From positions 1-64,000 of IMG/VR virus record IMGVR_UViG_3300047359_001782: 64,000 nucleotides of DNA, one strand, 5' to 3'. The notes below the pieces were generated by a model. The model made no database searches, was not told where the DNA came from, and saw nothing but the letters and a program-made list of their open reading frames with translations. The position numbers and the translations under genes are program-made. Origin of the DNA: a virus. Lineage: Duplodnaviria > Caudoviricetes. This document shows, in pieces, positions 1 through 64,000 of the stretch; the first letter of the stretch is position 1; the number at the start of each line of letters is the position of its first letter.

Positions 1-23
1 TTGGTTTAAAAATATTAAAAATT

Positions 24-314
24 TTAGAAAATAAACTCATCGTATGCGAATATAGGTTTGTTTGGGTTATCCATTCCACTAAATGTTCCAAGTGTGTTAT
101 ACTCGAAAAACTCTATTGCTTCTTCAGCAGTCATTCCATCGACTTTGCTAAGAGCATCAATGATCTTGTTTGCCGAATAAATAAGCACTCCGTTTGTATC
201 AAACCCAATGATTGCTCGATTGAAAGTCGATTGAGGTTCTAACACAATCGCATCTTCATTAAGTTCTGCGACTTGATCTAAAAAATAATCTTGTTCTGTC
301 AATTCTTTTGTCAT
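24..314 (-). CDS. hypothetical phage protein
   Basis: 96-aa ORF; ATG lies 6 nt after a TTGACA-N17-TAAGAT promoter. Confidence 0.7.
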   Translation of the reverse strand: MTKELTEQDYFLDQVAELNEDAIVLEPQSTFNRAIIGFDTNGVLIYSANKIIDALSKVDGMTAEEAIEFFEYNTLGTFSGMDNPNKPIFAYDEFIF

Positions 315-320
315 TCTAAT

Positions 321-349
321 ATCTTACTAAACTTGTTTGAGCTTGTCAA
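321..349 (-). promoter_or_regulatory. sigma70-type promoter, leaderless
   Basis: TTGACA-N17-TAAGAT-N6-ATG(314), embedded in the 3' end of the upstream ORF. Confidence 0.75.
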
Positions 350-533
350 CAACCAAATTCATGCACTCTGATAATGTTGCATCGTCATCTACTTTTCTGA
401 TGTGAACACTAATTCTTTCATCATATTCAGTTTCTTCTGTTGGTAAAAAATGTAGCGTTGACATTTCATCCTTTAAAATGTTTTCAATATCTTCGGATGT
501 TAATCCTATTTCGATTTCGTATGACTTATTCAT
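327..533 (-). CDS. hypothetical protein
   Basis: 68-aa ORF tightly packed with its neighbours. Confidence 0.6.
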   Translation of the reverse strand: MNKSYEIEIGLTSEDIENILKDEMSTLHFLPTEETEYDERISVHIRKVDDDATLSECMNLVVDKLKQV

Positions 534-708
534 TTAAAAAACTATCCTTCATTTTTTCATGTAAAACTTCCATTCTGCGAACCGCTCGCCTAATTGAATT
601 CCATTCCGCTTTTGAATGTTCATCTTCTATGTGACCAATAAGCATATAGTGGTGCATACAATCTAAAACTTTTTGTAATGCGTTTACTTCGTACTTTGTA
701 ACTTTCAT
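526..708 (-). CDS. hypothetical protein
   Basis: 60-aa ORF overlapping the next start by 8 nt. Confidence 0.6.
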   Translation of the reverse strand: MKVTKYEVNALQKVLDCMHHYMLIGHIEDEHSKAEWNSIRRAVRRMEVLHEKMKDSFLNE

Positions 709-711
709 AAA

Positions 712-1473
712 TTATCTTTCTAAGCAGTAACTCCAATAGCGAGAATTTCTTCTGCCTTGAACCTTGTTCCAATACATCTCTCTTGCGACATTAGGTGAAA
801 TGCCATACTTGTTGCAACGAGCAAGCCACTCGTTCTCCATCTTCTCGTAGACCTTGAGGCTACTTGCATGACCATTAGATAGATCATGCCCCATGAAACG
901 CAACAAATGAACATCTAAGCAACAAAGTTGTGATTCAGTTGGGTAGCTAAGTGCAAGAGCATAAGTTGTCTTTGCGTTACCTAACCCATAAATTTTTCCG
1001 ATTAAACGATTGCGACATTCTTGCCAAGTCTCATCGTCTTGTTTCTTGAATTGGTTTGGGTCTTCACGAAACTTGGTTGCTAACTCCCATAATCCACGCT
1101 CTCTACGCTCATACAAACCTACTTTAGCTTTAACAATCATTTGCTTGAGCTTGTCTTTGGATATAGTCCAAGAAAGATCACTCATGGCAACTTCGTAACC
1201 TCGCACATTGCTCTCCCAAGTAGTATGAACGCTCATAATTGCAAATACCCAACGAGCAAACATTTCTGAATCGTCTTGAGGAATAAGGTTAGTCCAATAA
1301 TCAGTCTCACTTTTGACTGAACCAAATCTAAGATTGGCAAAGAATTGATCTACATCTTTGTGGGGATTCTCTTCTCGTTCTGCTTTAGCGGTTTCAAGAA
1401 GGTTTTTAACAGGAGTGATGGACTCGACTAAATCGAGAGCTTTATCTTTCAATGTATCTTGTGCAATATTCAT
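712..1473 (-). CDS. HhH-family DNA glycosylase/AP lyase (OGG2 / endonuclease III-like)
   Basis: HhH motif IYGLGNAKT with the catalytic-position Lys, then LDVHLLR (cf. LDRHILR), and N-terminal FAIMS resembling FCILT of archaeal-type 8-oxoG glycosylases. Confidence 0.7.
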   Translation of the reverse strand: MNIAQDTLKDKALDLVESITPVKNLLETAKAEREENPHKDVDQFFANLRFGSVKSETDYWTNLIPQDDSEMFARWVFAIMSVHTTWESNVRGYEVAMSDLSWTISKDKLKQMIVKAKVGLYERRERGLWELATKFREDPNQFKKQDDETWQECRNRLIGKIYGLGNAKTTYALALSYPTESQLCCLDVHLLRFMGHDLSNGHASSLKVYEKMENEWLARCNKYGISPNVAREMYWNKVQGRRNSRYWSYCLER

Positions 1474-1480
1474 GATTATA

Positions 1481-1508
1481 AGTATGACAGATTCGCAAGG
1501 AATGTCAA
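1481..1508 (-). promoter_or_regulatory. sigma70-type promoter, leaderless
   Basis: TTGACA-N16-CATACT-N7-ATG(1473). Confidence 0.65.
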
Positions 1509-1549
1509 GAGTTTTTTTCTTTTAATTTAAGTCTTTGTTTATCAATGTT

Positions 1550-1957
1550 TTATATCTCGGCAAAATCGAAAATAACAGGTTCTCCATTTAGATACCCACA
1601 ATTTCCTTCCCAAATATCGTAATCGCAACAAGAATCTTGTCCAATTAAGTCAGCTATATCGTTTCTTGCTTCTTCTGAATTTTCTGTATCTGCTCTTTGT
1701 TGTATCACAATTCTTTCGTCAATATAATATGGTTTAATGTAAAAATTTTTTAGTTTACTTGGCAACTTTGCAAATTCATCGTTAAGGGAACGAGCGATCT
1801 TGATAACATAACCCAACTTATTTTTTGAGTAAATTGACTTATAACTACCTTGATCTATCTCGTTGAACCCTTGAACGATTATTTGCTTTCTGAATTCTTC
1901 AGTATTTCTATTAAGTCCCAAGTAAAGGCTTAATGCCTTTGCCTTGGTGAACCTCAT
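1550..1957 (-). CDS. minimal protein-kinase-like fold protein
   Basis: Ordered motifs QGSYKSIY, VIKIA, DIWEGN, IFDF match the Gly-loop, VAIK, HxDxxxxN and DFG positions. Confidence 0.55.
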   Translation of the reverse strand: MRFTKAKALSLYLGLNRNTEEFRKQIIVQGFNEIDQGSYKSIYSKNKLGYVIKIARSLNDEFAKLPSKLKNFYIKPYYIDERIVIQQRADTENSEEARNDIADLIGQDSCCDYDIWEGNCGYLNGEPVIFDFAEI

Positions 1958-2208
1958 TACGAGACTCCAATAAGAGTATCATGGATCATGTGACGAGTCT
2001 TATAATCCAAGATTCTGCCTTCTTCATCTTGTGGTAAATCATTCAGAATTTCTTGAAGATCAAGTCCGAGAACTTCGCACATACAAGCAATCTTGCGGTA
2101 AATACCAATCTCTTTGTATTTCAAGATTGCCCATACTGAATCGACTTGAGCTTCATTCGCTTGAGATATTACATCAAGCAACTTTGTATTTGTTGTAGTG
2201 TTATTCAT
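1957..2208 (-). CDS. hypothetical protein
   Basis: ORF with likely ATG start at 2208 (MNNTTT); stop overlaps the next ATG. Confidence 0.6.
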   Translation of the reverse strand: MNNTTTNTKLLDVISQANEAQVDSVWAILKYKEIGIYRKIACMCEVLGLDLQEILNDLPQDEEGRILDYKTRHMIHDTLIGVS

Positions 2209-2225
2209 AATAATTTTTCTTTTAA

Positions 2226-3311
2226 TTAAATTGGTTCTACTCTCCACATTGATCTTGGTCTACCAAATTCTTCACAAACATAGTACCCTAGATCAGTAAC
2301 AATGTCAAGTATTTCCCCACAAGTTAATTCAGAACCTTTCATTCTGCTTTGAATCTGTTTTAGACTTGGATAATCACCATCCTCATGTTTATTCTCTATA
2401 TAATTTCTTATAGCTAAAGCATCTGAAGACATTTCATCTTCATCATAACAATCGCAACTACCACAATCTCCACTACAACCCTCATCTTCATCTGAATCAG
2501 AATCTTCTACGCTTCCATAGATAGGCTTATTAGCCTCGTAGACAGGTCTATTTAGCTCTACTCTAGTATCGGTAATGTCTGCCACTACCTCGTACTTTGA
2601 AACACGCAACTTCTGAAAGTCACAATCAGTTGGAACTGATACCGCATCACATGGATCAAATTTAACGACAAGTAATTTACCATTTTGCCCTGCCCAATTA
2701 TTAGCATAATCGTATGAACCAACATGAAGACCAAAAGAACAATGATTGTCCTTGTTATCGTCAACACATCTACGAGCGACTTCGATAGTCTCTCCGACTC
2801 CGTTGAAGATTTGATGATTACCATTAGTCTTGCCTTGTAATACAAGAGTATCCGCATTACCTGTTTGTGACCAATAGTCACCTTGAACACCCTTGTAACC
2901 TAAAACCATACCATCTTCATCACTTGGCAATGATTTGTAGCTCAAGAATGTATAGAGTTCATTAACAGAATTAGCACTTGGATTAGCTTGCAATCGCTTA
3001 ATGAAATTTACAAGCGGAGCAGAATCCTTCATGCCGTTACGAAGCATTTCGATAAGTTTATCGACAACAACACCATGTAGTCTATGACCTTTGTAGTAAA
3101 CTACTTCGTCACGCACTTCAATGTCTCCTTCGACAAAATTCTCTACCGACTTCTTAATGTCAATTAAATCTCCAAGGTCTTCGTATCTAGCATCATAAAT
3201 TGCTTTACGAGCAAGAGTGAAATTAGGATGATCTTTGCGAAGCGTATATGGCTTGCCATCCCAAAAGATCGTTAGTGAATTTTCGCTTAATGTATATGGT
3301 ACTTTCTTCAT
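2226..3311 (-). CDS. rIIB: T4 rIIB-like protein
   Basis: Motifs NPS..SV.ELY.FL, LGYKGV, CSFGLHVGS..YA, P.DAVSVP.D; directly downstream of an rIIA-like gene. Confidence 0.85.
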   Translation of the reverse strand: MKKVPYTLSENSLTIFWDGKPYTLRKDHPNFTLARKAIYDARYEDLGDLIDIKKSVENFVEGDIEVRDEVVYYKGHRLHGVVVDKLIEMLRNGMKDSAPLVNFIKRLQANPSANSVNELYTFLSYKSLPSDEDGMVLGYKGVQGDYWSQTGNADTLVLQGKTNGNHQIFNGVGETIEVARRCVDDNKDNHCSFGLHVGSYDYANNWAGQNGKLLVVKFDPCDAVSVPTDCDFQKLRVSKYEVVADITDTRVELNRPVYEANKPIYGSVEDSDSDEDEGCSGDCGSCDCYDEDEMSSDALAIRNYIENKHEDGDYPSLKQIQSRMKGSELTCGEILDIVTDLGYYVCEEFGRPRSMWRVEPI

Positions 3312-3319
3312 AGTAAATA

Positions 3320-3348
3320 ATTATAGTTTATAATTGAATAGTTGTCAA
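3320..3348 (-). promoter_or_regulatory. perfect-consensus sigma70 promoter
   Basis: TTGACA-N17-TATAAT-N8-ATG(3311). Confidence 0.85.
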
Positions 3349-3349
3349 G

Positions 3350-5635
3350 TTAAATTCTGTCACAATCTTTAATATAGTTGATAATATCTTCATTTGTCTC
3401 CTTGTCGTTTGATCCATAGGTATTTACACTTTTGCAAGCATACTTTAGCATTGGATATTTTGTTTTAATTGAATTAATATCTTTATAGAATTGCTTTGCA
3501 GTAAAGCCACTATCAAGATTGAATTGTAGCCAATCTTTGTGATTGCTTGATAGATAATTAACCAACTTCACGCACACGCTACTAGCGTTATTATGCACGA
3601 TTGACTTTATATCATCATGTACATGACATAGTATATGGTTGTTGTCAAAATGCTCTGTTAAGCGAAGAGACGCACTATTAAAAATCTTGCCAATATCATA
3701 TTGAAGGTTCGCTATCTCATGCTTCTTTCCATCATCATTTACAAGTCTTACTTTGTACGCTTTCTTCGCTTGCTTGAGGTTTTGCTTGAGGTAATTCTTT
3801 GCGAATTGCACATAAAAATCTGTGATACTAACCCAAGAATCAGAATCTAATTTAGATACATCTCCACTGCGAACACCGAATAATCGAAAAGATTTTTCTT
3901 GCGAATTCTCTTCTGCGTGTTGTCTAATGAACAACATTCTTTTCTGCATTATATCAAGATCAATAGCATCTCCTTCAATGTCAATCTTGTAATTTTTGAT
4001 AGGAACATAAATAAATTTTCCATCAACTAATCCATCAGATTTTTTCTTGCCTTGCAGTTTAGAAATATCTTCATCAACGCTTTTCCAATAGTCTGCATTA
4101 CGATATATGTGATCTCTATCTCTCATTTCAAATAGCTGAATGTCTGCACGACTACCATTACTTTTGCGTACTCCACTACGCAATGGCTTTTGCTTTTCTA
4201 CTTGAGAAGTATATCTAATATGCTTTTCGTCTATCATGTCAAAACACCAATCATCATACAAAATTCTTTGTTTAATTGCATTAGTTTTTGGATAGATAAA
4301 GAATATGGTTTCGAGTTCAGAATCTTCTGCGAATAGAGTTCTTGCTCTCAAGTTGTTGCCATGAGAAGACTCAATATCTTGAATGAGAAATAAAGAATTA
4401 TCTTGACAATGAACACGACTTGTTTTCTGCGAACGAACCCTAAATCCATCTCTCGCATCTTTGTCTGATTCTCGATCTGTTTGCGTAATAATGCAATCCT
4501 CATGGTCTTGATGACCTCTGTAAAAAGAAGATGAATTAATTTGCAACCCATTCCATGTGAAAGAATTCTCGAAAATAGAACGCATTTGATGAGGCATTGA
4601 ATTTACAATTCTAGCATAGTTTCTCATTGCTTCCCATAAGTCTTCGGAATTAGCTAATTTTTCTTTTGCGATTGCTTGTACTTCTTCGCAAGTTTTAACT
4701 AATGCTTCCACAAGAGTTTTTTGCGTTGACTTATTGTATTCTAATGCTTCACGACTATGATGCAATTTTACTGCACCTAAAGGTAATCGCAGATAAAAAT
4801 TACTTTGTTTAAGTAAGTTGCGAATAATATCTAACTTTCTCGCATCATCTTTGATAAAATTTTCAACTAGAATAGATTGCGGATCAAGAGGATACGCAAC
4901 TCTACCCATGATGATATGAGAAGAACCATAATAATTGTAATCGTAGCGATCATCTTGAAGGAAAAACCATTCCTTGTTTTTGCTTGACAATGCGAATTCT
5001 TTCTTATTGATAAAATTATCTTCAACACCAAGAAACTTTGGCATCTCTTCATCCGAAAAGAATCTGAAGAACTTTGCAGTATCTTCTCTGAAAGCAGAAA
5101 TATCTGACTCTGCAACTGCAACTTCGATAGATAGTCCTGTTGGTTCAGAAGATTTCTCTTCATGTAATTTTACAATCTTGGTATCATCGTGTTCATCTAC
5201 AAAAATATTGTATGATGTTTTCTTTCCACCATGATAGGATACGCAGGTGAAGTTATCTCCATAAGAAAGAGGAGCGAATTTACCGATACCAAATGCACCA
5301 ATATAATTATTCGATTCTCTTTTGGTTGATTTGCCATACTTAGAATACAAACCAAAAACATCTTCTTGGCTCAATCCACCGCCAAAATCACGAACCGAAA
5401 AAGTTGGATTCATGTTGCTTGGCAATACAATTTCAATCTTACGCTTAGAATTTGCTTCTGTATTCGCATCTAGTGCGTTAGCACTAATCTCACGAATAAC
5501 CGCAAGGCGAGTGTTAGAGTAGTTGTTTCGCAAGAGCGAGGCAACATAACGCATATCTTCTGCATCAATCGTACAATTTACTGAATCAAAATCGTGTGAC
5601 TGAACAATAGTTTTTTGTGTTTTTTCAATTATCAT
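3350..5635 (-). CDS. rIIA: T4 rIIA-like protein with N-terminal GHKL ATPase
   Basis: REISANALDA, VRDFGGG, STKRESN..IGAFGIGK, SREALEY; 761 aa; paired with rIIB. Confidence 0.88.
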   Translation of the reverse strand: MIIEKTQKTIVQSHDFDSVNCTIDAEDMRYVASLLRNNYSNTRLAVIREISANALDANTEANSKRKIEIVLPSNMNPTFSVRDFGGGLSQEDVFGLYSKYGKSTKRESNNYIGAFGIGKFAPLSYGDNFTCVSYHGGKKTSYNIFVDEHDDTKIVKLHEEKSSEPTGLSIEVAVAESDISAFREDTAKFFRFFSDEEMPKFLGVEDNFINKKEFALSSKNKEWFFLQDDRYDYNYYGSSHIIMGRVAYPLDPQSILVENFIKDDARKLDIIRNLLKQSNFYLRLPLGAVKLHHSREALEYNKSTQKTLVEALVKTCEEVQAIAKEKLANSEDLWEAMRNYARIVNSMPHQMRSIFENSFTWNGLQINSSSFYRGHQDHEDCIITQTDRESDKDARDGFRVRSQKTSRVHCQDNSLFLIQDIESSHGNNLRARTLFAEDSELETIFFIYPKTNAIKQRILYDDWCFDMIDEKHIRYTSQVEKQKPLRSGVRKSNGSRADIQLFEMRDRDHIYRNADYWKSVDEDISKLQGKKKSDGLVDGKFIYVPIKNYKIDIEGDAIDLDIMQKRMLFIRQHAEENSQEKSFRLFGVRSGDVSKLDSDSWVSITDFYVQFAKNYLKQNLKQAKKAYKVRLVNDDGKKHEIANLQYDIGKIFNSASLRLTEHFDNNHILCHVHDDIKSIVHNNASSVCVKLVNYLSSNHKDWLQFNLDSGFTAKQFYKDINSIKTKYPMLKYACKSVNTYGSNDKETNEDIINYIKDCDRI

Positions 5636-5668
5636 TTTTCAATTAGGTTTTCTGTTAAACAAGACTCT

Positions 5669-5697
5669 ATTATAATATAGGTTAAAAAGGTTGTCAA
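5669..5697 (-). promoter_or_regulatory. perfect-consensus sigma70 promoter of rIIA, leadered
   Basis: TTGACA-N17-TATAAT, 33 nt before the ATG. Confidence 0.8.
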
Positions 5698-5705
5698 GAA
5701 AAAAG

Positions 5706-5930
5706 TTACTGCAATCTTCCGTTGCCATCTAAAACATTCCGCAAGCAACTTGATTGACCCTTCCTTGAGGTCATTGATTTTGCTTGATTAAAACTCTCCG
5801 CACTAGCGTATTGAACTAAAATTGGAGTGCTTTTATCTAAATAAACCATCATACCCTTGCGAGGTTGTGATGCTAACTCTTTTTCATGCTTCGCAATCGA
5901 AGCGTTCATGTCTGCAATAAAATCTGTCAT
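5706..5930 (-). CDS. hypothetical protein
   Basis: 74-aa ORF with its own promoter TTGACA-N17-TAGTTT-N6-ATG at 5937..5965. Confidence 0.65.
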   Translation of the reverse strand: MTDFIADMNASIAKHEKELASQPRKGMMVYLDKSTPILVQYASAESFNQAKSMTSRKGQSSCLRNVLDGNGRLQ

Positions 5931-5944
5931 GCTATTAAACTAAA

Positions 5945-6358
5945 TTAATTTTCGGATGTTGTCAAGCCTTTTTTTTGAAGTTCATCTACCAATTCGTAAA
6001 TTCCCCCATAATAATACTCTAGGTTGTATTGCTCTGCGAATTTTTTAGCTAAAGAAACAAAACTATCTGCTCGATCAAAAGATTCGTATATGTCTGCATC
6101 TTCATACCAAGATTCGTAGGCTGAAATCATCAACTCGAAAGTTCCATCGAATCGCAATTTTTTTTCCATCCATTTAGGTACATTTTCTCCACCTTTTTCG
6201 TAAAGCTCAACTTGACCTAGATGGTCGGGATAAAACTTCATGTGCTTCTTAACAGGTGAATTCATTATCCACCTCTCAAAAATTTCACAAAGTTCCCAAT
6301 TATCCTCTTGTGTTTTATTTGTTCTTCTAAAAAATACTGAATGTGCTTCTCCGCTCAT
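5945..6358 (-). CDS. hypothetical protein
   Basis: 137-aa ORF with its own promoter TTGACA-N17-AATACT-N6-ATG at 6365..6393. Confidence 0.7.
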   Translation of the reverse strand: MSGEAHSVFFRRTNKTQEDNWELCEIFERWIMNSPVKKHMKFYPDHLGQVELYEKGGENVPKWMEKKLRFDGTFELMISAYESWYEDADIYESFDRADSFVSLAKKFAEQYNLEYYYGGIYELVDELQKKGLTTSEN

Positions 6359-6398
6359 TCTTAAAGTATTGCAGAATCAAAACTACTTGTCAAGCTTT

Positions 6399-6596
6399 TT
6401 ATGTAAAGTCTTTATCTTCAAGGATTTCCGAAAGTTTTTTATCGAATAGTTTTGCAAATTTTTCGTGAGCATCAGCAAATCCTTTGTCGTACCCATCTTG
6501 CCATAACTGCAAATCTTTTTTTGTGCAATTATTTTTTGAGTCGTTTTTGCCTCGCTCATAATAAATGTGTTCAACTATTGATTCATCCATGTTCAT
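6399..6596 (-). CDS. hypothetical protein with GYDKG motif
   Basis: 65 aa; similar to 9614..9814. Confidence 0.6.
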   Translation of the reverse strand: MNMDESIVEHIYYERGKNDSKNNCTKKDLQLWQDGYDKGFADAHEKFAKLFDKKLSEILEDKDFT

Positions 6597-6819
6597 TATT
6601 TAGTATATCACTTTCGTCAATCCATTTATTTGAGAATGGACATTTTCTTTCTAGTTTTACTAATTTAATATTCCAATGTTTGGCATCCATCATTTCGTGT
6701 TGATATTCTAATGCTTCTTCTGCATTATGAGCCATATAATAATGGTAATTGTGCCCTACTGAATTTCCGCTAATATACTCTATGCGAAACTCATATAATC
6801 TTTCCTTTTGTTCTGCCAT
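6583..6819 (-). CDS. hypothetical protein
   Basis: 78-aa ORF in a packed minus-strand array. Confidence 0.6.
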   Translation of the reverse strand: MAEQKERLYEFRIEYISGNSVGHNYHYYMAHNAEEALEYQHEMMDAKHWNIKLVKLERKCPFSNKWIDESDILNNEHG

Positions 6820-7177
6820 AATAATGCCAAATAATATGTCCTAGTATTTCTATTTCATTTAACTTTGGTGGAGCTAATACTTCTAAATTTATTATATCTT
6901 CCACTTTTAGATTTTCTAATGACAATATCTCATCGCTTTCTTCTTCAATAAAATTCGCATCATACTCTCCATCTTCTAATTCAGTAAGAATGAATGATTT
7001 AGCTATATTGTTTTTTTCTTGAGATTGTCTTATTTTTTTTATTAAATTATGTATATCAAGGGAAAGTTCTATTACCTTGTGATCTTTTTCTTTTTTAAGA
7101 TAAGTTTTATATATCTGATTAAAGATAGTTTTATATGATTTTCCTTTTAATAAATCTCTGAATGTAGGTATAACCAT
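6791..7177 (-). CDS. hypothetical protein
   Basis: 128-aa ORF preceded by the GTGTA-N9-ATG motif (7187..7191). Confidence 0.65.
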   Translation of the reverse strand: MVIPTFRDLLKGKSYKTIFNQIYKTYLKKEKDHKVIELSLDIHNLIKKIRQSQEKNNIAKSFILTELEDGEYDANFIEEESDEILSLENLKVEDIINLEVLAPPKLNEIEILGHIIWHYYGRTKGKII

Positions 7178-7195
7178 ATAAATATTTACACATAA

Positions 7196-7381
7196 TTAGT
7201 ATAAATTCTGATCGCTCCAATAAAGATTCCCAAATAAAACTAAATCTACTGAATCTCCGTTGTCTATTTCGATTCCAACCGCATCTCCTTCATTTACTAC
7301 TTCGTCCGTATCTTGGTAAAAAAATTCTTCTACTTCGCTTGCGGAAACTATTTGCCAATTATTTGTATCTTTCATATTCAT
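7196..7381 (-). CDS. hypothetical acidic protein
   Basis: 61-aa ORF with ATGA overlap to the upstream gene. Confidence 0.6.
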   Translation of the reverse strand: MNMKDTNNWQIVSASEVEEFFYQDTDEVVNEGDAVGIEIDNGDSVDLVLFGNLYWSDQNLY

Positions 7382-7641
7382 AAATCTATATCTAGGTTTT
7401 CGTATTTTTTAAGGTCTAAATATTCATATAACCAATGACCGAATTCTTGTAAGTCATATAAAAATCTTTTCGGATTATCTTGTTTGCTCCAAAATAATTC
7501 TTGGTCAATTAATAATTCATGTCGTTTATTTATTTCGTCTAATTGTTCGATGGAAGGGTTTAATTTTTCTATTTGAGAGTAAATTAAATTAATTGCTTGC
7601 ATCGTCACACTGATTTTATCATTGACATTATATTTATTCAT
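7378..7641 (-). CDS. hypothetical protein
   Basis: 87-aa ORF. Confidence 0.6.
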   Translation of the reverse strand: MNKYNVNDKISVTMQAINLIYSQIEKLNPSIEQLDEINKRHELLIDQELFWSKQDNPKRFLYDLQEFGHWLYEYLDLKKYENLDIDL

Positions 7642-7808
7642 TAATCTAAATTAGTTATAACGCTCACCGCTTCTTCAACAAGTTCATTTATATGTTTAAA
7701 TAAATTTTCTTCTAACTTATTTGCTAATATTTTGCGAGCAGATTCGCTTTGTAAATTAATCTGAGAGTCTTGAAAAGACTCCAAAGTTTGCATTATTATT
7801 TCGTTCAT
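7641..7808 (-). CDS. small hypothetical protein (55 aa, not in ORF track)
   Basis: MNEIIMQTLESFQDSQINLQSESARK...; promoter TTGACA-N17-TATACT-N7-ATG at 7816..7844. Confidence 0.65.
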   Translation of the reverse strand: MNEIIMQTLESFQDSQINLQSESARKILANKLEENLFKHINELVEEAVSVITNLD

Positions 7809-7833
7809 AGTATTTAGTATATCATGTATTTAT

Positions 7834-8091
7834 TTATTTGTCAATAGGATAATCGTCAAATTCATCAGATTCAGGATCAAATTCAGGAAAAAGATAACTT
7901 AATTGAGTTCCATCGTCTTCTTCTGCCATAAGTGCTTCATATCTTATTTGACCTGCAACTTCATGCCAAAGACCTTGAACCATTATATTATTTTGAAAAT
8001 TAGGTTTAAATGTTTCAAACATATGAAATGATACATATCTTCTACTCTTCTCTCCAACATCCATTGTCATAATCTTCTGTACATAAAGCAA
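7834..8091 (-). CDS. hypothetical protein
   Basis: ORF fills the gap; true start probably an internal Met. Confidence 0.5.
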   Translation of the reverse strand: MLYVQKIMTMDVGEKSRRYVSFHMFETFKPNFQNNIMVQGLWHEVAGQIRYEALMAEEDDGTQLSYLFPEFDPESDEFDDYPIDK

Positions 8092-8341
8092 GAGATTCTA
8101 AATCATAAATAGATTGAGTCATCGTATGAAAACAATGCCTATCATCCATTTCTCTCCATATTTTTTGTACGACATTATTTCGCTCGGATGTATTTATATT
8201 TGAACTGACTTGCTGAACAATTGGTCTCCAAAATTTATAAGATACTCTTTTCCTTATTTGTTTTTTAGTATGTCGTAATTCAATACCTTTATTTGTGAAA
8301 AAGTCTTTTATCTCTAATAAATTAAATCTTACTTTTTTCAT
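8042..8341 (-). CDS. hypothetical protein
   Basis: 99-aa ORF. Confidence 0.6.
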   Translation of the reverse strand: MKKVRFNLLEIKDFFTNKGIELRHTKKQIRKRVSYKFWRPIVQQVSSNINTSERNNVVQKIWREMDDRHCFHTMTQSIYDLESLALCTEDYDNGCWREE

Positions 8342-8455
8342 CTTCTGCTAGTAAGAATATCTACTGCAAAAATTAAAAACATAATCATAGCTAATAATGT
8401 AATAAAATCAATCATAATATCTTATTTCTCCGTCTTTGTATTTGAATAATTCATG

Positions 8456-8692
8456 TTATATAGATTGTGCTATTGCTTCTTCGTATTGCGAATTGTATTT
8501 CTTTTTATTAACTTCGTATTCTTGCCACATCATTTCATAGCGAGTTTTATGTAATTGATTCATTCCAATCAACATATTTAATAACTCATCTTCTGTAAAT
8601 CTACGAGTAGAATCTCCGATTGCATATATCATTGCTTCTATATCTTGCTCGATATGATTTAATCTGCCCATTGCTTCTTCTAATTTATTCAT
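8456..8692 (-). CDS. hypothetical protein
   Basis: 78-aa helical ORF. Confidence 0.6.
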   Translation of the reverse strand: MNKLEEAMGRLNHIEQDIEAMIYAIGDSTRRFTEDELLNMLIGMNQLHKTRYEMMWQEYEVNKKKYNSQYEEAIAQSI

Positions 8693-8903
8693 CTAACTCT
8701 CCATAAAATTTTGTGAGATTATCTAATCTATCTTGTGCATCAGCTAGAAGCGAAAGGGCTTCTTCTGCGTTCTTGTAGTAATCTTCTGTGGAGTGATCTC
8801 CTATGCCTACCGCATGATTTCCAAGTAGATCAAGGCTCAACTTTGCTTTTGCTACATCCGCTTCAGCGGAACTTTTTAACATATTGTATAAGTATTCGTT
8901 CAT
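8685..8903 (-). CDS. conserved-type small phage protein (VGIGDH motif)
   Basis: 72 aa with AVGIGDHS; promoter TTGACA-N17-CATACT at 8936..8964. Confidence 0.65.
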   Translation of the reverse strand: MNEYLYNMLKSSAEADVAKAKLSLDLLGNHAVGIGDHSTEDYYKNAEEALSLLADAQDRLDNLTKFYGELDE

Positions 8904-9020
8904 TTATTTATATTTAAATTTATTCTCTACCTGTTAGTATGAACCATATTTGGAAGATTGTCAACAAAAAACATACTCCTACCAGCCCAAATAAATCTTT
9001 AACTGCATTTAATTTTTCTT

Positions 9021-9293
9021 TCATTTATCGTATGGGGACACATCTTTATTTTGGGCTATTTTTTTGTCTTCGTAGTCTGAAATTAATCTGCGATACAATT
9101 CCATTTTTGCACAATCTAACACTCCAACAATATCATTGTATGTTTGGTAGCTTTCTTTATTTTGCAAAATATATTGTGCAACTACTTGGTGAATAGCATA
9201 ATTTAATGCTCCTGCGTTAGTAAGTTCTGATAGATGTACGGCTAATAAACCTTTGTCTATTTTATCTTTTTCTGATTTTGCTATATAAGGCAT
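9021..9293 (-). CDS. conserved-type phage hypothetical protein (MPYI...G.LNY...ELYRR...YED.K)
   Basis: Motif pattern typical of a phage family; promoter TTGACA-N17-TATCAT-N6-ATG at 9300..9328. Confidence 0.7.
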   Translation of the reverse strand: MPYIAKSEKDKIDKGLLAVHLSELTNAGALNYAIHQVVAQYILQNKESYQTYNDIVGVLDCAKMELYRRLISDYEDKKIAQNKDVSPYDK

Positions 9294-9324
9294 AGATCAA
9301 TGATAGCATATTAGCTGTTGTATG

Positions 9325-9690
9325 TCAAGAATTAAATTGAGTTTTCTTTCTGCACTCCCAATTTGATTTTGCCATTTCTCTTTGTCTTCTAATTTCATTG
9401 TCATCTTTTTGCAACCAAGCAATCGCTTTATCTTCTGCAACTTTGCCATCAAGAACTTCTCTGACAATAAATTCTACATTTCTAGCGGTCAAACGATAGG
9501 GATAATTTCTATAAAGAAACTTATAAAACTTACCGCTTATTTTGCCGTGTTTTAATTTTTTATGCAAGAATCTTCTGTAATTGCAGTTTTTAGTATTATG
9601 TATTGGTTTCATTTTATTTTTTATTCCAAAATCCACACACGCAAGGTTTATTATCTTTTTGATTTGCACCATCTTCATAACCCTTGTCAT
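9325..9690 (-). CDS. hypothetical basic protein
   Basis: ORF; true start probably the internal MKPIHN near 9612. Confidence 0.5.
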   Translation of the reverse strand: MTRVMKMVQIKKIINLACVDFGIKNKMKPIHNTKNCNYRRFLHKKLKHGKISGKFYKFLYRNYPYRLTARNVEFIVREVLDGKVAEDKAIAWLQKDDNEIRRQREMAKSNWECRKKTQFNS

Positions 9691-9814
9691 AAGATTGATG
9701 TGAATTTTTACTTAATATTTTTTTAAATTTTTTGGCAAGATATTCTTGTGCGTCCGACCAACCCTTATCATAACCTTTACGATAATTAATTTCTTCTGTC
9801 ATCTGCTCATTCAT
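9614..9814 (-). CDS. hypothetical protein with two GYDKG-like motifs
   Basis: 66 aa; similar to 6399..6596. Confidence 0.6.
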   Translation of the reverse strand: MNEQMTEEINYRKGYDKGWSDAQEYLAKKFKKILSKNSHQSYDKGYEDGANQKDNKPCVCGFWNKK

Positions 9815-10050
9815 TTTCTTTTTCCTTTATTTTCAAATTTTCTTTTCCAATATTTTCCGCACTCTCTTAAAGATAGATTTGAGTCTCTAATGTATTCAAG
9901 TGTGTCATTTATTAGTTGTATTTGCTGTTCTATTATTTTTGCTTTATGCTTCTCTTTTATTTGATCTAAAACATCTTGTATGAAATTAATATACGGGCAA
10001 GTATCTGGAGGAATTTCAGGTTCTTTGTCTTGAGGAAAATAACTACTCAT
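9811..10050 (-). CDS. hypothetical protein
   Basis: 79 aa with P.IPPDTCPYI motif. Confidence 0.6.
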   Translation of the reverse strand: MSSYFPQDKEPEIPPDTCPYINFIQDVLDQIKEKHKAKIIEQQIQLINDTLEYIRDSNLSLRECGKYWKRKFENKGKRK

Positions 10051-10202
10051 GTAATTTTCTTTTATTAACTACCTTCCATGTTTTCCCATCTTTATCAAGG
10101 TCTGAACTTAAAATCATTATTTTGCTATATAGGGGGTATAGAAAAGTAAAACAATTAAAGTATAAAAATTTACTAATTAAATCGCCGAAATAAAATAATA
10201 TT

Positions 10203-10484
10203 TTACTCAGAATCAATTTCATCTAATTTTGCTTTGATTGCGTCTTCACAGAGTTGATTGAATGTGATTCCTGATTCGTGTGCGAATTTCATATATTTTA
10301 AAAGTTCTTCATCATCAAACTCTAGCTCAACGCTTTCATATTTTACTTTGCGAATTAAAACTGCACCTTTTCTCTCTTCGAATTTTAAATCATCTCCTTC
10401 TTTCCACCCTAGCCTATTTAAGGTTTCTTCGGGTATGCGAAAAAATAATTCTCCATTATCTGTTTCTTTTAGTTCTATTTCCAT
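10203..10484 (-). CDS. AbrB/MazE-like DNA-binding protein
   Basis: FRIPEETLNRLGWKEGDDL swapped-hairpin signature, followed by a C-terminal helical segment. Confidence 0.65.
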   Translation of the reverse strand: MEIELKETDNGELFFRIPEETLNRLGWKEGDDLKFEERKGAVLIRKVKYESVELEFDDEELLKYMKFAHESGITFNQLCEDAIKAKLDEIDSE

Positions 10485-10487
10485 ATA

Positions 10488-10826
10488 TTAATCTTTTAAT
10501 GATTGTTTATATAAATCATCTTGAAATTTCTCTACTCTTTGTTTAACAAGTTCATCGGTTTCTTCTTCGCATTCTCTATACCAATCGTTTACTAATTTAT
10601 TTGAACCATTTAAATGACCTTGCATATTATCGTTTCTTTCATCTTTGGTAAACCATGTATATTCCGTATTGAACGCATCGTCTACATTGCTAGGATGAAA
10701 TCCTGCACAAACGAGTAAGCCTTTGAACATTTCTACCGCATCATGAATAGTTGAGCAATCGAATCCGAGTTCATCTTCAACGCTAAATACTTTATTATCT
10801 GTTGTAATTGATATTTTCATTTCCAA
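10488..10826 (-). CDS. hypothetical protein
   Basis: ~110-aa ORF. Confidence 0.6.
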   Translation of the reverse strand: MEMKISITTDNKVFSVEDELGFDCSTIHDAVEMFKGLLVCAGFHPSNVDDAFNTEYTWFTKDERNDNMQGHLNGSNKLVNDWYRECEEETDELVKQRVEKFQDDLYKQSLKD

Positions 10827-10994
10827 TCCTTTTCTAAAATATATTTTTTGTTTGCTTGATTCATTCTAAATGCTCTGTTTTTTACGCTGACTTCATATTC
10901 AGAAAGTTTTGCAGAACTAATTCTAGCATAAGAAGGTTTTAGCTCTGTGTTTATTAATATATAATTATTTATTTTTGTATTATCTTCGATCATT

Positions 10995-11312
10995 TTAATA
11001 TTTTATATTTACTCCCCCTTGTACATAATTAGGTTCTTTCTTTATCCAATCAGGTAGATCTAATCTTTTTACTTTAGCATATTCTCTAATAAAAAACTGA
11101 AATGCAATTTCATCGTCATTTATTTGAGCTTTTCTTATTTCTTCTAAATACATTTTTTCTTCTGTTTTGTATGCTTCGTCTAACGCAAGAATATAATCTA
11201 TTTCTTCTTGCATATCTGCGGAGCGAGATACTTTTGTATCTTCAGGTTTGAGTATAGCAGAATGATTGCATCCTGTCAATACTAAAATCAGTAATAAGCT
11301 AATCTTTTTCAT
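10995..11312 (-). CDS. putative lipoprotein
   Basis: MKK plus hydrophobic stretch plus lipobox LTGC. Confidence 0.65.
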   Translation of the reverse strand: MKKISLLLILVLTGCNHSAILKPEDTKVSRSADMQEEIDYILALDEAYKTEEKMYLEEIRKAQINDDEIAFQFFIREYAKVKRLDLPDWIKKEPNYVQGGVNIKY

Positions 11313-11430
11313 TTTTTAAATTTGTTGTCTATCCAAACCTTGTAAGTGTAAAGCGCCATTAACATAAAAGTTAATAATAAACCATCGCCCCAAGGCAAGT
11401 TCCATAGTTCTGTTATTTGATCCATATTAT

Positions 11431-11793
11431 TTAACTATTAAAAAGAATTATAGAGCAAAAACATAACAATGTCAAGGCAGGAATCATTTTAAATAAACTA
11501 TCTTTTGCTTGAAAGTGCATAAATACTGCCCCGATCATAAATATAGTAGTAAATGCCATGCAGGGCAATGTAATTGGATTCCATAGTATACCCAAAATTA
11601 AGAAAAAAGCAAAAATAGGCTTTACAATTCTCGAAAAATCATAAATGTAGTTCGGCAAGCCAGCTTCGGCAACCTCTTCTCTTAAGTTCAGAGCATTGCC
11701 AACTCTAAATTTAGAAGGTCGATGGGATCTGATTAACCAAACATATAAGATAGACACGCCAATTAAAAGTTGCAGTATTTTTAATATTTCCAT
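11431..11793 (-). CDS. DoxX-like membrane protein
   Basis: Four hydrophobic helices; L.EE....GLP and MIGAVFMH motifs. Confidence 0.6.
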   Translation of the reverse strand: MEILKILQLLIGVSILYVWLIRSHRPSKFRVGNALNLREEVAEAGLPNYIYDFSRIVKPIFAFFLILGILWNPITLPCMAFTTIFMIGAVFMHFQAKDSLFKMIPALTLLCFCSIILFNS

Positions 11794-11800
11794 AATTCTT

Positions 11801-12061
11801 TTATTTCGCCCATTTTTGAAATTCTCCGTTTTTTAACCCTAGCTCTCGCTCGGCTTCATTTGCTATGTTTTCTTTGATTGATATTTCGTGTTCTTGTGAT
11901 AAACAATTAAATAATTCAACAATATTTTTTCCTGTTTTATTTCTATACTCTTCTCCCGCAAGAAATAAATTTTCAGTAGTCATTAAAGTAAGGTCATCTA
12001 TTTTAATCAAAATATGATTTACTGCATCTGAACTTCCTCGTAATCCTAATTTTATTTTCAT
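11801..12061 (-). CDS. hypothetical protein
   Basis: 86-aa ORF. Confidence 0.6.
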   Translation of the reverse strand: MKIKLGLRGSSDAVNHILIKIDDLTLMTTENLFLAGEEYRNKTGKNIVELFNCLSQEHEISIKENIANEAERELGLKNGEFQKWAK

Positions 12062-12069
12062 AGTTTATT

Positions 12070-12255
12070 TTAAATATTTGCATGGAGAGTATCCATGACT
12101 AACTCCGATATAGCAGTAGTCGAACTACTTTCTAGTCTTTTTTGGTTGATCAGACAAGGTAGTTGAAGTTGTTTCGACAAGGATCGGGCGGAATTCAAGC
12201 CCTCACGAACTTGCTTTCGTGTCCAAACATTAAGAGGTGAACCTACATATTTCAT
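12070..12255 (-). CDS. hypothetical protein
   Basis: 61-aa ORF; promoter TTGACA-N17-TAAAAT-N6-ATG at 12262..12290. Confidence 0.65.
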   Translation of the reverse strand: MKYVGSPLNVWTRKQVREGLNSARSLSKQLQLPCLINQKRLESSSTTAISELVMDTLHANI

Positions 12256-12267
12256 GTAAACATTTTA

Positions 12268-12396
12268 CTATTTTTTCTTTTTGTTGTCAAGCTTTTTCCA
12301 ATTTATTTTAGAATAATTATCTCTAAAATCTTTTGAGGTATTATTGCGAGGTGCAGAACCTTTGCCGTTTTGATTATTTGAAATTTTCTTTGTCAT
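12268..12396 (-). CDS. small basic protein (42 aa, not in ORF track)
   Basis: MTKKISNNQNGKGSAPRNNTSKDFRDNYSKINWKK...; ATGA-coupled to a 25-aa hydrophobic ORF at 12393..12470. Confidence 0.55.
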   Translation of the reverse strand: MTKKISNNQNGKGSAPRNNTSKDFRDNYSKINWKKLDNKKKK

Positions 12397-12526
12397 AATT
12401 CTATCATTAATAAACAACTAAATGCTATTATAGCTAATATTATTAAAAAATTTATTATATAATTAATCATTGATATAGTATAGCAAATAAAAATAGCTTT
12501 GTCAATAATTAAGTGTAAATATGTTT

Positions 12527-13360
12527 ATGGTAGACCAACCAAAATTTGATGACTTAGGGGATATAGTCCCTCACAGGAATTTTACTATACCATTTAATTA
12601 TGTTTGGGATCAAACTATATCAAGATGGGTTCCAATGACAAGTGGCGGTTCCTATGCAGGAGGAATAACTGCTCAAGCAAGCGATTTTGTTCATAAATTT
12701 GGTAGCAATCCAAGTATCAAAAATAGTGGGTTATCAGTCAGTAGCCCCGAAACAATTTGGGATGGATCAAATGAATATATTTTTCCAAGTGATAGTGGAG
12801 AGATTATGGAAATTGTGTCATCCGATGGGTCAGATACTCAAGATGTGGTTATTCAAGGTTTAGATGAAAATTTCTTGGAAAAAACTTGGACGAGCACACT
12901 CACAGGTTCAACTCCTGTTAATATAGGGACTTGGACACGCATATTTCGAGCGTATAACGATGGAAATGTCGATTTCGCGGGAAACATAACAATCAATGAA
13001 GTTGGGGGTTCAATTGATTATGTTAAAATTCTTGATGGCAATAATCAAACGCTCATGTGCGTATATACAGTTCCTGCTGATAAAATTGGTTATTTAACTA
13101 AATATAGTTTATCCGCTCAAAAACCAAGTTCAAGTAGTATAAATTTTACTGCTCAAATAAGGACACGCGAATTTGGTAAAGTGTTTCGAGTACGCGAAAT
13201 TGTATCTTTTGGAACAGATCACGATACGCAAAGAAGCCTTGACTTTCCAACTAAGCTACAACCAAAAACAGATATAATATTTAATATTGTAGATTCAGAC
13301 GGAAACAATGGTGCAGTTAATGCTGATTTTGATATTGCATTGCATGATTTTATCTCATAG
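12527..13360 (+). CDS. hypothetical, possibly virion-associated beta-rich protein
   Basis: KFG.NP...ETIW and QGLDEN motifs; GTGTA-N9-ATG places the start at 12527. Confidence 0.6.
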   Translation: MVDQPKFDDLGDIVPHRNFTIPFNYVWDQTISRWVPMTSGGSYAGGITAQASDFVHKFGSNPSIKNSGLSVSSPETIWDGSNEYIFPSDSGEIMEIVSSDGSDTQDVVIQGLDENFLEKTWTSTLTGSTPVNIGTWTRIFRAYNDGNVDFAGNITINEVGGSIDYVKILDGNNQTLMCVYTVPADKIGYLTKYSLSAQKPSSSSINFTAQIRTREFGKVFRVREIVSFGTDHDTQRSLDFPTKLQPKTDIIFNIVDSDGNNGAVNADFDIALHDFIS

Positions 13361-14372
13361 TTTTTTGGGATAAATTATCTCTCAATAAGCGAATAGCTTT
13401 GTCTTTGTGTTTAACTTCGCATTCCCACTTAATTGGTTGATCTTTACGAACGCAAAAAGTTGGAGGTGCAGACTTGTAGGAAAAGTAATCTGCATGGGCT
13501 CGCGGTTTATCTGCTCTACCTTCACTCCAATGAAAAACAGGACTACATTCTTCTGCCCATGTATATGCACATCTTTCGGTTTGCCATCTCACATTATTTA
13601 CTTCAGATGGATTGCAAATATCATGTAGGTTGTCGTAGCAAACAGGTATATTTAGCCGATACTTCTTGAAGATATATTCACTGAATTTAAGGATATTGTC
13701 TACATTCCAAAAACCTTTGTCTTCGTTTTCTATCGTTAGTCTCTTGAATACTCCTTCATTGCAACGCATTAGGTTATTATAAAAGCGTTCTGCAATTTCT
13801 TTAATGCGAATATTATTTATTGAATCAGGATCACTATCGCTTTTTATTTCGGGCGGTGTTGCATTAATATGAATATTCATTGGTGCAGAGTGATCTTGCG
13901 GTAAACCTAGTTTATCAAGAATGCTCGCTTGAAAATTTAATTCTTTAATTGTTTGATTTACTGATCTTTCATTTGTGGATGCAAGAACATTAAATTGATC
14001 GGGATGAGAGCCGATTGATATTTTAAAAGTTAGTGCGATTAGCCCTGCGAATCTTAATTCTTCTTCGATTCTGACTTTATGAGGAAGTTCTTCCATAGAA
14101 ATTCCCAGAGTCGGATCGGTAAGGAGAGGAAAAAGAGCAGAACTAAGACGATAATGCCTAATATTTGAGGAATGACAATGATTGATAATATATTGAGTAA
14201 CACTAACATTGTGCAAAATTCTCTCAGATAATTGAAAAATAGCTTCATCTCTACCTTCTGAGGTACACAAATCATTGAAACGCTTGCGGGTCATTGTTCG
14301 AAATGAATATTTCTTTTTGTCTTTATCTTTTAGCTCTTCGCTTATACAAGTAAGTCCTAGTATTGTTGTCAT
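13350..14372 (-). CDS. uvsE: UV damage endonuclease
   Basis: YRLSSALFP, HPDQFNVL, NIH, RLTIENED, DNLH, FHWSE, RAHAD, ECEVK.KD; promoter at 14380..14408. Confidence 0.9.
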   Translation of the reverse strand: MTTILGLTCISEELKDKDKKKYSFRTMTRKRFNDLCTSEGRDEAIFQLSERILHNVSVTQYIINHCHSSNIRHYRLSSALFPLLTDPTLGISMEELPHKVRIEEELRFAGLIALTFKISIGSHPDQFNVLASTNERSVNQTIKELNFQASILDKLGLPQDHSAPMNIHINATPPEIKSDSDPDSINNIRIKEIAERFYNNLMRCNEGVFKRLTIENEDKGFWNVDNILKFSEYIFKKYRLNIPVCYDNLHDICNPSEVNNVRWQTERCAYTWAEECSPVFHWSEGRADKPRAHADYFSYKSAPPTFCVRKDQPIKWECEVKHKDKAIRLLRDNLSQKTMR

Positions 14373-14404
14373 GCCAAGTAGTTTATCAACTTAACCACTG
14401 AATG

Positions 14405-14527
14405 TCAAGGAGTTTTTGAATTTATTGTTTGAACTTCAACTATTTCATCTGCGGGTTGAATGGGTTTAAAGTAAATTACTGTTTTATTTAAACAACAACT
14501 CATAAGTGATGCTATTATTATTTCCAT
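14405..14527 (-). CDS. small hypothetical protein (40 aa, not in ORF track)
   Basis: MEIIIASLMSCCLNK...; promoter TTGACA-N17-TATACT-N6-ATG at 14534..14562. Confidence 0.5.
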   Translation of the reverse strand: MEIIIASLMSCCLNKTVIYFKPIQPADEIVEVQTINSKTP

Positions 14528-14620
14528 ATGAATAGTATAGCAAAATATAATTTAATTGTCAAGTATATTTTTGAATTGCTTCTGCTATGTATCCGTTTTT
14601 GCCTAATATAATGTGCATTA

Positions 14621-15247
14621 TTATTTCTCTAAAATTATTCTCATTAATACAGGGTTGTCGTCTTTGTAAATAGATAAATTATCTTGCTCATTGAAATAAA
14701 TCAATTTAAACCCAAGAGATAGAACTGCATTTAAAAACTTTTGTGAATCTACGAATCTGCGAGTATGTCCATCATTAAAATATGTTGTGTCACATACATG
14801 TTTACCAACTCCAAATTTTGGATCTTTTGTTGTGCGAACTTCGATGCAGAACAAGCCCCCTGAGTTTAAATAATTATAAACTTTAGGCAATAATTCTTCC
14901 TGGTCTTCCTCTGTTATTGAATGAATTGTGAATCTAGAATAAAAAACATCTGCTTTTTCACTAAAATTATATTCATCGTAAACAAAATCTTGTTCTATTA
15001 ACTTTAATGATGGCAATCTGTTTCTATTTATAACTTGATCGTCGATACTTTGATCTATGCCATATACTAAATGATTTCTCGCAAAATGTTTAGCGTCTCT
15101 AGCGTTACCGCAGCCAAGATCTGTGATTGTTTTTGGTTCTTTGTTTAAAAAATTATCACAGCAAAAACTTGCAAATGTACTGCATTCACGAATATCATCT
15201 CTATTTGAGTAGTTCCTATAAAATTTATCCCAATATTGTTTGTCCAT
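14621..15247 (-). CDS. class I SAM-dependent methyltransferase
   Basis: DLGCGNARD motif I, GIDQS, YSRFTIH, GGLFCIE. Confidence 0.85.
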   Translation of the reverse strand: MDKQYWDKFYRNYSNRDDIRECSTFASFCCDNFLNKEPKTITDLGCGNARDAKHFARNHLVYGIDQSIDDQVINRNRLPSLKLIEQDFVYDEYNFSEKADVFYSRFTIHSITEEDQEELLPKVYNYLNSGGLFCIEVRTTKDPKFGVGKHVCDTTYFNDGHTRRFVDSQKFLNAVLSLGFKLIYFNEQDNLSIYKDDNPVLMRIILEK

Positions 15248-15249
15248 TT

Positions 15250-15759
15250 TTAAACATCAAGCCCCATTTCGCAACTTTTGCTTTGTGGAATTTCCCAATC
15301 TTTACCATACATAGAGATTATTTTTTGCAAATAACCATTTGGAAGATTTAAGATAGTCAACCGCCATTCTTTAGTTATGAAAGGTTTAGATTCGCTCGCA
15401 TTAACTCTGTGCCAAGGCGTATAAAAATCTCCAGATTCGTTGACATTGCACATATAAAAATCAATAGATCCATACTTGTCGCACGGCTCTGTTTTTAAAA
15501 TTGTATCTGGGTTTTTAATTCCATATTTAGAAGTAAAAATAAAACCTTCTTTCTCAAAACATGATCGTAATTTTTGATAATCACAATTAATCATAATATC
15601 CAAATCATCGTCTCCTTCTATGCAGCTATCTTCTCGAATAATTCCAAGTAATGTACCAAAAAATACAAACCAATCATTTATATTCTCTTTATGTAAAATA
15701 TTCGCTACAACTTCTAGTGTGCGATTTAATTTTTCTTTATCTGTGTGTATTCCTGCCAT
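15250..15759 (-). CDS. LicD-family nucleotidyltransferase-fold phosphotransferase
   Basis: FGTLLGIIRE...DDDLDI, IDFY, YL..MYG.DW..P. Confidence 0.8.
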   Translation of the reverse strand: MAGIHTDKEKLNRTLEVVANILHKENINDWFVFFGTLLGIIREDSCIEGDDDLDIMINCDYQKLRSCFEKEGFIFTSKYGIKNPDTILKTEPCDKYGSIDFYMCNVNESGDFYTPWHRVNASESKPFITKEWRLTILNLPNGYLQKIISMYGKDWEIPQSKSCEMGLDV

Positions 15760-15761
15760 AA

Positions 15762-16058
15762 TTATTCTAAATCCTTTAATATATTTTCTAATTCTTCAAA
15801 TGCAACTTCTTCCCCTTCGCTATAATCTTCACATGGTGAAGAGAATTTTATTTTATCTATTTCTAATATTTCTTTGCCATCAATAATATGTTTATTTACA
15901 TCGTGAATCATTAATTCTAAAGTATCAAGTAAATCTTTTGGGTCTTCGCCAACAATTTCAGGTTCTTCGCTATGAGCAAATATTTCTCCATCGTCATTAT
16001 ACATGACTTCATAAAGACCATACGCATCTTTATCTTTAATTATTCTATAATTCCACAT
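15762..16058 (-). CDS. hypothetical phage protein (WNYR motif)
   Basis: 98 aa; GTGTA-N9-ATG upstream (16068..16072). Confidence 0.65.
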   Translation of the reverse strand: MWNYRIIKDKDAYGLYEVMYNDDGEIFAHSEEPEIVGEDPKDLLDTLELMIHDVNKHIIDGKEILEIDKIKFSSPCEDYSEGEEVAFEELENILKDLE

Positions 16059-16073
16059 GATTTAAAATACACT

Positions 16074-16670
16074 TTATAGTTGAATCCATTCTTCAAAATT
16101 AGCTAATTCTCTTGTTTGTGCCTCACATTTCGGTATTGCTTGATTAACTATTATATCTGTTAGATCTTTATCTGCAACGAGTTTATTTTCAAATGTATCG
16201 AAAAATAATTCAAACGCCGCGACTCTTTTTTTAGGGAATGTAAATTCCTTACCTTTGGTTACGATGCCCCGTTTAAGCCAAGCGATAGGATGCTTATTGC
16301 TTTTGTTTGCGTTGCAAGACTTGCAAGAAGGAATGATGTTTCCTTGATGCTCTAAACCAAACATAGGGGGGTCAAATAATCTTCCATTCGTTGGCATAAA
16401 GTGATCCATATCTCTTTGATCCTTAACTCCACAATACCAACATTTATTGGGTTTAATTATATTTGAAAATATTTTTAACTTAGTTGATTCATCTTCATCT
16501 GTCCAAGAGGCAGATTGAAAGTATGCAAGTAAATCTTTTATTAAGCCGTTGAGCATACTATGCCCTCGAAATAAAGTATTTCCATTGTGTCTTTTTTCTA
16601 CTCTTTTTGACATTTGTTTGAATAAGTTCCTAATCCGCAAGTGGCTGCGAAAAGAAATTGAAATAAACAT
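16074..16670 (-). CDS. HNH endonuclease
   Basis: CWYCG...DHFMP...NIIPSCKSCNANK; true start probably the internal MSKRV. Confidence 0.8.
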   Translation of the reverse strand: MFISISFRSHLRIRNLFKQMSKRVEKRHNGNTLFRGHSMLNGLIKDLLAYFQSASWTDEDESTKLKIFSNIIKPNKCWYCGVKDQRDMDHFMPTNGRLFDPPMFGLEHQGNIIPSCKSCNANKSNKHPIAWLKRGIVTKGKEFTFPKKRVAAFELFFDTFENKLVADKDLTDIIVNQAIPKCEAQTRELANFEEWIQL

Positions 16671-16770
16671 AAATAACTTGGTATTAATGCTAATTTTATA
16701 GCTAAAAACATATTAATTACGCAAAATATAATGCATACTTTGCCTAAAGCGTTTACATTTCTCCAAGGTC

Positions 16771-17076
16771 TCAATCTATTAATCCGTGGTTGCGCTTGTC
16801 TTCTTCCGACCATTCACCCCAATCAAAATCTTCATCCATCATATTATTGCCGAATTCATCTATGGAGTGTCCTTTTGGCATGAGTAATTGTATGTAATCT
16901 AAAACTTTCTTGCCGACTTCGTCGTGAACAGGAGAAAAACTATAAGTCGTCATATCTAAATCACTACCATATCCAAACTCAATTTTAATATGACAATCAT
17001 CAATTACTTGTTTATTTGTGATTGGGCAAGCCGAGTCAATGTCTTTGTCGTAAAATGGATCTTTTTCTTTTGTCAT
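16771..17076 (-). CDS. hypothetical protein
   Basis: 101 aa; promoter TTGACT-N17-TAATAT-N6-ATG at 17083..17111. Confidence 0.65.
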   Translation of the reverse strand: MTKEKDPFYDKDIDSACPITNKQVIDDCHIKIEFGYGSDLDMTTYSFSPVHDEVGKKVLDYIQLLMPKGHSIDEFGNNMMDEDFDWGEWSEEDKRNHGLID

Positions 17077-17118
17077 GCAATAATATTACCATACAACGCA
17101 AGATAAGTCAAGACAAAA

Positions 17119-17211
17119 TGGCGGAGAGAACAGGATTCGAACCTGCGGAAGGGTAATATCCCTTCAATGGTTTAGCAAACCACCGCCTTAAACCAGCTCA
17201 GCCATCTCTCC
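17119..17211 (-). tRNA. tRNA-Ser(GCT)
   Basis: GGAGAGA/TCTCTCC-type acceptor stem with G discriminator and encoded CCA; anticodon arm GTGGT-TTGCTAA-ACCAT; long variable arm; GGTTCGAATCC T-loop. Confidence 0.95.
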
Positions 17212-17222
17212 TTGTTAAAGGA

Positions 17223-17426
17223 TTATAACTTTTCGTCTCCAGCTTTCCAATTCATGCACCATTTATAACTTTGTACATTAACTATTTTATCTTTGTTTTC
17301 TTCGTCTAATAAATTAGAAGCTGATCGAAGGTTTGTTTGAAGCGTGTCTATTAATACATACAAATCTTGAATTTGTCTGTCGCGTTTTATTATTTCAAAT
17401 TGAAGTTGTTTTTCATTCATGAGCAA
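17223..17426 (-). CDS. hypothetical protein
   Basis: ~65-aa ORF. Confidence 0.55.
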   Translation of the reverse strand: MLMNEKQLQFEIIKRDRQIQDLYVLIDTLQTNLRSASNLLDEENKDKIVNVQSYKWCMNWKAGDEKL

Positions 17427-17595
17427 TACTAGGTTTATCTAGTATACACTCTTTTTCGTCATAAATTTCAGATAAGCTCTGCTTTGCTTTCTCAAAAATC
17501 TCAGGATGATTCTTTGCGCACCATTCCAAAATCCATTCTTGGGTATAAGCTTCTATCCATTCTTCTTTTGAAATATCTAGCTTATAATTGTTCAT
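17413..17595 (-). CDS. hypothetical protein
   Basis: 60-aa ORF with ATGA-type packing. Confidence 0.55.
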   Translation of the reverse strand: MNNYKLDISKEEWIEAYTQEWILEWCAKNHPEIFEKAKQSLSEIYDEKECILDKPSIAHE

Positions 17596-17852
17596 TTATA
17601 CCTTCTTTCTTTATTACAGGGATGATTCTCCATTTCCCTTAAAGCTTGGCGCAGAACATCTTTTTGCGATAAGATTCTTAATTTAGCTTCTGGATTAGAA
17701 AGTTTCTTATGTTGTTTCTCTAATTTCTCCAAGTGTCCACGAATAATTGAACGATCAAATTGACCTTTATAACTCCATCCAAGATCAAATCCGCGATTCA
17801 ATCCTTTTTGATGAGCTTCTTCAAATTCATTTGCTATACCATCGTCAAACAT
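17592..17852 (-). CDS. hypothetical protein
   Basis: 86 aa; promoter TTGACA-N17-TATGAT-N6-ATG at 17859..17887. Confidence 0.65.
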   Translation of the reverse strand: MFDDGIANEFEEAHQKGLNRGFDLGWSYKGQFDRSIIRGHLEKLEKQHKKLSNPEAKLRILSQKDVLRQALREMENHPCNKERRYK

Positions 17853-17939
17853 GATTTTATCATATCATTTACGGAATAGTATGTCAAGAAAATTTATCAA
17901 ACCTGCATAAATAGCGGTTTTCGGGGTGTATATATATGT

Positions 17940-18299
17940 ATGCTAAAAAGAAAAGAGCGTCAAATGGTGCTTGATTATTTGTATCAAGAATGCGTTGTGG
18001 CTTCACAAGTTCCGTCAGAAATTTTGAAGAGGACAGGATGTATGTTAGAGGCAAAAATGAAATACGAAGGTATGTCTACAAAAGGAAGAATTGAAATTTA
18101 TAGCCAATTACTAGAAAAAGAAATAATAAATTATTTAATTGATAATATTAATCATTCTTTAGTTTTAGATTGGGTGAATGGATCTCCCGAAAAAAGAGAA
18201 ATGAGGATAAATGAATATGCGCAAAATCAATATCGTTTATTGTCTAAGGCTGAAAAAATAGCGATATGTGAAAAATTAAAATTAACTTATTTAACTTAA
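17940..18299 (+). CDS. hypothetical protein
   Basis: 119 aa; GTGTA-N9-ATG upstream (17926..17930). Confidence 0.65.
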   Translation: MLKRKERQMVLDYLYQECVVASQVPSEILKRTGCMLEAKMKYEGMSTKGRIEIYSQLLEKEIINYLIDNINHSLVLDWVNGSPEKREMRINEYAQNQYRLLSKAEKIAICEKLKLTYLT

Positions 18300-18322
18300 T
18301 CGAAATTGTGTACTAAAAAAAT

Positions 18323-19126
18323 ATGAAAAGAAAAATTCTTATAATGGGACTTCCTGGATCAGGAAAGACGACACTAGCTGAAAAGCTCGTTGCCAAGTTA
18401 AACGCCGCTTGGTTTAATGCAGATGCTGTAAGGCAGGACATCTATTCGGAACTGGGTTTCTCGGAAGAGGATCGGCTTTCTCATGCAAAAAGAATGAGCA
18501 AGTTGTGTGACTGGGCAAAAATGGGAGGTAATTATGTGATTGCGGATTTTGTGTGTCCAACCCAAGAAACTAGGAAGGCATTTAATGCAGATTTTACAAT
18601 ATGGGTAGATAGAATTCAAGAAGGTAGATATGAAGATACAAACAAGATGTTTGAAAAGCCTTTGAACTATGACCTGAGATTAATAGATGGAACTCCAGAA
18701 GAGTGGGTTAGTAAAGTTGTTGGTAAATTAAATGAAACTGAAGCGTGGGATAACCAAGCTCCAACTGCATTGCTCATAGGTAGATATCAGCCATTTCATA
18801 TTGGGCACAAAAGCCTTGTTGCGGAAGCAATTAAAAGAACAGGGCAATGCTGTATTGCATTAAGAGATGTTGGAGGAATTGATGATAGTAATCCCTATGA
18901 TTTTGAAAAAGTCAAAAAAGAAATACATTCTGCTTGTATCGAATTCGGAAACAAAATTAAGGTTGTTGAACTGCCTAATATTATGGATGTATTTTATGGA
19001 AGAGGTGTTGGTTATAATATCGAACAACTAGAGCTAAGTAAAGAATTACAAGAAGTGTCTGCCACCAAGATCAGGGATGGTCAAATTGGTCAAGATGGAA
19101 AACCTTTAGGCAAAAGACCAGAATAA
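18323..19126 (+). CDS. cysC: adenylylsulfate kinase fused to a HIGH-motif nucleotidyltransferase domain
   Basis: N-terminal GLPGSGKTT, NADAVR, LGFSEEDR, ADFVCP, FEKP; C-terminal GRYQPFHIGH and VSATKIR. Confidence 0.8.
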   Translation: MKRKILIMGLPGSGKTTLAEKLVAKLNAAWFNADAVRQDIYSELGFSEEDRLSHAKRMSKLCDWAKMGGNYVIADFVCPTQETRKAFNADFTIWVDRIQEGRYEDTNKMFEKPLNYDLRLIDGTPEEWVSKVVGKLNETEAWDNQAPTALLIGRYQPFHIGHKSLVAEAIKRTGQCCIALRDVGGIDDSNPYDFEKVKKEIHSACIEFGNKIKVVELPNIMDVFYGRGVGYNIEQLELSKELQEVSATKIRDGQIGQDGKPLGKRPE

Positions 19127-19135
19127 GCTCAATAA

Positions 19136-19768
19136 TTATTCCGCAAATTTGTACCCAAAATACTCAATGTCTTTTGCGTATTTTTCCGCAACGATTTGAC
19201 GAGTTTCGTCATCATAATATTCAGTATATTTTTTATGATTAGTTTTATTTTTATGAGGTAAGTTTTGTTTTTTTATATTAATAGAATCACACACGAAATC
19301 AAAATCTTCTTGATATGTCTCCAGTTTTCCCAAGAAACTTAATTGAAGTTCTTGTTTATCGTCAAAAATTGCGAACCTTGGGTCTGTGAAAGGCATAACA
19401 TGAGACCATCTAAAAAAAGAAAAGTCGTGTTCATTAGGTAAAAAATTAAAAACGAAATCACGAAAATCATGAAATTCATTTTTAAAATTATTTTGAGATA
19501 TTTTTTTTCCGCTAACCCATGGGCATTTCCAGGCTGAAACCACCCTGTCGTATGGATTTCTTGCGAAAGAAAAAGAAAAACTTAATTTTTTTTGGTCCTC
19601 AAAGCTACAATATACATCAGTATTAAACTTTTCATTTAAATATTTAGTGTCTGCGTTTCTTGGGTCAATTAGTATTCCATTATCTCTGCAGATCTGCTCC
19701 ATCGACATTCCTCCGCATTTTGGAAGATGTATAAAAAGAAATTTATTAGGACTATATTCTGTTTTCAT
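19136..19768 (-). CDS. sulfotransferase family 2
   Basis: 5'-PSB FIHLPKCGGMS; 3'-PB RNPYDRVVSAW; C-terminal YTEYYD...Y..DIE.F.Y. Confidence 0.88.
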   Translation of the reverse strand: MKTEYSPNKFLFIHLPKCGGMSMEQICRDNGILIDPRNADTKYLNEKFNTDVYCSFEDQKKLSFSFSFARNPYDRVVSAWKCPWVSGKKISQNNFKNEFHDFRDFVFNFLPNEHDFSFFRWSHVMPFTDPRFAIFDDKQELQLSFLGKLETYQEDFDFVCDSINIKKQNLPHKNKTNHKKYTEYYDDETRQIVAEKYAKDIEYFGYKFAE

Positions 19769-20816
19769 GAAGTTTTTTGAATATTTTTTTTTGTATTTCA
19801 GTTTCAGAGACCTCGGTAAACTGAGACATATAAAGACTTGCCCTGTCAGAGATTTTCTTACATTCTTTGTTATTGGATTTACACCATGCGAGTTTATTCT
19901 CTAGGTCCGACCCATCATCTTTGATTGGAATATAGTGCTCCCATGGTTCAAGCTTAAAATGTAAAATATTATGCCACTTAGGGGTCGTTGCAATAGTTAC
20001 ACTGTTAGACCGTAAGGATTTGCATAAGCTAGAGGGCCAATCATAGCCTTCTAGGTTTAGTATGTATTTATAAGAGCAAATATCTTGAGCCCACGATAAT
20101 TGTTCGCCCAATGCGTGAGGATTATTTTTAAGAAATAAATCAAAATCCTGCAATCTATCTTTAGTAAATTTATTTTTAAATTTCAAGGGGAAGTCAACGA
20201 ATTTTATATTATATTTTTTTGAAAATTTGTTGACAAAAATGAACCTTTGAACTTCTTTAATGCTTTTATTAAAATCAGAAAATTTACCAACGCGATTAAG
20301 TTGGCGGTCTAACCCTGATGCGACTCCCCTCCATACGATTTCGTCTTTTTTATCTTCAAAATTATAGTGATCTTGCCATTTCGATACTATTCTTTCGTGC
20401 GTTTGGCTCAGAGACCATAGTATAGAATAATCTTTGTCAGCAGGGCGATTGTGAGATACGTATGGATATTTTTTAAGGTTGAGATGATGATTTTTCTGTA
20501 ATCGATTAATCCTTAACTCTAGATTTTTTTCATTCAAGTGATCTCTCGAATCTAAAATTAAACCGGGGTTTTTTTTGATTTCAAAAAATTTACATTTCTC
20601 TATCCAATACAAAAATCTTTGGTCGTCGGGGCTAAATAAAGAATAATCTTCCCAGTCAAGCTCTAAATTAGATGGATATTTTTGAAAATGCCACTTTCCC
20701 ATCCGAAATTTAACAGCTTGATCGATGTATGACATTTCATTCTCCAAATTTGTAATTAAAAAATTCAATGTCTTTTGAGTAGTTTTTGGCGAACGAATTT
20801 TTAGCTTCCTCGTCAT
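19752..20816 (-). CDS. glycosyltransferase family 90 (CAP10-like)
   Basis: VWRG..SG, YKYILNLEG..W...L, L.PW.HYIP. Confidence 0.8.
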   Translation of the reverse strand: MTRKLKIRSPKTTQKTLNFLITNLENEMSYIDQAVKFRMGKWHFQKYPSNLELDWEDYSLFSPDDQRFLYWIEKCKFFEIKKNPGLILDSRDHLNEKNLELRINRLQKNHHLNLKKYPYVSHNRPADKDYSILWSLSQTHERIVSKWQDHYNFEDKKDEIVWRGVASGLDRQLNRVGKFSDFNKSIKEVQRFIFVNKFSKKYNIKFVDFPLKFKNKFTKDRLQDFDLFLKNNPHALGEQLSWAQDICSYKYILNLEGYDWPSSLCKSLRSNSVTIATTPKWHNILHFKLEPWEHYIPIKDDGSDLENKLAWCKSNNKECKKISDRASLYMSQFTEVSETEIQKKIFKKLHENRI

Positions 20817-21453
20817 AGTACTCTGTGTAATGTTTGTGTTTAGATTTATTAGAATGCGGCAACTCCATCTGAGGCAAGCCTATTTTTTCGCAAACATAAT
20901 TAAAATCTTGCTGAAGATTTTCTGATTTGCCGATAAAGTCTAAGCCTAATTTACCTTCTTTATTTAAAACCCACTGATGCTGCCCATCTCTAAATTTTCC
21001 CCAGTTTTCAGCTCTCGAAGCAAAATGTTTAAATGGTTTTTGAAGATTTTTGTTCGACACTGCCCATTCGTGTCCTTTTTCCGCTTGCTGTCTACCAAAA
21101 AAATATTGAGATACTTTTCTGTCCCAAGGGTTTCTGCAAAATGCAAACTTAAAATACTCGTCTAAGTTAATTTTTTCCCTATTAAAAACAGACTCTACTA
21201 AAGAAAAGGTGCTATGTTGATGAAATTCTTCATACAGCCTTAACTGATCTTCTGTATAATCATGTATTATTTCCCAGTTTGCCGAAGTGCCTGATATAGG
21301 TAGCTCGTCATATCCCACTTTAAAAGAAATTAAATCTTCCATTTCGAGCATTCCGTTTTTATGGAAATGGTTTTCTATTTTTTTTCTAATTGATGTGCCT
21401 GCGCATTTTGGAATATGTATAAAAATAAATTTTTTTGAGTGTGATATTATCAT
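20737..21453 (-). CDS. sulfotransferase family 2
   Basis: FIFIHIPKCAGTSI, RNPWDRKVSQY, DFIGK.ENL. Confidence 0.9.
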   Translation of the reverse strand: MIISHSKKFIFIHIPKCAGTSIRKKIENHFHKNGMLEMEDLISFKVGYDELPISGTSANWEIIHDYTEDQLRLYEEFHQHSTFSLVESVFNREKINLDEYFKFAFCRNPWDRKVSQYFFGRQQAEKGHEWAVSNKNLQKPFKHFASRAENWGKFRDGQHQWVLNKEGKLGLDFIGKSENLQQDFNYVCEKIGLPQMELPHSNKSKHKHYTEYYDEEAKNSFAKNYSKDIEFFNYKFGE

Positions 21454-22172
21454 GATAAAAAAGTTTGGTTTTCATAGATTACACTTCCCATTTCGCTTTG
21501 ATCATCTTCGACTCCACAACTTCCTTTTGAGAAAAAACTTTCAGAGGGGTATGCCGTTGCGAAAATAAGATGCGAAAAGCTATTTAATAGCAAATCAATG
21601 TTTTCATTCCAAGGGCGAACTTCAAGCAATCTTCTAATCCCCTCCTTGTTAATTAATTGGGCGGTAGTGTACCACTGCGGAATCATTTTATAAAAATTGT
21701 GACCTACTAAAAAAGCTTCATTAAACTGTTGCGATTTCGAAAAATTCCAATAACCTGTGTCTTCTGGCCAAAACCCTTTTCCTTCTCCCACATGAAGCCG
21801 TACAAAATGAGTGCCTATTGAATCGGCTTTTTCGGCAATTAATTCAGCTTCTTCGATAAAGCCTTTTTTTACTCCAGCATCGTCTTCTAATATTAAAAAC
21901 CAATTTTCTTTGAGATCTTCTTTGAGTATTTTGCTAAATAAAACTGAATAAGATAAATTGCAACCTAATTTTCCAGGCATGTTTTTCCATTTATCTTTGT
22001 AAAAATCTGTGTGAAAATGATGCTTGCGATCAAATTCACATAAAGATTCATAGTTTTCAAGTCCGTCTACCGCTTCAAATAAATTTAAATTACCATCAGA
22101 CAAAGTCTTGGCCAGCTTAAAGTTTTCAACCCTCTCTTTGGATTTCATGTATGTTATCATGTATGCTTTCAT
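21450..22172 (-). CDS. glycosyltransferase family 25
   Basis: FEAVDG, GKLGCNLS, LILEDDA. Confidence 0.8.
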   Translation of the reverse strand: MKAYMITYMKSKERVENFKLAKTLSDGNLNLFEAVDGLENYESLCEFDRKHHFHTDFYKDKWKNMPGKLGCNLSYSVLFSKILKEDLKENWFLILEDDAGVKKGFIEEAELIAEKADSIGTHFVRLHVGEGKGFWPEDTGYWNFSKSQQFNEAFLVGHNFYKMIPQWYTTAQLINKEGIRRLLEVRPWNENIDLLLNSFSHLIFATAYPSESFFSKGSCGVEDDQSEMGSVIYENQTFLS

Positions 22173-23164
22173 AATTTATCAATTAATTCGCTATATACTA
22201 AATTGATATTATCAGAAGAATCTACGCTGTATCTCTCATGAAAAAATGATGTTTCTTTTTGAGAAATATAATTTTTATATTCTTCGCTATCATTCCAATC
22301 TTGATTTCTTTCAACTCTTTCTTGGAAAAATGCGTAGATATCTTTTCTTAAAAATTTATAATGCAAAAGAGCGCAAAATGCTTCTGTATCTCTAACGGTC
22401 TCTAAGCTTTTTTTAACGGCTTCAAGGTAAGATTTTTTATCAAAATATGATGTTGATGAAACTGGTGCTATGGCTATATTATTAAGATAGAAGTTGTAAA
22501 ATTCAGATAAAGGTTTGATCCAGTGCCATCCCCCGCTAACATGGTGAGATAAATAAAATTCGTTTTTGAATAAACTGCATTTACTGATCATATTAAACGA
22601 ATCATAAACTCTTTTTCTAAGTCCTCCCATGACATATTTTTGACCAAAATCGCTGTAGCCATCTTTGTAATATATTTCATTAAACCGATCAAAAAAACAA
22701 GAACTTTCTATAGTTTGGTTATGTACAGAATTTAAGTTTTTTGGATACATATCTACGAGTATTGATCTCGCAGAATTTAATTTACGTGCTTCAAGATTGC
22801 TGATTAAATCTATTATCTTTTGGTTATTTTTTGGCATAAAAAATTCATCAGCATCAATAGTGATGCACCAATTATCAATGCAATATTTTTGCATAAAATC
22901 ATTAGCCCAATTGCTACCCCATTTGGAAGCAATAAAAGATTCTTCGCATATATAAGCTTCAATGTTATATTTTGAGCTTAAATCTTTTAGTATATTAATT
23001 GTATTATCATCAGATAAATTGTCAAAAAAAACAAAATGAGAGACTCCGTGCGAATAATAGTGGTCTAGGAAGCTATGTAAAATATGCTCTTCATTGCGCA
23101 TTGGACAAAGACAAATGATCGAGTCTTTTTTTATACTGCTGGAAAAACTTAAAATTTTTTTCAT
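22169..23164 (-). CDS. glycosyltransferase family 2-like
   Basis: RNEE..L..FLDHY, DNLSDD, IDADEF, LLHYKF. Confidence 0.8.
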   Translation of the reverse strand: MKKILSFSSSIKKDSIICLCPMRNEEHILHSFLDHYYSHGVSHFVFFDNLSDDNTINILKDLSSKYNIEAYICEESFIASKWGSNWANDFMQKYCIDNWCITIDADEFFMPKNNQKIIDLISNLEARKLNSARSILVDMYPKNLNSVHNQTIESSCFFDRFNEIYYKDGYSDFGQKYVMGGLRKRVYDSFNMISKCSLFKNEFYLSHHVSGGWHWIKPLSEFYNFYLNNIAIAPVSSTSYFDKKSYLEAVKKSLETVRDTEAFCALLHYKFLRKDIYAFFQERVERNQDWNDSEEYKNYISQKETSFFHERYSVDSSDNINLVYSELIDKL

Positions 23165-24724
23165 TTATAAAAGATATTCTAACAGTAATTGAATATAGCT
23201 TAATTTATCTGAAAAACTTTTAGAATCTAGATTTTTTGCAAATAGTTTATCTTTGTTTTGGTTGAGAAAAATCTCTAACTCTTCTGGGTAGGAGTGTTTT
23301 TGTCCTAAGATAAATTTGTTAGAAATTAATTGCCAAGCACATCGTTTTATAAACCAATGTTCTTCAAGTCTTGCTGGAAATATTTTATGGTAAACCAAGC
23401 AATCTGAGCTGTAAACACATGTATAATTTTGTTTTAGTCTAGAAAATAATTCATCTTCTTCTCCGCTCATTAAAATTTGACCTCGCCTTCCTAATGCGAC
23501 ATTAAACCCTCCAGATTTTTTGAGAATAGAGGTGCGAAAGCACATATTTGTTCCGACTATATATTCCTCAGATTCTTCCGTAAGAATGACATTTTTTGAA
23601 TCGGAATTTTGTATTGATAAAAACTTAAGTAAATTATCGTTTAGCCAGTCAGGTCTTTCGCTGATCCACTTGGGGACAACTTTTCCACCACAAACCGCAA
23701 GATTCTGGAATTTTAAAAATTTAGATTTAAAATTCTCAAGTAAGTCAAAATTTGCTATCGCATCATCGTCTATGTAAAAAATTAAGTCAGTTGTGCATTT
23801 ATCTATAGCTATATTACGAGACTCGGACAACCCAGATGTTGGGGTGTGAATATACTCGCAGTGATCATATAAATCGCAAAGAGACTTTAACTTTTTAAAA
23901 TGCTCTAATCTCTCACCATCGATTTGATTTATGGGAAAATTATCTATAATAAAAATTTTATTTTTATCATCTGATATAGTTTGTTGTATTAATGATAAAA
24001 GAGTTTCTCTGCAGGATTCATAATTGCCATAAGTACAGATGCAAGAGGTAATGCTTAAGTCTTTTTTCCAAAATTCAAAATTATCTTCTATTTTTTTATA
24101 ATTTTTTGGGTGATATCTTATCAGATCTTTGTTGATGAAATTTATTCTATAATGGAAGCCTACTTTTTCAAGAGTACAATATTCTATAAATTTAAGATGC
24201 TCACATTTAATTGAATTTTTAGTAAAATTATTTTCGTAAAAAATGTCCAAATTAAGTAATTTTGGGTCTTCATGAATTGATATGAGTTTTTTTGCACCTC
24301 GATTTGAAATGTAATAGCAAGCGGAGGATAAGAAATCTGTTGAAGTGAAATTTACAAAATCTAATTTTTCTGGAATATCTGGATTGGAAAGTAAAAGCGT
24401 TAAGAAGTCGGAAAAATTGACATTATCTTCAATAACAAAGCAAAAATCAAGCTCTTGCTCTGCGACTTTGCGCCATATATTTATGTGGGTTTGACATAAT
24501 CCAATAAGTTGAGGATTTGTTGAAAAAGAAATAGATTGTTCTTTGCTTATTGGGGTAATATTCTGCAATGAATTATGAGTTAAATCAACTACATTAAGAG
24601 TGTCAATTAGTTCTACTTCTTCTAAAGAATTTTTAATCTCATCTGGTAGCAAATCAAATAAATTAAACGCATCTTTATACGAATTAGATTCTTCGTGACA
24701 AATAAAAAATATTTTAAAATTCAT
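23165..24724 (-). CDS. two-domain glycosyltransferase (GT25-like plus GT2)
   Basis: N-terminal IGLCQTH..IW, IEDN, YYIS..GAKKL; C-terminal ICTY, GLSESRN, YIDDDA, GTNMCFR. Confidence 0.8.
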   Translation of the reverse strand: MNFKIFFICHEESNSYKDAFNLFDLLPDEIKNSLEEVELIDTLNVVDLTHNSLQNITPISKEQSISFSTNPQLIGLCQTHINIWRKVAEQELDFCFVIEDNVNFSDFLTLLLSNPDIPEKLDFVNFTSTDFLSSACYYISNRGAKKLISIHEDPKLLNLDIFYENNFTKNSIKCEHLKFIEYCTLEKVGFHYRINFINKDLIRYHPKNYKKIEDNFEFWKKDLSITSCICTYGNYESCRETLLSLIQQTISDDKNKIFIIDNFPINQIDGERLEHFKKLKSLCDLYDHCEYIHTPTSGLSESRNIAIDKCTTDLIFYIDDDAIANFDLLENFKSKFLKFQNLAVCGGKVVPKWISERPDWLNDNLLKFLSIQNSDSKNVILTEESEEYIVGTNMCFRTSILKKSGGFNVALGRRGQILMSGEEDELFSRLKQNYTCVYSSDCLVYHKIFPARLEEHWFIKRCAWQLISNKFILGQKHSYPEELEIFLNQNKDKLFAKNLDSKSFSDKLSYIQLLLEYLL

Positions 24725-24951
24725 TGTTTTTGACTTACACTATTAAGCTTTCTTTTTTCTATCTCTTTAAGGTATTCTGGCCAAAAGAAGTAAAATGCTG
24801 CATCATCTTTATTATATATTGCAGTTTTTAGCTCTTGCTCGTATAAATGATACCAATCTCTATTTTTATCTAAAAATAGTGTGTCTCTCGGCATAGGCTC
24901 TTTTTTATGAGAGCAGCCTATAGTAAAAAGAAAGCAAAACAAAAAACGCAT
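24721..24951 (-). CDS. putative lipoprotein
   Basis: MRFLFCFLFTIGC lipobox; GTGTA-N10-ATG places the start at 24951. Confidence 0.6.
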   Translation of the reverse strand: MRFLFCFLFTIGCSHKKEPMPRDTLFLDKNRDWYHLYEQELKTAIYNKDDAAFYFFWPEYLKEIEKRKLNSVSQKQ

Positions 24952-24961
24952 ATAATATATA

Positions 24962-24978
24962 TACACTATAGATGTGTA
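24962..24978. promoter_or_regulatory. back-to-back GTGTA motifs (putative divergent late promoters)
   Basis: TACAC at 24962..24966 and GTGTA at 24974..24978, 10 and 9 nt from the divergent ATGs. Confidence 0.65.
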
Positions 24979-24987
24979 ACAACTTAT

Positions 24988-25896
24988 ATGATTGGAAGAA
25001 TAATTAAAAAAAATTTATACAAAAATAAAGTCTTAAATGTCCCCGAAACTCCTGTAGACGAAAGGGATTGGTTGTTTAGCGAAGATATGCTTGTCGGCAA
25101 TCAATCAGTCTCTAATAAAGAGTTTAGCAGAAAAAACTTAACCCCATCAGTTAAGAATCAAGGTAAGATAGGGTCTTGCGTTGGTCACAGCGGTAGGGTG
25201 GTTTATGGAGATACTCCAGAATTTAAAGCTAAAGAGCCAAGCGCTATGTGGATATATAAAAAAGGTAAGGAAAATGACCCGTTTCCCGGAGAAGATTACT
25301 CAGGAACAACAATAAAAGGCGCATGTAGGGGCTTGGTTATCGAGGGTTGCTGCGAAGAAGAATATTGGCCATACAGGGATAACGAAGACACTCAGATGAT
25401 AGAGGGGGCACAGCAGAATGCTTCTAAGTATAAAATTGAGTCTTATCATGTTGTTTTGAAAAGTAATCATAATTTAATTAAAAAGGCTTTGCTTCAAGAA
25501 TCTTTATGGACATCTATTAATGTGCACGAAGCTTTATACTACACCCCATCAAATGGAATTGTTAACTCAGAAAAATACTTAAAATCTAAACCGATTGGAG
25601 GTCACGCTATAGCTATGACCGGCTGGGAAATAATTGACGGCGATTTATATTGGGAGTTTCAGAACAGTTGGGGTAAATGGTTTGGTAAAAGAGGTTTTTT
25701 TTACTTGGAAAGCTCTTTGTATGAAAAAATACTAATTAATGCTCTAGGCCCAATCTATTTAAAAACTAAATCTGATTCCTTACCCGTAGACCCGAATAAA
25801 AAAATAGAGCCTAAGAAAAATAAATCTATTTTTAGAATAATAGGAATGGCCGTCACTTCAATTCTAGCTTGGTTGTCTAAAAAAATATTTAAGTAG
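24988..25896 (+). CDS. papain-like cysteine peptidase (C1 family)
   Basis: VKNQGKIGSC (catalytic Cys), GGHA (His), QNSWG (Asn); hydrophobic C-terminal tail. Confidence 0.88.
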   Translation: MIGRIIKKNLYKNKVLNVPETPVDERDWLFSEDMLVGNQSVSNKEFSRKNLTPSVKNQGKIGSCVGHSGRVVYGDTPEFKAKEPSAMWIYKKGKENDPFPGEDYSGTTIKGACRGLVIEGCCEEEYWPYRDNEDTQMIEGAQQNASKYKIESYHVVLKSNHNLIKKALLQESLWTSINVHEALYYTPSNGIVNSEKYLKSKPIGGHAIAMTGWEIIDGDLYWEFQNSWGKWFGKRGFFYLESSLYEKILINALGPIYLKTKSDSLPVDPNKKIEPKKNKSIFRIIGMAVTSILAWLSKKIFK

Positions 25897-25939
25897 CAAT
25901 CGTTTTTTTTAAAAAAAATTATTCTTAGGGTGTTTGGTA

Positions 25940-26599
25940 TTACAGTATCATCATTTTTTCGTGGCCAACAATAATAGTTGGATCAATGTATGTTTTGAAA
26001 CCTTTATCTGCTGCACGATGCATAAAAGCGCAATCAGTTGTAGTCATTTCTTTTACATCTCCGATTTCAAGCCAGGTTGGTTGCACCCAAGGATAGTCTA
26101 AAGATTCAAAAACTCCTTTTTTGACGAGAAGCCATCCAAATCCTGTATATGAAACTGGAAATATATTTTTGCGACCTTCGATATCTTTTGACGTTAAAAA
26201 TTGAAAGTGCCCATTTTTCTTAAAAAAGTCTAAATTCCAGTTTTCTACTGTAGCAAAATAAGTTCCGTCCTGCATAAGATATAAGCCTGATAAAATATCG
26301 ACTTTCGTGTCTTGAGCTCTTCTTAATAAATTAAAAAAATTATCTGGACGAAAAACTTGATCGCTGTCTATCCACATTATATAGTCATAGTCCAACTTTC
26401 CTTGAAATGGTTTTTGATTTTTACCTCCCAAGCTATCCCCACCTAAACACGAATTGCAGACAAAGTATCTATTTACGCTATACTTTTGAGAGAGGCCCCA
26501 TTGTATGCCGTGATTTGGGAGCTCTGTGATTAAATCTGTCCAACTAACTAAAAAGTTATTAGTGAATTCTCTTCCGGGTAGACAAAAAATTATTTTCAT
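25940..26599 (-). CDS. GT-A fold glycosyltransferase
   Basis: YDYIMWIDSD DxD motif, GFGWLLVKKGVFE, VGHEK. Confidence 0.75.
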   Translation of the reverse strand: MKIIFCLPGREFTNNFLVSWTDLITELPNHGIQWGLSQKYSVNRYFVCNSCLGGDSLGGKNQKPFQGKLDYDYIMWIDSDQVFRPDNFFNLLRRAQDTKVDILSGLYLMQDGTYFATVENWNLDFFKKNGHFQFLTSKDIEGRKNIFPVSYTGFGWLLVKKGVFESLDYPWVQPTWLEIGDVKEMTTTDCAFMHRAADKGFKTYIDPTIIVGHEKMMIL

Positions 26600-26769
26600 A
26601 GGTTTTTAATTTCTTTAAAATACTTTTCTACATCTTGTATCTCAAGTAGAATTTTTTTATGATTGTTTTTTCTGGGTTTATTGACTGCCTGTAATAATTC
26701 GACAGAAAGCTCAGCCAGCTCCTCTGCGCATTTTAAAAAAAAGAATTTATCTTGATCTGATAATTTCAA
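26596..26769 (-). CDS. small MazG-like protein (57 aa, not in ORF track)
   Basis: KCAEELAEL...EIQDV acidic helical motif; TTG start; ATGA-coupled to the next gene. Confidence 0.45.
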   Translation of the reverse strand: MKLSDQDKFFFLKCAEELAELSVELLQAVNKPRKNNHKKILLEIQDVEKYFKEIKNL

Positions 26770-26931
26770 ACTATTTCTTGAAATAAGGTTTCTACTGCTT
26801 TTAACTGCGTTCTTGCTTTTTGTGTGAACTCAATTAAATCTAGAACTTTTCTAAAGGTTTGTTTTTTTGACTTATCTTTTTCGTGATACCATAGCGTATA
26901 TACCTCAAAATAAAGTTTATCTCTCTCTTCT

Positions 26932-27138
26932 TTATTCACCTCTTAAGTTTATTCCATGGCATTCGCAGTAAGCTACTGAGTATCCTACATTAAAATTAAA
27001 TTTCTCTATAAAACAAATCAAGCCCAAAATGATATAAGGTTCAAACTTTAAATAACCGAAATTATAAAAAAGCAAAAACCCTATGATCAATAATGGACAA
27101 AACTTGTTAAGAGAATAGTCTACCATTGCCCCTCTCAC
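26932..27138 (-). CDS. small membrane protein
   Basis: Two hydrophobic segments. Confidence 0.5.
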   Translation of the reverse strand: MRGAMVDYSLNKFCPLLIIGFLLFYNFGYLKFEPYIILGLICFIEKFNFNVGYSVAYCECHGINLRGE

Positions 27139-27383
27139 GATGCGCGAGCAAGGGAAACGATTCTATCATGACGAAATGAACGAACTTCTTGACGACCAAA
27201 GCAGTAAGCTTTGAATCCAATATTGTTTCTCTCTTCTTCTTTGTTTCCAAAGGACTCTGTTAATTGAGGGCGGCCAATTTCATAAGTCTTGACCTCATCT
27301 TCTGCATTTTTATATACTACGAAATAACGTTGATCTTGATTTTTCATAACTTTGTTTTTTAACTTTGATTTAATATTGAACAT
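27135..27383 (-). CDS. small WYL-like domain protein
   Basis: AYC..RQEVRSFRHDRI matches the WYL RxFRxDRI motif; promoter at 27390..27418. Confidence 0.6.
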   Translation of the reverse strand: MFNIKSKLKNKVMKNQDQRYFVVYKNAEDEVKTYEIGRPQLTESFGNKEEERNNIGFKAYCFGRQEVRSFRHDRIVSLARAS

Positions 27384-27427
27384 GCTAGTATTATCTCATA
27401 TATTCGGTTTTATGTCAAGGCTTAATT

Positions 27428-27868
27428 TTAAGTTCCTGTACTTCCGAATCCACCTTCTCCACGATCAGTATCTGAAAGCTCTTTCGCTTCCTCGACTTCC
27501 ACCCAAGGAAGTTTAATGATAACCAATTGACCGACTTTATCTCCTATGAGATATTCTTTTTCCCCCAAAGCCGGAATGCTCATTCTTAGTTTAATTTCTC
27601 CTCTATAACCTGAATCAATGACGCCTACAGAATTTCTTAAAAAATGATCTGTGTTTGATATGCTTGATCTAGGAAAAAGCAATCCTACATACCCTCTAGG
27701 TATCTCTACGGCTAAATCTGTACCGTATTCAGAAAACTTTCCTGTACGAACTAGCGTTGTAGCGACTAAGTCCATTCCCGCATCTCCATCTTTTGAATAA
27801 AAAGGAATTTCTGCGCGTTTGTTTAATTTTTTAAACTTTACTTTTACTTTATTCTCACTTCTTTCCAT
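27428..27868 (-). CDS. dut: trimeric dUTPase
   Basis: DAGMDL, PRSS, NSVGVIDSGYRGEI, RGEGGFGSTG. Confidence 0.95.
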   Translation of the reverse strand: MERSENKVKVKFKKLNKRAEIPFYSKDGDAGMDLVATTLVRTGKFSEYGTDLAVEIPRGYVGLLFPRSSISNTDHFLRNSVGVIDSGYRGEIKLRMSIPALGEKEYLIGDKVGQLVIIKLPWVEVEEAKELSDTDRGEGGFGSTGT

Positions 27869-28407
27869 GATATTGCTTTTTGTTTTACTAATTGTTTGAT
27901 TTGTCTTTGTCTTTGGTTTAATTGTGCGTTGCCACTTTTCACTTCTATAAAAGTTATCACATCATCTCCAAATGATATATAGTCAATAGGCTTTCCTAAA
28001 AAAGAACACCTCTCAGGATCAAATTCGAACTGATCCAAGAAAGGCGCTAGAGTCTCTGCTATATGACCAAGCCTAACTTCTCCGCTCTTTTTCTGCGAAA
28101 GCACTTTCTTGCGAGCTTCAGTCTCGTTGTCAAGCTTTTCCTGAAGCTCTTTTATCTGTTGTGACTGAAGGCTGTTCCTCTTCTCGAAATCCTCTCTATC
28201 TTTTGGAATAGATGACTGTAATTCATTAATAATTTTTGTTAAACTATCTTCTCTATCTTTTGATTCTGTGTTGAATTCATTTAATTTTAATTTTAAAAAT
28301 TCATTTTCATTTCTTAGATCATCTAGTTCAGAAGAGTCTTCTGGTCGATTGTTATATACAATATAACAAAGTACGAGTATAATAATAATTGAAATACCTT
28401 CTATCAT
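27844..28407 (-). CDS. Holliday-junction-resolvase-like PD-(D/E)xK endonuclease with N-terminal TM and coiled coil
   Basis: G.IAE.LAPF, FLGKPIDYISF, FIEVKSG. Confidence 0.75.
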   Translation of the reverse strand: MIEGISIIIILVLCYIVYNNRPEDSSELDDLRNENEFLKLKLNEFNTESKDREDSLTKIINELQSSIPKDREDFEKRNSLQSQQIKELQEKLDNETEARKKVLSQKKSGEVRLGHIAETLAPFLDQFEFDPERCSFLGKPIDYISFGDDVITFIEVKSGNAQLNQRQRQIKQLVKQKAISWKEVRIK

Positions 28408-28420
28408 TTTAGATGATAAT

Positions 28421-28849
28421 TTAAATTTGTAGCTGTTCTACTTTTATTCCCGCTTTTTTTAGAAGATTTATGCCTGCATTACTGCGATAAAAATCTGAAT
28501 ATACAACTCTAATGATGTCTGATTGAATAATAAGCTTGGCGCATTCAATGCAAGGTGAAGTTGTAACATACATTGTTGCTCCAGAACTAGATTGTGTAGA
28601 CTTTGCTAATTTGGTAATTGCATTACTTTCTGCATGCAAAACTTCCTTGCGAGTTACAAGTTGATTAAAATAGTCTATATCTTCACATTGGTTATTGAAA
28701 CCTTTTGGTGTGCCATTATATCCATCGGATATAATTGATCCGTCTTTAACAATTAAACATCCAACTTGGAGCCTCTTAGCTTTAGATAAAGAACTCCACT
28801 GTCTCGCCATTTTTATGTAAGTTTTATCTAGTTCAAGTTGATTTGCCAT
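28421..28849 (-). CDS. dCMP deaminase
   Basis: VGCLIV, GYNG.P.G, HAESNAI, SPCIEC. Confidence 0.92.
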   Translation of the reverse strand: MANQLELDKTYIKMARQWSSLSKAKRLQVGCLIVKDGSIISDGYNGTPKGFNNQCEDIDYFNQLVTRKEVLHAESNAITKLAKSTQSSSGATMYVTTSPCIECAKLIIQSDIIRVVYSDFYRSNAGINLLKKAGIKVEQLQI

Positions 28850-29339
28850 CGGGCTTTTTCCATATCTGGAATGACTTCAAATCTTTTATATCATCAACTT
28901 TAATCTGAGTTATCTCATCTTTTTCTCCAGCTCTTTTGTATATTCTGTACTTCGCTTTTTTAGCTAATGTTACAAATGGTAAATCGTATCTAATTTTATT
29001 AGAAGAGCTTATCCAAGACGAGAGTTCTTTGCGGTTAACAAAAATAAAATCTTCTTTGCGCTCAAAAACGATAAAGTGTGCATCTCCATGAATCCATCCG
29101 TTCCTACCACTAGCATTTTTGAATTCAATCCAAAGCCAATTTTGGTCTTGTTTTTTATTTTTAATTTTTTTGACATCAACTTTAATTTTAATGGGTTTTC
29201 CTTCTGACCCTTTTCCTGTCAAGATGTGAGATACATTTTTGCAATTTTTGTCAGAACTATTTCTTTTTCTAGGGGTATAACCCCGATTGAAAGCTAGTTC
29301 TTCAAATAAATTTTTAAACTTTGGCTTATCCTCTAGCAC
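28833..29339 (-). CDS. putative PD-(D/E)xK-fold nuclease
   Basis: FE...VDVK, WIEF.N..G..GW..G.A. Confidence 0.5.
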   Translation of the reverse strand: MLEDKPKFKNLFEELAFNRGYTPRKRNSSDKNCKNVSHILTGKGSEGKPIKIKVDVKKIKNKKQDQNWLWIEFKNASGRNGWIHGDAHFIVFERKEDFIFVNRKELSSWISSSNKIRYDLPFVTLAKKAKYRIYKRAGEKDEITQIKVDDIKDLKSFQIWKKPDGKST

Positions 29340-29533
29340 TATCTGATTTTTTGGGGTTTATCTGTATGTACCACTTTGACTTTTTTTAGATCGGGGTCTC
29401 TCCATGTTTTTAACACATTAACTAATTTTTGAGCTCTAGCCTCCGCATCTTCTTTTGAAGAGTAATTTCTTTCTTCAATTCTTCTTGAATTTCTAGTTAC
29501 TACATATACTTTACTTTTTGTTTCTGTTGTCAT
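29339..29533 (-). CDS. hypothetical protein
   Basis: 64-aa ORF. Confidence 0.55.
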   Translation of the reverse strand: MTTETKSKVYVVTRNSRRIEERNYSSKEDAEARAQKLVNVLKTWRDPDLKKVKVVHTDKPQKIR

Positions 29534-29536
29534 ATA

Positions 29537-30469
29537 TTATATTGATTTAATTAAATTTTTGCCTGAATTAGTTATCTTTCTTTCTCCATCAATTTGCATA
29601 AAGTTTTTGCGCAGAAGATATATTTCATGGTCTCTTCTTAGAGATGTTGGGCTTAAGCCCGTAATTGCGGATAAGGTTTGCAACTTGCAACTACCTCTTT
29701 CTTCAAGAATTTGTAGAATTTGTTTTTCTGTACAAGTAATTCCATGAGGGAGTATGCCAAGTAAATCTGTAAGGGCTTCATAATCTTTTGATTCAAAAGT
29801 GTTTTGATTTTCGCTCTCACAGTAAAGCACAATTTCTTTTGAACGCATAACTGCATTGCGAGCATTTCCTCTAACGGTTAACGCAAGCTTATCCATTGCT
29901 TCTTCAGAAAAATTGATTTCATCACAATTTAATTTAATAATTTCTCCTAAGTCATTAGCATTGTAGGCTTCAAAGTCAACTGTTGTTAACCTGTCTTTTA
30001 AGGGTGGAAATAATTTATCACTTTCGGTTGTTGCAAAAATAAATGTTTGCTTTGTGAAGTCAAATTCAAAAGTCTGATCTTCAAAAGTAAATTCTTTTTT
30101 GTTTGTCTTTTCTGTGTTAAAGATAGTCAAGAAAGCCATTGTCAAGTCTTTAGGTAACGCATGCGCTTCATCAAATAAAATAGTGATCTCATTATTCATG
30201 ATGATTGGAATAAAGATTTGTTCGAAAAATTGAGTATTGCTTTTAATTGTTGAACAATTTAACTCTAAAAAAGGTCTCTTACCTCCATCTTTATTGTTTA
30301 AGTTTTTGGCGAATTCTTTTGCGAAAAGAGTTTTACCTAATCCTTTAGCTCCTACTAAATTCAGAAAAGGGCATACGCTTGTTGCGTGATAAGCTTTGAG
30401 ATAAAAGTTAAGTTTTTTCTTAACATTTTCTTGACCTATTAAATGAGAAAAATAATTATTCATTATCAA
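29537..30469 (-). CDS. ruvB: RuvB-like Holliday junction branch-migration AAA+ ATPase
   Basis: IGQE, GAKGLGKT Walker A, FDEAH Walker B, ATT, PLKDR, RGNAR, C-terminal wHTH with E.YL...R. Confidence 0.82.
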   Translation of the reverse strand: MIMNNYFSHLIGQENVKKKLNFYLKAYHATSVCPFLNLVGAKGLGKTLFAKEFAKNLNNKDGGKRPFLELNCSTIKSNTQFFEQIFIPIIMNNEITILFDEAHALPKDLTMAFLTIFNTEKTNKKEFTFEDQTFEFDFTKQTFIFATTESDKLFPPLKDRLTTVDFEAYNANDLGEIIKLNCDEINFSEEAMDKLALTVRGNARNAVMRSKEIVLYCESENQNTFESKDYEALTDLLGILPHGITCTEKQILQILEERGSCKLQTLSAITGLSPTSLRRDHEIYLLRKNFMQIDGERKITNSGKNLIKSI

Positions 30470-30728
30470 AAGATGTTATTGCGTATTCAATTTTATCCTC
30501 TACCCCTTGAAGATCTGAGAAATCGTGAGAGACTTTTTTGTTTGCGAGATAATTTGCATAAAGCCTTCCTTTCACCCAATCTTCACTAACGGGAATAGAG
30601 GAAACTTCTTGTGATGCGAGATCTAAGATCTCGTCAACAGACAAGGAAACAATAGCTAGACCGCTTTTTTTGCCTGAATTACGGCGTTTACGCGGAGTAC
30701 CATCTTTGTTTAATGAGATTTTTTTCAT
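30456..30728 (-). CDS. hypothetical protein with basic N-terminus
   Basis: KDGTPRKRR; promoter TTGACT-N17-GATAAT-N8-ATG at 30737..30765. Confidence 0.65.
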   Translation of the reverse strand: MKKISLNKDGTPRKRRNSGKKSGLAIVSLSVDEILDLASQEVSSIPVSEDWVKGRLYANYLANKKVSHDFSDLQGVEDKIEYAITSFDNE

Positions 30729-30773
30729 ATACGAGTATTATCTCATATATATAGTTGTAAGTCAAGCGTTAAT

Positions 30774-30929
30774 TTACTTAATTTTCTTAGCAAGGAGACT
30801 TAATTGACTCTTTAATTCTTCAATTGCAGAATCTTGCGTTTCAACTAACTGCTTTAAATCGTGGATTTCATTTAAAGCTAAAATGAGCGCATCATCAGGC
30901 TCAAACATAATTTCATCTTCTTCTTCCAT
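30774..30929 (-). CDS. small coiled-coil protein (51 aa, not in ORF track)
   Basis: MEEEDEIMFEPDDALILALNEI...; GTGTA-N10-ATG upstream. Confidence 0.55.
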   Translation of the reverse strand: MEEEDEIMFEPDDALILALNEIHDLKQLVETQDSAIEELKSQLSLLAKKIK

Positions 30930-30956
30930 AAGGTATTAATACACAAAAATTTAAAT

Positions 30957-31323
30957 TGGTGGACGTGGCGGGAGTCGAACCCGCGTCTTTAAACCTTCAA
31001 TGATGTACATCTACAAGTTTAGTTAATTTTTTTTAAAGTTATGATATTAACATCCAACTACCTGTTTCAATTATTTGCAGTTTGTGATACAGGAAAACTT
31101 TTATCTGTTTTGCAGATTGATGACCTCGTAATCTTTCTATCTGCGTCAAAAGCTACGAGGTGGCATGCGTTACGCTGCCAAAGCAAAAGCCTCGCTTTTT
31201 GGAGCGAAGCTTTTGACACGACTAAGATTTTTGCCATGTAATTTTTTGTGCCTTTTTTAGGAGCCAGACACACTCCTACTTGCAGTACATAAATTCAATT
31301 TAAATCGAATCCGGTACACGCCC
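30957..31323 (-). ncRNA. ssrA: tmRNA (transfer-messenger RNA)
   Basis: 5' GGGCGTG pairs with 3' CACGTCC-ACCA giving the G3:U70 Ala identity pair; GGTTCGACTCC T-loop; tag ORF 31235..31170 = GKNLSRVKSFAPKSEAFALAA*. Confidence 0.95.
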
Positions 31324-31338
31324 ATTAACTGTTAAAGA

Positions 31339-31524
31339 TCAATTGTTTTTGTTTTTACCTAAATCTGCTAATCCTTGACCTAAAATATATGCCACTACGG
31401 GGCTTACAATTTGCATCACAATCTCTTGCGTTAGGCCTAGATTAAAAAAATGGTTTACGATAGGTACACCCGCAGCAACAACTGCTGCCCAGAATTTTTT
31501 GCTATGCCAAAATTGTTTTTCCAT
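31339..31524 (-). CDS. holin-like two-TM protein
   Basis: SKKFWAAV...AYILGQGLAD with two hydrophobic helices. Confidence 0.6.
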   Translation of the reverse strand: MEKQFWHSKKFWAAVVAAGVPIVNHFFNLGLTQEIVMQIVSPVVAYILGQGLADLGKNKNN

Positions 31525-31526
31525 AA

Positions 31527-31850
31527 TTAAAATAATTCTTCAGGGATATCTTCATTGCTTTTAGAAGATTTAACTTCTTCTGCAGCTTGCTTTGCTACTT
31601 GCTCAACGCTAGCTTTATCCTGAGATGCTTCTTCAGATCTATAAATTACATAGTCCGGTGCTCTTTCGTTTTTATCTCGCCCTTTATTGGTGAAAACAAC
31701 CACTTTCACAGGCTCTGTAACTCCTGGCATTGTTTCGACATTAATTGTTCCTGAAAGATATTTTTGATTCTTTCCGTTGCGTACCCAAAGAGCTCCTAGC
31801 TCACGATTACGCCACTCTGACTGTTGCTTATCTTGTGTTTGATTTTCCAT
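31527..31850 (-). CDS. DUF736-like putative ssDNA-binding protein
   Basis: GALW...KYLSG...APDY..Y and an acidic C-terminus DIPEELF. Confidence 0.55.
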   Translation of the reverse strand: MENQTQDKQQSEWRNRELGALWVRNGKNQKYLSGTINVETMPGVTEPVKVVVFTNKGRDKNERAPDYVIYRSEEASQDKASVEQVAKQAAEEVKSSKSNEDIPEELF

Positions 31851-31852
31851 AA

Positions 31853-32026
31853 TTAATTTTGTTTATATAAATTTTTAAGTTCTTGTAAAAATAAAGGTTT
31901 TGCTCCTTCACTAAGTTTTGTATATTGTTTTTTTGCACGAGAATATACTCGCTTTTGTGTTGCATCAGAAAGTTTCGGATCATAGTTGATGATTTTTCTT
32001 ATTTCTTTTGCTATTGATTTGTTCAT
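31853..32026 (-). CDS. hypothetical protein
   Basis: Start revised to ATG 32026; the track's TTG start lies inside the -35 box of TTGACA-N17-TATAAT-N7-ATG (32034..32062). Confidence 0.65.
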   Translation of the reverse strand: MNKSIAKEIRKIINYDPKLSDATQKRVYSRAKKQYTKLSEGAKPLFLQELKNLYKQN

Positions 32027-32069
32027 GGTACTGATTATATTATAAATAAATGTAAATGTCAAGAGTTAT

Positions 32070-32795
32070 TTATTCAAATGTTGATTTTTCCCAATCAAAA
32101 AGTCCAAAATATGTCTTTGATATGATGCTGTTTGAGGTATATCCTTGGGTGATAAAAGAACATTCTTTCGTCTCAAACTCCTCAATAAAATCAGGTAGTT
32201 GTGGGTTGATGATTTTTTTTAATTTATTGCAATAATTTTTTGATTGTTTTAGTGTCATATTGTTGTGATTAAATTTTGGAAAGATAGCGCAGTGAGCTTT
32301 TTTGCCTCTTTTTGAAAATTCGATTCCCTCTTTATGCTTTGGCATATTGAGTTTAAAATAAAAATTAATAAGTTTAATAATTAAAGGGTTGTGAAAATAT
32401 CTGTATTTTAATTCTGTACGCGCACCTTTATTGAAAGTTATAACTTTGCTGGAATTTTTGCCATCTGGTAGATATATTGCTTTTTTTGTTTTTAGTGAAT
32501 TTAAATTTAGCTTAATTGATAAATTAATTCCTTGTATAGATTGATTGTGAATATCTGTTTTGTTTATAATAAAATCTTGTTCTCCAAAAAAACATTTCAA
32601 GCAATCTTCTTGCGCCGGTAATTTTCTACTGTAAATTTTTGTATAAAGCTTAATTGAGTTAATTCCTTTTTTTGAATAATCAAGGCCAAAACCATCAAGC
32701 GCTTTATACTTTGACTTTAGATCTTTTGAAAAATCGCAGAAAGCTCTTAAATCTTTAGGGAGGCTGTTATTTAATATGAAATCATAAATTTTCAT
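32070..32795 (-). CDS. hypothetical protein with weak ABBA prenyltransferase-barrel resemblance
   Basis: FGLDY....INSIKLY and terminal KTYF motifs. Confidence 0.35.
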   Translation of the reverse strand: MKIYDFILNNSLPKDLRAFCDFSKDLKSKYKALDGFGLDYSKKGINSIKLYTKIYSRKLPAQEDCLKCFFGEQDFIINKTDIHNQSIQGINLSIKLNLNSLKTKKAIYLPDGKNSSKVITFNKGARTELKYRYFHNPLIIKLINFYFKLNMPKHKEGIEFSKRGKKAHCAIFPKFNHNNMTLKQSKNYCNKLKKIINPQLPDFIEEFETKECSFITQGYTSNSIISKTYFGLFDWEKSTFE

Positions 32796-33390
32796 TATTA
32801 ATAGACAAGAAGGAGGGTACTACTTTATTGAATTTAACTTTCGTATCATTATATATCTTGAGCCAACCAAACATTCTTCCTAATAGCGGAAGAAAAAGGC
32901 AATTATATGGAGCTATTCCATTGTCTAGCGATAGGCAAGCTATAATACAACCGATATTCATTGGTACAGGCATAATTTTTTCCAAATTTATACAAAAATT
33001 TGTACTATCACCGAACACTGATTTGTATTTGTTTTTTAGAAAAATAACTCTGTCATCTTCATTTTTTATAGATGGATGACCGAATCCGGGAATTTTTTGA
33101 TTAGAGTGCCTTTCTGCTACTTCTTTGGGATTATATTTATGATTTTTATGTATAAACTCTGCGATTTGTTGTATTGGTAAATGTTGGTCGCTAATACAAT
33201 TTAGCCCCGAAGATAAAGCATGAGCTAGAGATGCGCCTGAATTGCAAGCTAGCGCAACAACTGCTGAGCTTGGCGGTTCTATTTTTACAGGAAAATCTAT
33301 AAAAATATTAGATAAATCATTAAATAAATCTAATTGAATTTCTGTTAAATTATCTCCTGCAAGATATTTGTATATATCATTTTTAAACAT
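32782..33390 (-). CDS. citrate-synthase-fold / citryl-CoA-lyase-like protein
   Basis: PSS.VV....NSG....AL..GL, KIPGFGHP....DDRV, MNIG..IA....D.G, R..GW. Confidence 0.7.
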   Translation of the reverse strand: MFKNDIYKYLAGDNLTEIQLDLFNDLSNIFIDFPVKIEPPSSAVVALACNSGASLAHALSSGLNCISDQHLPIQQIAEFIHKNHKYNPKEVAERHSNQKIPGFGHPSIKNEDDRVIFLKNKYKSVFGDSTNFCINLEKIMPVPMNIGCIIACLSLDNGIAPYNCLFLPLLGRMFGWLKIYNDTKVKFNKVVPSFLSINNENL

Positions 33391-33880
33391 TTAATAAAGC
33401 TTCATGTTTTGTTGATATTAAATTGGTCTGCGCTTTGTATTTTTCTATAATTTTTTCAGAGTTTTTAATAGACGCTTCATTTTCAAAATGGATTTCATAA
33501 ATAAATTTACTAATGCCAATATCTTTTAAATAATTAGCCATAAAAATTCTTAGTTCAGTGCCTACGTTTTGTCTTCTATAATTTTTATCAACAACTGTCA
33601 ATACTCCTAGCGCTATTGATTCTTCAAGATCGTAAATCTCATTTGGTTTTGTTGAAGCGCAAGTTAAGCCTGCTAGTTTTTCTTTAACAGAATAACCAAA
33701 AATTGGCTGATCTTCAAAAATAATTGGAAAAATTTCTGATTTATATAAACTATATGCGTTTTTTTCTGTAGGTTTTAGCTTGCCTATAAATAATGAATCA
33801 TTATTATCTATGCAAGATTTTAAGAGTTGAATTATATTATCTTCGTGCTGAAAGTCTAAATGATGTATATTGCTCATCAC
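33383..33880 (-). CDS. GNAT-family acetyltransferase
   Basis: VVDKNYRRQNVGTEL motif A; N.ASI. Confidence 0.7.
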   Translation of the reverse strand: MMSNIHHLDFQHEDNIIQLLKSCIDNNDSLFIGKLKPTEKNAYSLYKSEIFPIIFEDQPIFGYSVKEKLAGLTCASTKPNEIYDLEESIALGVLTVVDKNYRRQNVGTELRIFMANYLKDIGISKFIYEIHFENEASIKNSEKIIEKYKAQTNLISTKHEALLNV

Positions 33881-34854
33881 ACATAATGATACCCTACAGT
33901 TGATAAACTTTCTAGATTTTTACCTCCTGAGTAGCTTATCGCGCTCTGCATGTCTTGTTGAATTTCTTTTAATTTTTGTTTATATGTCATTCCGTTATTC
34001 TTAATTTTATTTAGTTTTCCTTCAATGTGATTGCGGTGTTTTTTGTTTTCATAGCTTGCGGAACCAAAATAAGCTTTATGGAACTCTCCATTAATTTCTA
34101 TAACAGTAGCAGGACTATCTACGCAGCTCGCAAATAAACCTCCCGCCATAACCATGTCTGCACCAGCAACCATAGCTTTTGCAATATCTCCATTGCATTT
34201 TATTCCTCCGTCTGCGATAATTGGAACTTTATTTAAATTATCTTCATGTTCACCAACATATACTGAACTACAAGATTTTGCGCAACTAAACATAGGTAGT
34301 GTAAATCCAGTTTTATCTTTTGTCGTGCAAGGAGAACCTTGGCCAATTCCAACTTTTACCACATCTGCTCCTGCGTTAGCTAAATCAATCACCGCCTGTC
34401 GAGTTGCTACGTTACCTGCTATAATTTTTGTGTTAGGTAATTCTTTTTTAATAAATTTAATCATGTCAATCATTTTTTTTGAATGACCATGGGCAATATC
34501 TATTGTGAGGAAATCAATAGAGTTTCCTCGCCTTCGTATTTTATGTATTTTGTCTTGATCTGGATCTTGAACTCCCACGCTAAACGATATTATTTTCCAG
34601 TTTTCGGCGTTTGCGATAGCTACATTGTCTGCAAGATCATTATTAAATCGATGCATGACATAAAAGTATTCATTTTCGCTCATCCATTTTGCTAAGCTCA
34701 TGTTAATGACAGATTGCATATTGGCAGGAATAATTGGAAGTCTAAATTTAAACCCGCAAAATTCAACACTTGTATTGCATTCTGATCTGCTTGAGCATTC
34801 ACTATATTTTGGAACTAAAACAATATCTGAGTAATCTCTGTATTTAGCTGTCAT
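33877..34854 (-). CDS. guaC: GMP reductase
   Basis: DY.DI.LVP, PANM, TIDIAHGHS, IAGNV, KVGIGQGSPCTTK..TGF, IIADGGI, YFGSAS; start revised to ATG 34854. Confidence 0.92.
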   Translation of the reverse strand: MTAKYRDYSDIVLVPKYSECSSRSECNTSVEFCGFKFRLPIIPANMQSVINMSLAKWMSENEYFYVMHRFNNDLADNVAIANAENWKIISFSVGVQDPDQDKIHKIRRRGNSIDFLTIDIAHGHSKKMIDMIKFIKKELPNTKIIAGNVATRQAVIDLANAGADVVKVGIGQGSPCTTKDKTGFTLPMFSCAKSCSSVYVGEHEDNLNKVPIIADGGIKCNGDIAKAMVAGADMVMAGGLFASCVDSPATVIEINGEFHKAYFGSASYENKKHRNHIEGKLNKIKNNGMTYKQKLKEIQQDMQSAISYSGGKNLESLSTVGYHYV

Positions 34855-34966
34855 AAAAATCGTCTTCTTTTTTCTTGTTAAAAAGCCAAATAATTCCACC
34901 TATGATTCCAAAAACTAAGAAATCTCCAGTGAAAAATTCAAAATAAGAAGTTGCTAGTGTGTACAT
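34844..34966 (-). CDS. small single-TM protein (40 aa, not in ORF track)
   Basis: MYTLATSYFEFFTGDFLVFGIIGGIIWLFNKKKEDDFYDS; TAATG-coupled to the upstream gene. Confidence 0.55.
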   Translation of the reverse strand: MYTLATSYFEFFTGDFLVFGIIGGIIWLFNKKKEDDFYDS

Positions 34967-35505
34967 TATCTATATTCCTTTTGAAGTAGTCTCCATCTGT
35001 CTGAGTCAATAGGCTTGTTTCCGCAATCTATAGCGAAGAGCATATCTATAATCTCATCAACTGTATTATAAATATATTTATGCGGGAACATTCCAAGCAT
35101 CCATAAAGGAGTCTTTGATTTTCCGCCTTCCATACTAACAAAAACAGGCTTCTTCTCTCTAACTGCAGTGACAATCTCTTCTGCGCTGCCCCAGCTTGCG
35201 ACCTCAGGAACGAGGTGAGCTACTATAAAATCGCTTCGATCAACTAAATTTAAATCATATGCTCGAACCGTTTTCATTCGATCTGTAACTCGATCGTATT
35301 GTTTTGTCTTCATCCAAGTTTCCATTTCTTGGCGAGAAGCTTCATCTTCTTCTACATCTTTAATAAATGGTTTTTTATAGGGGTCAAAGCAAGTTATTCC
35401 TAGTGGTTCAAGTTTTTCTGTTACATGCTCTCTCCAATTCCTGCCACTAACATATTGCATGTGGCCTACTAAATAACATTTAGTTCTGTACAATAGATTA
35501 TTCAT
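34966..35505 (-). CDS. nucleoside 2-deoxyribosyltransferase-like protein
   Basis: YLVGHM, WR, FDP, DL..V.RSD, GS.EE; promoter TTGACA-N17-TATAAT-N6-ATG at 35512..35540. Confidence 0.7.
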   Translation of the reverse strand: MNNLLYRTKCYLVGHMQYVSGRNWREHVTEKLEPLGITCFDPYKKPFIKDVEEDEASRQEMETWMKTKQYDRVTDRMKTVRAYDLNLVDRSDFIVAHLVPEVASWGSAEEIVTAVREKKPVFVSMEGGKSKTPLWMLGMFPHKYIYNTVDEIIDMLFAIDCGNKPIDSDRWRLLQKEYR

Positions 35506-35543
35506 GCCTGAATTATATCAGACAATAACTTTAATGTCAAGAC

Positions 35544-37193
35544 TTATCTTGCCGCCATAATGTGAATGTTGTAGTTCGACGCTGGCAAACTATCAAAGTT
35601 TATCGTAAACTTTTCTTGCGAAATGTTAGATAAAGTATATTTCATGTCAGAATGTGAATCTTCATACGGCCAAGAAGAAAGTTTTACTTCTTTCCAGTCT
35701 CCTTCTTGGTTTGTTTTGTATAAATATTCTCCTGAAAGATGATATCCATCAAAATCAAAATCGTCCTCAAAGTAAAAATTGCTACCACTTACGCTAATTT
35801 TTGCCCAAAAATCCTCTCCAGTACATATGTATAGAAAGTCATTTTCAATCTCTTTTTGTCCGATGCTACCAGATTCTCTTTGTTCAATTACCGCTTCTAC
35901 CCTCCTCCATTCGTTTGATGTTGTAAAAATATAATAAAACGGCTCTTCAAAAAACTCGTCTCCTATTCCACCGGCATTAATTGTTTTAAAAGTTTCCTTA
36001 GCTTCTAGGGTTAAATTTATTACAGGTGGTCTATCGAAGGCTTCCGGAAAATATACTTCATTAGAAATTAAACCTCCTGCTAGCAAGCCTGTTGAAAAAG
36101 ACTGTAGTTTTGTTTGGTGTACAGACAAAACTTGTGAGGGAGTTGCGCTAACTTGCATAAAATATCCTGTGCCTGTGATATTTTGTTCGAATTTTATTTC
36201 CATCGAGCTTTCTGTTATGCTGGAAATATAATGATTTATATAAGGGTCTGCTACAGCGCTCAAAAGCGTTGCCTGTACAGAGGGTATAGATCCAAAAGTT
36301 TTTGGGAACTCAATGTCGTATCTATTGAGTCCTGCAGGTAATTTTTTCGAGAAAAATACTGCTTCATCATATTTTTGAGGCACAACTTTTTCAAAGGAGC
36401 CATCTTCTCCTGTAACATATAATTCTTGAAAGAAAGCGTCTCCCGAAATATTTAACGCTCCAGAATTTATGGAAAATTTATTTTCTCCAGAAATAACGAC
36501 ATCTATTCCAGAGCTTATGTCAACATAATTTTCATCATCAAAAGCTAATTTAAGGTGGTCCTTAGAGATTTCTATAAAACTTTCATTTTGAGTAGATCTC
36601 AATGAACCCGAAAGAAATAAATCCCCTTTTACTTCCATATCTCCCCCGCAAAATAAATTGCCGGAACAGTGTAAATCTTCTTCAATAGTAATATTATTAT
36701 GAGCCTTTAAATTTTCTGACGAAAGATCTCCAGAAAATATACCGGAGCCTTCAGATATTAAGTTTCCTTCTGCATAAATCCCTCCATCAATATTTAGTGC
36801 CCGCTGTAGCGTTTCTTGAGCTGAAGAAAATCTATCTCCGACGCCGATTTTATCAAAAAAAATGTTTTCTCCTAGAAAATTATATCCGCTAATATCCCCC
36901 TCTTGAGTTGTGTCGATAATTTCTTTAGCTAAAAGCTTTCCATTAAATTGGCAGTCATCTTCAAATACTTTTTTGCCTCTAATTAACTGATCTCCAGTTA
37001 AGGAAACTGTATCGTTAACTATCGAGCTCTTAAGATCTTTAAAGTTAATTGTGACACTTTCTTTTTCTGGTTTAGTGACCAAGAATAGGAAATCTTCGTG
37101 TTGCCCTGACTGGGTGTAGCTGGCTGGAATTTGAGCAGGGAAAGCGTGTAATTGATTAATTTTTTTAAAGCTGGATATTCTGTTGTCTTTCAT
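35544..37193 (-). CDS. putative tail fibre / virion appendage protein
   Basis: RISS N-terminus, LTGDQ.I.G.K.F, beta-helix-like SG repeats, two FP..F...P.V modules, Y.C....W repeats. Confidence 0.6.
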   Translation of the reverse strand: MKDNRISSFKKINQLHAFPAQIPASYTQSGQHEDFLFLVTKPEKESVTINFKDLKSSIVNDTVSLTGDQLIRGKKVFEDDCQFNGKLLAKEIIDTTQEGDISGYNFLGENIFFDKIGVGDRFSSAQETLQRALNIDGGIYAEGNLISEGSGIFSGDLSSENLKAHNNITIEEDLHCSGNLFCGGDMEVKGDLFLSGSLRSTQNESFIEISKDHLKLAFDDENYVDISSGIDVVISGENKFSINSGALNISGDAFFQELYVTGEDGSFEKVVPQKYDEAVFFSKKLPAGLNRYDIEFPKTFGSIPSVQATLLSAVADPYINHYISSITESSMEIKFEQNITGTGYFMQVSATPSQVLSVHQTKLQSFSTGLLAGGLISNEVYFPEAFDRPPVINLTLEAKETFKTINAGGIGDEFFEEPFYYIFTTSNEWRRVEAVIEQRESGSIGQKEIENDFLYICTGEDFWAKISVSGSNFYFEDDFDFDGYHLSGEYLYKTNQEGDWKEVKLSSWPYEDSHSDMKYTLSNISQEKFTINFDSLPASNYNIHIMAAR

Positions 37194-37197
37194 CGTA

Positions 37198-38517
37198 TTA
37201 ACTAATTCTTTGTTTCTCTTTTTCGGTTGTTATCGTGTGGACGGAAAAGTTTTGTTGAGGAGGATTTTGAAAATTTAATATGTATCCAGTGGTATTTACA
37301 CCTGAAACTACGAATCGATCTTCTGCTTCTAGATTTTCTGGACTAACTAATATTTTAATATCTTCATGGTTATTGGGTAAATTTATGGAATATTGATGGC
37401 TGCCAGATTCTAAATCAACAGAAGATCTATATATGTCTTTTTTTTTGGACGAAAAAATTGAACTAGAATTTAGCATTGCAATAGTATGGATTTTGGAGGT
37501 TTCATTTTCAATATCGCTATCAAAAGTTATTTGATATCCATACTTATCTATATTGCTTATTAAAAAGTTATTTACGCCTGTTTTATTAATCAGGCAGTTT
37601 TCTGTAGCCACAGAGACTACTGGTGTTTCTCTAAACGTTTTTGGAAAAAGTATATCAAAATTTTTCTCTCCAGAATTTATCTCTGTTTTGAAAGCTATAG
37701 ACTCTTCTCCTCCACCAAAAAATTTACCTGAAGTATTGCTGACTGAGGATATAAAAGAAGTTTCATCAAAAGAAACTTCTCCGGAATTAACCCCGTTCTG
37801 CATTAGATAGTCTTCACCGATTTTTATTTTATCGGAAATGCGGCATGTCCCTGTATTGGATAAATTTAAAAAAATGTCAGAATCATTTTCAAAAATTAAA
37901 TTTTGGTTAGACATGGACAATTCTGATTGAGTGAAGTTTATTTTTTCTTTGAAAAACAAGTTCTTTCCGCTAACCGTTAAATCTTCTGAGTTATAGATGT
38001 CTCCGCTTAAGTTTATAGAGTTGGTTTTTAGTTTATTTAAGTCTACATTTTCGCTGCTCAGGTATTTAAAGACGCTTTCTTGGTTTGAGTTAAAAAAACA
38101 ATCCTCTGTGATGTAAATATCTTTTGTGTTAACCAAGGCTTTTTTTGTAACTTCATGCGTATTGACGCTATTAAAAAAACCAGTTGAACTCATGAAATTA
38201 ATTCCAGAGATATTTCCAGTAGATATAGGTCCGATTGAATTTATAGATAACCTACGATTTATTTCACAATCTTCATCAAAAATTTTTTGCCCGCTTATAT
38301 TTTGATCCCCCCTGAGATGTATTGCATGAGTTAAGCATGAATTGTATAAACCAGAAAATGATATAATTTCATTGCTTATCTTTGGATTAATTACCATGAA
38401 ATACCGCTCATTATTAAGCTGAGAGTATGGAGGAGGGGAGCTTTCATAGTTAAAGCTCGTTCCGGAAGAAAAAAGTGGTGCAATCTTAGGTAATTCTGAT
38501 ATTCTTTGATTTGGCAT
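37198..38517 (-). CDS. putative tail fibre / appendage protein, paralog of 35544..37193
   Basis: Start revised to MPNQRISELP (38517); LRGDQNISGQKIFDEDC; FPKTFRETPVV. Confidence 0.6.
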   Translation of the reverse strand: MPNQRISELPKIAPLFSSGTSFNYESSPPPYSQLNNERYFMVINPKISNEIISFSGLYNSCLTHAIHLRGDQNISGQKIFDEDCEINRRLSINSIGPISTGNISGINFMSSTGFFNSVNTHEVTKKALVNTKDIYITEDCFFNSNQESVFKYLSSENVDLNKLKTNSINLSGDIYNSEDLTVSGKNLFFKEKINFTQSELSMSNQNLIFENDSDIFLNLSNTGTCRISDKIKIGEDYLMQNGVNSGEVSFDETSFISSVSNTSGKFFGGGEESIAFKTEINSGEKNFDILFPKTFRETPVVSVATENCLINKTGVNNFLISNIDKYGYQITFDSDIENETSKIHTIAMLNSSSIFSSKKKDIYRSSVDLESGSHQYSINLPNNHEDIKILVSPENLEAEDRFVVSGVNTTGYILNFQNPPQQNFSVHTITTEKEKQRIS

Positions 38518-38532
38518 GGCAGCAAGCTTTAT

Positions 38533-38558
38533 TACACCAAAATACAAGAATTTGTGTA
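38533..38558. promoter_or_regulatory. back-to-back GTGTA motifs
   Basis: TACAC at 38533..38537 and GTGTA at 38554..38558 (9 nt before ATG 38568). Confidence 0.6.
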
Positions 38559-38567
38559 ATAACTTTA

Positions 38568-41255
38568 ATGGCACAAGGAGTAATGGATAGGTTGACCTAT
38601 GAGCGGTTAGGGGTAATATTGACTGACGCTCCTGCGTACAAGGAAGCTGGTTCAAAATATAAAGATTTGATTAGGGTTCAAAATATGAGTTACGACTTAA
38701 CTCATCAATCGACAGATATTAAAGCTATTGGAGCCGATGAGCTAGTTACTAGAGATGGACAAAGCCCTGTTGTGAGGGCTCCAGACGTTTCTTGTGATAT
38801 AGGGTATTTATTTACCAACGGCCTTAACGAAAACAACATAGGGTTTCACTTGAGTAAAAATGGTAGTGTTTTAAAAAATTTTTTATTACAAAATCATACA
38901 GACGACATAAATATATTGATTGTTTCATCCAACAAAAATGAAAATGAAGATCTTGTCTTTTTGGAATCGGAGCAAGACTTTGAAAATTTCAATATAATAG
39001 GTATAGGTAATGCATTTTTATCTCGTTATGCATACAGCGCATCAATAGGGCAATTTGCATCTAGCACAATTTCTTATGGAGGGAGTAATATCCAGTTTGA
39101 TTTATATTCTGAACAAAATAGACCAAAGCTCCCTGCTGTAAAACTGGGAGCAAATAATATAAGGTCAGAAGAAGTGCTTGAGCTAGCTCCGGGAAAATTT
39201 ACAGACTTTCATCACTCTTTTGATAAAATATTTGACTCCCATGTTTCTCCTGAAATTTCCGCAATTTCTCCCGGAACGATTAACGCTACAATTTTCAAAA
39301 TTAACGGGGATAGGGGTGGCGCTGTCGTTGATTCCGTAAATGCCGCAATTCAAAATATAAATATAGATCTTCCTATTCCTCGCCAAGCAATTTATGGATT
39401 AGGAAGTAATTTTATATTTGACCGAAAATTAAAATTACCAATTATAGGCTCTTTGTCTATAGATATGATATTAAGAGAATACTCTCAGGATAAATTGGAC
39501 GGATTTTTAAACAAAACTAATACATATGACATAATTATCGATCATAAAATCGATCCTCTTTTGGCTGGTAATGAGGGAGATTTTTTCGCAGATGAAATTA
39601 GTGAGAAATTATACATAAACATAGGTGACTCAGAGTGGAAAAGTACTTCGCATGGGCAGGGCTCGACCGAAGAAAATACTTCAATAAGCTCTAGTCAAAA
39701 AGAGTACTTTTCTGGCGATTATAATTTTTATTATGCCAGAATAAAAGATTCTTTGTGGCTAAAGGTTCCTTTAGAGGAGAGTTTTTTCCAGGATCAAGAG
39801 GCGGATGTATTTCAGAAAATTTATCAAAATAATTACATTCATATTAAAACAGAGAGTTCTTGGGTCAAGTTTCTTGTTGAAGATCTGGTTTTAGATAATG
39901 ATCTAATTGAGGGACTATCTTTTGAATCTAAAAGTAAATTAGTTAATAATATAACATTTGAAATTAATAATGCTCAACTTCAAAATCAATCTTATAGTCA
40001 CGAAATAGGTTCTGATGTTATGGTAAGTTCAGCCCTATCTTTTGGGGTTTCTAGAGACGACGGTTTAAAACTTTACCCTCGGTTTTTAGCGAGAGTAGCT
40101 CCAGTTTGGGTGACTAATATAGATAATATAACACACGAAGAAAATGATGAATCGCCTTTAAATTACGATAAAAATATAGATCTTGGTGATAGTAAAGTTA
40201 GTTTTTCTTTAGGTGGAGCTGACTCGGAATACTTTGAGGTTCATCCGAATGGAAATATATTTTTTATAGAGAGTCCTGATTTTGAGATCAAATCTTCATA
40301 TGCTTTATCTGTAACGGCAACAAATGAATCCGGGCATTCATTGAAAAATATAAATGTTCAAATTGTAGATAAAGTTGATTCTAACCCTGTTTGGTCTTTA
40401 ACTGAAGAAACTATAAATCACCCAGAGGGCACAAATATAGTAGAGTACAATCAGGATTTAAATATAGACCCAACCCATGCTTTTTATGGATTGTCCGGAG
40501 AAGACAAAAAGTATTTCTCCCTTTCCTCTTCGGGAGAACTTTCTTTTAGGTTCACTCCTGATTTTGAGACTGCAATTAAAAAAGATTTTGATATATTTAT
40601 TACTGCCTATAATCAGTTTGGTAACACAAGTAAGTATCTTAATATACAAATAGTTAACGTTCAGGATGCGGCTCCCGAGTGGGTCTCTAGCACCGATTCC
40701 ATCAATGTCGAAAGAGGCTCCTTGTCTTCTTTATTAATATCAAGCGAGATAAAAGAATTTGAAGATTATCCAGTGTTTTATACTTTGTCTGGACCAGATT
40801 CGCATCTATTTGAAATATCCAGTACAGGTGAGATTAGATTTATCGGAGACCCTCATTTAGTCAATAAAACGGCACTTTATTTTGAAGCTAGAGTATTTAA
40901 CTCCGCAGGTTCATCGAGTAAACAGTTTAAAATTGAGATCAATCAGCTTATATCTTTTGAAAATAGCAGAGTAGTGTTTCAAAAAAATGAACAGGGAGAT
41001 TCTGTTAAGATTGGCGCTGTATTAAAGCAAAGATTATATCCTGCTTATATTTTCCAGGAAGATTATTCCGTTCCCAGTTTTGTTTATTTTGCTTTAACTG
41101 GGTACGGTTGGTTTCAGGTGCCATTAACTGAGTCAGAGTTTAACAGCGATGAGTCATTAAATTTTTACGAAGAAGGGGATAAAATCTTTACAGATAATTT
41201 TGTTCACATATATACTAACTCAGGCGGATGGATGAAAACCGCAATTACACAATAA
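38568..41255 (+). CDS. tail-tube-like protein with C-terminal cadherin-like repeats
   Basis: N-terminal half aligns by eye with 41310..42584; three repeats of LxGxD...F.I...G...F...P(DFE). Confidence 0.65.
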   Translation: MAQGVMDRLTYERLGVILTDAPAYKEAGSKYKDLIRVQNMSYDLTHQSTDIKAIGADELVTRDGQSPVVRAPDVSCDIGYLFTNGLNENNIGFHLSKNGSVLKNFLLQNHTDDINILIVSSNKNENEDLVFLESEQDFENFNIIGIGNAFLSRYAYSASIGQFASSTISYGGSNIQFDLYSEQNRPKLPAVKLGANNIRSEEVLELAPGKFTDFHHSFDKIFDSHVSPEISAISPGTINATIFKINGDRGGAVVDSVNAAIQNINIDLPIPRQAIYGLGSNFIFDRKLKLPIIGSLSIDMILREYSQDKLDGFLNKTNTYDIIIDHKIDPLLAGNEGDFFADEISEKLYINIGDSEWKSTSHGQGSTEENTSISSSQKEYFSGDYNFYYARIKDSLWLKVPLEESFFQDQEADVFQKIYQNNYIHIKTESSWVKFLVEDLVLDNDLIEGLSFESKSKLVNNITFEINNAQLQNQSYSHEIGSDVMVSSALSFGVSRDDGLKLYPRFLARVAPVWVTNIDNITHEENDESPLNYDKNIDLGDSKVSFSLGGADSEYFEVHPNGNIFFIESPDFEIKSSYALSVTATNESGHSLKNINVQIVDKVDSNPVWSLTEETINHPEGTNIVEYNQDLNIDPTHAFYGLSGEDKKYFSLSSSGELSFRFTPDFETAIKKDFDIFITAYNQFGNTSKYLNIQIVNVQDAAPEWVSSTDSINVERGSLSSLLISSEIKEFEDYPVFYTLSGPDSHLFEISSTGEIRFIGDPHLVNKTALYFEARVFNSAGSSSKQFKIEINQLISFENSRVVFQKNEQGDSVKIGAVLKQRLYPAYIFQEDYSVPSFVYFALTGYGWFQVPLTESEFNSDESLNFYEEGDKIFTDNFVHIYTNSGGWMKTAITQ

Positions 41256-41287
41256 AAAACCCCCTAATTTTCATTAGGAGGTTTTTT
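41254..41287. terminator. bidirectional intrinsic terminator
   Basis: AAAAAAC-CCCCTAAT-TTTC-ATTAGGAG-GTTTTTT hairpin with A and T tracts between convergent genes. Confidence 0.8.
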
Positions 41288-41309
41288 AAAATAGAGCTGT
41301 TAATTTAAA

Positions 41310-42584
41310 TTAAGCGAAATACTGATGTATTCCTGTGGCGTTTCTTGATCCAGAAATAAATAGTCCGTTTCCTGTATCTTGCGGTCCGCCGATTTGAGCT
41401 GTAAATGTTAAGTCTACTGTTTTATTATCTCCGATTGAGGAACTAAAGGATTCTCCTTCTAACCTTGCATTTCTAATAGTAAACAACATTGCAATGTCTC
41501 CGGTTCCGAATTGATCTGGCTCTCTTAATGTAAATTGTAAATCATGCTGTTCCTGATCAAAGAGAATGTCTGTAACATTACCTTCTTTTAAATCAGAAAG
41601 AATAGCGCTTACGGAAACATTAATATTTAATGGGAAATCCACAACTTTACTGTATCCATATGGATTTCCGAGTCTTTCAATAGTACTTCTTCCTACTGGA
41701 ATATCAATACTAAAACTCTGAATGTGAGCACTACCTGCATCATAATCTTTTTCTGGATCAGAAAAAGGAAGCGGCTCAAACAAACTGGCTCGACCTCCGT
41801 TACCTAATGCCATATGAATATCTCCTGGGCGTAAGCAAGAGACTCCTTCTTTACCAAAATCAATTTCACTGTCTACATCGTGAACTCCGCTAATCGCAGG
41901 AGGAATAGAAAACTCTCCCCCTGTCATTGGAATACCAAATTGATTGTTGATTGCCGGAAGCTCAAGGTCTTGAGTTCCTGTATAACTTCTTAAATTAAAT
42001 CCGTCAATTGTAACAGAGGCTGTTGGCATTCCACCTACAGAAGCTTCAACTGAATAGTTTGTAACAAAACCATTTCCAAGAGCTATTACATTTTTAAGGG
42101 ACTCATCATCTTCGTTTCCTACTGCATCTGTACCCTCTTGAGTCGTGATGATGAAAAAGTTTTTTCCTCCTGGGTTTTCCGCATCTTCAGTTCTTCCAAG
42201 AAGAATATCTCCTGCAATCGCTGATGTAGCTCCGTCAACGTTCATTCCTAGAATTTTTTCATTAATACCATTAGTTAGATAATATGAAAAATCTAATGTC
42301 ACTGTGGGGGGCTCAAGAGATACGGAATCAATTCTGGCTAGTTGGCCAAACTGATTAACGTCTTCTCTGTTTACTGTAAAACTATAATTTGCACTTTGAA
42401 CTCTGCGTAATTGCATAATTCCAGTGCGTATCTCTCCTCCTGCAGAAACAGCTTCTGCTTTGGTAGAGTATCCGGTTTTTGTGTTCCAATTGTCGCTTGA
42501 TACGCTGTAGTGATTACCTGTGGCATCAACTGTTCCAGCGTATAACGCCTCGCTTTGATAAATTACTCTTGCTCTATTTGCCAT
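41310..42584 (-). CDS. putative major tail tube protein
   Basis: Beta-rich, acidic, internally duplicated (VQSANYSF...NQFG / IQSFSIDI...ERLG); follows neck-like genes; ends at a strong terminator. Confidence 0.6.
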   Translation of the reverse strand: MANRARVIYQSEALYAGTVDATGNHYSVSSDNWNTKTGYSTKAEAVSAGGEIRTGIMQLRRVQSANYSFTVNREDVNQFGQLARIDSVSLEPPTVTLDFSYYLTNGINEKILGMNVDGATSAIAGDILLGRTEDAENPGGKNFFIITTQEGTDAVGNEDDESLKNVIALGNGFVTNYSVEASVGGMPTASVTIDGFNLRSYTGTQDLELPAINNQFGIPMTGGEFSIPPAISGVHDVDSEIDFGKEGVSCLRPGDIHMALGNGGRASLFEPLPFSDPEKDYDAGSAHIQSFSIDIPVGRSTIERLGNPYGYSKVVDFPLNINVSVSAILSDLKEGNVTDILFDQEQHDLQFTLREPDQFGTGDIAMLFTIRNARLEGESFSSSIGDNKTVDLTFTAQIGGPQDTGNGLFISGSRNATGIHQYFA

Positions 42585-42648
42585 AATATTTTATATATGA
42601 AGTTAAATTTCTGTTTAAAATTACATTTTTTATGTTATAAAGGGAACT

Positions 42649-43497
42649 TTATTGTCTTGGAAATCTTAAATTGGTTATTTCAAAATCTAAAAATCCAATA
42701 AATAATGATTGATCTATGTTTTTGTTTATTCTGTCACTAAGTTTAGATGCTCTCACATCTTCTATATGAAAAAGGTTTGTATTTTTTTGAGAAGCAAGTG
42801 TTTTATAGTTGAATCCAGATGCATCTCCAAATTCATTTAATGGGTAATCGGAGAATTCTAATTTTGAGAAAACTTCATTTTTTGAGTCTGAGAATGCAGA
42901 TAAAGCCCCATCAAGCTGAAAAGTATTTTCTGCAAAAATTACGCATCTTATATTTGTCGTCGTTTTATCTTCACCTCCAAACGCAAAAGCTTCGTTCTGC
43001 ACTAATTCTGGATTTACAAAAATTGCAGGTACAACTTGTTTGTGAGGAGCTATGCCGGAAGAGTCTTGCTTGAATCTTCCGTTCGAATCAAATTTACTTT
43101 CAACTATAAGCTGCTCTTCTGTTTGGTTGGTTATGTAGAAATTAAATTCTTTTACAGAATATTGCCCGCTTAATGTCATATTATCTGCCCCAAAAGAAGA
43201 ATCTAATATTACTCGTCCATCATCAAAATCTAATATTAAACCGTTGTCTCCTCTTTCCATAAAGACTCCATCGTTGTAAATTCCGCTAGGTACTTGCGCT
43301 CCTTCAACGCTTTCATCAAAAACCCACTGTTTATGAGGGCTGCTATAAGTGACAAATTCGTCTCCAAGTTGATCGTCTGTAGCCATTGGATAAAGAGAAG
43401 ACGCATAATTTTGATAAGCTTCCGCTTTGTTTGTGATGAAATTATCAGCCCAAAGCATGAAGCTTGTAGTTAATTCGTGTTGGAATTGCGGTTTCAT
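42649..43497 (-). CDS. putative tail terminator / neck protein
   Basis: Position upstream of the tube gene; VPAIFV...FAFGG motif. Confidence 0.4.
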   Translation of the reverse strand: MKPQFQHELTTSFMLWADNFITNKAEAYQNYASSLYPMATDDQLGDEFVTYSSPHKQWVFDESVEGAQVPSGIYNDGVFMERGDNGLILDFDDGRVILDSSFGADNMTLSGQYSVKEFNFYITNQTEEQLIVESKFDSNGRFKQDSSGIAPHKQVVPAIFVNPELVQNEAFAFGGEDKTTTNIRCVIFAENTFQLDGALSAFSDSKNEVFSKLEFSDYPLNEFGDASGFNYKTLASQKNTNLFHIEDVRASKLSDRINKNIDQSLFIGFLDFEITNLRFPRQ

Positions 43498-43499
43498 TT

Positions 43500-44123
43500 T
43501 TAAAAGTTTTTCGCGGAAACTCTTGAAGCTTCAATTGAATTTAAATTATCTTCAAATTTTGATAGAATATCTTTAATATATGGTATTCTAACCATTCCTC
43601 CTGAGCTTTTATTTTTGTTTTGGAAGCCTGCTCCAGATCGACTGGTTGCGCTCAACTTATTCATGTACTGACCGAGATTAGGGATTCCTCTACCTTCTAT
43701 TTCTCTGAGCCAGCTAGCTCCATTTGACCAAGGCATAGGGGTGCTTGAATATAACTCTTGTAAGGAAGGGGATGTTACAATATATGTCCAAATGAAACCA
43801 TGCATTCCTATGCTTCTGTTTTTTATAAAAATATTTGTCTGTTCAAGTAGATTAGATAAAGGGCTAATTGGGTCAACCCCTTCTTGAAAACCTATAAACC
43901 CATATAGATTTCCCTCTGGCAAAGTATTGGTGATATTCGAAGCGCCTGAGCCCGCCTTAAGTTCTCTAGTGACAGGGTGGCTTTGAAAGTCCCTAATCAT
44001 TTGATTTTTTACGTTCCTAAATTGCTTTTCAATAATCAATCTTGCCTGCACAAGCAGATCTTTATCTTTTTTTACTTGAGATTTTACTGAATTTCTAATT
44101 GATCTACTGAGTGCTTTGGCCAT
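43500..44123 (-). CDS. putative tail completion / neck protein
   Basis: Synteny in the head-tail joining block; basic composition. Confidence 0.35.
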   Translation of the reverse strand: MAKALSRSIRNSVKSQVKKDKDLLVQARLIIEKQFRNVKNQMIRDFQSHPVTRELKAGSGASNITNTLPEGNLYGFIGFQEGVDPISPLSNLLEQTNIFIKNRSIGMHGFIWTYIVTSPSLQELYSSTPMPWSNGASWLREIEGRGIPNLGQYMNKLSATSRSGAGFQNKNKSSGGMVRIPYIKDILSKFEDNLNSIEASRVSAKNF

Positions 44124-44583
44124 TTTGTTCTATTGGTCTTAAAAATAATGTTATGAATTGAACTTTGTCAAAAAGCCCATGAGCTCTAGGGTCAGATTCT
44201 ACATGAAACATTCTTCCATCTAATTCTACTCTTTTCGCTTCTTTTAAATAATCATAATCCTCCAGTTTTAATTTTATTCTGACTACGCTACTAGGATCGG
44301 GCCTATTAACTTTTATTTGTGTTCCCGCTTCTCCAAATTGCTCAAGAGTTCTGTCGGTGTCATACCTTATTCTTGCTTTAAAAACTTTTTTAACAGGAAC
44401 GTTTTGTACGCTAGGGGTCGATTTTCCAGAATTTCCGTATAGATAATTGTAATTAGGGTCTGTACTTATAATTACTTTCTTAGCTTCTTTGTAAACAATA
44501 ATATCCCTTCCGAATGTATCATGAAGGTTAAGTAAGTTTTCGGCAATACTCTCTTTTTCTTCAGCTGAAAAGAAATCTGTCAT
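44104..44583 (-). CDS. putative head-closure / adaptor protein
   Basis: Synteny and beta-rich C-terminus; GTGTA-N9-ATG places the start at 44583. Confidence 0.35.
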   Translation of the reverse strand: MTDFFSAEEKESIAENLLNLHDTFGRDIIVYKEAKKVIISTDPNYNYLYGNSGKSTPSVQNVPVKKVFKARIRYDTDRTLEQFGEAGTQIKVNRPDPSSVVRIKLKLEDYDYLKEAKRVELDGRMFHVESDPRAHGLFDKVQFITLFLRPIEQNGQSTQ

Positions 44584-44592
44584 GAATAGATT

Positions 44593-44617
44593 TACACTAA
44601 ACATTATTTTTTGTGTA
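44593..44617. promoter_or_regulatory. back-to-back GTGTA motifs at the divergence point of the structural genes
   Basis: TACAC at 44593..44597 and GTGTA at 44613..44617. Confidence 0.65.
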
Positions 44618-44655
44618 TCTCATTGTAGGCACAAGGTCAAATAAAGGTAAAATTA

Positions 44656-44943
44656 ATGGAAGCAGAAGACATTTTTAAAAAATGTTATCACAGGAATACA
44701 GTCTCCTTATTTAAAGGATTTCTGATTATTCTTGAGGATTTATATAAAGAGCATCAAATAAGTTTTGATAAGTTAAAGGATAATCTCCCAGAGGGTTGCA
44801 TGCCTGTTGTTGATCAGGCCGATTATTTCAGCGAAGAGAAATTAAAACATCTTCGAAAAAAAACTTTAGATATTGGCAATGAAACTATTAGAAATATCGA
44901 GAGCGAATTAGATAATTATACTATAGGATTTACATTTAAATAA
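44656..44943 (+). CDS. hypothetical protein
   Basis: 95 aa; AAGGT SD-like element upstream. Confidence 0.65.
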   Translation: MEAEDIFKKCYHRNTVSLFKGFLIILEDLYKEHQISFDKLKDNLPEGCMPVVDQADYFSEEKLKHLRKKTLDIGNETIRNIESELDNYTIGFTFK

Positions 44944-44945
44944 TC

Positions 44946-45770
44946 ATGACAGAATCAGCAACAAAAGAAAAATTAGAAACAATGGACGATACTCGAAAAA
45001 AGCTGAGAGAAATCTACAGCTTCACTTTTGAGAAAGAAGAAAAAACGAAAAGGACCGAGACTAGCGAAGTCACTAATCCTGAAACTGGCGAAAAGGAAGA
45101 GGTCTCTGTAACTAAAGAGGTTTCTGAAAAAGTTCCATACAGAATTATAATGAAGCAGCCTACACGAAGGCAAATTGAAGAAGCTGAATTAGAGTTTAGT
45201 GTTGAAATGAGTAACTGCATTAAAAAAGGTGTTCTTACGAAAGCTATGTTAGCTAAGAAATACAGTGATACCGGAGGTTTATTGGCGGAAGATGACGCAA
45301 AAGCTTTAACTAAAATGTATGTTTCTTATGGAGAGCTATCTCAAGAAAGCGAAAAACTAAATGTAAAAACTACTGGGCGCACAGAAAAAGATGACGCAAG
45401 AATTAAAGAAATATCTGGTGAAATCTCGTTGTTAAGAAAAGATATTATTAATGTAGAAACTTCGTACGCTAATTTATTTAATCACACGGCAGACGTTCGT
45501 GCGGAAAATAAAGTGATTCAGTGGTATATTTTAAATTTAACACATATTCAAAAAGATGATGAAGATAGCTCTAAGCCTTTGTTTGAAGGTAGAGATTTTG
45601 AAGATAAGCTTCAGCGTTACTACGAACTAGAAGAAGAAGGCGACGAAGTTTATGATATAATCGGTGGAAAAATTGCAGCTTTATTTAGCTTTTGGTATTA
45701 TAGTTCTGGCGCCGTGACTAGAGCCGACTTCGAAAAACTTGATAGCGATATCGAAGAAGGTAATATATAA
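44946..45770 (+). CDS. putative tail assembly chaperone 1
   Basis: Acidic helical protein two genes upstream of the tape measure gene. Confidence 0.45.
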   Translation: MTESATKEKLETMDDTRKKLREIYSFTFEKEEKTKRTETSEVTNPETGEKEEVSVTKEVSEKVPYRIIMKQPTRRQIEEAELEFSVEMSNCIKKGVLTKAMLAKKYSDTGGLLAEDDAKALTKMYVSYGELSQESEKLNVKTTGRTEKDDARIKEISGEISLLRKDIINVETSYANLFNHTADVRAENKVIQWYILNLTHIQKDDEDSSKPLFEGRDFEDKLQRYYELEEEGDEVYDIIGGKIAALFSFWYYSSGAVTRADFEKLDSDIEEGNI

Positions 45771-45773
45771 TAT

Positions 45774-46760
45774 GTGGAAACCACAAGGCGCAGAAGAGTA
45801 TTTAGGGATGTAGTCAGAGGTTATTCCACTACAGTTCTAGACGACAAAGTCGTATACATTAAGCATCTTACTCCTCATGATCAGGTAGAGCTTGAGGAAA
45901 TAGAGGAACGTTATTTCGAATCTGCGAAGAAGAGAGGTGTCCCAACCGAACAGGATATGCTTGACTATCTAAAGGAAGAGGGGCAATGGACGGAAGAGGA
46001 TGAAAGAATTATCACTGAAAAAACTTTATATGTTGAAAACTTAAAAACAACATTAACTAAATTAGTTTTAAAAGCTGAAATTGATCAACAGAAAAAGGTA
46101 ATTGAAGAAGAAAGCTCTATTCTTACTCGCAAACAAAACGAAAAAATTAATTTAATTGGCAATACTTGCGAAAGATATGCAAAAGAAAGATTAAATGATT
46201 TTTATATGATTTATTCTTTTTATAAAGATGAAGATATGAGTTGTAAGTTGTTTAGTGAGAACGAGTTTGATGAATTAGAAAACGAAGATATAAAGCTTGT
46301 TATAAATAAATATAATCAAGTATTCGAAGGATTCTCAGAAGAAAATATACAATATACTGTTCTTGAAGATTTTTATAATCCTTATCTTAGTTTTGCTGAG
46401 GACAGTCTTCAATTTTACGGAAAACCATTTTGTGAGTTAACATATAATCAAATAAGATTAATCGTTTATACTAGAGTATTTAAAAATATATTTGACACAA
46501 ATGAAAATATACCAGAAAAAATAAGAAAAGATCCTGCGAAACTTTTAGAATTTGGTAGTAGCTCAAGAGAAGAAAGAGAAAAAATAAAAGATAAAGTGAC
46601 GAGCGGGGACGGAGGTACTATTGTTGGGGCCAAAAAAGAAGATTATGATCGATTGGGAATAGAAAGACCTACTGGCAGCGTTAATTTACATGAAGAAGCC
46701 AAAAAGAAAGGTGGTAGCCTTAACATGGAGGATTTAATGAAATTGCACGGAGTCGTTTAA
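45774..46760 (+). CDS. putative tail assembly chaperone 2, paralog of the preceding gene
   Basis: Directly upstream of the tape measure gene; GTG start in the same frame as the preceding ORF. Confidence 0.45.
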   Translation: METTRRRRVFRDVVRGYSTTVLDDKVVYIKHLTPHDQVELEEIEERYFESAKKRGVPTEQDMLDYLKEEGQWTEEDERIITEKTLYVENLKTTLTKLVLKAEIDQQKKVIEEESSILTRKQNEKINLIGNTCERYAKERLNDFYMIYSFYKDEDMSCKLFSENEFDELENEDIKLVINKYNQVFEGFSEENIQYTVLEDFYNPYLSFAEDSLQFYGKPFCELTYNQIRLIVYTRVFKNIFDTNENIPEKIRKDPAKLLEFGSSSREEREKIKDKVTSGDGGTIVGAKKEDYDRLGIERPTGSVNLHEEAKKKGGSLNMEDLMKLHGVV

Positions 46761-46800
46761 TTTTTAGTGTATAGATACCTTATCTAAGGAATAAGGAAAA

Positions 46801-49800
46801 ATGGCTATTAATCTTGACGTACACGGTAATACACAACCTCTTGAGGCAGCGGTTCAAGCTGCAGTAAATAGAATTCGCAGAACGCCAATTAAAATAACTG
46901 TTGACGATAAGGGTGCGACGCAGCCCTTAGGCAACATGAAACGGGGCGCTGACGAATTTACAAAGTCAATGGAAGCGGCAAATGCTCGTATTATAGCATT
47001 CGGCGCCTCTATGGCAATTATAAATGGCGTAGCAGATTCTTTTAAGGCCATGGTTAGAAATATGGTTGAGGTTGAAAAATCTCTTGCAGATATTAATGTT
47101 GTTATGGGCTTGAATGCTCAGAGCCTTGAAAAGTTCAGCGATGGATTGTTTAAAGTCGCGAAAGAAACGGGAGCGGCATTTAAAATAGCCGCCGATGCAG
47201 CAACAGAATATGCTCGTCAAGGCCTCAACGTAGAGGAATCTCTTAAAAGAACCAAAGACGCTCTTATTCTTACTCGATTAACAGGAATGGATTCTGCAGA
47301 GGCAGTAAAGTCTTTGACTGCCGCCATGAATACTTACGGGCATCAAATAAAGGATACTACTCAATTGGTGAGTAAGTTTGCTGCGGTAGATGTAAAGTTT
47401 GCTGTTAGTGCAGAAGATTTTGCTGACGCTATTTCCAGAACTGGTGCTGCAGCAAAAGGAGCTGGCGTGGATATTGATGAATTAATAGGCTTGGTTACCG
47501 CTGCTCAACAACAAACTGCTCGAGGCGGAAAGGTTATTGGTAACTCGTTTAAAACAATTTTTACTCGTATCGGAAGGACAGATACATTAAATCAATTGGA
47601 AAATCTTGGAATTGCTGTTAGAGATATTGAAGGAAGAACTCTTGGAGCAAAGCGAATACTTAGTGATTTAGCAAATACATTTGATACATTATCTGAAGCT
47701 CAAAAGGCTCAAATAGCTCAAACTGTTGGTGGAGTTTTCCAAATCAACGTTTTAAAGGCTGTTCTTGGTGACGCCGCAAAACAAAATGGTATTCTTGCAA
47801 ATGCCACGCAAATATCTGCAAACGCAACAGACGAGGCTATAACAAAAAATGAACAATTAAGAAACACAATGGCCGCAATGGCCACAGAAACAGGTCTCGC
47901 AATAAAACAAGTTAGCGCTCAAGCGGGCGAAATAGCATTAGGTCCTGGAATAGAAAAAGTGCTTAATACAGTTAAGGCTATCGCTGAAAATATAAGTGGT
48001 TCATTGGGTGATGGAGAAGGCGCTGGAAATGAATTCGCTAAAGGTTTATTAAGAGGTATTGGCAATGTTATTACGGGTCCTGGATTAGTAGTTTTAACGA
48101 CGGTATTTATAAAGTTATTTGGTCAAGCATTTAAGTTTACCAAAGACAGCTTAGGATCTCTAATTGGCATAACCAATGAAGCTCAAAAACAAAAAGCCAT
48201 TCAAACATCGATTGTTACTTTATTTGGGCAAAACGCCGCGTTAAGTAAGGAAATGTTGCGCACAGATATAAGCAGGACAGAAAAAGAAAAAATAATTTTA
48301 AGTTTACTTAAAGCTCAAGTTGCTGAAGCTAATGTTTTAAATAACGTAAGTAAGCAGGCCGCTGCAACTTTATATACTAAAGGATATGGGGCAAACTTAA
48401 CCCCAAGAAAAGGTCGCGCCTACGGCCATATTCCTAATTTCGCTCATCCAGAGAGAGAGCAAGCTGCCAAAGGTGGATATTCTGCAGGAAATATTCGAGA
48501 AATGAATATGCCTGGAGAGGGCCCAATTATTTACAATAGCTCTGAGACAGTTAAGAATTTTAAGGGAATGAATCAGCCTGCAATTATGCCTCCTCAATCA
48601 AGCAAAGCTGGAAAAAACTATCAACAAGCATTTGGGGATATACATGGATTTGATCCGTATGCTGCAGGGGGATATATACCGAATTTTGCGAAAAAAACTG
48701 CGGCCGAATATTTAGAGAATGCAAGAAATGCAAAAACAACCGCTAATTTAACAAACATTGTTAAGGGGCGGCAAATAGGAGGGGTGACATTCTCCCCCGA
48801 ACAACAAGCTGCTGCAGCTGCAGCTTTACGAGAAAGATCTGCAGCAATAAAAACCGTATCAACCTCTAGTCAATTAAAAGCAAAAGATAATGATGTTATC
48901 AGTCAGATATATAATAAAAGTGGTAAAATGGTTTTGTTTGCCGCATCCGCCCAAGGGGGAGGTTCTTATGCTGGAGACAGAAAGAAAAACATTATTTATT
49001 TAAATCCCAATCCAACAAAAGGAGGTTCGAAGTTTAGCACAACCAATAAAACGGGTATGGTACCCGTGAATGTTCCATATTTTACTATTGGTAAAAACGA
49101 TGAAGAACGAGCTAAGAACGATCCTAAAATTAAAAATAAGATCGAGGGGGACTTGGTCAATCAGGCGCAAAAAACCACAAATCATTTAGTAAGCACAATA
49201 TTCAAAGAGGAGTCTATACCTAATGTAATAAAACCTGGTGACGTTGCTGTTACAGTTGGTAATGTTTTTGAAAAAATTCTTATGTCTGTGCAAAAGGGGG
49301 TTGCAAAGGAAGCTTATGATGCAGACCCTCCAGGTAATGCTTTATTGGATATTCCTAGAGGCGGTAGAGATGCACTGTGGAATTTGTTTGGCGCGACTCC
49401 GCTTGGAAGTCTTGGCGCGGAAGCTAAAATAGCCCTAGGAAGTGACGGCGACGCTGCGCACCTTAAATCTGCTGCAGAAAAATTTTACAAGATCGATAGT
49501 TATAAGGGCCCAGGAGGCAAAAAAGCCAAAGCATTTGCTCCAGCAGGACAAGCCCAAGTAAAAAGAGGTGGAACTAAAGCTTCAGGCCACATCCCTAATT
49601 TCGCAAAAGTAAAATGGTCCATTGATAAAAAGAAAGGTCAATATGGATTGACCGGGTCTCATATGGAATTAATGCAATTCGTGGATTACCTTGAAAGAGC
49701 TGGCGTCGAACCTAAGAAACTAGAAGTTTTAAAAACAAGAATTAAGAAAATCCAATCAAACATAGGCAAAAAACGAACAGAATTTAAGCAAAATAATGTT

Positions 49801-52800
49801 CCAGGTTTTGGCAGGTCTGGAGCAAGGTATTACGACCAACTTAAGGCTATCAGTCAAGGTAGCTATCTTGATACAAAAGGAACTTTCATAAAAGACCTTG
49901 GTAAGTATGTTAAAGATTTTAATCGAGGTGGAGGTATGTTTGCTGCTGGTCTAAATGCAGGCAAAGGTTTTATACCTAACTTTGCAGCAGATCCCTTAAC
50001 TGATGCAATAGGCAGAGAGCGCGACGCAGGAATTCCTGTTTCTCAAATCAGGGTAGGAACGCATCCAGCCTTAATGAATAAAGGTAATCCAATTGGTCTT
50101 GGCGTAACAAATACAAAAGATGAGCCGAATGGTTTACGTGATGTGTTTGGTTCGGCTAATGGATTTGTGCCGAATTATGCTTCTGAAGATTATTTTAAAA
50201 CAAAAGATATAGATGATTCTTCTTTAAACAGGAAAGCAAGAAATGAGTTAATGCTAAAAGTAAATAAAGAGCTCAAAAAAGAATTAAGTCAACTACCAAA
50301 AGGTAGAAGAGCTGCAGAAAATGTAGCATCGATAATGGAAAAACTTACTGGAAAATACAAGCTTAATGAGCAGGCCGTAACTCGAGTTTCTCAGTCACTT
50401 TCGTCATCTAAAGGGTATATTGATAAATTAAATGTTCGTAGACAACAATTATCTTCTGCGTATCAAAAAAGTATGCTTGGAAAAGTTAGTTCTTCAGCAG
50501 GTAAAATGTTTGGCGGTGGAGTAGGGATGACAGCAATGATTGGAGCTCCAATGGCAGCAGGATTTTTGCAATCAGAAGGCGCTGGACAAACAGGTGCGGG
50601 GAGCGCTATGTATGCAGCAGGTGGCGCTTTACAAGGTGCAGCGTCAGGGGGTATGATGGCGAGCATGATTGCACCGTTTTTTGGGCCTGCAGCTCCTTTA
50701 GTTATTGGGGTTGGAGGTTTAATGGGAGCAGTAAGCGGTATGATGTCTGCAAGTGAAGCAAATACAGAGGCTCTAAAAGAAAACGCTCGACAAGAAAATA
50801 TTAGAATAAGAAATATGGCGACAACGTCAAGCTCTGTACTTGCTGAAAACATAGATCCGAATTTAAAATTATCCGAAACTGAAATGACCGGCACTTATTT
50901 CAAACAAAATCAAGAAAAACTTGGGGACATCGGAATTTTAGAAGCTCTAAAAACTTTTGGGCTTGGAGATCTAACTAACGTTTCTAAAGATAATAGTTAT
51001 GCGAAAAAGCTTGAGGAATCTATGGCTAGAATTGAAAAATTTACAGGTGAAAGCCCAGTTTCGGCCAGAAGGAGTGGGGGATTGGGAAAATTTCAAAGAG
51101 ATTTGTTGATTCAAGGTATGAAGGGTAGAGAAAAAGAGGTAATTACTGACTCCTCGATTATAGAATCTTTTGGCTTCGAAGGTAAGGATGAAGTTCTCGG
51201 CGAGGATTTGATTAAAAAAATAAAATCTACGCAGGGCGGCACTGGATCCGAAGGAGAGAAGAGGATAAATGCGATGATGTTTGGTTTAGTTAAGATACTC
51301 AATGAAAGAGTTAAGTCTCAAAAAAAGATTGCGAACGGCTTAATTCTTCAACTCAATCTTCAGAAAGCCATGATTCACGCTCAGCAAAAAAGCGCCGAAG
51401 CTCAATTGGATATTAAAGCTGAGTACATTGATATGTCGAATTCATTAAAGACCGAAAAACAGTTAATGGGTAGTTTAATAAGCGAAGAAAGGAAAGCTCG
51501 TATAGATTTTATTGGGGCTATTAATAAAGCTGAAGAGGCTTATGAGTTGGGAACAAATCAAGCCAAATCTGAATTTAAAAAAGGACTCATAAGTGATGTT
51601 TCTTCCGGGCAAAACGCTGGTTTAACACAGGCTTTAAAGCAAAAGCTTTTTAAAGATTTGAATGAGGCAGCTTTAGAAGATAAAACAACAGTAGATCTTA
51701 CTAACGAATTAAACAGTAAAAGCGCTGAAGATTTATTACAAATATTAAAAGATATTGGAGTTAATGAGGACCAAGCAAATAAAATAGTAGAAAATAGAAG
51801 CCTTTTATATCAAAATCAAATTACATTATTAGGTAAACAAAAAACAATCTCAGACTCTCAAGCTAATTCAGAGTTAACAATAAATAATATACTTGGCAAA
51901 AGAAGAGAGTTGCTTGAAGATATGAATCAGAGTATTCAAAACTTTAATAGAAACTCTAGTTTTCTTTCTGAAAGTTCTGCTCTTGATAAAAGAATAGCGG
52001 ATGCAGGTAGGTCTGTAGGGGGATATACCTCAAAGCAAAAACAGTTGCAAATCGATAGATCTGATTTAGAAAGTAGAATCGTTCCTGGTATGGTGCGAAA
52101 AAGTTCAGGCGCTAAATTAGGAATATTACAACAAGCCTCGAAGGATCTTGAGATTGGCGGATTTACGGACGAAGAAATTGATAAAATATTGAAAATGGAA
52201 GGCAAAGAAGTTGATATAAGTTCGATATTAGAATCACGATTCAAGGACGCTGGCGGAAAAAATGAAATAACTAATTTGCAAGATGTACTGGGAGGATACG
52301 GTAAAGATTTGTTGAGCGATGAAGAGTTTCAACAAACTGTTGGGGGTGGAGAGACTCGCCAAGAGATGAAGCAACGCCTTGAAGAATTAAAAATTTTAGA
52401 TCAACAAAGATTAGGAGTAAACGAAGACTTAAATAAAGAAATAAAAAACATAAACGATAGCCTTATTCAACAAAATATATTAAAAGAAAAGGGCGTTCAG
52501 GCTGTAGAGAGCGAATTATCTGCTAGGGAGAAAAATGATAGGTATATGCGCGGGCAGTCTGTTACTATCGATGGACAGGTTGATGATAGGTCTGCAATAA
52601 CTAGAGGTATGTCTAATTCATTTGCCGAAATGAGAGATCAAGCTCAATATATGCATTATGAAATAGGCAAAAGAGTTCCTAATTTATTGGCTGATGGATT
52701 AGCTGAAGCTATGCAAGTAGCTTTAAATGGCGCAGATGATCTTGGTGATGCAATGACTCAAATAGGAATAAATTTTTTGCAATCTATACAGTCTGCATTT

Positions 52801-54975
52801 TTACAGCAAGCCGCTCAAGGTATTGTTGGAATGATGGGTTTTAATGCCACTAATAGATATAATGGTGGACCTATAAGGAATTACTCCAAAGGCGGATCTG
52901 TTCCCGCTATGGTTTCCGATGGAGAATACCTTATGAGTAAAGAAGCTGTTAATAGGTACGGCGGAAGCTTTATGCATACTTTAAATTCTGGCGGTAAAAT
53001 ACCTAAATACGCTAATGGAGGATGGGTTGACTCAGGCTTGAGTGGCGCTTTTGCATCTACCCCATCTACTTCATCTCCTCTATCACCTCCTTCCACGTCT
53101 TTCGATAATTTCTTCGCTCCTCAACCAGAGTTTAGCGTTCTCCCTCCAAAGAGTTTTAAGCAAAAAATGATGGGCTTTATAAATGATGATGACAATATGA
53201 AATTGTTTGAGCAGGAGTATCAAAAAGCTCAAGCTGAAGCTTTTGCTCCAAGCACTGCTCTTGCAGATGTGTTTAGTAATCCTCCTGCGTCGCCTATATT
53301 TACCGAACCTCCTTCAGAGTTTAGCGTTCTTCCTCCAAGAAGCTTCAAAAATAAAATGATGGACTTTCTTGGTGACTCAGATAATATGAAATTGTTTGAA
53401 GACCAGTATGGTTTAGCTCAAAAGAAGGCTGCTGGAATAGAAGCGTTTTCTTTAAAAAACCAACCTAGCCCCCAACAAAAAATGGAGAAAGCAACTTCCC
53501 CATTCAACTGGAAACAGAATAGCGATGGAACTGTTGATTTTGGATCAACACCATTCGAAACTCCTTTGAGAAGGTCAACTACCGTTAGTGATATAGATGG
53601 AACTGGAAACACTAAAAAAGGTAATTGGGATCCATTTGCTTTAATTGACCCTAATAAAATCCAAGGGCCACCTGCAGTAGATCAAAGCGCAGACATTCTT
53701 AAGCTCGTAGAAAAGCAATTGGTAAAAGAAAGATCTCAAGAAGTACGGCAAAAGGGTGCTAATATATCTCAAATAAGGAAGAAATACGATTACCTTTTAA
53801 ATAGTCTAAGAAATAAAGATGAAAATGTTTTTGATTACGGCAAAACACAGGATGAGACTTTTTCGGATTTAATATATTCTACTGAGAATGGTAAATTCAG
53901 GGGTTGGGATACTTCTGCATATGGCCCGACCCCAAAAAAGAAAGTTCGATATACAAACTCGCTAGATAAATGGTTGCGGGGGTATATTCACGAAAAAAGA
54001 AATCCGCCTTTTAATAAGAGGGGCTTTTCTAAAGGAGGAAGAGTTCAGAATTTCGCAGAAGGAGGGGATGTTGAAAAGCTTATTCCAGAAGAAGGGTCTG
54101 CGTTAGCTGAAAACTTTGGAGGAGGAAGAGCGTTTGAGTCAGGGAGAGCCTATCAGTCTAAGGCTATGAGCGGATATTTTTACAGTGGATTAGCTGGCAA
54201 TGTCGGAATAGAAGATGACGCTTCAAAGCTTAGAGAAGTTCTTGCGGAAGAAGAGCGTCAGCGACAAAAAGCTTTAATGAAAAAAAGGAAAAAGAAGCAG
54301 TTTTGGCAAAGTTTAGCGGGAACGGCTTTAAGCGCTGGAATAGCTTGGGGAACTAAAAATCTTGGCGATATGTTTCAAAAACCAGATGCAACGTTAGATC
54401 TGTCTAGAGAAGCAATACTGAACGCGCCTAGCGAGTCTTTTAATACGGGTTTAGGAGATAGTTTTGGCTCTTTTGATAATATTAGTAGTCTAAGTAGCTC
54501 TTCTCTTGCCAATCAGTATGATTATTTTGGCAGGCCTAAAATAGGTAGAAACAGTGGAGGTTTTATTAGAAAATACGCGGGGGGTGGGTATATTTCAGGT
54601 AAATCTGGTATAGATCAAATTCCGGCAATGCTAAGTGAGGGTGAATATGTTATTAAGGCAAGTAGCGCAAGAAAATTAGGAAAGTCAACTCTTGACAGTA
54701 TTAATGCTGGTAAATTTAATGATGGCGGACCTGTATCAGGGGAGTTTGGTTCATCCGATAGTAATATTTCTGGGGGTAATACTAATAATATTAATATTTC
54801 AATAAATATGGAGCGAGGTAAAGCTTCTAGCGAAAGCGAACAAAAATCAGGTCAAAATCCAGCAGAACAATCAGAAGAGCAAAGCAGTAATGTCGCTCTA
54901 GCAGATAAAATTAAACAGCAAGTAGTTTCAGTTATAGTTGAAGAACAAAGGCCTGGCGGTTTATTAAGCGGTTAA
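46801..54975 (+). CDS. tail tape measure protein (TP901-type N-terminal domain), 2724 aa
   Basis: A.EYARQG, L....GMD..EA, AVSAEDFA.AI.R.G, G..IGNSFKTIFTRI; C-terminal VPAM.S.GEY motifs; upstream of the tip genes. Confidence 0.92.
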   Translation: MAINLDVHGNTQPLEAAVQAAVNRIRRTPIKITVDDKGATQPLGNMKRGADEFTKSMEAANARIIAFGASMAIINGVADSFKAMVRNMVEVEKSLADINVVMGLNAQSLEKFSDGLFKVAKETGAAFKIAADAATEYARQGLNVEESLKRTKDALILTRLTGMDSAEAVKSLTAAMNTYGHQIKDTTQLVSKFAAVDVKFAVSAEDFADAISRTGAAAKGAGVDIDELIGLVTAAQQQTARGGKVIGNSFKTIFTRIGRTDTLNQLENLGIAVRDIEGRTLGAKRILSDLANTFDTLSEAQKAQIAQTVGGVFQINVLKAVLGDAAKQNGILANATQISANATDEAITKNEQLRNTMAAMATETGLAIKQVSAQAGEIALGPGIEKVLNTVKAIAENISGSLGDGEGAGNEFAKGLLRGIGNVITGPGLVVLTTVFIKLFGQAFKFTKDSLGSLIGITNEAQKQKAIQTSIVTLFGQNAALSKEMLRTDISRTEKEKIILSLLKAQVAEANVLNNVSKQAAATLYTKGYGANLTPRKGRAYGHIPNFAHPEREQAAKGGYSAGNIREMNMPGEGPIIYNSSETVKNFKGMNQPAIMPPQSSKAGKNYQQAFGDIHGFDPYAAGGYIPNFAKKTAAEYLENARNAKTTANLTNIVKGRQIGGVTFSPEQQAAAAAALRERSAAIKTVSTSSQLKAKDNDVISQIYNKSGKMVLFAASAQGGGSYAGDRKKNIIYLNPNPTKGGSKFSTTNKTGMVPVNVPYFTIGKNDEERAKNDPKIKNKIEGDLVNQAQKTTNHLVSTIFKEESIPNVIKPGDVAVTVGNVFEKILMSVQKGVAKEAYDADPPGNALLDIPRGGRDALWNLFGATPLGSLGAEAKIALGSDGDAAHLKSAAEKFYKIDSYKGPGGKKAKAFAPAGQAQVKRGGTKASGHIPNFAKVKWSIDKKKGQYGLTGSHMELMQFVDYLERAGVEPKKLEVLKTRIKKIQSNIGKKRTEFKQNNVPGFGRSGARYYDQLKAISQGSYLDTKGTFIKDLGKYVKDFNRGGGMFAAGLNAGKGFIPNFAADPLTDAIGRERDAGIPVSQIRVGTHPALMNKGNPIGLGVTNTKDEPNGLRDVFGSANGFVPNYASEDYFKTKDIDDSSLNRKARNELMLKVNKELKKELSQLPKGRRAAENVASIMEKLTGKYKLNEQAVTRVSQSLSSSKGYIDKLNVRRQQLSSAYQKSMLGKVSSSAGKMFGGGVGMTAMIGAPMAAGFLQSEGAGQTGAGSAMYAAGGALQGAASGGMMASMIAPFFGPAAPLVIGVGGLMGAVSGMMSASEANTEALKENARQENIRIRNMATTSSSVLAENIDPNLKLSETEMTGTYFKQNQEKLGDIGILEALKTFGLGDLTNVSKDNSYAKKLEESMARIEKFTGESPVSARRSGGLGKFQRDLLIQGMKGREKEVITDSSIIESFGFEGKDEVLGEDLIKKIKSTQGGTGSEGEKRINAMMFGLVKILNERVKSQKKIANGLILQLNLQKAMIHAQQKSAEAQLDIKAEYIDMSNSLKTEKQLMGSLISEERKARIDFIGAINKAEEAYELGTNQAKSEFKKGLISDVSSGQNAGLTQALKQKLFKDLNEAALEDKTTVDLTNELNSKSAEDLLQILKDIGVNEDQANKIVENRSLLYQNQITLLGKQKTISDSQANSELTINNILGKRRELLEDMNQSIQNFNRNSSFLSESSALDKRIADAGRSVGGYTSKQKQLQIDRSDLESRIVPGMVRKSSGAKLGILQQASKDLEIGGFTDEEIDKILKMEGKEVDISSILESRFKDAGGKNEITNLQDVLGGYGKDLLSDEEFQQTVGGGETRQEMKQRLEELKILDQQRLGVNEDLNKEIKNINDSLIQQNILKEKGVQAVESELSAREKNDRYMRGQSVTIDGQVDDRSAITRGMSNSFAEMRDQAQYMHYEIGKRVPNLLADGLAEAMQVALNGADDLGDAMTQIGINFLQSIQSAFLQQAAQGIVGMMGFNATNRYNGGPIRNYSKGGSVPAMVSDGEYLMSKEAVNRYGGSFMHTLNSGGKIPKYANGGWVDSGLSGAFASTPSTSSPLSPPSTSFDNFFAPQPEFSVLPPKSFKQKMMGFINDDDNMKLFEQEYQKAQAEAFAPSTALADVFSNPPASPIFTEPPSEFSVLPPRSFKNKMMDFLGDSDNMKLFEDQYGLAQKKAAGIEAFSLKNQPSPQQKMEKATSPFNWKQNSDGTVDFGSTPFETPLRRSTTVSDIDGTGNTKKGNWDPFALIDPNKIQGPPAVDQSADILKLVEKQLVKERSQEVRQKGANISQIRKKYDYLLNSLRNKDENVFDYGKTQDETFSDLIYSTENGKFRGWDTSAYGPTPKKKVRYTNSLDKWLRGYIHEKRNPPFNKRGFSKGGRVQNFAEGGDVEKLIPEEGSALAENFGGGRAFESGRAYQSKAMSGYFYSGLAGNVGIEDDASKLREVLAEEERQRQKALMKKRKKKQFWQSLAGTALSAGIAWGTKNLGDMFQKPDATLDLSREAILNAPSESFNTGLGDSFGSFDNISSLSSSSLANQYDYFGRPKIGRNSGGFIRKYAGGGYISGKSGIDQIPAMLSEGEYVIKASSARKLGKSTLDSINAGKFNDGGPVSGEFGSSDSNISGGNTNNINISINMERGKASSESEQKSGQNPAEQSEEQSSNVALADKIKQQVVSVIVEEQRPGGLLSG
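53128..53421 (+). repeat. imperfect direct repeat with 189-bp period inside the tape measure gene
   Basis: EFSVLPPKSFKQKMMGFINDDDNMKLFEQEY vs EFSVLPPRSFKNKMMDFLGDSDNMKLFEDQY; GAGTTTAGCGTTCT identical in both copies. Confidence 0.85.
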
Positions 54976-54976
54976 T

Positions 54977-55855
54977 ATGAGTTATTCTAATTACGAGCAA
55001 ACTGTAATTATAAATGGTTACGAATTATTAGGTGTTCAGTCCGTAGATGGCAGTTATGGAATTAGCGAGAAACCAATTAGGGTTGCTGGCGTAGGATTCA
55101 TTGACGCATTAATTGATTCACCTTTGCAAGGCAACTTTTCTATAGGTAGAAAAATGGTTGGCTACGATCCTTTGTTAGAGAAAAATATATATGGTAAATA
55201 TAAATTTGATGAAGAAGAGATTAACGGTTCAATACTATACGAAAATAATACAAAGGGCTTTGGCTTTACAAAAGGAAGAGTTTCAAGATATTCTGTAAAC
55301 TGTTCAGTTGGTGAAATTCCTGATATTCAAACTGATATTATAGTTTATGGGCAGCTCGGAAAGGATGTGTCTATGAGTCCGGCAACAAAAGAAAATAAAA
55401 ATATAAAATATCCGGATCAGTCAACAATAAGGGTTACTATTAGCGATTTTTCAATCGATGCAGTTAGTTCTTTTGCTTACAGTAGAGGAATAAATGTAAA
55501 TGCTGTATATGGTTTGCCTAAGGGTAATTCTTCTGACTGGGAAAACTCTCAAGCTTCCGTTAAAAACTTAGAGCCAATTCAGATCGACACTCAATACCCT
55601 ATTGAAACAGATGTCAATGTATCTATTATTGCTGATCAATATGAAATTAGAGAAATAAAAGATAGAATTCAAGCTGCTCCGAAAAGCGATGTTAAAATAG
55701 AAATTTTAGATTCTTACGCTCAAACTGATATTAATACATTTGAGATTGAGAATGCTCGATTAATTAGCGAAGCAATTAATAGTACTGTTGCAGAGGAAAT
55801 GAATATTTCTCTAGCCTACAAAGGTTATGAAACCTACCACAATCCTTTAGTATGA
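54977..55855 (+). CDS. tail-tube-like tail tip protein
   Basis: GVQSV..SY, SRYSVNCSVG, FEIENARL.SE resemble 41310..42584. Confidence 0.5.
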   Translation: MSYSNYEQTVIINGYELLGVQSVDGSYGISEKPIRVAGVGFIDALIDSPLQGNFSIGRKMVGYDPLLEKNIYGKYKFDEEEINGSILYENNTKGFGFTKGRVSRYSVNCSVGEIPDIQTDIIVYGQLGKDVSMSPATKENKNIKYPDQSTIRVTISDFSIDAVSSFAYSRGINVNAVYGLPKGNSSDWENSQASVKNLEPIQIDTQYPIETDVNVSIIADQYEIREIKDRIQAAPKSDVKIEILDSYAQTDINTFEIENARLISEAINSTVAEEMNISLAYKGYETYHNPLV

Positions 55856-56754
55856 GCGATAAATTATTAAGATTTGAAGATGGTAAAATTACTATTGGGG
55901 GTAAAGATTTATTGGCTAGCTCTGCTAATTTATCTATATCTCCTAAGCTTGAGGCGGAAAGAGTATACGGCGATTATGATAGTTCTATTGTTGGCGCGAA
56001 AACAGAGTTTGTAAAATTTGCTCCTGTTGGAGGATTAACTGGTAAATTATCTATAAATTTTTATATATCTTCTGATAAATTTACTATTGATGGTAATCCT
56101 AATTCTATAGAAAGAATGTTTGATATTGCTGCTGGCATGGATGAGCGTTCTATTAATAATAATATTGTTGGTAGATATAGTTTTAATAATATGTATTTAA
56201 ATTCTTTTAGTTTTGAAATGTCTCCTTTTAGAATGGTGATGGCTAGCGCCTCTTACGACATATATGGGTCAATTGAAAGAGTGATCGATCAGAGATTTCG
56301 TCAATCTAATGTAAATTTCGCGCACGGACTTAAGTCTTTCGGGAATATACTTGCCAGTGGGGTTGAACAAAATGAATTTGAAATTTCTAAGTTAAAATAT
56401 AGTATCGTTGTTAATAGAAAAATACATGATCAAATACGAGCTAATGAAAATACTTCAATAAATACTAGCCCTAGCGGAACTGTTCCTGTGAGATGTTCTG
56501 TAGAAAATATAGAAAAAGAAATGAGAATCGAAGGTAATGAAATTATTGAAAAAATCAACGCATACGGAGATAAGCAAACATCTTCCGCTGCAGAGGGAAT
56601 AGAAGATTCTAAGATAGAAGCTTTTCTTTTATCTCTTGAGGGAGAAAAGGTTGCAAGGTTTTCCGCGAAAGGCAAGATTCAGACTCAAGACATTGCTATA
56701 TCAGAAGGTCAATATGCTACAGCTAATATAACGATAAAAGAAATTATTAAATAA
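55852..56754 (+). CDS. putative tail tip protein
   Basis: Beta-rich; YLNSFSFE strand; located between tape measure and M-like genes. Confidence 0.45.
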   Translation: MSDKLLRFEDGKITIGGKDLLASSANLSISPKLEAERVYGDYDSSIVGAKTEFVKFAPVGGLTGKLSINFYISSDKFTIDGNPNSIERMFDIAAGMDERSINNNIVGRYSFNNMYLNSFSFEMSPFRMVMASASYDIYGSIERVIDQRFRQSNVNFAHGLKSFGNILASGVEQNEFEISKLKYSIVVNRKIHDQIRANENTSINTSPSGTVPVRCSVENIEKEMRIEGNEIIEKINAYGDKQTSSAAEGIEDSKIEAFLLSLEGEKVARFSAKGKIQTQDIAISEGQYATANITIKEIIK

Positions 56755-59075
56755 TGAATAATTTAGAAGGGCTGTTAAAATCTCAAAACGTAACTCATGT
56801 AACGAATTATTCTGGTGAGTTTCAGACTGGCGTTGATTATAAAAAATTTGACTTCGTATATTATACTGGAGATGGTAGATTTTATTACGCCAAAGAAGAT
56901 GCGATTAATGGCGGAGGAAATTTTATAGAGGCAAGTCAAAGATTAGCTTTAGTTCCTGATGGGCCAATCTCTAGCGAGGGTCAAACTCACTATATAGTTG
57001 ATTTAATGAATAGGCCCGATGCTGTTAATTTAGAGTTGCGAGTTGGCCAAGTTTTAAATCTAGAAGGTTGTACTGGTGATAATAGCGGAATATATAGGGT
57101 TCTTGATATAGAAAAAGATATTAAGTCCTTGAATAATGACCCTGATCTCGAGGGAACCGCTATACAGGTTCTGCCTGTTAGTGGTGGGTTTAATGATTTT
57201 GAACCTATCGGACCTCAAACTATTTCGCTGTCTTCTATAAACACTTATCCATCTGATAATTCAAACGCCTGGACTGCGGATAAATTTTTCTTTGACGCCG
57301 ATTATAATTCAACAGCTAATTTTAAGGCAAATAATTATAAGTATCAATATGGAAATGGTTATTATATAGTTCAGCCAAAAAACATTAATTCATTAACTTT
57401 TGAATTAGATTTAGAATTTAAAAATAGAACTAATAGAGAATCGAATGCAATAGTTCATTTCCTTGAAAATCATCAGGGGCAGCACGAAGAAGACATGCCT
57501 TCTCCTAATCTAAAATATTCTCAAGGTATATCTGGTTTTAAATGGGATGGTAATGCAGCGTTTTTTCCTTATAATTCAAACGAGATGCAACTTAAGAAAT
57601 TTTATTGCAATGAATGGAGCCACGCGTTAAATTTTGAAAATAGTAATGATATTACTGTTAGATTTAGAAACTTAGATACATCAATATTAAATAAATCGGA
57701 GGGGCTTTTTCTTAATCCTGCAGATGAATATTCTGATACTGAATATTATGAAAAAAATGATGTTGTTTATTCTGATGAAAATAAAAAATTTTATTATTGG
57801 AGCGGAGAATCTCCTGAGGTGGGCAAGTCTCCTGTCGAAGCTCAGGATTCTTGGACTAGGGAAAATGGTTATTTTAAAGATGTTAATACTGAGTATTGGA
57901 GTAGGTCATTCTTTTGGAAGCCTTCATTGAGTTTAAACGTCACTCAAAAGCCAAGGATGAATGAAATAATGTCTGAAGGGGGATATTCTCAGTTGTATCG
58001 TGATGGAATAAATGAAAGCCTTCTTTCTTTAGAGTTAGAATTTAATAATAGAAACGATAGCGAAGCTTATGCAATACTACATTTCCTTGAGCAACATCTA
58101 GGTTATATACCTTTTGAGTTTAAGCCCCCGTCTCCATACGAAGCTTCTAAAAATTTTATATGTCAGCAATGGCAACATAGATACACTTATAAAAATAATC
58201 ACTCTATTAAGGCTGTATTTGAGCAATTCCCTTTGAATTTTACCGCTTCAGAATACGATAATCATATTAGCCCCCCAAAAACTCTGCGGGCTGAATTATT
58301 GTGCGCTAACCCTGTAATTGTTGCAGAGGTTAATGTTGATGAACCTGTCTATTTGGGTGGTCTCGCTAAAAAAAGAGTGGAGCTTAGGAATATAGGAGGA
58401 GAAGCTGTTACAGTATATAATTTAAGGCAATTAGACGAGTATAGTCCTTTATCAATAGTTTCTCAAACTTCAGAAGATGATGTATGTATTGTAAACTTAA
58501 ATTCATTAAACTCTGATGATTTTATTTATCAGTTAGATGACGATAATTCCCTGCCTTTTAATTTATCTAATCAATACGTTAAAGTTGATAAATCTTACAC
58601 TGAAGGATTAGAGGGTGGCCAGTTCTTTACTGTTATGGAAAGAGACGGCGATAACTACACTAGGAAGACTTATAATGGTCTAATAGATAAGTATTTTCAG
58701 GATAATAGGGGTAACATAAAATCAATTGCTAGGGCACAATTGGGAGAATTAATAAGTTCTGCGTTGCATAGCGAATTTCTCATTAAGAATTTTTTTATAA
58801 AAAATAAAACAAATCAAATTCCTGGTGGTCAGAGCGCTTTTTTTGACCTAGCCTTTTATGGAGAAATAAATCCGCTAAATTATGATTTTATATACCACAT
58901 GAATAATGAAAATGCTGAGCTTGGTGATTTAGTTTTTGTTACTGAAGGAGGGGAGGAAGTCTTAATTAGCTCTTTGTTTGGGCAAGGTTATTACGGTGGC
59001 GGAATTAATGTTGGAAATTCTTCTTTAGAAGATAATATACTTATTAATGCGTCTATATATATAAGTGATGTCTAG
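56754..59075 (+). CDS. distal tail protein with two lambda gpM-like domains
   Basis: Two copies of G.GY......IN.....L.LEF.NR...E..AI.HFLE...G...F. Confidence 0.7.
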   Translation: MNNLEGLLKSQNVTHVTNYSGEFQTGVDYKKFDFVYYTGDGRFYYAKEDAINGGGNFIEASQRLALVPDGPISSEGQTHYIVDLMNRPDAVNLELRVGQVLNLEGCTGDNSGIYRVLDIEKDIKSLNNDPDLEGTAIQVLPVSGGFNDFEPIGPQTISLSSINTYPSDNSNAWTADKFFFDADYNSTANFKANNYKYQYGNGYYIVQPKNINSLTFELDLEFKNRTNRESNAIVHFLENHQGQHEEDMPSPNLKYSQGISGFKWDGNAAFFPYNSNEMQLKKFYCNEWSHALNFENSNDITVRFRNLDTSILNKSEGLFLNPADEYSDTEYYEKNDVVYSDENKKFYYWSGESPEVGKSPVEAQDSWTRENGYFKDVNTEYWSRSFFWKPSLSLNVTQKPRMNEIMSEGGYSQLYRDGINESLLSLELEFNNRNDSEAYAILHFLEQHLGYIPFEFKPPSPYEASKNFICQQWQHRYTYKNNHSIKAVFEQFPLNFTASEYDNHISPPKTLRAELLCANPVIVAEVNVDEPVYLGGLAKKRVELRNIGGEAVTVYNLRQLDEYSPLSIVSQTSEDDVCIVNLNSLNSDDFIYQLDDDNSLPFNLSNQYVKVDKSYTEGLEGGQFFTVMERDGDNYTRKTYNGLIDKYFQDNRGNIKSIARAQLGELISSALHSEFLIKNFFIKNKTNQIPGGQSAFFDLAFYGEINPLNYDFIYHMNNENAELGDLVFVTEGGEEVLISSLFGQGYYGGGINVGNSSLEDNILINASIYISDV

Positions 59076-60135
59076 TTCTAATCAAAATTTTAATAAAAGC
59101 CTGTTTTCAATAAATCCGGATGTAATTATTGATTTATTTGATATAGATTTTAGTAGCTTACAGTCTGATTTTCAGGAATTGAAAGATGTATATGGAGTGA
59201 ATTTGGGGTCGGATTCAGTTTATAGATTTTGCCCTATGATTAATGGGTCAAACCCAATAATATGGCAGGGTTATTCTTATCAACCTTTACCTATATCAAT
59301 AGAGGGTTTCGAGCAGAAGTCAGATGGCACACTTCCTCGACCTAAATTAAAAATTGCTAACCCTCAAGGCTTATTCTCTAAGATATTTTATTCAAACGAA
59401 GATTTTATAGGCTGTAAAGTTTCAAGGAAACGAACTTATGCTAGATTTTTAGATGATGAAAATTTTCAGCAGCAAAGCGGTAATCCTTTTGGGGGTGCAG
59501 ATCCTAATGCCAGATTTAACGAAGACGTCTTTTTTATAAATAGGAAAATATCTGAAGATAAGAATTTCATAGAAATAGAGCTCGTTTCTGTTCTAGAGTT
59601 AGAAGAGTCTTGGGTTCCAGCGAGAATCATACTTGCGGATTATTGTAATTGGACATATCGATGCGAAATCGGATGTGGTTATAAAGGTTTAGGTATAGAG
59701 ACTATAGATGGTAAAAGCTTAATTGAGGGTTTTGGATTTAAAGACTCTTCCGGAAGAATTGATCCCAACAAGTACCAAGACGTAAATCAAGTTCCAGAGT
59801 GGAATAAATTAGGCTTGCTTGATGGGGAGACTCAAAATGACGGTTATAAATTGGGCGATATAGTAAAAATTAGCCCAGACTCTAATAAGGATCCGTATAA
59901 AAGGTCTATTGGTGTATTTGTATGTATTCAAGATCACTCCGACCCTATAAATCACCACCCTTTTTTAGATAGAGAATTCTGGTTAAAAGATGAATGTTCG
60001 AAAACTCTTGAATCATGCAAAAAAAGATTTTCAAAAGAGGACTCTTCTTTGATTGATTTTAATAAAATCGACTCTACTCATGAGGGCTTAAGATTTGGAG
60101 GTTTTCCTGGGACAGAAAAATACAGCATTGAATGA
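59065..60135 (+). CDS. lambda gpL-like minor tail protein
   Basis: IIWQG..Y.P.PI..EGFE, PRPKL.IAN, C.WTYR...CGY.G, D.CSK....C..RF, FGGFPG. Confidence 0.88.
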   Translation: MMSSSNQNFNKSLFSINPDVIIDLFDIDFSSLQSDFQELKDVYGVNLGSDSVYRFCPMINGSNPIIWQGYSYQPLPISIEGFEQKSDGTLPRPKLKIANPQGLFSKIFYSNEDFIGCKVSRKRTYARFLDDENFQQQSGNPFGGADPNARFNEDVFFINRKISEDKNFIEIELVSVLELEESWVPARIILADYCNWTYRCEIGCGYKGLGIETIDGKSLIEGFGFKDSSGRIDPNKYQDVNQVPEWNKLGLLDGETQNDGYKLGDIVKISPDSNKDPYKRSIGVFVCIQDHSDPINHHPFLDREFWLKDECSKTLESCKKRFSKEDSSLIDFNKIDSTHEGLRFGGFPGTEKYSIE

Positions 60136-60454
60136 TATCCCTAGGCAGGTATTAAATCAAATTAAAGATTTATCTCATTTGCATCAAGATGAGGAAGTTT
60201 GTGGTATTATTTATAATAAATATAAAGATATTATGCCATGTCAAAATATTAGTAACAATAAATCTAATTCTTTTTGTATTGACCCTTATATGTTTATTGA
60301 ATATGATGTTGATGTAGTTTTTCATTCTCATATTACTGGTAGCTCTTACCCTTCTTGTTGGGATATGGAATCTTCAGCTAAAATAAATATACCATATTTA
60401 ATATATAGTTTAAGAGATAAAGACTTTTACTTATATAATAATATAGGTGTATAA
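60128..60454 (+). CDS. lambda gpK-like JAB/MPN domain protein
   Basis: EEVCG...FHSH.....PS..D JAMM motif; no NlpC/P60 domain. Confidence 0.75.
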   Translation: MNDIPRQVLNQIKDLSHLHQDEEVCGIIYNKYKDIMPCQNISNNKSNSFCIDPYMFIEYDVDVVFHSHITGSSYPSCWDMESSAKINIPYLIYSLRDKDFYLYNNIGV

Positions 60455-60476
60455 AATATGTAAGGTTTAAGGTAAG

Positions 60477-63400
60477 GTGAAGAAGATTTTTTTACATGGA
60501 GAAATTGGCACTCTTTTTGATAAAGAGTGGTGCTTGAATGTAGATACTGTAGAGGAAGCTGTTCAGGCCATAGATGCTAATTCAGATGGCTTTATTGATT
60601 TTTTGATTAGAGAGCAAATTAATGGAAAAAATTATTTATGTTTACATAAACATCCTGAAAAAATAAAAACAAAAGGTGATTTTAAGAAAAATATCATTAA
60701 TCATCATCAGGATAGAATTAAATCTTCAATGCATATCGTTTGCGCCGCAGACGGAGGTTTTGTTACCGCTATGGCTACCAGTATTTTTGGCGCTGGAACT
60801 TTAGCTGCTCAAATTTTTACTTCTGTAGTTTGGGGAGCTATTACTCAGGTAGCAATGAATGTTTTATTTAAGCCTCCAAAACCTCCTGATCCGGGAAAAG
60901 CCGTTTCGACTAAATCTTTTTTAATAAAAGGGGCAACGAATCGACAAGCGCAAGGGATACCTGTTCCATTGGGCTACGGAAGGTTAATGATTGGGTCATC
61001 TAATGTTTCGGCTTCAATAAGAAGTTTTCCCCTCCCGAGGAAAACTAGTGTGGGTGACACAGCCTTAGAGTCTTATAGCGAGTTAACTTATTTAGATATT
61101 CTTTCTGAAGGGCCAATTCATGGTTTTGTTAATAAATTTGGAGGCAGTATTTCTGGTGGAGATATACGAGAGGGCATTTTTCTCAACAAGGTTCAGGTTA
61201 AAAATACAACCTCTGATGGAAGTGGTAGATTGAATTATATATTGAACGAAAACGAATCAGAGAGTTTCCCTTCTATTAAGAATGGGGCTGATTCTGAGTC
61301 AGTGGTAATGCTGCCTTACACTTCTTCCGTAGCTCAATACGATCAACTTTTATATGGAGCAGCTCCATACGGGAAAAAAAATGCTGGAGCGGCCGAATAT
61401 TTTAGCCTTGAAAGCGCGGAATATAATGGAGCTTTAGCTTTTAATCATTTTGTATCTAACCCTAATGTTCAAAAACTAATTTTTGCGTTTAGGGTGGAAC
61501 TTCGTAAAACAGTAATCGAGGGTAAAAAAGAAAAAGCTAAGCCAGTAACTAGACCTAATACGGTAAATTTCGCTATATACATATCTAAGGATAACCACTA
61601 CGTCCCTATAGTTGATGAGGAGTCTGGTTGTTCATACAAGTTTCATAAAGAATCTAATATTTCTATCTATGAACAGGGCGAAACTAAGCGAGGGTTTTCT
61701 TTGTCTGGAGTAGCCACATCCCCTTACCAGTTTGATATAGAAGTCGATTTTAGTAAACATAAATTAGTAATTGATGAGAGCGGGGGAGTGACATTTAAGG
61801 TTGTGAAATTAAGTCCTGAATATGATGGCTCTGCCAGAGGCGGTGATGTTGGTGGTATGGATAGAACTAGAACTTTGCAATTAGCTCACGTAGAAGAAGT
61901 TATAGAAAGCAAGCTTTTGTATCCGCATTCCGCTATGTGCAAAGTCATTTTTGATAGCAAGAATTTTAGTTCAGTACCCGAAAGGAATTATCATTTAAAA
62001 TTAAAAAAAGTATTAATTCCGAGCAATTATGATCCTGTTAGTAGGTCTTATAATGGAGCTTGGAATGGACTGTTTAAAGGTCAGTATACCAAAAATCAGT
62101 CTTTAAGCTCCGTTAATGATGCCTTTCGATATTGGAGTGATAATCCAGCGTGGGTATTTTTTGATATACTCCATAATCCTAGGTTTGGTTTGGGTAAGTA
62201 TGGAATGAATGAAGATTTTATTGATAAATGGCAATTATATAAAGTAGCTAAGTATTGTGACGAGCTAGTTGAGACAGATTTCCCTATAGAGTGCGAGAAT
62301 AATATGCCTAAACCTTTTGAGACTTTCAATGTAGAATCAATTTCTTCAAGCGGAAATAAATCTTTTTCTATTACTATAGATGAGGGGTTTTTCGAATTAG
62401 ATTCGAATGATAGCTATCAGTTTTCTTCATACAAAGAAAGCTTATCTAGCGAAGATAAGAATGAAATCTTTAAGTCTGAATTTGGTGACGGAGAAAGCTT
62501 TAAAGGTAAAAAGATGGCCTTTTTTATTTATCAACATGGATATCAATTTGAGCAACTGAGTGAAGAACAAGTAAATAGTATAAAAAGAAAATCTGCAATG
62601 AGGGAAAGAGAGTTTGTTATACAAGAGCGGGCTATTTTATTTAGCGATGTAAACACAAAAACCGTTACTTTATCTGGGCCATCTTTTTCTGACAGTCAGG
62701 CCGTTTTTAAAGTTTCGGGCTCGTCCTCTCATAAGGTTGCTGGAGCATGCTGTGTTCAGAAGAATCATCCAGTCGTAGAGCCTCGGTTTACGGCTAATAT
62801 ATACATATCTGATAAAACTGAAGCTCTTGATGCAATTAATTCTATGTCTTCGATTTTTAGGGGTATGATTACATACGCTTCAGGTAAAATATTTTCCACG
62901 CAAGATTCCTTGAAGCCTGCTGTAATGCTATTTAATAATTCTAATGTATCTAAAACAGGATTTCTATATTCTGGAATGAGCAAAACTAAAAGAGTTACTG
63001 CTGTATTGGTTAGATTTAATAATAAAGATAAGCAATTTAAGCCGGACGTTGTTTATGAAGAAGATGCGTCTGCCATGCAAAAATTTGGCTTCATAGATCA
63101 AGAAATTATGGGATTTGGTTTAACCTCTGAATCTCAAGCGAGAAGATTGGCTAAGTGGGTTTTATTAACCGCTCAATTAGAAAAAGAAACCGTAAGGTTT
63201 ACTGCTGGGCAAGAGGCTTCATATCTTCTCCCGGGCTCTATTTTTGAAGTTTCTGACGAAATCAGGGCTGGCCCAGACAAAAGCGGAAGAATTATTGGGG
63301 TTAGGGATAATCTAGAGTATACTGTAAACGAATCAAGTTTTCAGATTAACCAAACTGTTATATTGATAGATAAATCTATTAGTTCTTCTCTTAGTTTATC

Positions 63401-64000
63401 TTCTGTTGAACTTACGGTTTCTAGTCCGAGCCCTAATGAGAGTATTGAGAATATAGAAATTAGATCTCAAAATGAAAATGATTCAAATGATCAAGACGCT
63501 GAGATTAACGCATTAAGTTCTCCTCAGGTTTTAAAATTTGATGGCTCATTAGATTCTGTTTATTTTAAAGGTTCTGATAACGCTAATAGTCGTCAAACTG
63601 TAGTTAAGAATCTGCAGCTAAAGAAACTTTTTGAGGTAGAGTTGTCGTCGAATAAAATCAAATGCTTTAATCATGGTTTAACTGAAGGGGAGAGAATTAG
63701 ATTTTCATCTATGGGCGTTCTTCCTGGAGGGATATCTAGCAAGTATGTTTACCAAGTTAATTCTGTTACTAAGCACACTTTTAAGATTAAAAAAACCGCA
63801 GCCAATAATAATGTTAATATTGTAGATATTGGTAGAGACGAATTTTTGAATACGGGTGGAGATCATTATTTTATATATCAAGACAATAATAAAATAAGCG
63901 ACGCTTTGAGTTCAATACAAATCGGAGCTGTATATAGTATTAAGGGCATAATTGGAATAAAAGAAGAATTTTCCTGGTCTGAAGAAGAGAAAGGTAAACT
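60477..64000 (+). CDS. fused lambda gpI-gpJ-like tail tip / host specificity protein (3' truncated, absent from ORF track)
   Basis: GTG 60477 after AAGGT repeats; MKKIFLHGEIG and QGIPVPLGYGRL (gpI-like); LSEGPI.G, YPHSA, IPSNYDP, WSDNPAW...D, KYCDELV, EPRFT (gpJ-like). Confidence 0.88.
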   Translation, partial: MKKIFLHGEIGTLFDKEWCLNVDTVEEAVQAIDANSDGFIDFLIREQINGKNYLCLHKHPEKIKTKGDFKKNIINHHQDRIKSSMHIVCAADGGFVTAMATSIFGAGTLAAQIFTSVVWGAITQVAMNVLFKPPKPPDPGKAVSTKSFLIKGATNRQAQGIPVPLGYGRLMIGSSNVSASIRSFPLPRKTSVGDTALESYSELTYLDILSEGPIHGFVNKFGGSISGGDIREGIFLNKVQVKNTTSDGSGRLNYILNENESESFPSIKNGADSESVVMLPYTSSVAQYDQLLYGAAPYGKKNAGAAEYFSLESAEYNGALAFNHFVSNPNVQKLIFAFRVELRKTVIEGKKEKAKPVTRPNTVNFAIYISKDNHYVPIVDEESGCSYKFHKESNISIYEQGETKRGFSLSGVATSPYQFDIEVDFSKHKLVIDESGGVTFKVVKLSPEYDGSARGGDVGGMDRTRTLQLAHVEEVIESKLLYPHSAMCKVIFDSKNFSSVPERNYHLKLKKVLIPSNYDPVSRSYNGAWNGLFKGQYTKNQSLSSVNDAFRYWSDNPAWVFFDILHNPRFGLGKYGMNEDFIDKWQLYKVAKYCDELVETDFPIECENNMPKPFETFNVESISSSGNKSFSITIDEGFFELDSNDSYQFSSYKESLSSEDKNEIFKSEFGDGESFKGKKMAFFIYQHGYQFEQLSEEQVNSIKRKSAMREREFVIQERAILFSDVNTKTVTLSGPSFSDSQAVFKVSGSSSHKVAGACCVQKNHPVVEPRFTANIYISDKTEALDAINSMSSIFRGMITYASGKIFSTQDSLKPAVMLFNNSNVSKTGFLYSGMSKTKRVTAVLVRFNNKDKQFKPDVVYEEDASAMQKFGFIDQEIMGFGLTSESQARRLAKWVLLTAQLEKETVRFTAGQEASYLLPGSIFEVSDEIRAGPDKSGRIIGVRDNLEYTVNESSFQINQTVILIDKSISSSLSLSSVELTVSSPSPNESIENIEIRSQNENDSNDQDAEINALSSPQVLKFDGSLDSVYFKGSDNANSRQTVVKNLQLKKLFEVELSSNKIKCFNHGLTEGERIRFSSMGVLPGGISSKYVYQVNSVTKHTFKIKKTAANNNVNIVDIGRDEFLNTGGDHYFIYQDNNKISDALSSIQIGAVYSIKGIIGIKEEFSWSEEEKGK

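What the first reader, a model, noticed from the sequence alone, without database searches (positions are those of the whole stretch)
48418..50181. Tape measure protein partitioned into cassettes by five GxIPNFA repeats: possible ejected polyprotein
Seen: AYGHIPNFA (~48418), AAGGYIPNFA (48661), ASGHIPNFA (~49579), AGKGFIPNFA (~49957) and ANGFVPNYA (~50155). They bound non-helical, mutually unrelated segments of roughly 75, 300, 120 and 60 aa. A second series of (Y/F)xxGG motifs bounds segments in the C-terminal third (YSKGG, YANGG, FSKGG, FAEGG, YAGGG, FNDGG). At ~0.15 nm per residue, 2724 aa would imply a ~400 nm tail, so part may be cargo. Known: tape measure proteins are ejected into the cell and can be proteolysed. 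Inference: the repeats are processing or recombination sites for swappable effector domains delivered at infection.
Basis: partly seen in the sequence, partly recalled or inferred. Interest (0 to 1): 0.8.

Follow-up and report, generated by a model that had tools for sequence, protein, structure and literature searches.

The report
Junction motif brackets swappable tape-measure cassettes
A giant phage tail tape measure protein carries a short, strictly conserved peptide motif at the edges of hypervariable segments that near-identical phages have exchanged by recombination, but nothing shows that the protein is cut there or carries enzymes as cargo.

Summary
The 2724-aa tape measure protein (TMP, window 46801-54975) has five A-x-G-(H/Y/F)-(I/V)-P-N-(F/Y)-A motifs at the stated coordinates. 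Chance does not explain them: 85 of 20,000 shuffles gave even one copy.

The motif defines a large uncultivated TMP clade:
- 467 hits, and all 120 listed carry 2-6 copies.
- G, P and N are invariant in 273 copies from 65 distinct TMPs.
- Codons vary freely, so selection acts on the protein, not the DNA.

The motifs sit at the edges of two near-invariant mini-modules, A and D. They bracket a hypervariable cassette B and optional cassettes such as C.

In two phages whose flanking DNA or genes are about 98% identical, TMP similarity vanishes within a few bases of motifs 2, 3 and 5. Cassette alleles also reassort across the family. Exchange at the motif is therefore supported.

Cleavage was not testable. 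"Effector cargo" is unsupported: no Pfam domain and no confident fold match was found, and no relative outside TMPs turned up for cassettes B and C.

Best reading: a conserved frame with hypervariable cassettes, like the T-even gp38 adhesin design. The cassettes probably serve host entry or defence evasion; this last step is inferred.

The parts
46801..54975 (+). Tape measure protein gene, 2724 aa (P0001)
   Evidence: ORF. PF10145 at 4.8e-28. PHROG tape-measure families down to 2.1e-53. Tail-tip genes lie downstream: phrog_14, phrog_18 and J-like phrog_31.
47158..47733 (+). PhageMin_Tail (PF10145) domain, aa 120-311, inside the conserved N-terminal 540 aa
   Evidence: The N-terminal block has mean pairwise identity 0.77 in the family.
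48418..48444 (+). Motif 1, AYGHIPNFA (aa 540-548)
   Evidence: Present at the aligned position in 108 of 120 homologues; 12 rows are gapped there.
48445..48663 (+). Module A, 73 aa, near-invariant
   Evidence: Mean pairwise identity 0.85, measured with its flanking motifs over 90 aa. Many invariant columns. No match in cultured phages at E<=1.
48664..48690 (+). Motif 2, AGGYIPNFA (aa 622-630); left edge of the hypervariable cassette
   Evidence: The aligned position is occupied in 115 of 120 homologues, often with N, I, K or S in place of the last A. blastn matches to L003 and L001 end at window 48686 and 48687.
48691..49578 (+). Cassette B, 296 aa, hypervariable
   Evidence: Mean pairwise identity 0.14, with 67 clusters at 80% among 114 proteins. 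Three different alleles occur in three near-identical phages. Only 4 hits in 1.84 billion representatives, all TMPs or TMP pieces. No Pfam hit.
49579..49605 (+). Motif 3, ASGHIPNFA (aa 927-935); present only where an extra cassette follows
   Evidence: 85 of 120 rows are wholly gapped at this aligned position; most of the other 35 show a motif. Similarity to L003 and L001 resumes at window 49575 and 49591.
49606..49959 (+). Cassette C, 118 aa, optional
   Evidence: Segment family 10, found in 4 of 120 homologues. Alternative cassettes of 86-93 aa and 243 aa occupy the same slot. Relatives occur only in TMP pieces.
49960..49986 (+). Motif 4, GKGFIPNFA (aa 1054-1062)
   Evidence: The IPNF core appears in every listed variant of this column.
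49987..50154 (+). Module D, 56 aa, near-invariant
   Evidence: Mean pairwise identity 0.88, measured with its motifs. Invariant columns. No match in cultured phages at E<=1.
50155..50181 (+). Motif 5, ANGFVPNYA (aa 1119-1127); left edge of the second variable block
   Evidence: blastn matches to both L003 and L001 end exactly at window 50181.
50182..51342 (+). Second variable block, containing glycine-rich hydrophobic segments (about 50506-50781)
   Evidence: Mean pairwise identity of the first 380 aa is 0.22. No DNA similarity to L003 across it. Hydropathy peaks at aa 1247 and 1292-1309.
51343..51369 (+). Conserved island ILQLNLQKA, right edge of the second variable block in L003
   Evidence: Similarity to L003 resumes at window 51343. 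The island is conserved in the family consensus.
52882..53022 (+). C-terminal module copy 1 (YSKGG...), ending in the degenerate sixth motif GGKIPKYANGG
   Evidence: Its paralogue, copy 2, matches the Douge TMP. Some family breakpoints fall at the IPG[FY] form of this motif.
53020..54024 (+). Clade-specific insertion of about 335 aa with an internal duplication (53126-53210 and 53315-53399)
   Evidence: The distance between the two anchors is 370-376 aa in 3 proteins and 12-71 aa in 31, out of 34 where both anchors were found among 122 scanned. The duplication is 78.8% identical over 85 nt.
54574..54729 (+). C-terminal module copy 2 (YAGGG...IPAMLSEGEYVI...FNDGG)
   Evidence: A family profile matches the Douge TMP gp16 (8zdo_S) at residues 959-1012 and 1411-1462, E 4.4e-06. 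phrog_13338 covers aa 2587-2639.

Best explanation
This is a tape measure protein built as a conserved frame that carries hypervariable cassettes. The motif A-x-G-(Y/F/H)-(I/V)-P-N-(F/Y)-A is a joint selected at the protein level. It sits at every transition between a frame element (the N-terminal domain, mini-modules A and D) and a variable element (cassette B, optional cassettes such as C, and the block after motif 5).

Shown:
- The motif is family-wide and positionally fixed.
- Each extra cassette comes with one extra motif.
- Among phages with near-identical flanks, whole cassettes have been replaced, and the similarity boundaries fall within a few bases of the motif codons.
- Cassette alleles reassort independently.

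Inferred: exchange happens by ordinary homologous recombination in the conserved frame DNA. Only chimeras joined at module edges survive, so the motif marks the edges rather than acting as a DNA site.

Inferred with about 40% confidence: the cassettes are the parts of the ejected TMP that meet variable host components, either envelope or inner-membrane entry factors or defences that block injection. This would parallel lambda gpH with ManYZ and SNIPE. The motif with modules A and D would hold a contact with a conserved phage partner or a fold needed for tail assembly.

Cleavage at the motif is neither shown nor excluded.
For: Motif is real and conserved.
- Five copies at the stated sites, not explained by chance, and TMP-specific within the genome.
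- 120 of 120 listed homologues carry 2-6 strict copies.
- G, P and N are 100% conserved in 273 copies from 65 distinct TMPs.

Selection is on the protein. Codon use at the motif resembles the rest of the gene, and the five window copies use different synonymous codons.

Architecture. Segments are collinear as N | [A] - B - [optional 86-93, 120 or 243 aa cassette] - D. One homologue keeps two motifs one residue apart with no cassette between them. One fragment carries a further motif-bounded cassette after C.

Conservation alternates along the protein (114 of 120 proteins used): N-terminal block 0.77, A 0.85, B 0.14, D 0.88, block after motif 5 0.22.

Recombination.
- L003 matches the window at 98.0% DNA identity over 10.4 kb up to nt 48686. 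There is no match across B. Identity is 97.0% over 49575-50181, then absent until 51343. L001 shows the same edges at 48687, 49591 and 50181.
- Of 58 locus pairs whose upstream gene is at least 95% identical, 8 have identical TMPs. 49 of the other 50 have at least one sharp breakpoint at a motif, and 133 of 209 breakpoints lie at a motif.
- Of 86 protein pairs sharing a B allele, 75 have unrelated blocks after motif 5 and 3 share them.

Structure. In the AlphaFold model all five motifs lie in linkers with pLDDT below 50, between better-predicted parts.

Precedents, from passages read.
- gp38 adhesins have hypervariable segments separated by conserved glycine-rich motifs, with exchanges within or near the conserved motifs (PMC3157838).
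- TMP regions govern ManYZ dependence, and SNIPE escape mutations map to a TMP (PMC13190303).
Against: - For distant pairs, a sharp boundary at the motif could reflect unequal constraint rather than recombination. The family-wide counts (2579 of 3219 and 1292 of 3164 transitions at motifs) are inflated by shared ancestry and by that effect.
- 76 of 209 breakpoints in close pairs are not at the motif. Right-hand edges of the second block lie at other conserved islands, so the motif is not the only boundary marker.
- No partner of the motif was found.
- The fold of B is uncertain: mean pLDDT is 53.9 when predicted alone.
- No host, host factor or defence system is known for this phage, so the functional role of the cassettes rests on analogy.
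- L001's upstream 10 kb is only 85.7% identical in DNA, so it is a weaker 'isogenic' comparison than L003.
Confidence: 0.6

Rival explanations
1. Ejected polyprotein. The motifs are cleavage sites, cut by a protease or by Asn-dependent self-cleavage at PN|F. On ejection the TMP is cut into separate polypeptides, some acting as delivered effectors.
For: The motifs lie in low-confidence linkers between modules. They bracket every cassette. G, P and N are invariant, as a catalytic or recognition site would require. TMP processing and ejection are known in other phages (recalled; no paper read here gave a cleavage site).
Against: - No enzyme or effector signature was found in any segment (Pfam; fold searches gave no confident match).
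- Cassettes B and C have no relatives outside TMPs.
- A and D, which would also be released, are the most conserved parts of the protein. That fits a structural role better than cargo.
- No cleavage data exist.
- No protease was seen among the ORFs scanned, but the scan was not complete and the contig may be partial.
Confidence: 0.12
2. The motif codons are a DNA-level recombination signal, either a site for a recombinase or a designed microhomology. The peptide would be a by-product.
For: Similarity boundaries fall within a few bases of the motif codons. Cassette number varies by motif-plus-cassette units.
Against: All synonymous codons are used at motif positions in roughly the proportions of the rest of the gene, so the DNA is not conserved beyond coding need. 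The amino acids are invariant. Other conserved peptide islands serve equally as boundaries. The 328-aa gene upstream is unrelated to the recombinase-annotated genes upstream of the WRP3 and Sophrita TMPs.
Confidence: 0.05
3. There is no exchange. B and the block after motif 5 simply evolve very fast, by relaxed constraint or targeted hypermutation such as a diversity-generating retroelement (DGR). The motif is only the edge of constrained sequence.
For: Conserved and variable parts alternate. For distant pairs this alone would give sharp identity steps at the motif.
Against: - L003 is 98% identical in DNA over 10.4 kb of flank, yet has no detectable DNA similarity across B. Its B allele has a different length.
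- B alleles and the block after motif 5 occur in different combinations.
- The 87-kb genome holds no template-like repeat of B or of that block.
Confidence: 0.03

Closest known systems
TP901-family / PhageMin_Tail (PF10145) tape measure proteins, including the giant TMPs of Bacillus phage Stills (2243 aa), Lactococcus phage WRP3 (3334 aa) and Bacillus phage Sophrita (3094 aa)
   Same: PF10145 domain near the N-terminus. Gene position upstream of tail-tip genes. Very large size. N-terminal similarity of 22-27% over about 400 aa.
   Different: Similarity stops at about aa 550. Modules A and D have no match in 50,697 phage records at E<=1. [IV]PN[FY] is absent from all 3 of these TMPs. Stills is annotated with LysM and lysozyme domains; none was detected here.
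gp38 adhesins of T2/T6-type phages: hypervariable segments separated by conserved glycine-rich motifs (PMC3157838, passages read)
   Same: Short strictly conserved motifs separate hypervariable segments in one virion protein. Natural chimeras are joined within or near the conserved motifs.
   Different: gp38 is a different protein in a different place: a tail-fibre tip adhesin, not a tube-lumen ruler. Its motif chemistry differs (Gly-rich versus G-aromatic-I/V-P-N-aromatic). Here the cassettes are 56-490 aa, not short loops. Receptor binding is shown for gp38, and no function is shown here. No homology was tested or claimed.
Lambda gpH and related TMPs as determinants of inner-membrane entry and targets of the SNIPE defence (PMC13190303, passages read)
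   Same: An ejected TMP has a local region that decides which host factor is needed and whether a defence acts. Such regions differ between otherwise similar TMPs.
   Different: No motif-bounded cassette design is described in the passages read. No sequence similarity to this protein was tested. Host and defences are unknown here.
Mycobacteriophage Douge TMP gp16 (PDB 8zdo; PMC13033339, passages read)
   Same: It shares the C-terminal module of about 50 aa, YA.GG...D..(P)A.(L/V)S.GE(Y/F)(V/I)...(A)S......L.D.(L/I)N.G, also in two copies. Per the paper the TMP is a trimer that fills the tube lumen.
   Different: Only residues 1658-1699 of Douge gp16 are resolved, so the shared module has no known structure. 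No match reached the IPNF region in the profile search.

Membership tests
Tail tape measure protein, TP901 / PhageMin_Tail type | PF10145 domain above the Pfam gathering score | tested here: met
   98.8 bits against a cut-off of 33.2, aa 120-311. Thirteen PHROG tape-measure families also match.
Tail tape measure protein, TP901 / PhageMin_Tail type | Gene lies in the tail module, directly upstream of distal-tail and tail-tip genes | tested here: met
   Minor tail proteins (phrog_14, phrog_18) and a J-like central fibre (phrog_31, 2.5e-107) lie downstream. The same order is seen in L001 and L003.
Tail tape measure protein, TP901 / PhageMin_Tail type | Long helical stretches plus glycine-rich hydrophobic segments | tested here: met
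   Hydropathy peaks at aa 424-438, 1247 and 1292-1309. The composition of aa 1346-2000 is rich in E, K, Q, R and L. Helices were modelled only for aa 501-1200; the rest was not modelled.
Tail tape measure protein, TP901 / PhageMin_Tail type | Protein length sets tail length | not testable with these tools
   No virion images or measurements are available for this phage.
Conserved-motif / hypervariable-segment design (gp38-like, by analogy only) | Strictly conserved short motifs separate hypervariable segments | tested here: met
   Motif G, P and N are 100% conserved in 273 copies. B has identity 0.14 against 0.85 and 0.88 for A and D.
Conserved-motif / hypervariable-segment design (gp38-like, by analogy only) | Natural chimeras are joined at or near the conserved motifs | tested here: met
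Conserved-motif / hypervariable-segment design (gp38-like, by analogy only) | Variable segments determine host specificity | not testable with these tools
   No host or phenotype data are available.
TMP with embedded enzymatic or effector domain (for example lysozyme/LysM as annotated in Stills) | A recognisable catalytic or binding domain inside the TMP | tested here: inconclusive
   No Pfam family beyond PF10145 appears at E<=0.1, either in the whole protein or in six sub-segments. Foldseek against the PDB and viral libraries gave nothing at E<=0.001. VIA-align gave a best Z of 4.8. The models have low confidence, so a fold could have been missed.
Proteolytically processed polyprotein | Mature products with termini at a consensus site | not testable with these tools
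   This needs virion or infection proteomics.
Proteolytically processed polyprotein | A cognate protease | tested here: inconclusive
   No protease family appeared among the ORFs scanned. Not all ORFs were scanned, and related contigs reach about 200 kb, so this 87-kb contig may be partial.
Diversity-generating retroelement (DGR) target | A template repeat matching the variable region | tested here: not met
   Self-blastn of the 87-kb genome found no repeat of 48691-49578 or 50182-51342. Alleles also differ in length and cannot be aligned.

The most novel reading that the evidence does not exclude
The invariant P-N-(F/Y) is a self-cleavage or protease site. After ejection the TMP would fall apart at each motif, releasing the hypervariable cassettes and the glycine-rich hydrophobic block as separate polypeptides in the host envelope. 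That would make it a phage 'penetration polyprotein' with recombinationally swappable parts. It would parallel the Asn-dependent maturation cleavages that free membrane-active peptides in some animal and insect viruses (this parallel is recalled, not checked here).
Probability: 0.1. Interest if true: 0.85.

Novelty: new variant of a known kind. Interest (0 to 1): 0.58.

Why it matters
Tape measure proteins are usually treated as rulers with a few add-on domains. Here a whole clade of uncultivated, apparently marine phages has a TMP organised like an adhesin. The source labels on homologues name Bacteroidetes, Crocinitomicaceae and TARA. The design is an invariant frame with a strictly conserved joint motif, carrying cassettes that are replaced wholesale between otherwise near-identical phages.

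If the cassettes meet host entry factors or injection-blocking defences, as recent lambda and SNIPE work suggests for other TMPs, this would be a second host-range or counter-defence locus inside the tail. The motif gives a simple handle for finding such cassettes in metagenomes. It also marks where chimeric TMPs could be joined for tests in laboratory phages.

The word 'IPNFA' returned no relevant paper in the library searched. A search on TMP, hypervariable, recombination and mosaic listed no title describing this design among the 15 shown of 1,441.

Tried and rejected
Paralogy of A and D. I suspected they were repeats of one unit, but pairwise scores are at noise level (z = -0.9). Dropped.

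Fold identification.
- The AlphaFold model of aa 501-1200 has mean pLDDT 60.6.
- Foldseek against the PDB gave a best E of 0.73. Foldseek against the viral library gave a best E of 0.011.
- VIA-align wide gave a best Z of 4.8, with helix-hairpin type matches only.
- B predicted alone from a 32-row alignment was worse, at mean pLDDT 53.9, so it was not searched.
- The ESM Atlas gave no usable hit for B.

Trimer test. Complex prediction with three copies of motif 4 - D - motif 5 returned 'no answer' (score 0.00; controls were not run). It is not used as evidence either way.

Tail chaperone. The two ORFs upstream (274 and 328 aa) have no PHROG, Pfam or PDB-sequence match. I therefore did not test a chaperone-motif complex.

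Cultured relatives. tblastn of the TMP against 50,697 phage records matched only the N-terminal 17% or less, at under 30% identity. A and D gave no match.

C-terminal region against PDB sequences: nothing by phmmer. Only the family profile found Douge gp16.

DGR idea: rejected.

Weaknesses in my own analyses.
- The 'coil' segment was badly defined (many empty sequences) and is ignored.
- Six of 120 proteins were skipped because the anchor patterns failed.
- In one search both anchors were found in only 34 of 122 proteins.
- The MAFFT alignments A1 and A2 misplace a few terminal residues of the window fragment.

Supplementary files of the papers were not opened; the extended data of PMC13190303 on TMP regions may bear on the analogy.

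Full report
**What is there.** The window is the first 64 kb of a single 87,401-bp phage contig. ORF 46801..54975 (+) encodes a 2724-aa protein. It has a PhageMin_Tail domain, PF10145, at aa 120-311 (98.8 bits), and matches thirteen PHROG tape-measure families. Downstream lie minor tail proteins and a J-like central fibre, so it is the tape measure protein (TMP).

**The five motifs.** [IV]PN[FY]A occurs at aa 544, 626, 931, 1058 and 1123. Only 85 of 20,000 shuffles gave one copy and none gave two. In all six frames of the genome the core occurs only in this protein, apart from one hit in a 25-codon frame. The segments between motifs are 73, 296, 118 and 56 aa and show no pairwise similarity (z of 0.9 or lower).

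**The motif is a family character.**
- A search with aa 500-1160 found 467 proteins at E<=0.001 among 8000 scored candidates. The 120 listed are TMP-sized (1504-3432 aa). Where a source names them, they are TP901-family tape measure proteins, some from Bacteroidetes or Crocinitomicaceae bins and TARA samples.
- All 120 carry 2-6 strict copies: 11 have two, 44 three, 60 four, 4 five and 1 six.
- In 273 copies from 65 distinct TMPs taken from viral contigs, G(0), P(+3) and N(+4) are invariant. Position +1 is Y, F or H; +2 is I or V; +5 is F or Y. A is at -2 in 83% and at +6 in 75%.
- Codons at these positions are used about as in the rest of the gene, and the five window copies differ at synonymous sites. 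Selection therefore acts on the peptide.
- The motif is absent from the TMPs of the three cultured phages examined: Stills, WRP3 and Sophrita.
- 'IPNFA' returned no relevant paper.

**Architecture.** Four motif positions are near-universal (the window's motifs 1, 2, 4 and 5). Motif 3 is present only where an extra cassette sits between B and D. Segment clustering gives one collinear plan: N-terminal domain | [A] - B - [none, or a cassette of 86-93, 120 or 243 aa] - D | rest. Three observations illustrate the cassette behaviour:
- The window's cassette C (family 10) occurs in 4 of 120 homologues.
- One homologue has two motifs one residue apart with nothing between them.
- One fragment has a further motif-bounded cassette after C.

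Conservation alternates sharply along the protein (114 of 120 proteins):

| Segment | Mean pairwise identity |
|---|---|
| N-terminal block | 0.77 |
| A | 0.85 |
| B | 0.14 |
| D | 0.88 |
| 380 aa after motif 5 | 0.22 |
| Last 300 aa | 0.45 |

So A and D are not cargo. They are among the most constrained parts of the protein.

**Exchange at the motif.** Two viral contigs, L003 and L001, are syntenic with the window.
- In L003, ten flanking proteins are 85-100% identical, eight of them 99-100%. Its TMP is only 76% identical.
- In L001, most flanking proteins are 92-98% identical and its TMP is 69% identical.
- Protein identity is about 100% up to ...GGYIPNF. It is lost in the next residue, returns at ...IPNFAKVKW, holds through C and D, and is lost again right after ...GFVPNYA.
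- In DNA, blastn against L003 gives 98.0% over window 38303-48686, nothing across B, 97.0% over 49575-50181, nothing until 51343, then 88.7%. L001 gives edges at 48687, 49591 and 50181 (alignments).
- Three otherwise similar phages thus carry three unrelated B alleles.

The same pattern holds more widely. I scanned 73 viral loci, of which 47 had a complete TMP and an upstream gene.
- 58 pairs have upstream proteins at least 95% identical. Eight of these have identical TMPs.
- 49 of the other 50 pairs have at least one sharp identity step at a motif.
- 133 of 209 steps lie at a motif: 88 of 112 high-to-low and 45 of 97 low-to-high.

Alleles also reassort. Of 86 protein pairs sharing B at 80% or more, 75 have unrelated blocks after motif 5 and 3 share them. 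Of 25 pairs sharing that block, 20 have unrelated B.

The family-wide step counts (2579 of 3219 and 1292 of 3164 at motifs; de-replicated 512 of 1851 against about 54 expected) point the same way. They are inflated by shared descent and by unequal constraint, so I treat them as secondary.

**Limits of that result.** The motif is not the only boundary. The right edge of the second variable block lies at ILQLNLQKA in L003 and near aa 1930 in L001. Many low-to-high steps sit at GG.IRKYA.GG. The simplest account is homologous recombination in conserved frame DNA, with survival of chimeras joined at module edges. A dedicated DNA site is unlikely given the free codon use. Hypermutation is unlikely too: alleles differ in length, cannot be aligned, and have no template-like repeat in the genome.

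**The second motif series.** YSKGG (aa 2028) and YAGGG (aa 2592) begin two copies of a conserved module of about 50 aa. A family profile finds this module twice in the mycobacteriophage Douge TMP gp16 (E 4.4e-06). That paper resolves only residues 1658-1699 of gp16 and describes a trimer filling the lumen (passages). YANGG (aa 2070) ends GGKIPKYANGG, a degenerate sixth copy of the IP.(F/Y)A motif. Right after it the window's clade has an insertion of about 335 aa that ends in FSKGG and FAEGG. The anchor spacing is 370-376 aa in 3 proteins against 12-71 aa in 31, out of 34 where both anchors were found among 122 scanned. The insertion contains an internal duplication.

**What the segments are.**
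- No Pfam family beyond PF10145 appears in the whole protein or in six sub-segments.
- In the AlphaFold model of aa 501-1200 (mean pLDDT 60.6), all five motifs fall in linkers with pLDDT below 50, while parts of B reach 80-95.
- No confident fold match was found.
- The window's B allele has only 4 relatives among 1.84 billion representatives, all TMPs or TMP pieces carrying the motif.
- Cassette C is found only in TMP pieces and in no protein of 67-214 aa.

Nothing therefore supports enzymes or imported effector domains.

**Mechanism.** I read the protein as a conserved frame with hypervariable cassettes. The motif is a protein-level joint at each frame-cassette transition. The closest design known to me is the gp38 adhesin, whose hypervariable segments are separated by conserved glycine-rich motifs and whose chimeras form within or near those motifs (PMC3157838, passages). 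There is also a reason for a TMP to vary. In lambda-like phages a local TMP region governs dependence on ManYZ, the SNIPE nuclease associates with the TMP, and escape mutations map to a TMP (PMC13190303, passages). By analogy the cassettes may meet host entry factors or defences. That step is inferred, at about 40%. The molecular job of the motif itself remains open: it could dock to a conserved phage partner, act as a folding joint, or be a cleavage site.

**Tail length.** The tail-length argument does not require cargo. TMPs of 2243-3334 aa are annotated in cultured phages.

**Verdict.** This is a new variant of a known kind, a TMP with a motif-delimited cassette design. It is of moderate to good interest.

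Noticed in passing
genome 83173-85761 (L005:6173-8761), outside the window: An 862-aa ORF matches phrog_15433, annotated 'tail sheath', at 2.7e-49. It has no Pfam hit. This is odd beside lambda-like L, I and J tail-tip genes. Either the PHROG label is loose or the tail type is unusual.
   Followed up: partly
window 38511-41255 (+): A 914-aa ORF is 100% identical in L003 but only 69% in L001, while its neighbours are 94-98% identical. It looks like another fast-changing or exchanged virion gene. It has only a weak cadherin-like Pfam hit.
   Followed up: no
window 2226-5635 (-): rIIA-like (761 aa, 6.5e-91) and rIIB-like (361 aa, 7.6e-60) genes. Related contigs reach 190-204 kb, so this 87-kb contig may be part of a much larger genome.
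   Followed up: no
P0103, L066, L068 (homologous TMPs of 3432-3521 aa): After motif 1 these carry an insertion of about 590 aa built of low-complexity repeats (GSKNQ...PQERQ...). It is followed by a second, partly degenerate copy of motif 1 plus module A.
   Followed up: partly
P0041 aa 913-927: Two motifs in tandem, separated by one residue, with no cassette between them. This looks like an emptied cassette slot.
   Followed up: partly
L077:4086-5078 and L078:4201-5193 (WRP3 and Sophrita): In both cultured giant-TMP phages, a gene of about 330 aa annotated as a site-specific recombinase lies directly upstream of the TMP. The window's 328-aa ORF at the same position is unrelated to them.
   Followed up: yes
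genome 86963-87401 (contig end, outside the window): Direct repeats with a period of about 147 bp, 85-96% identical, run to the end of the contig.
   Followed up: no
genome 65039-71152 (L004:5039-11152), outside the window: A 2037-aa ORF downstream of the J-like gene has a CBM_5_12 carbohydrate-binding hit at 2.5e-09. It is probably a fibre or host-binding protein.
   Followed up: no
window 59065-60135 and 56754-59075: The L-like (356 aa) and phrog_14 (773 aa) tail-tip proteins are 83-85% and 92-94% identical to those of L001 and L003. The two genes just upstream of them are 96-100% identical.
   Followed up: no
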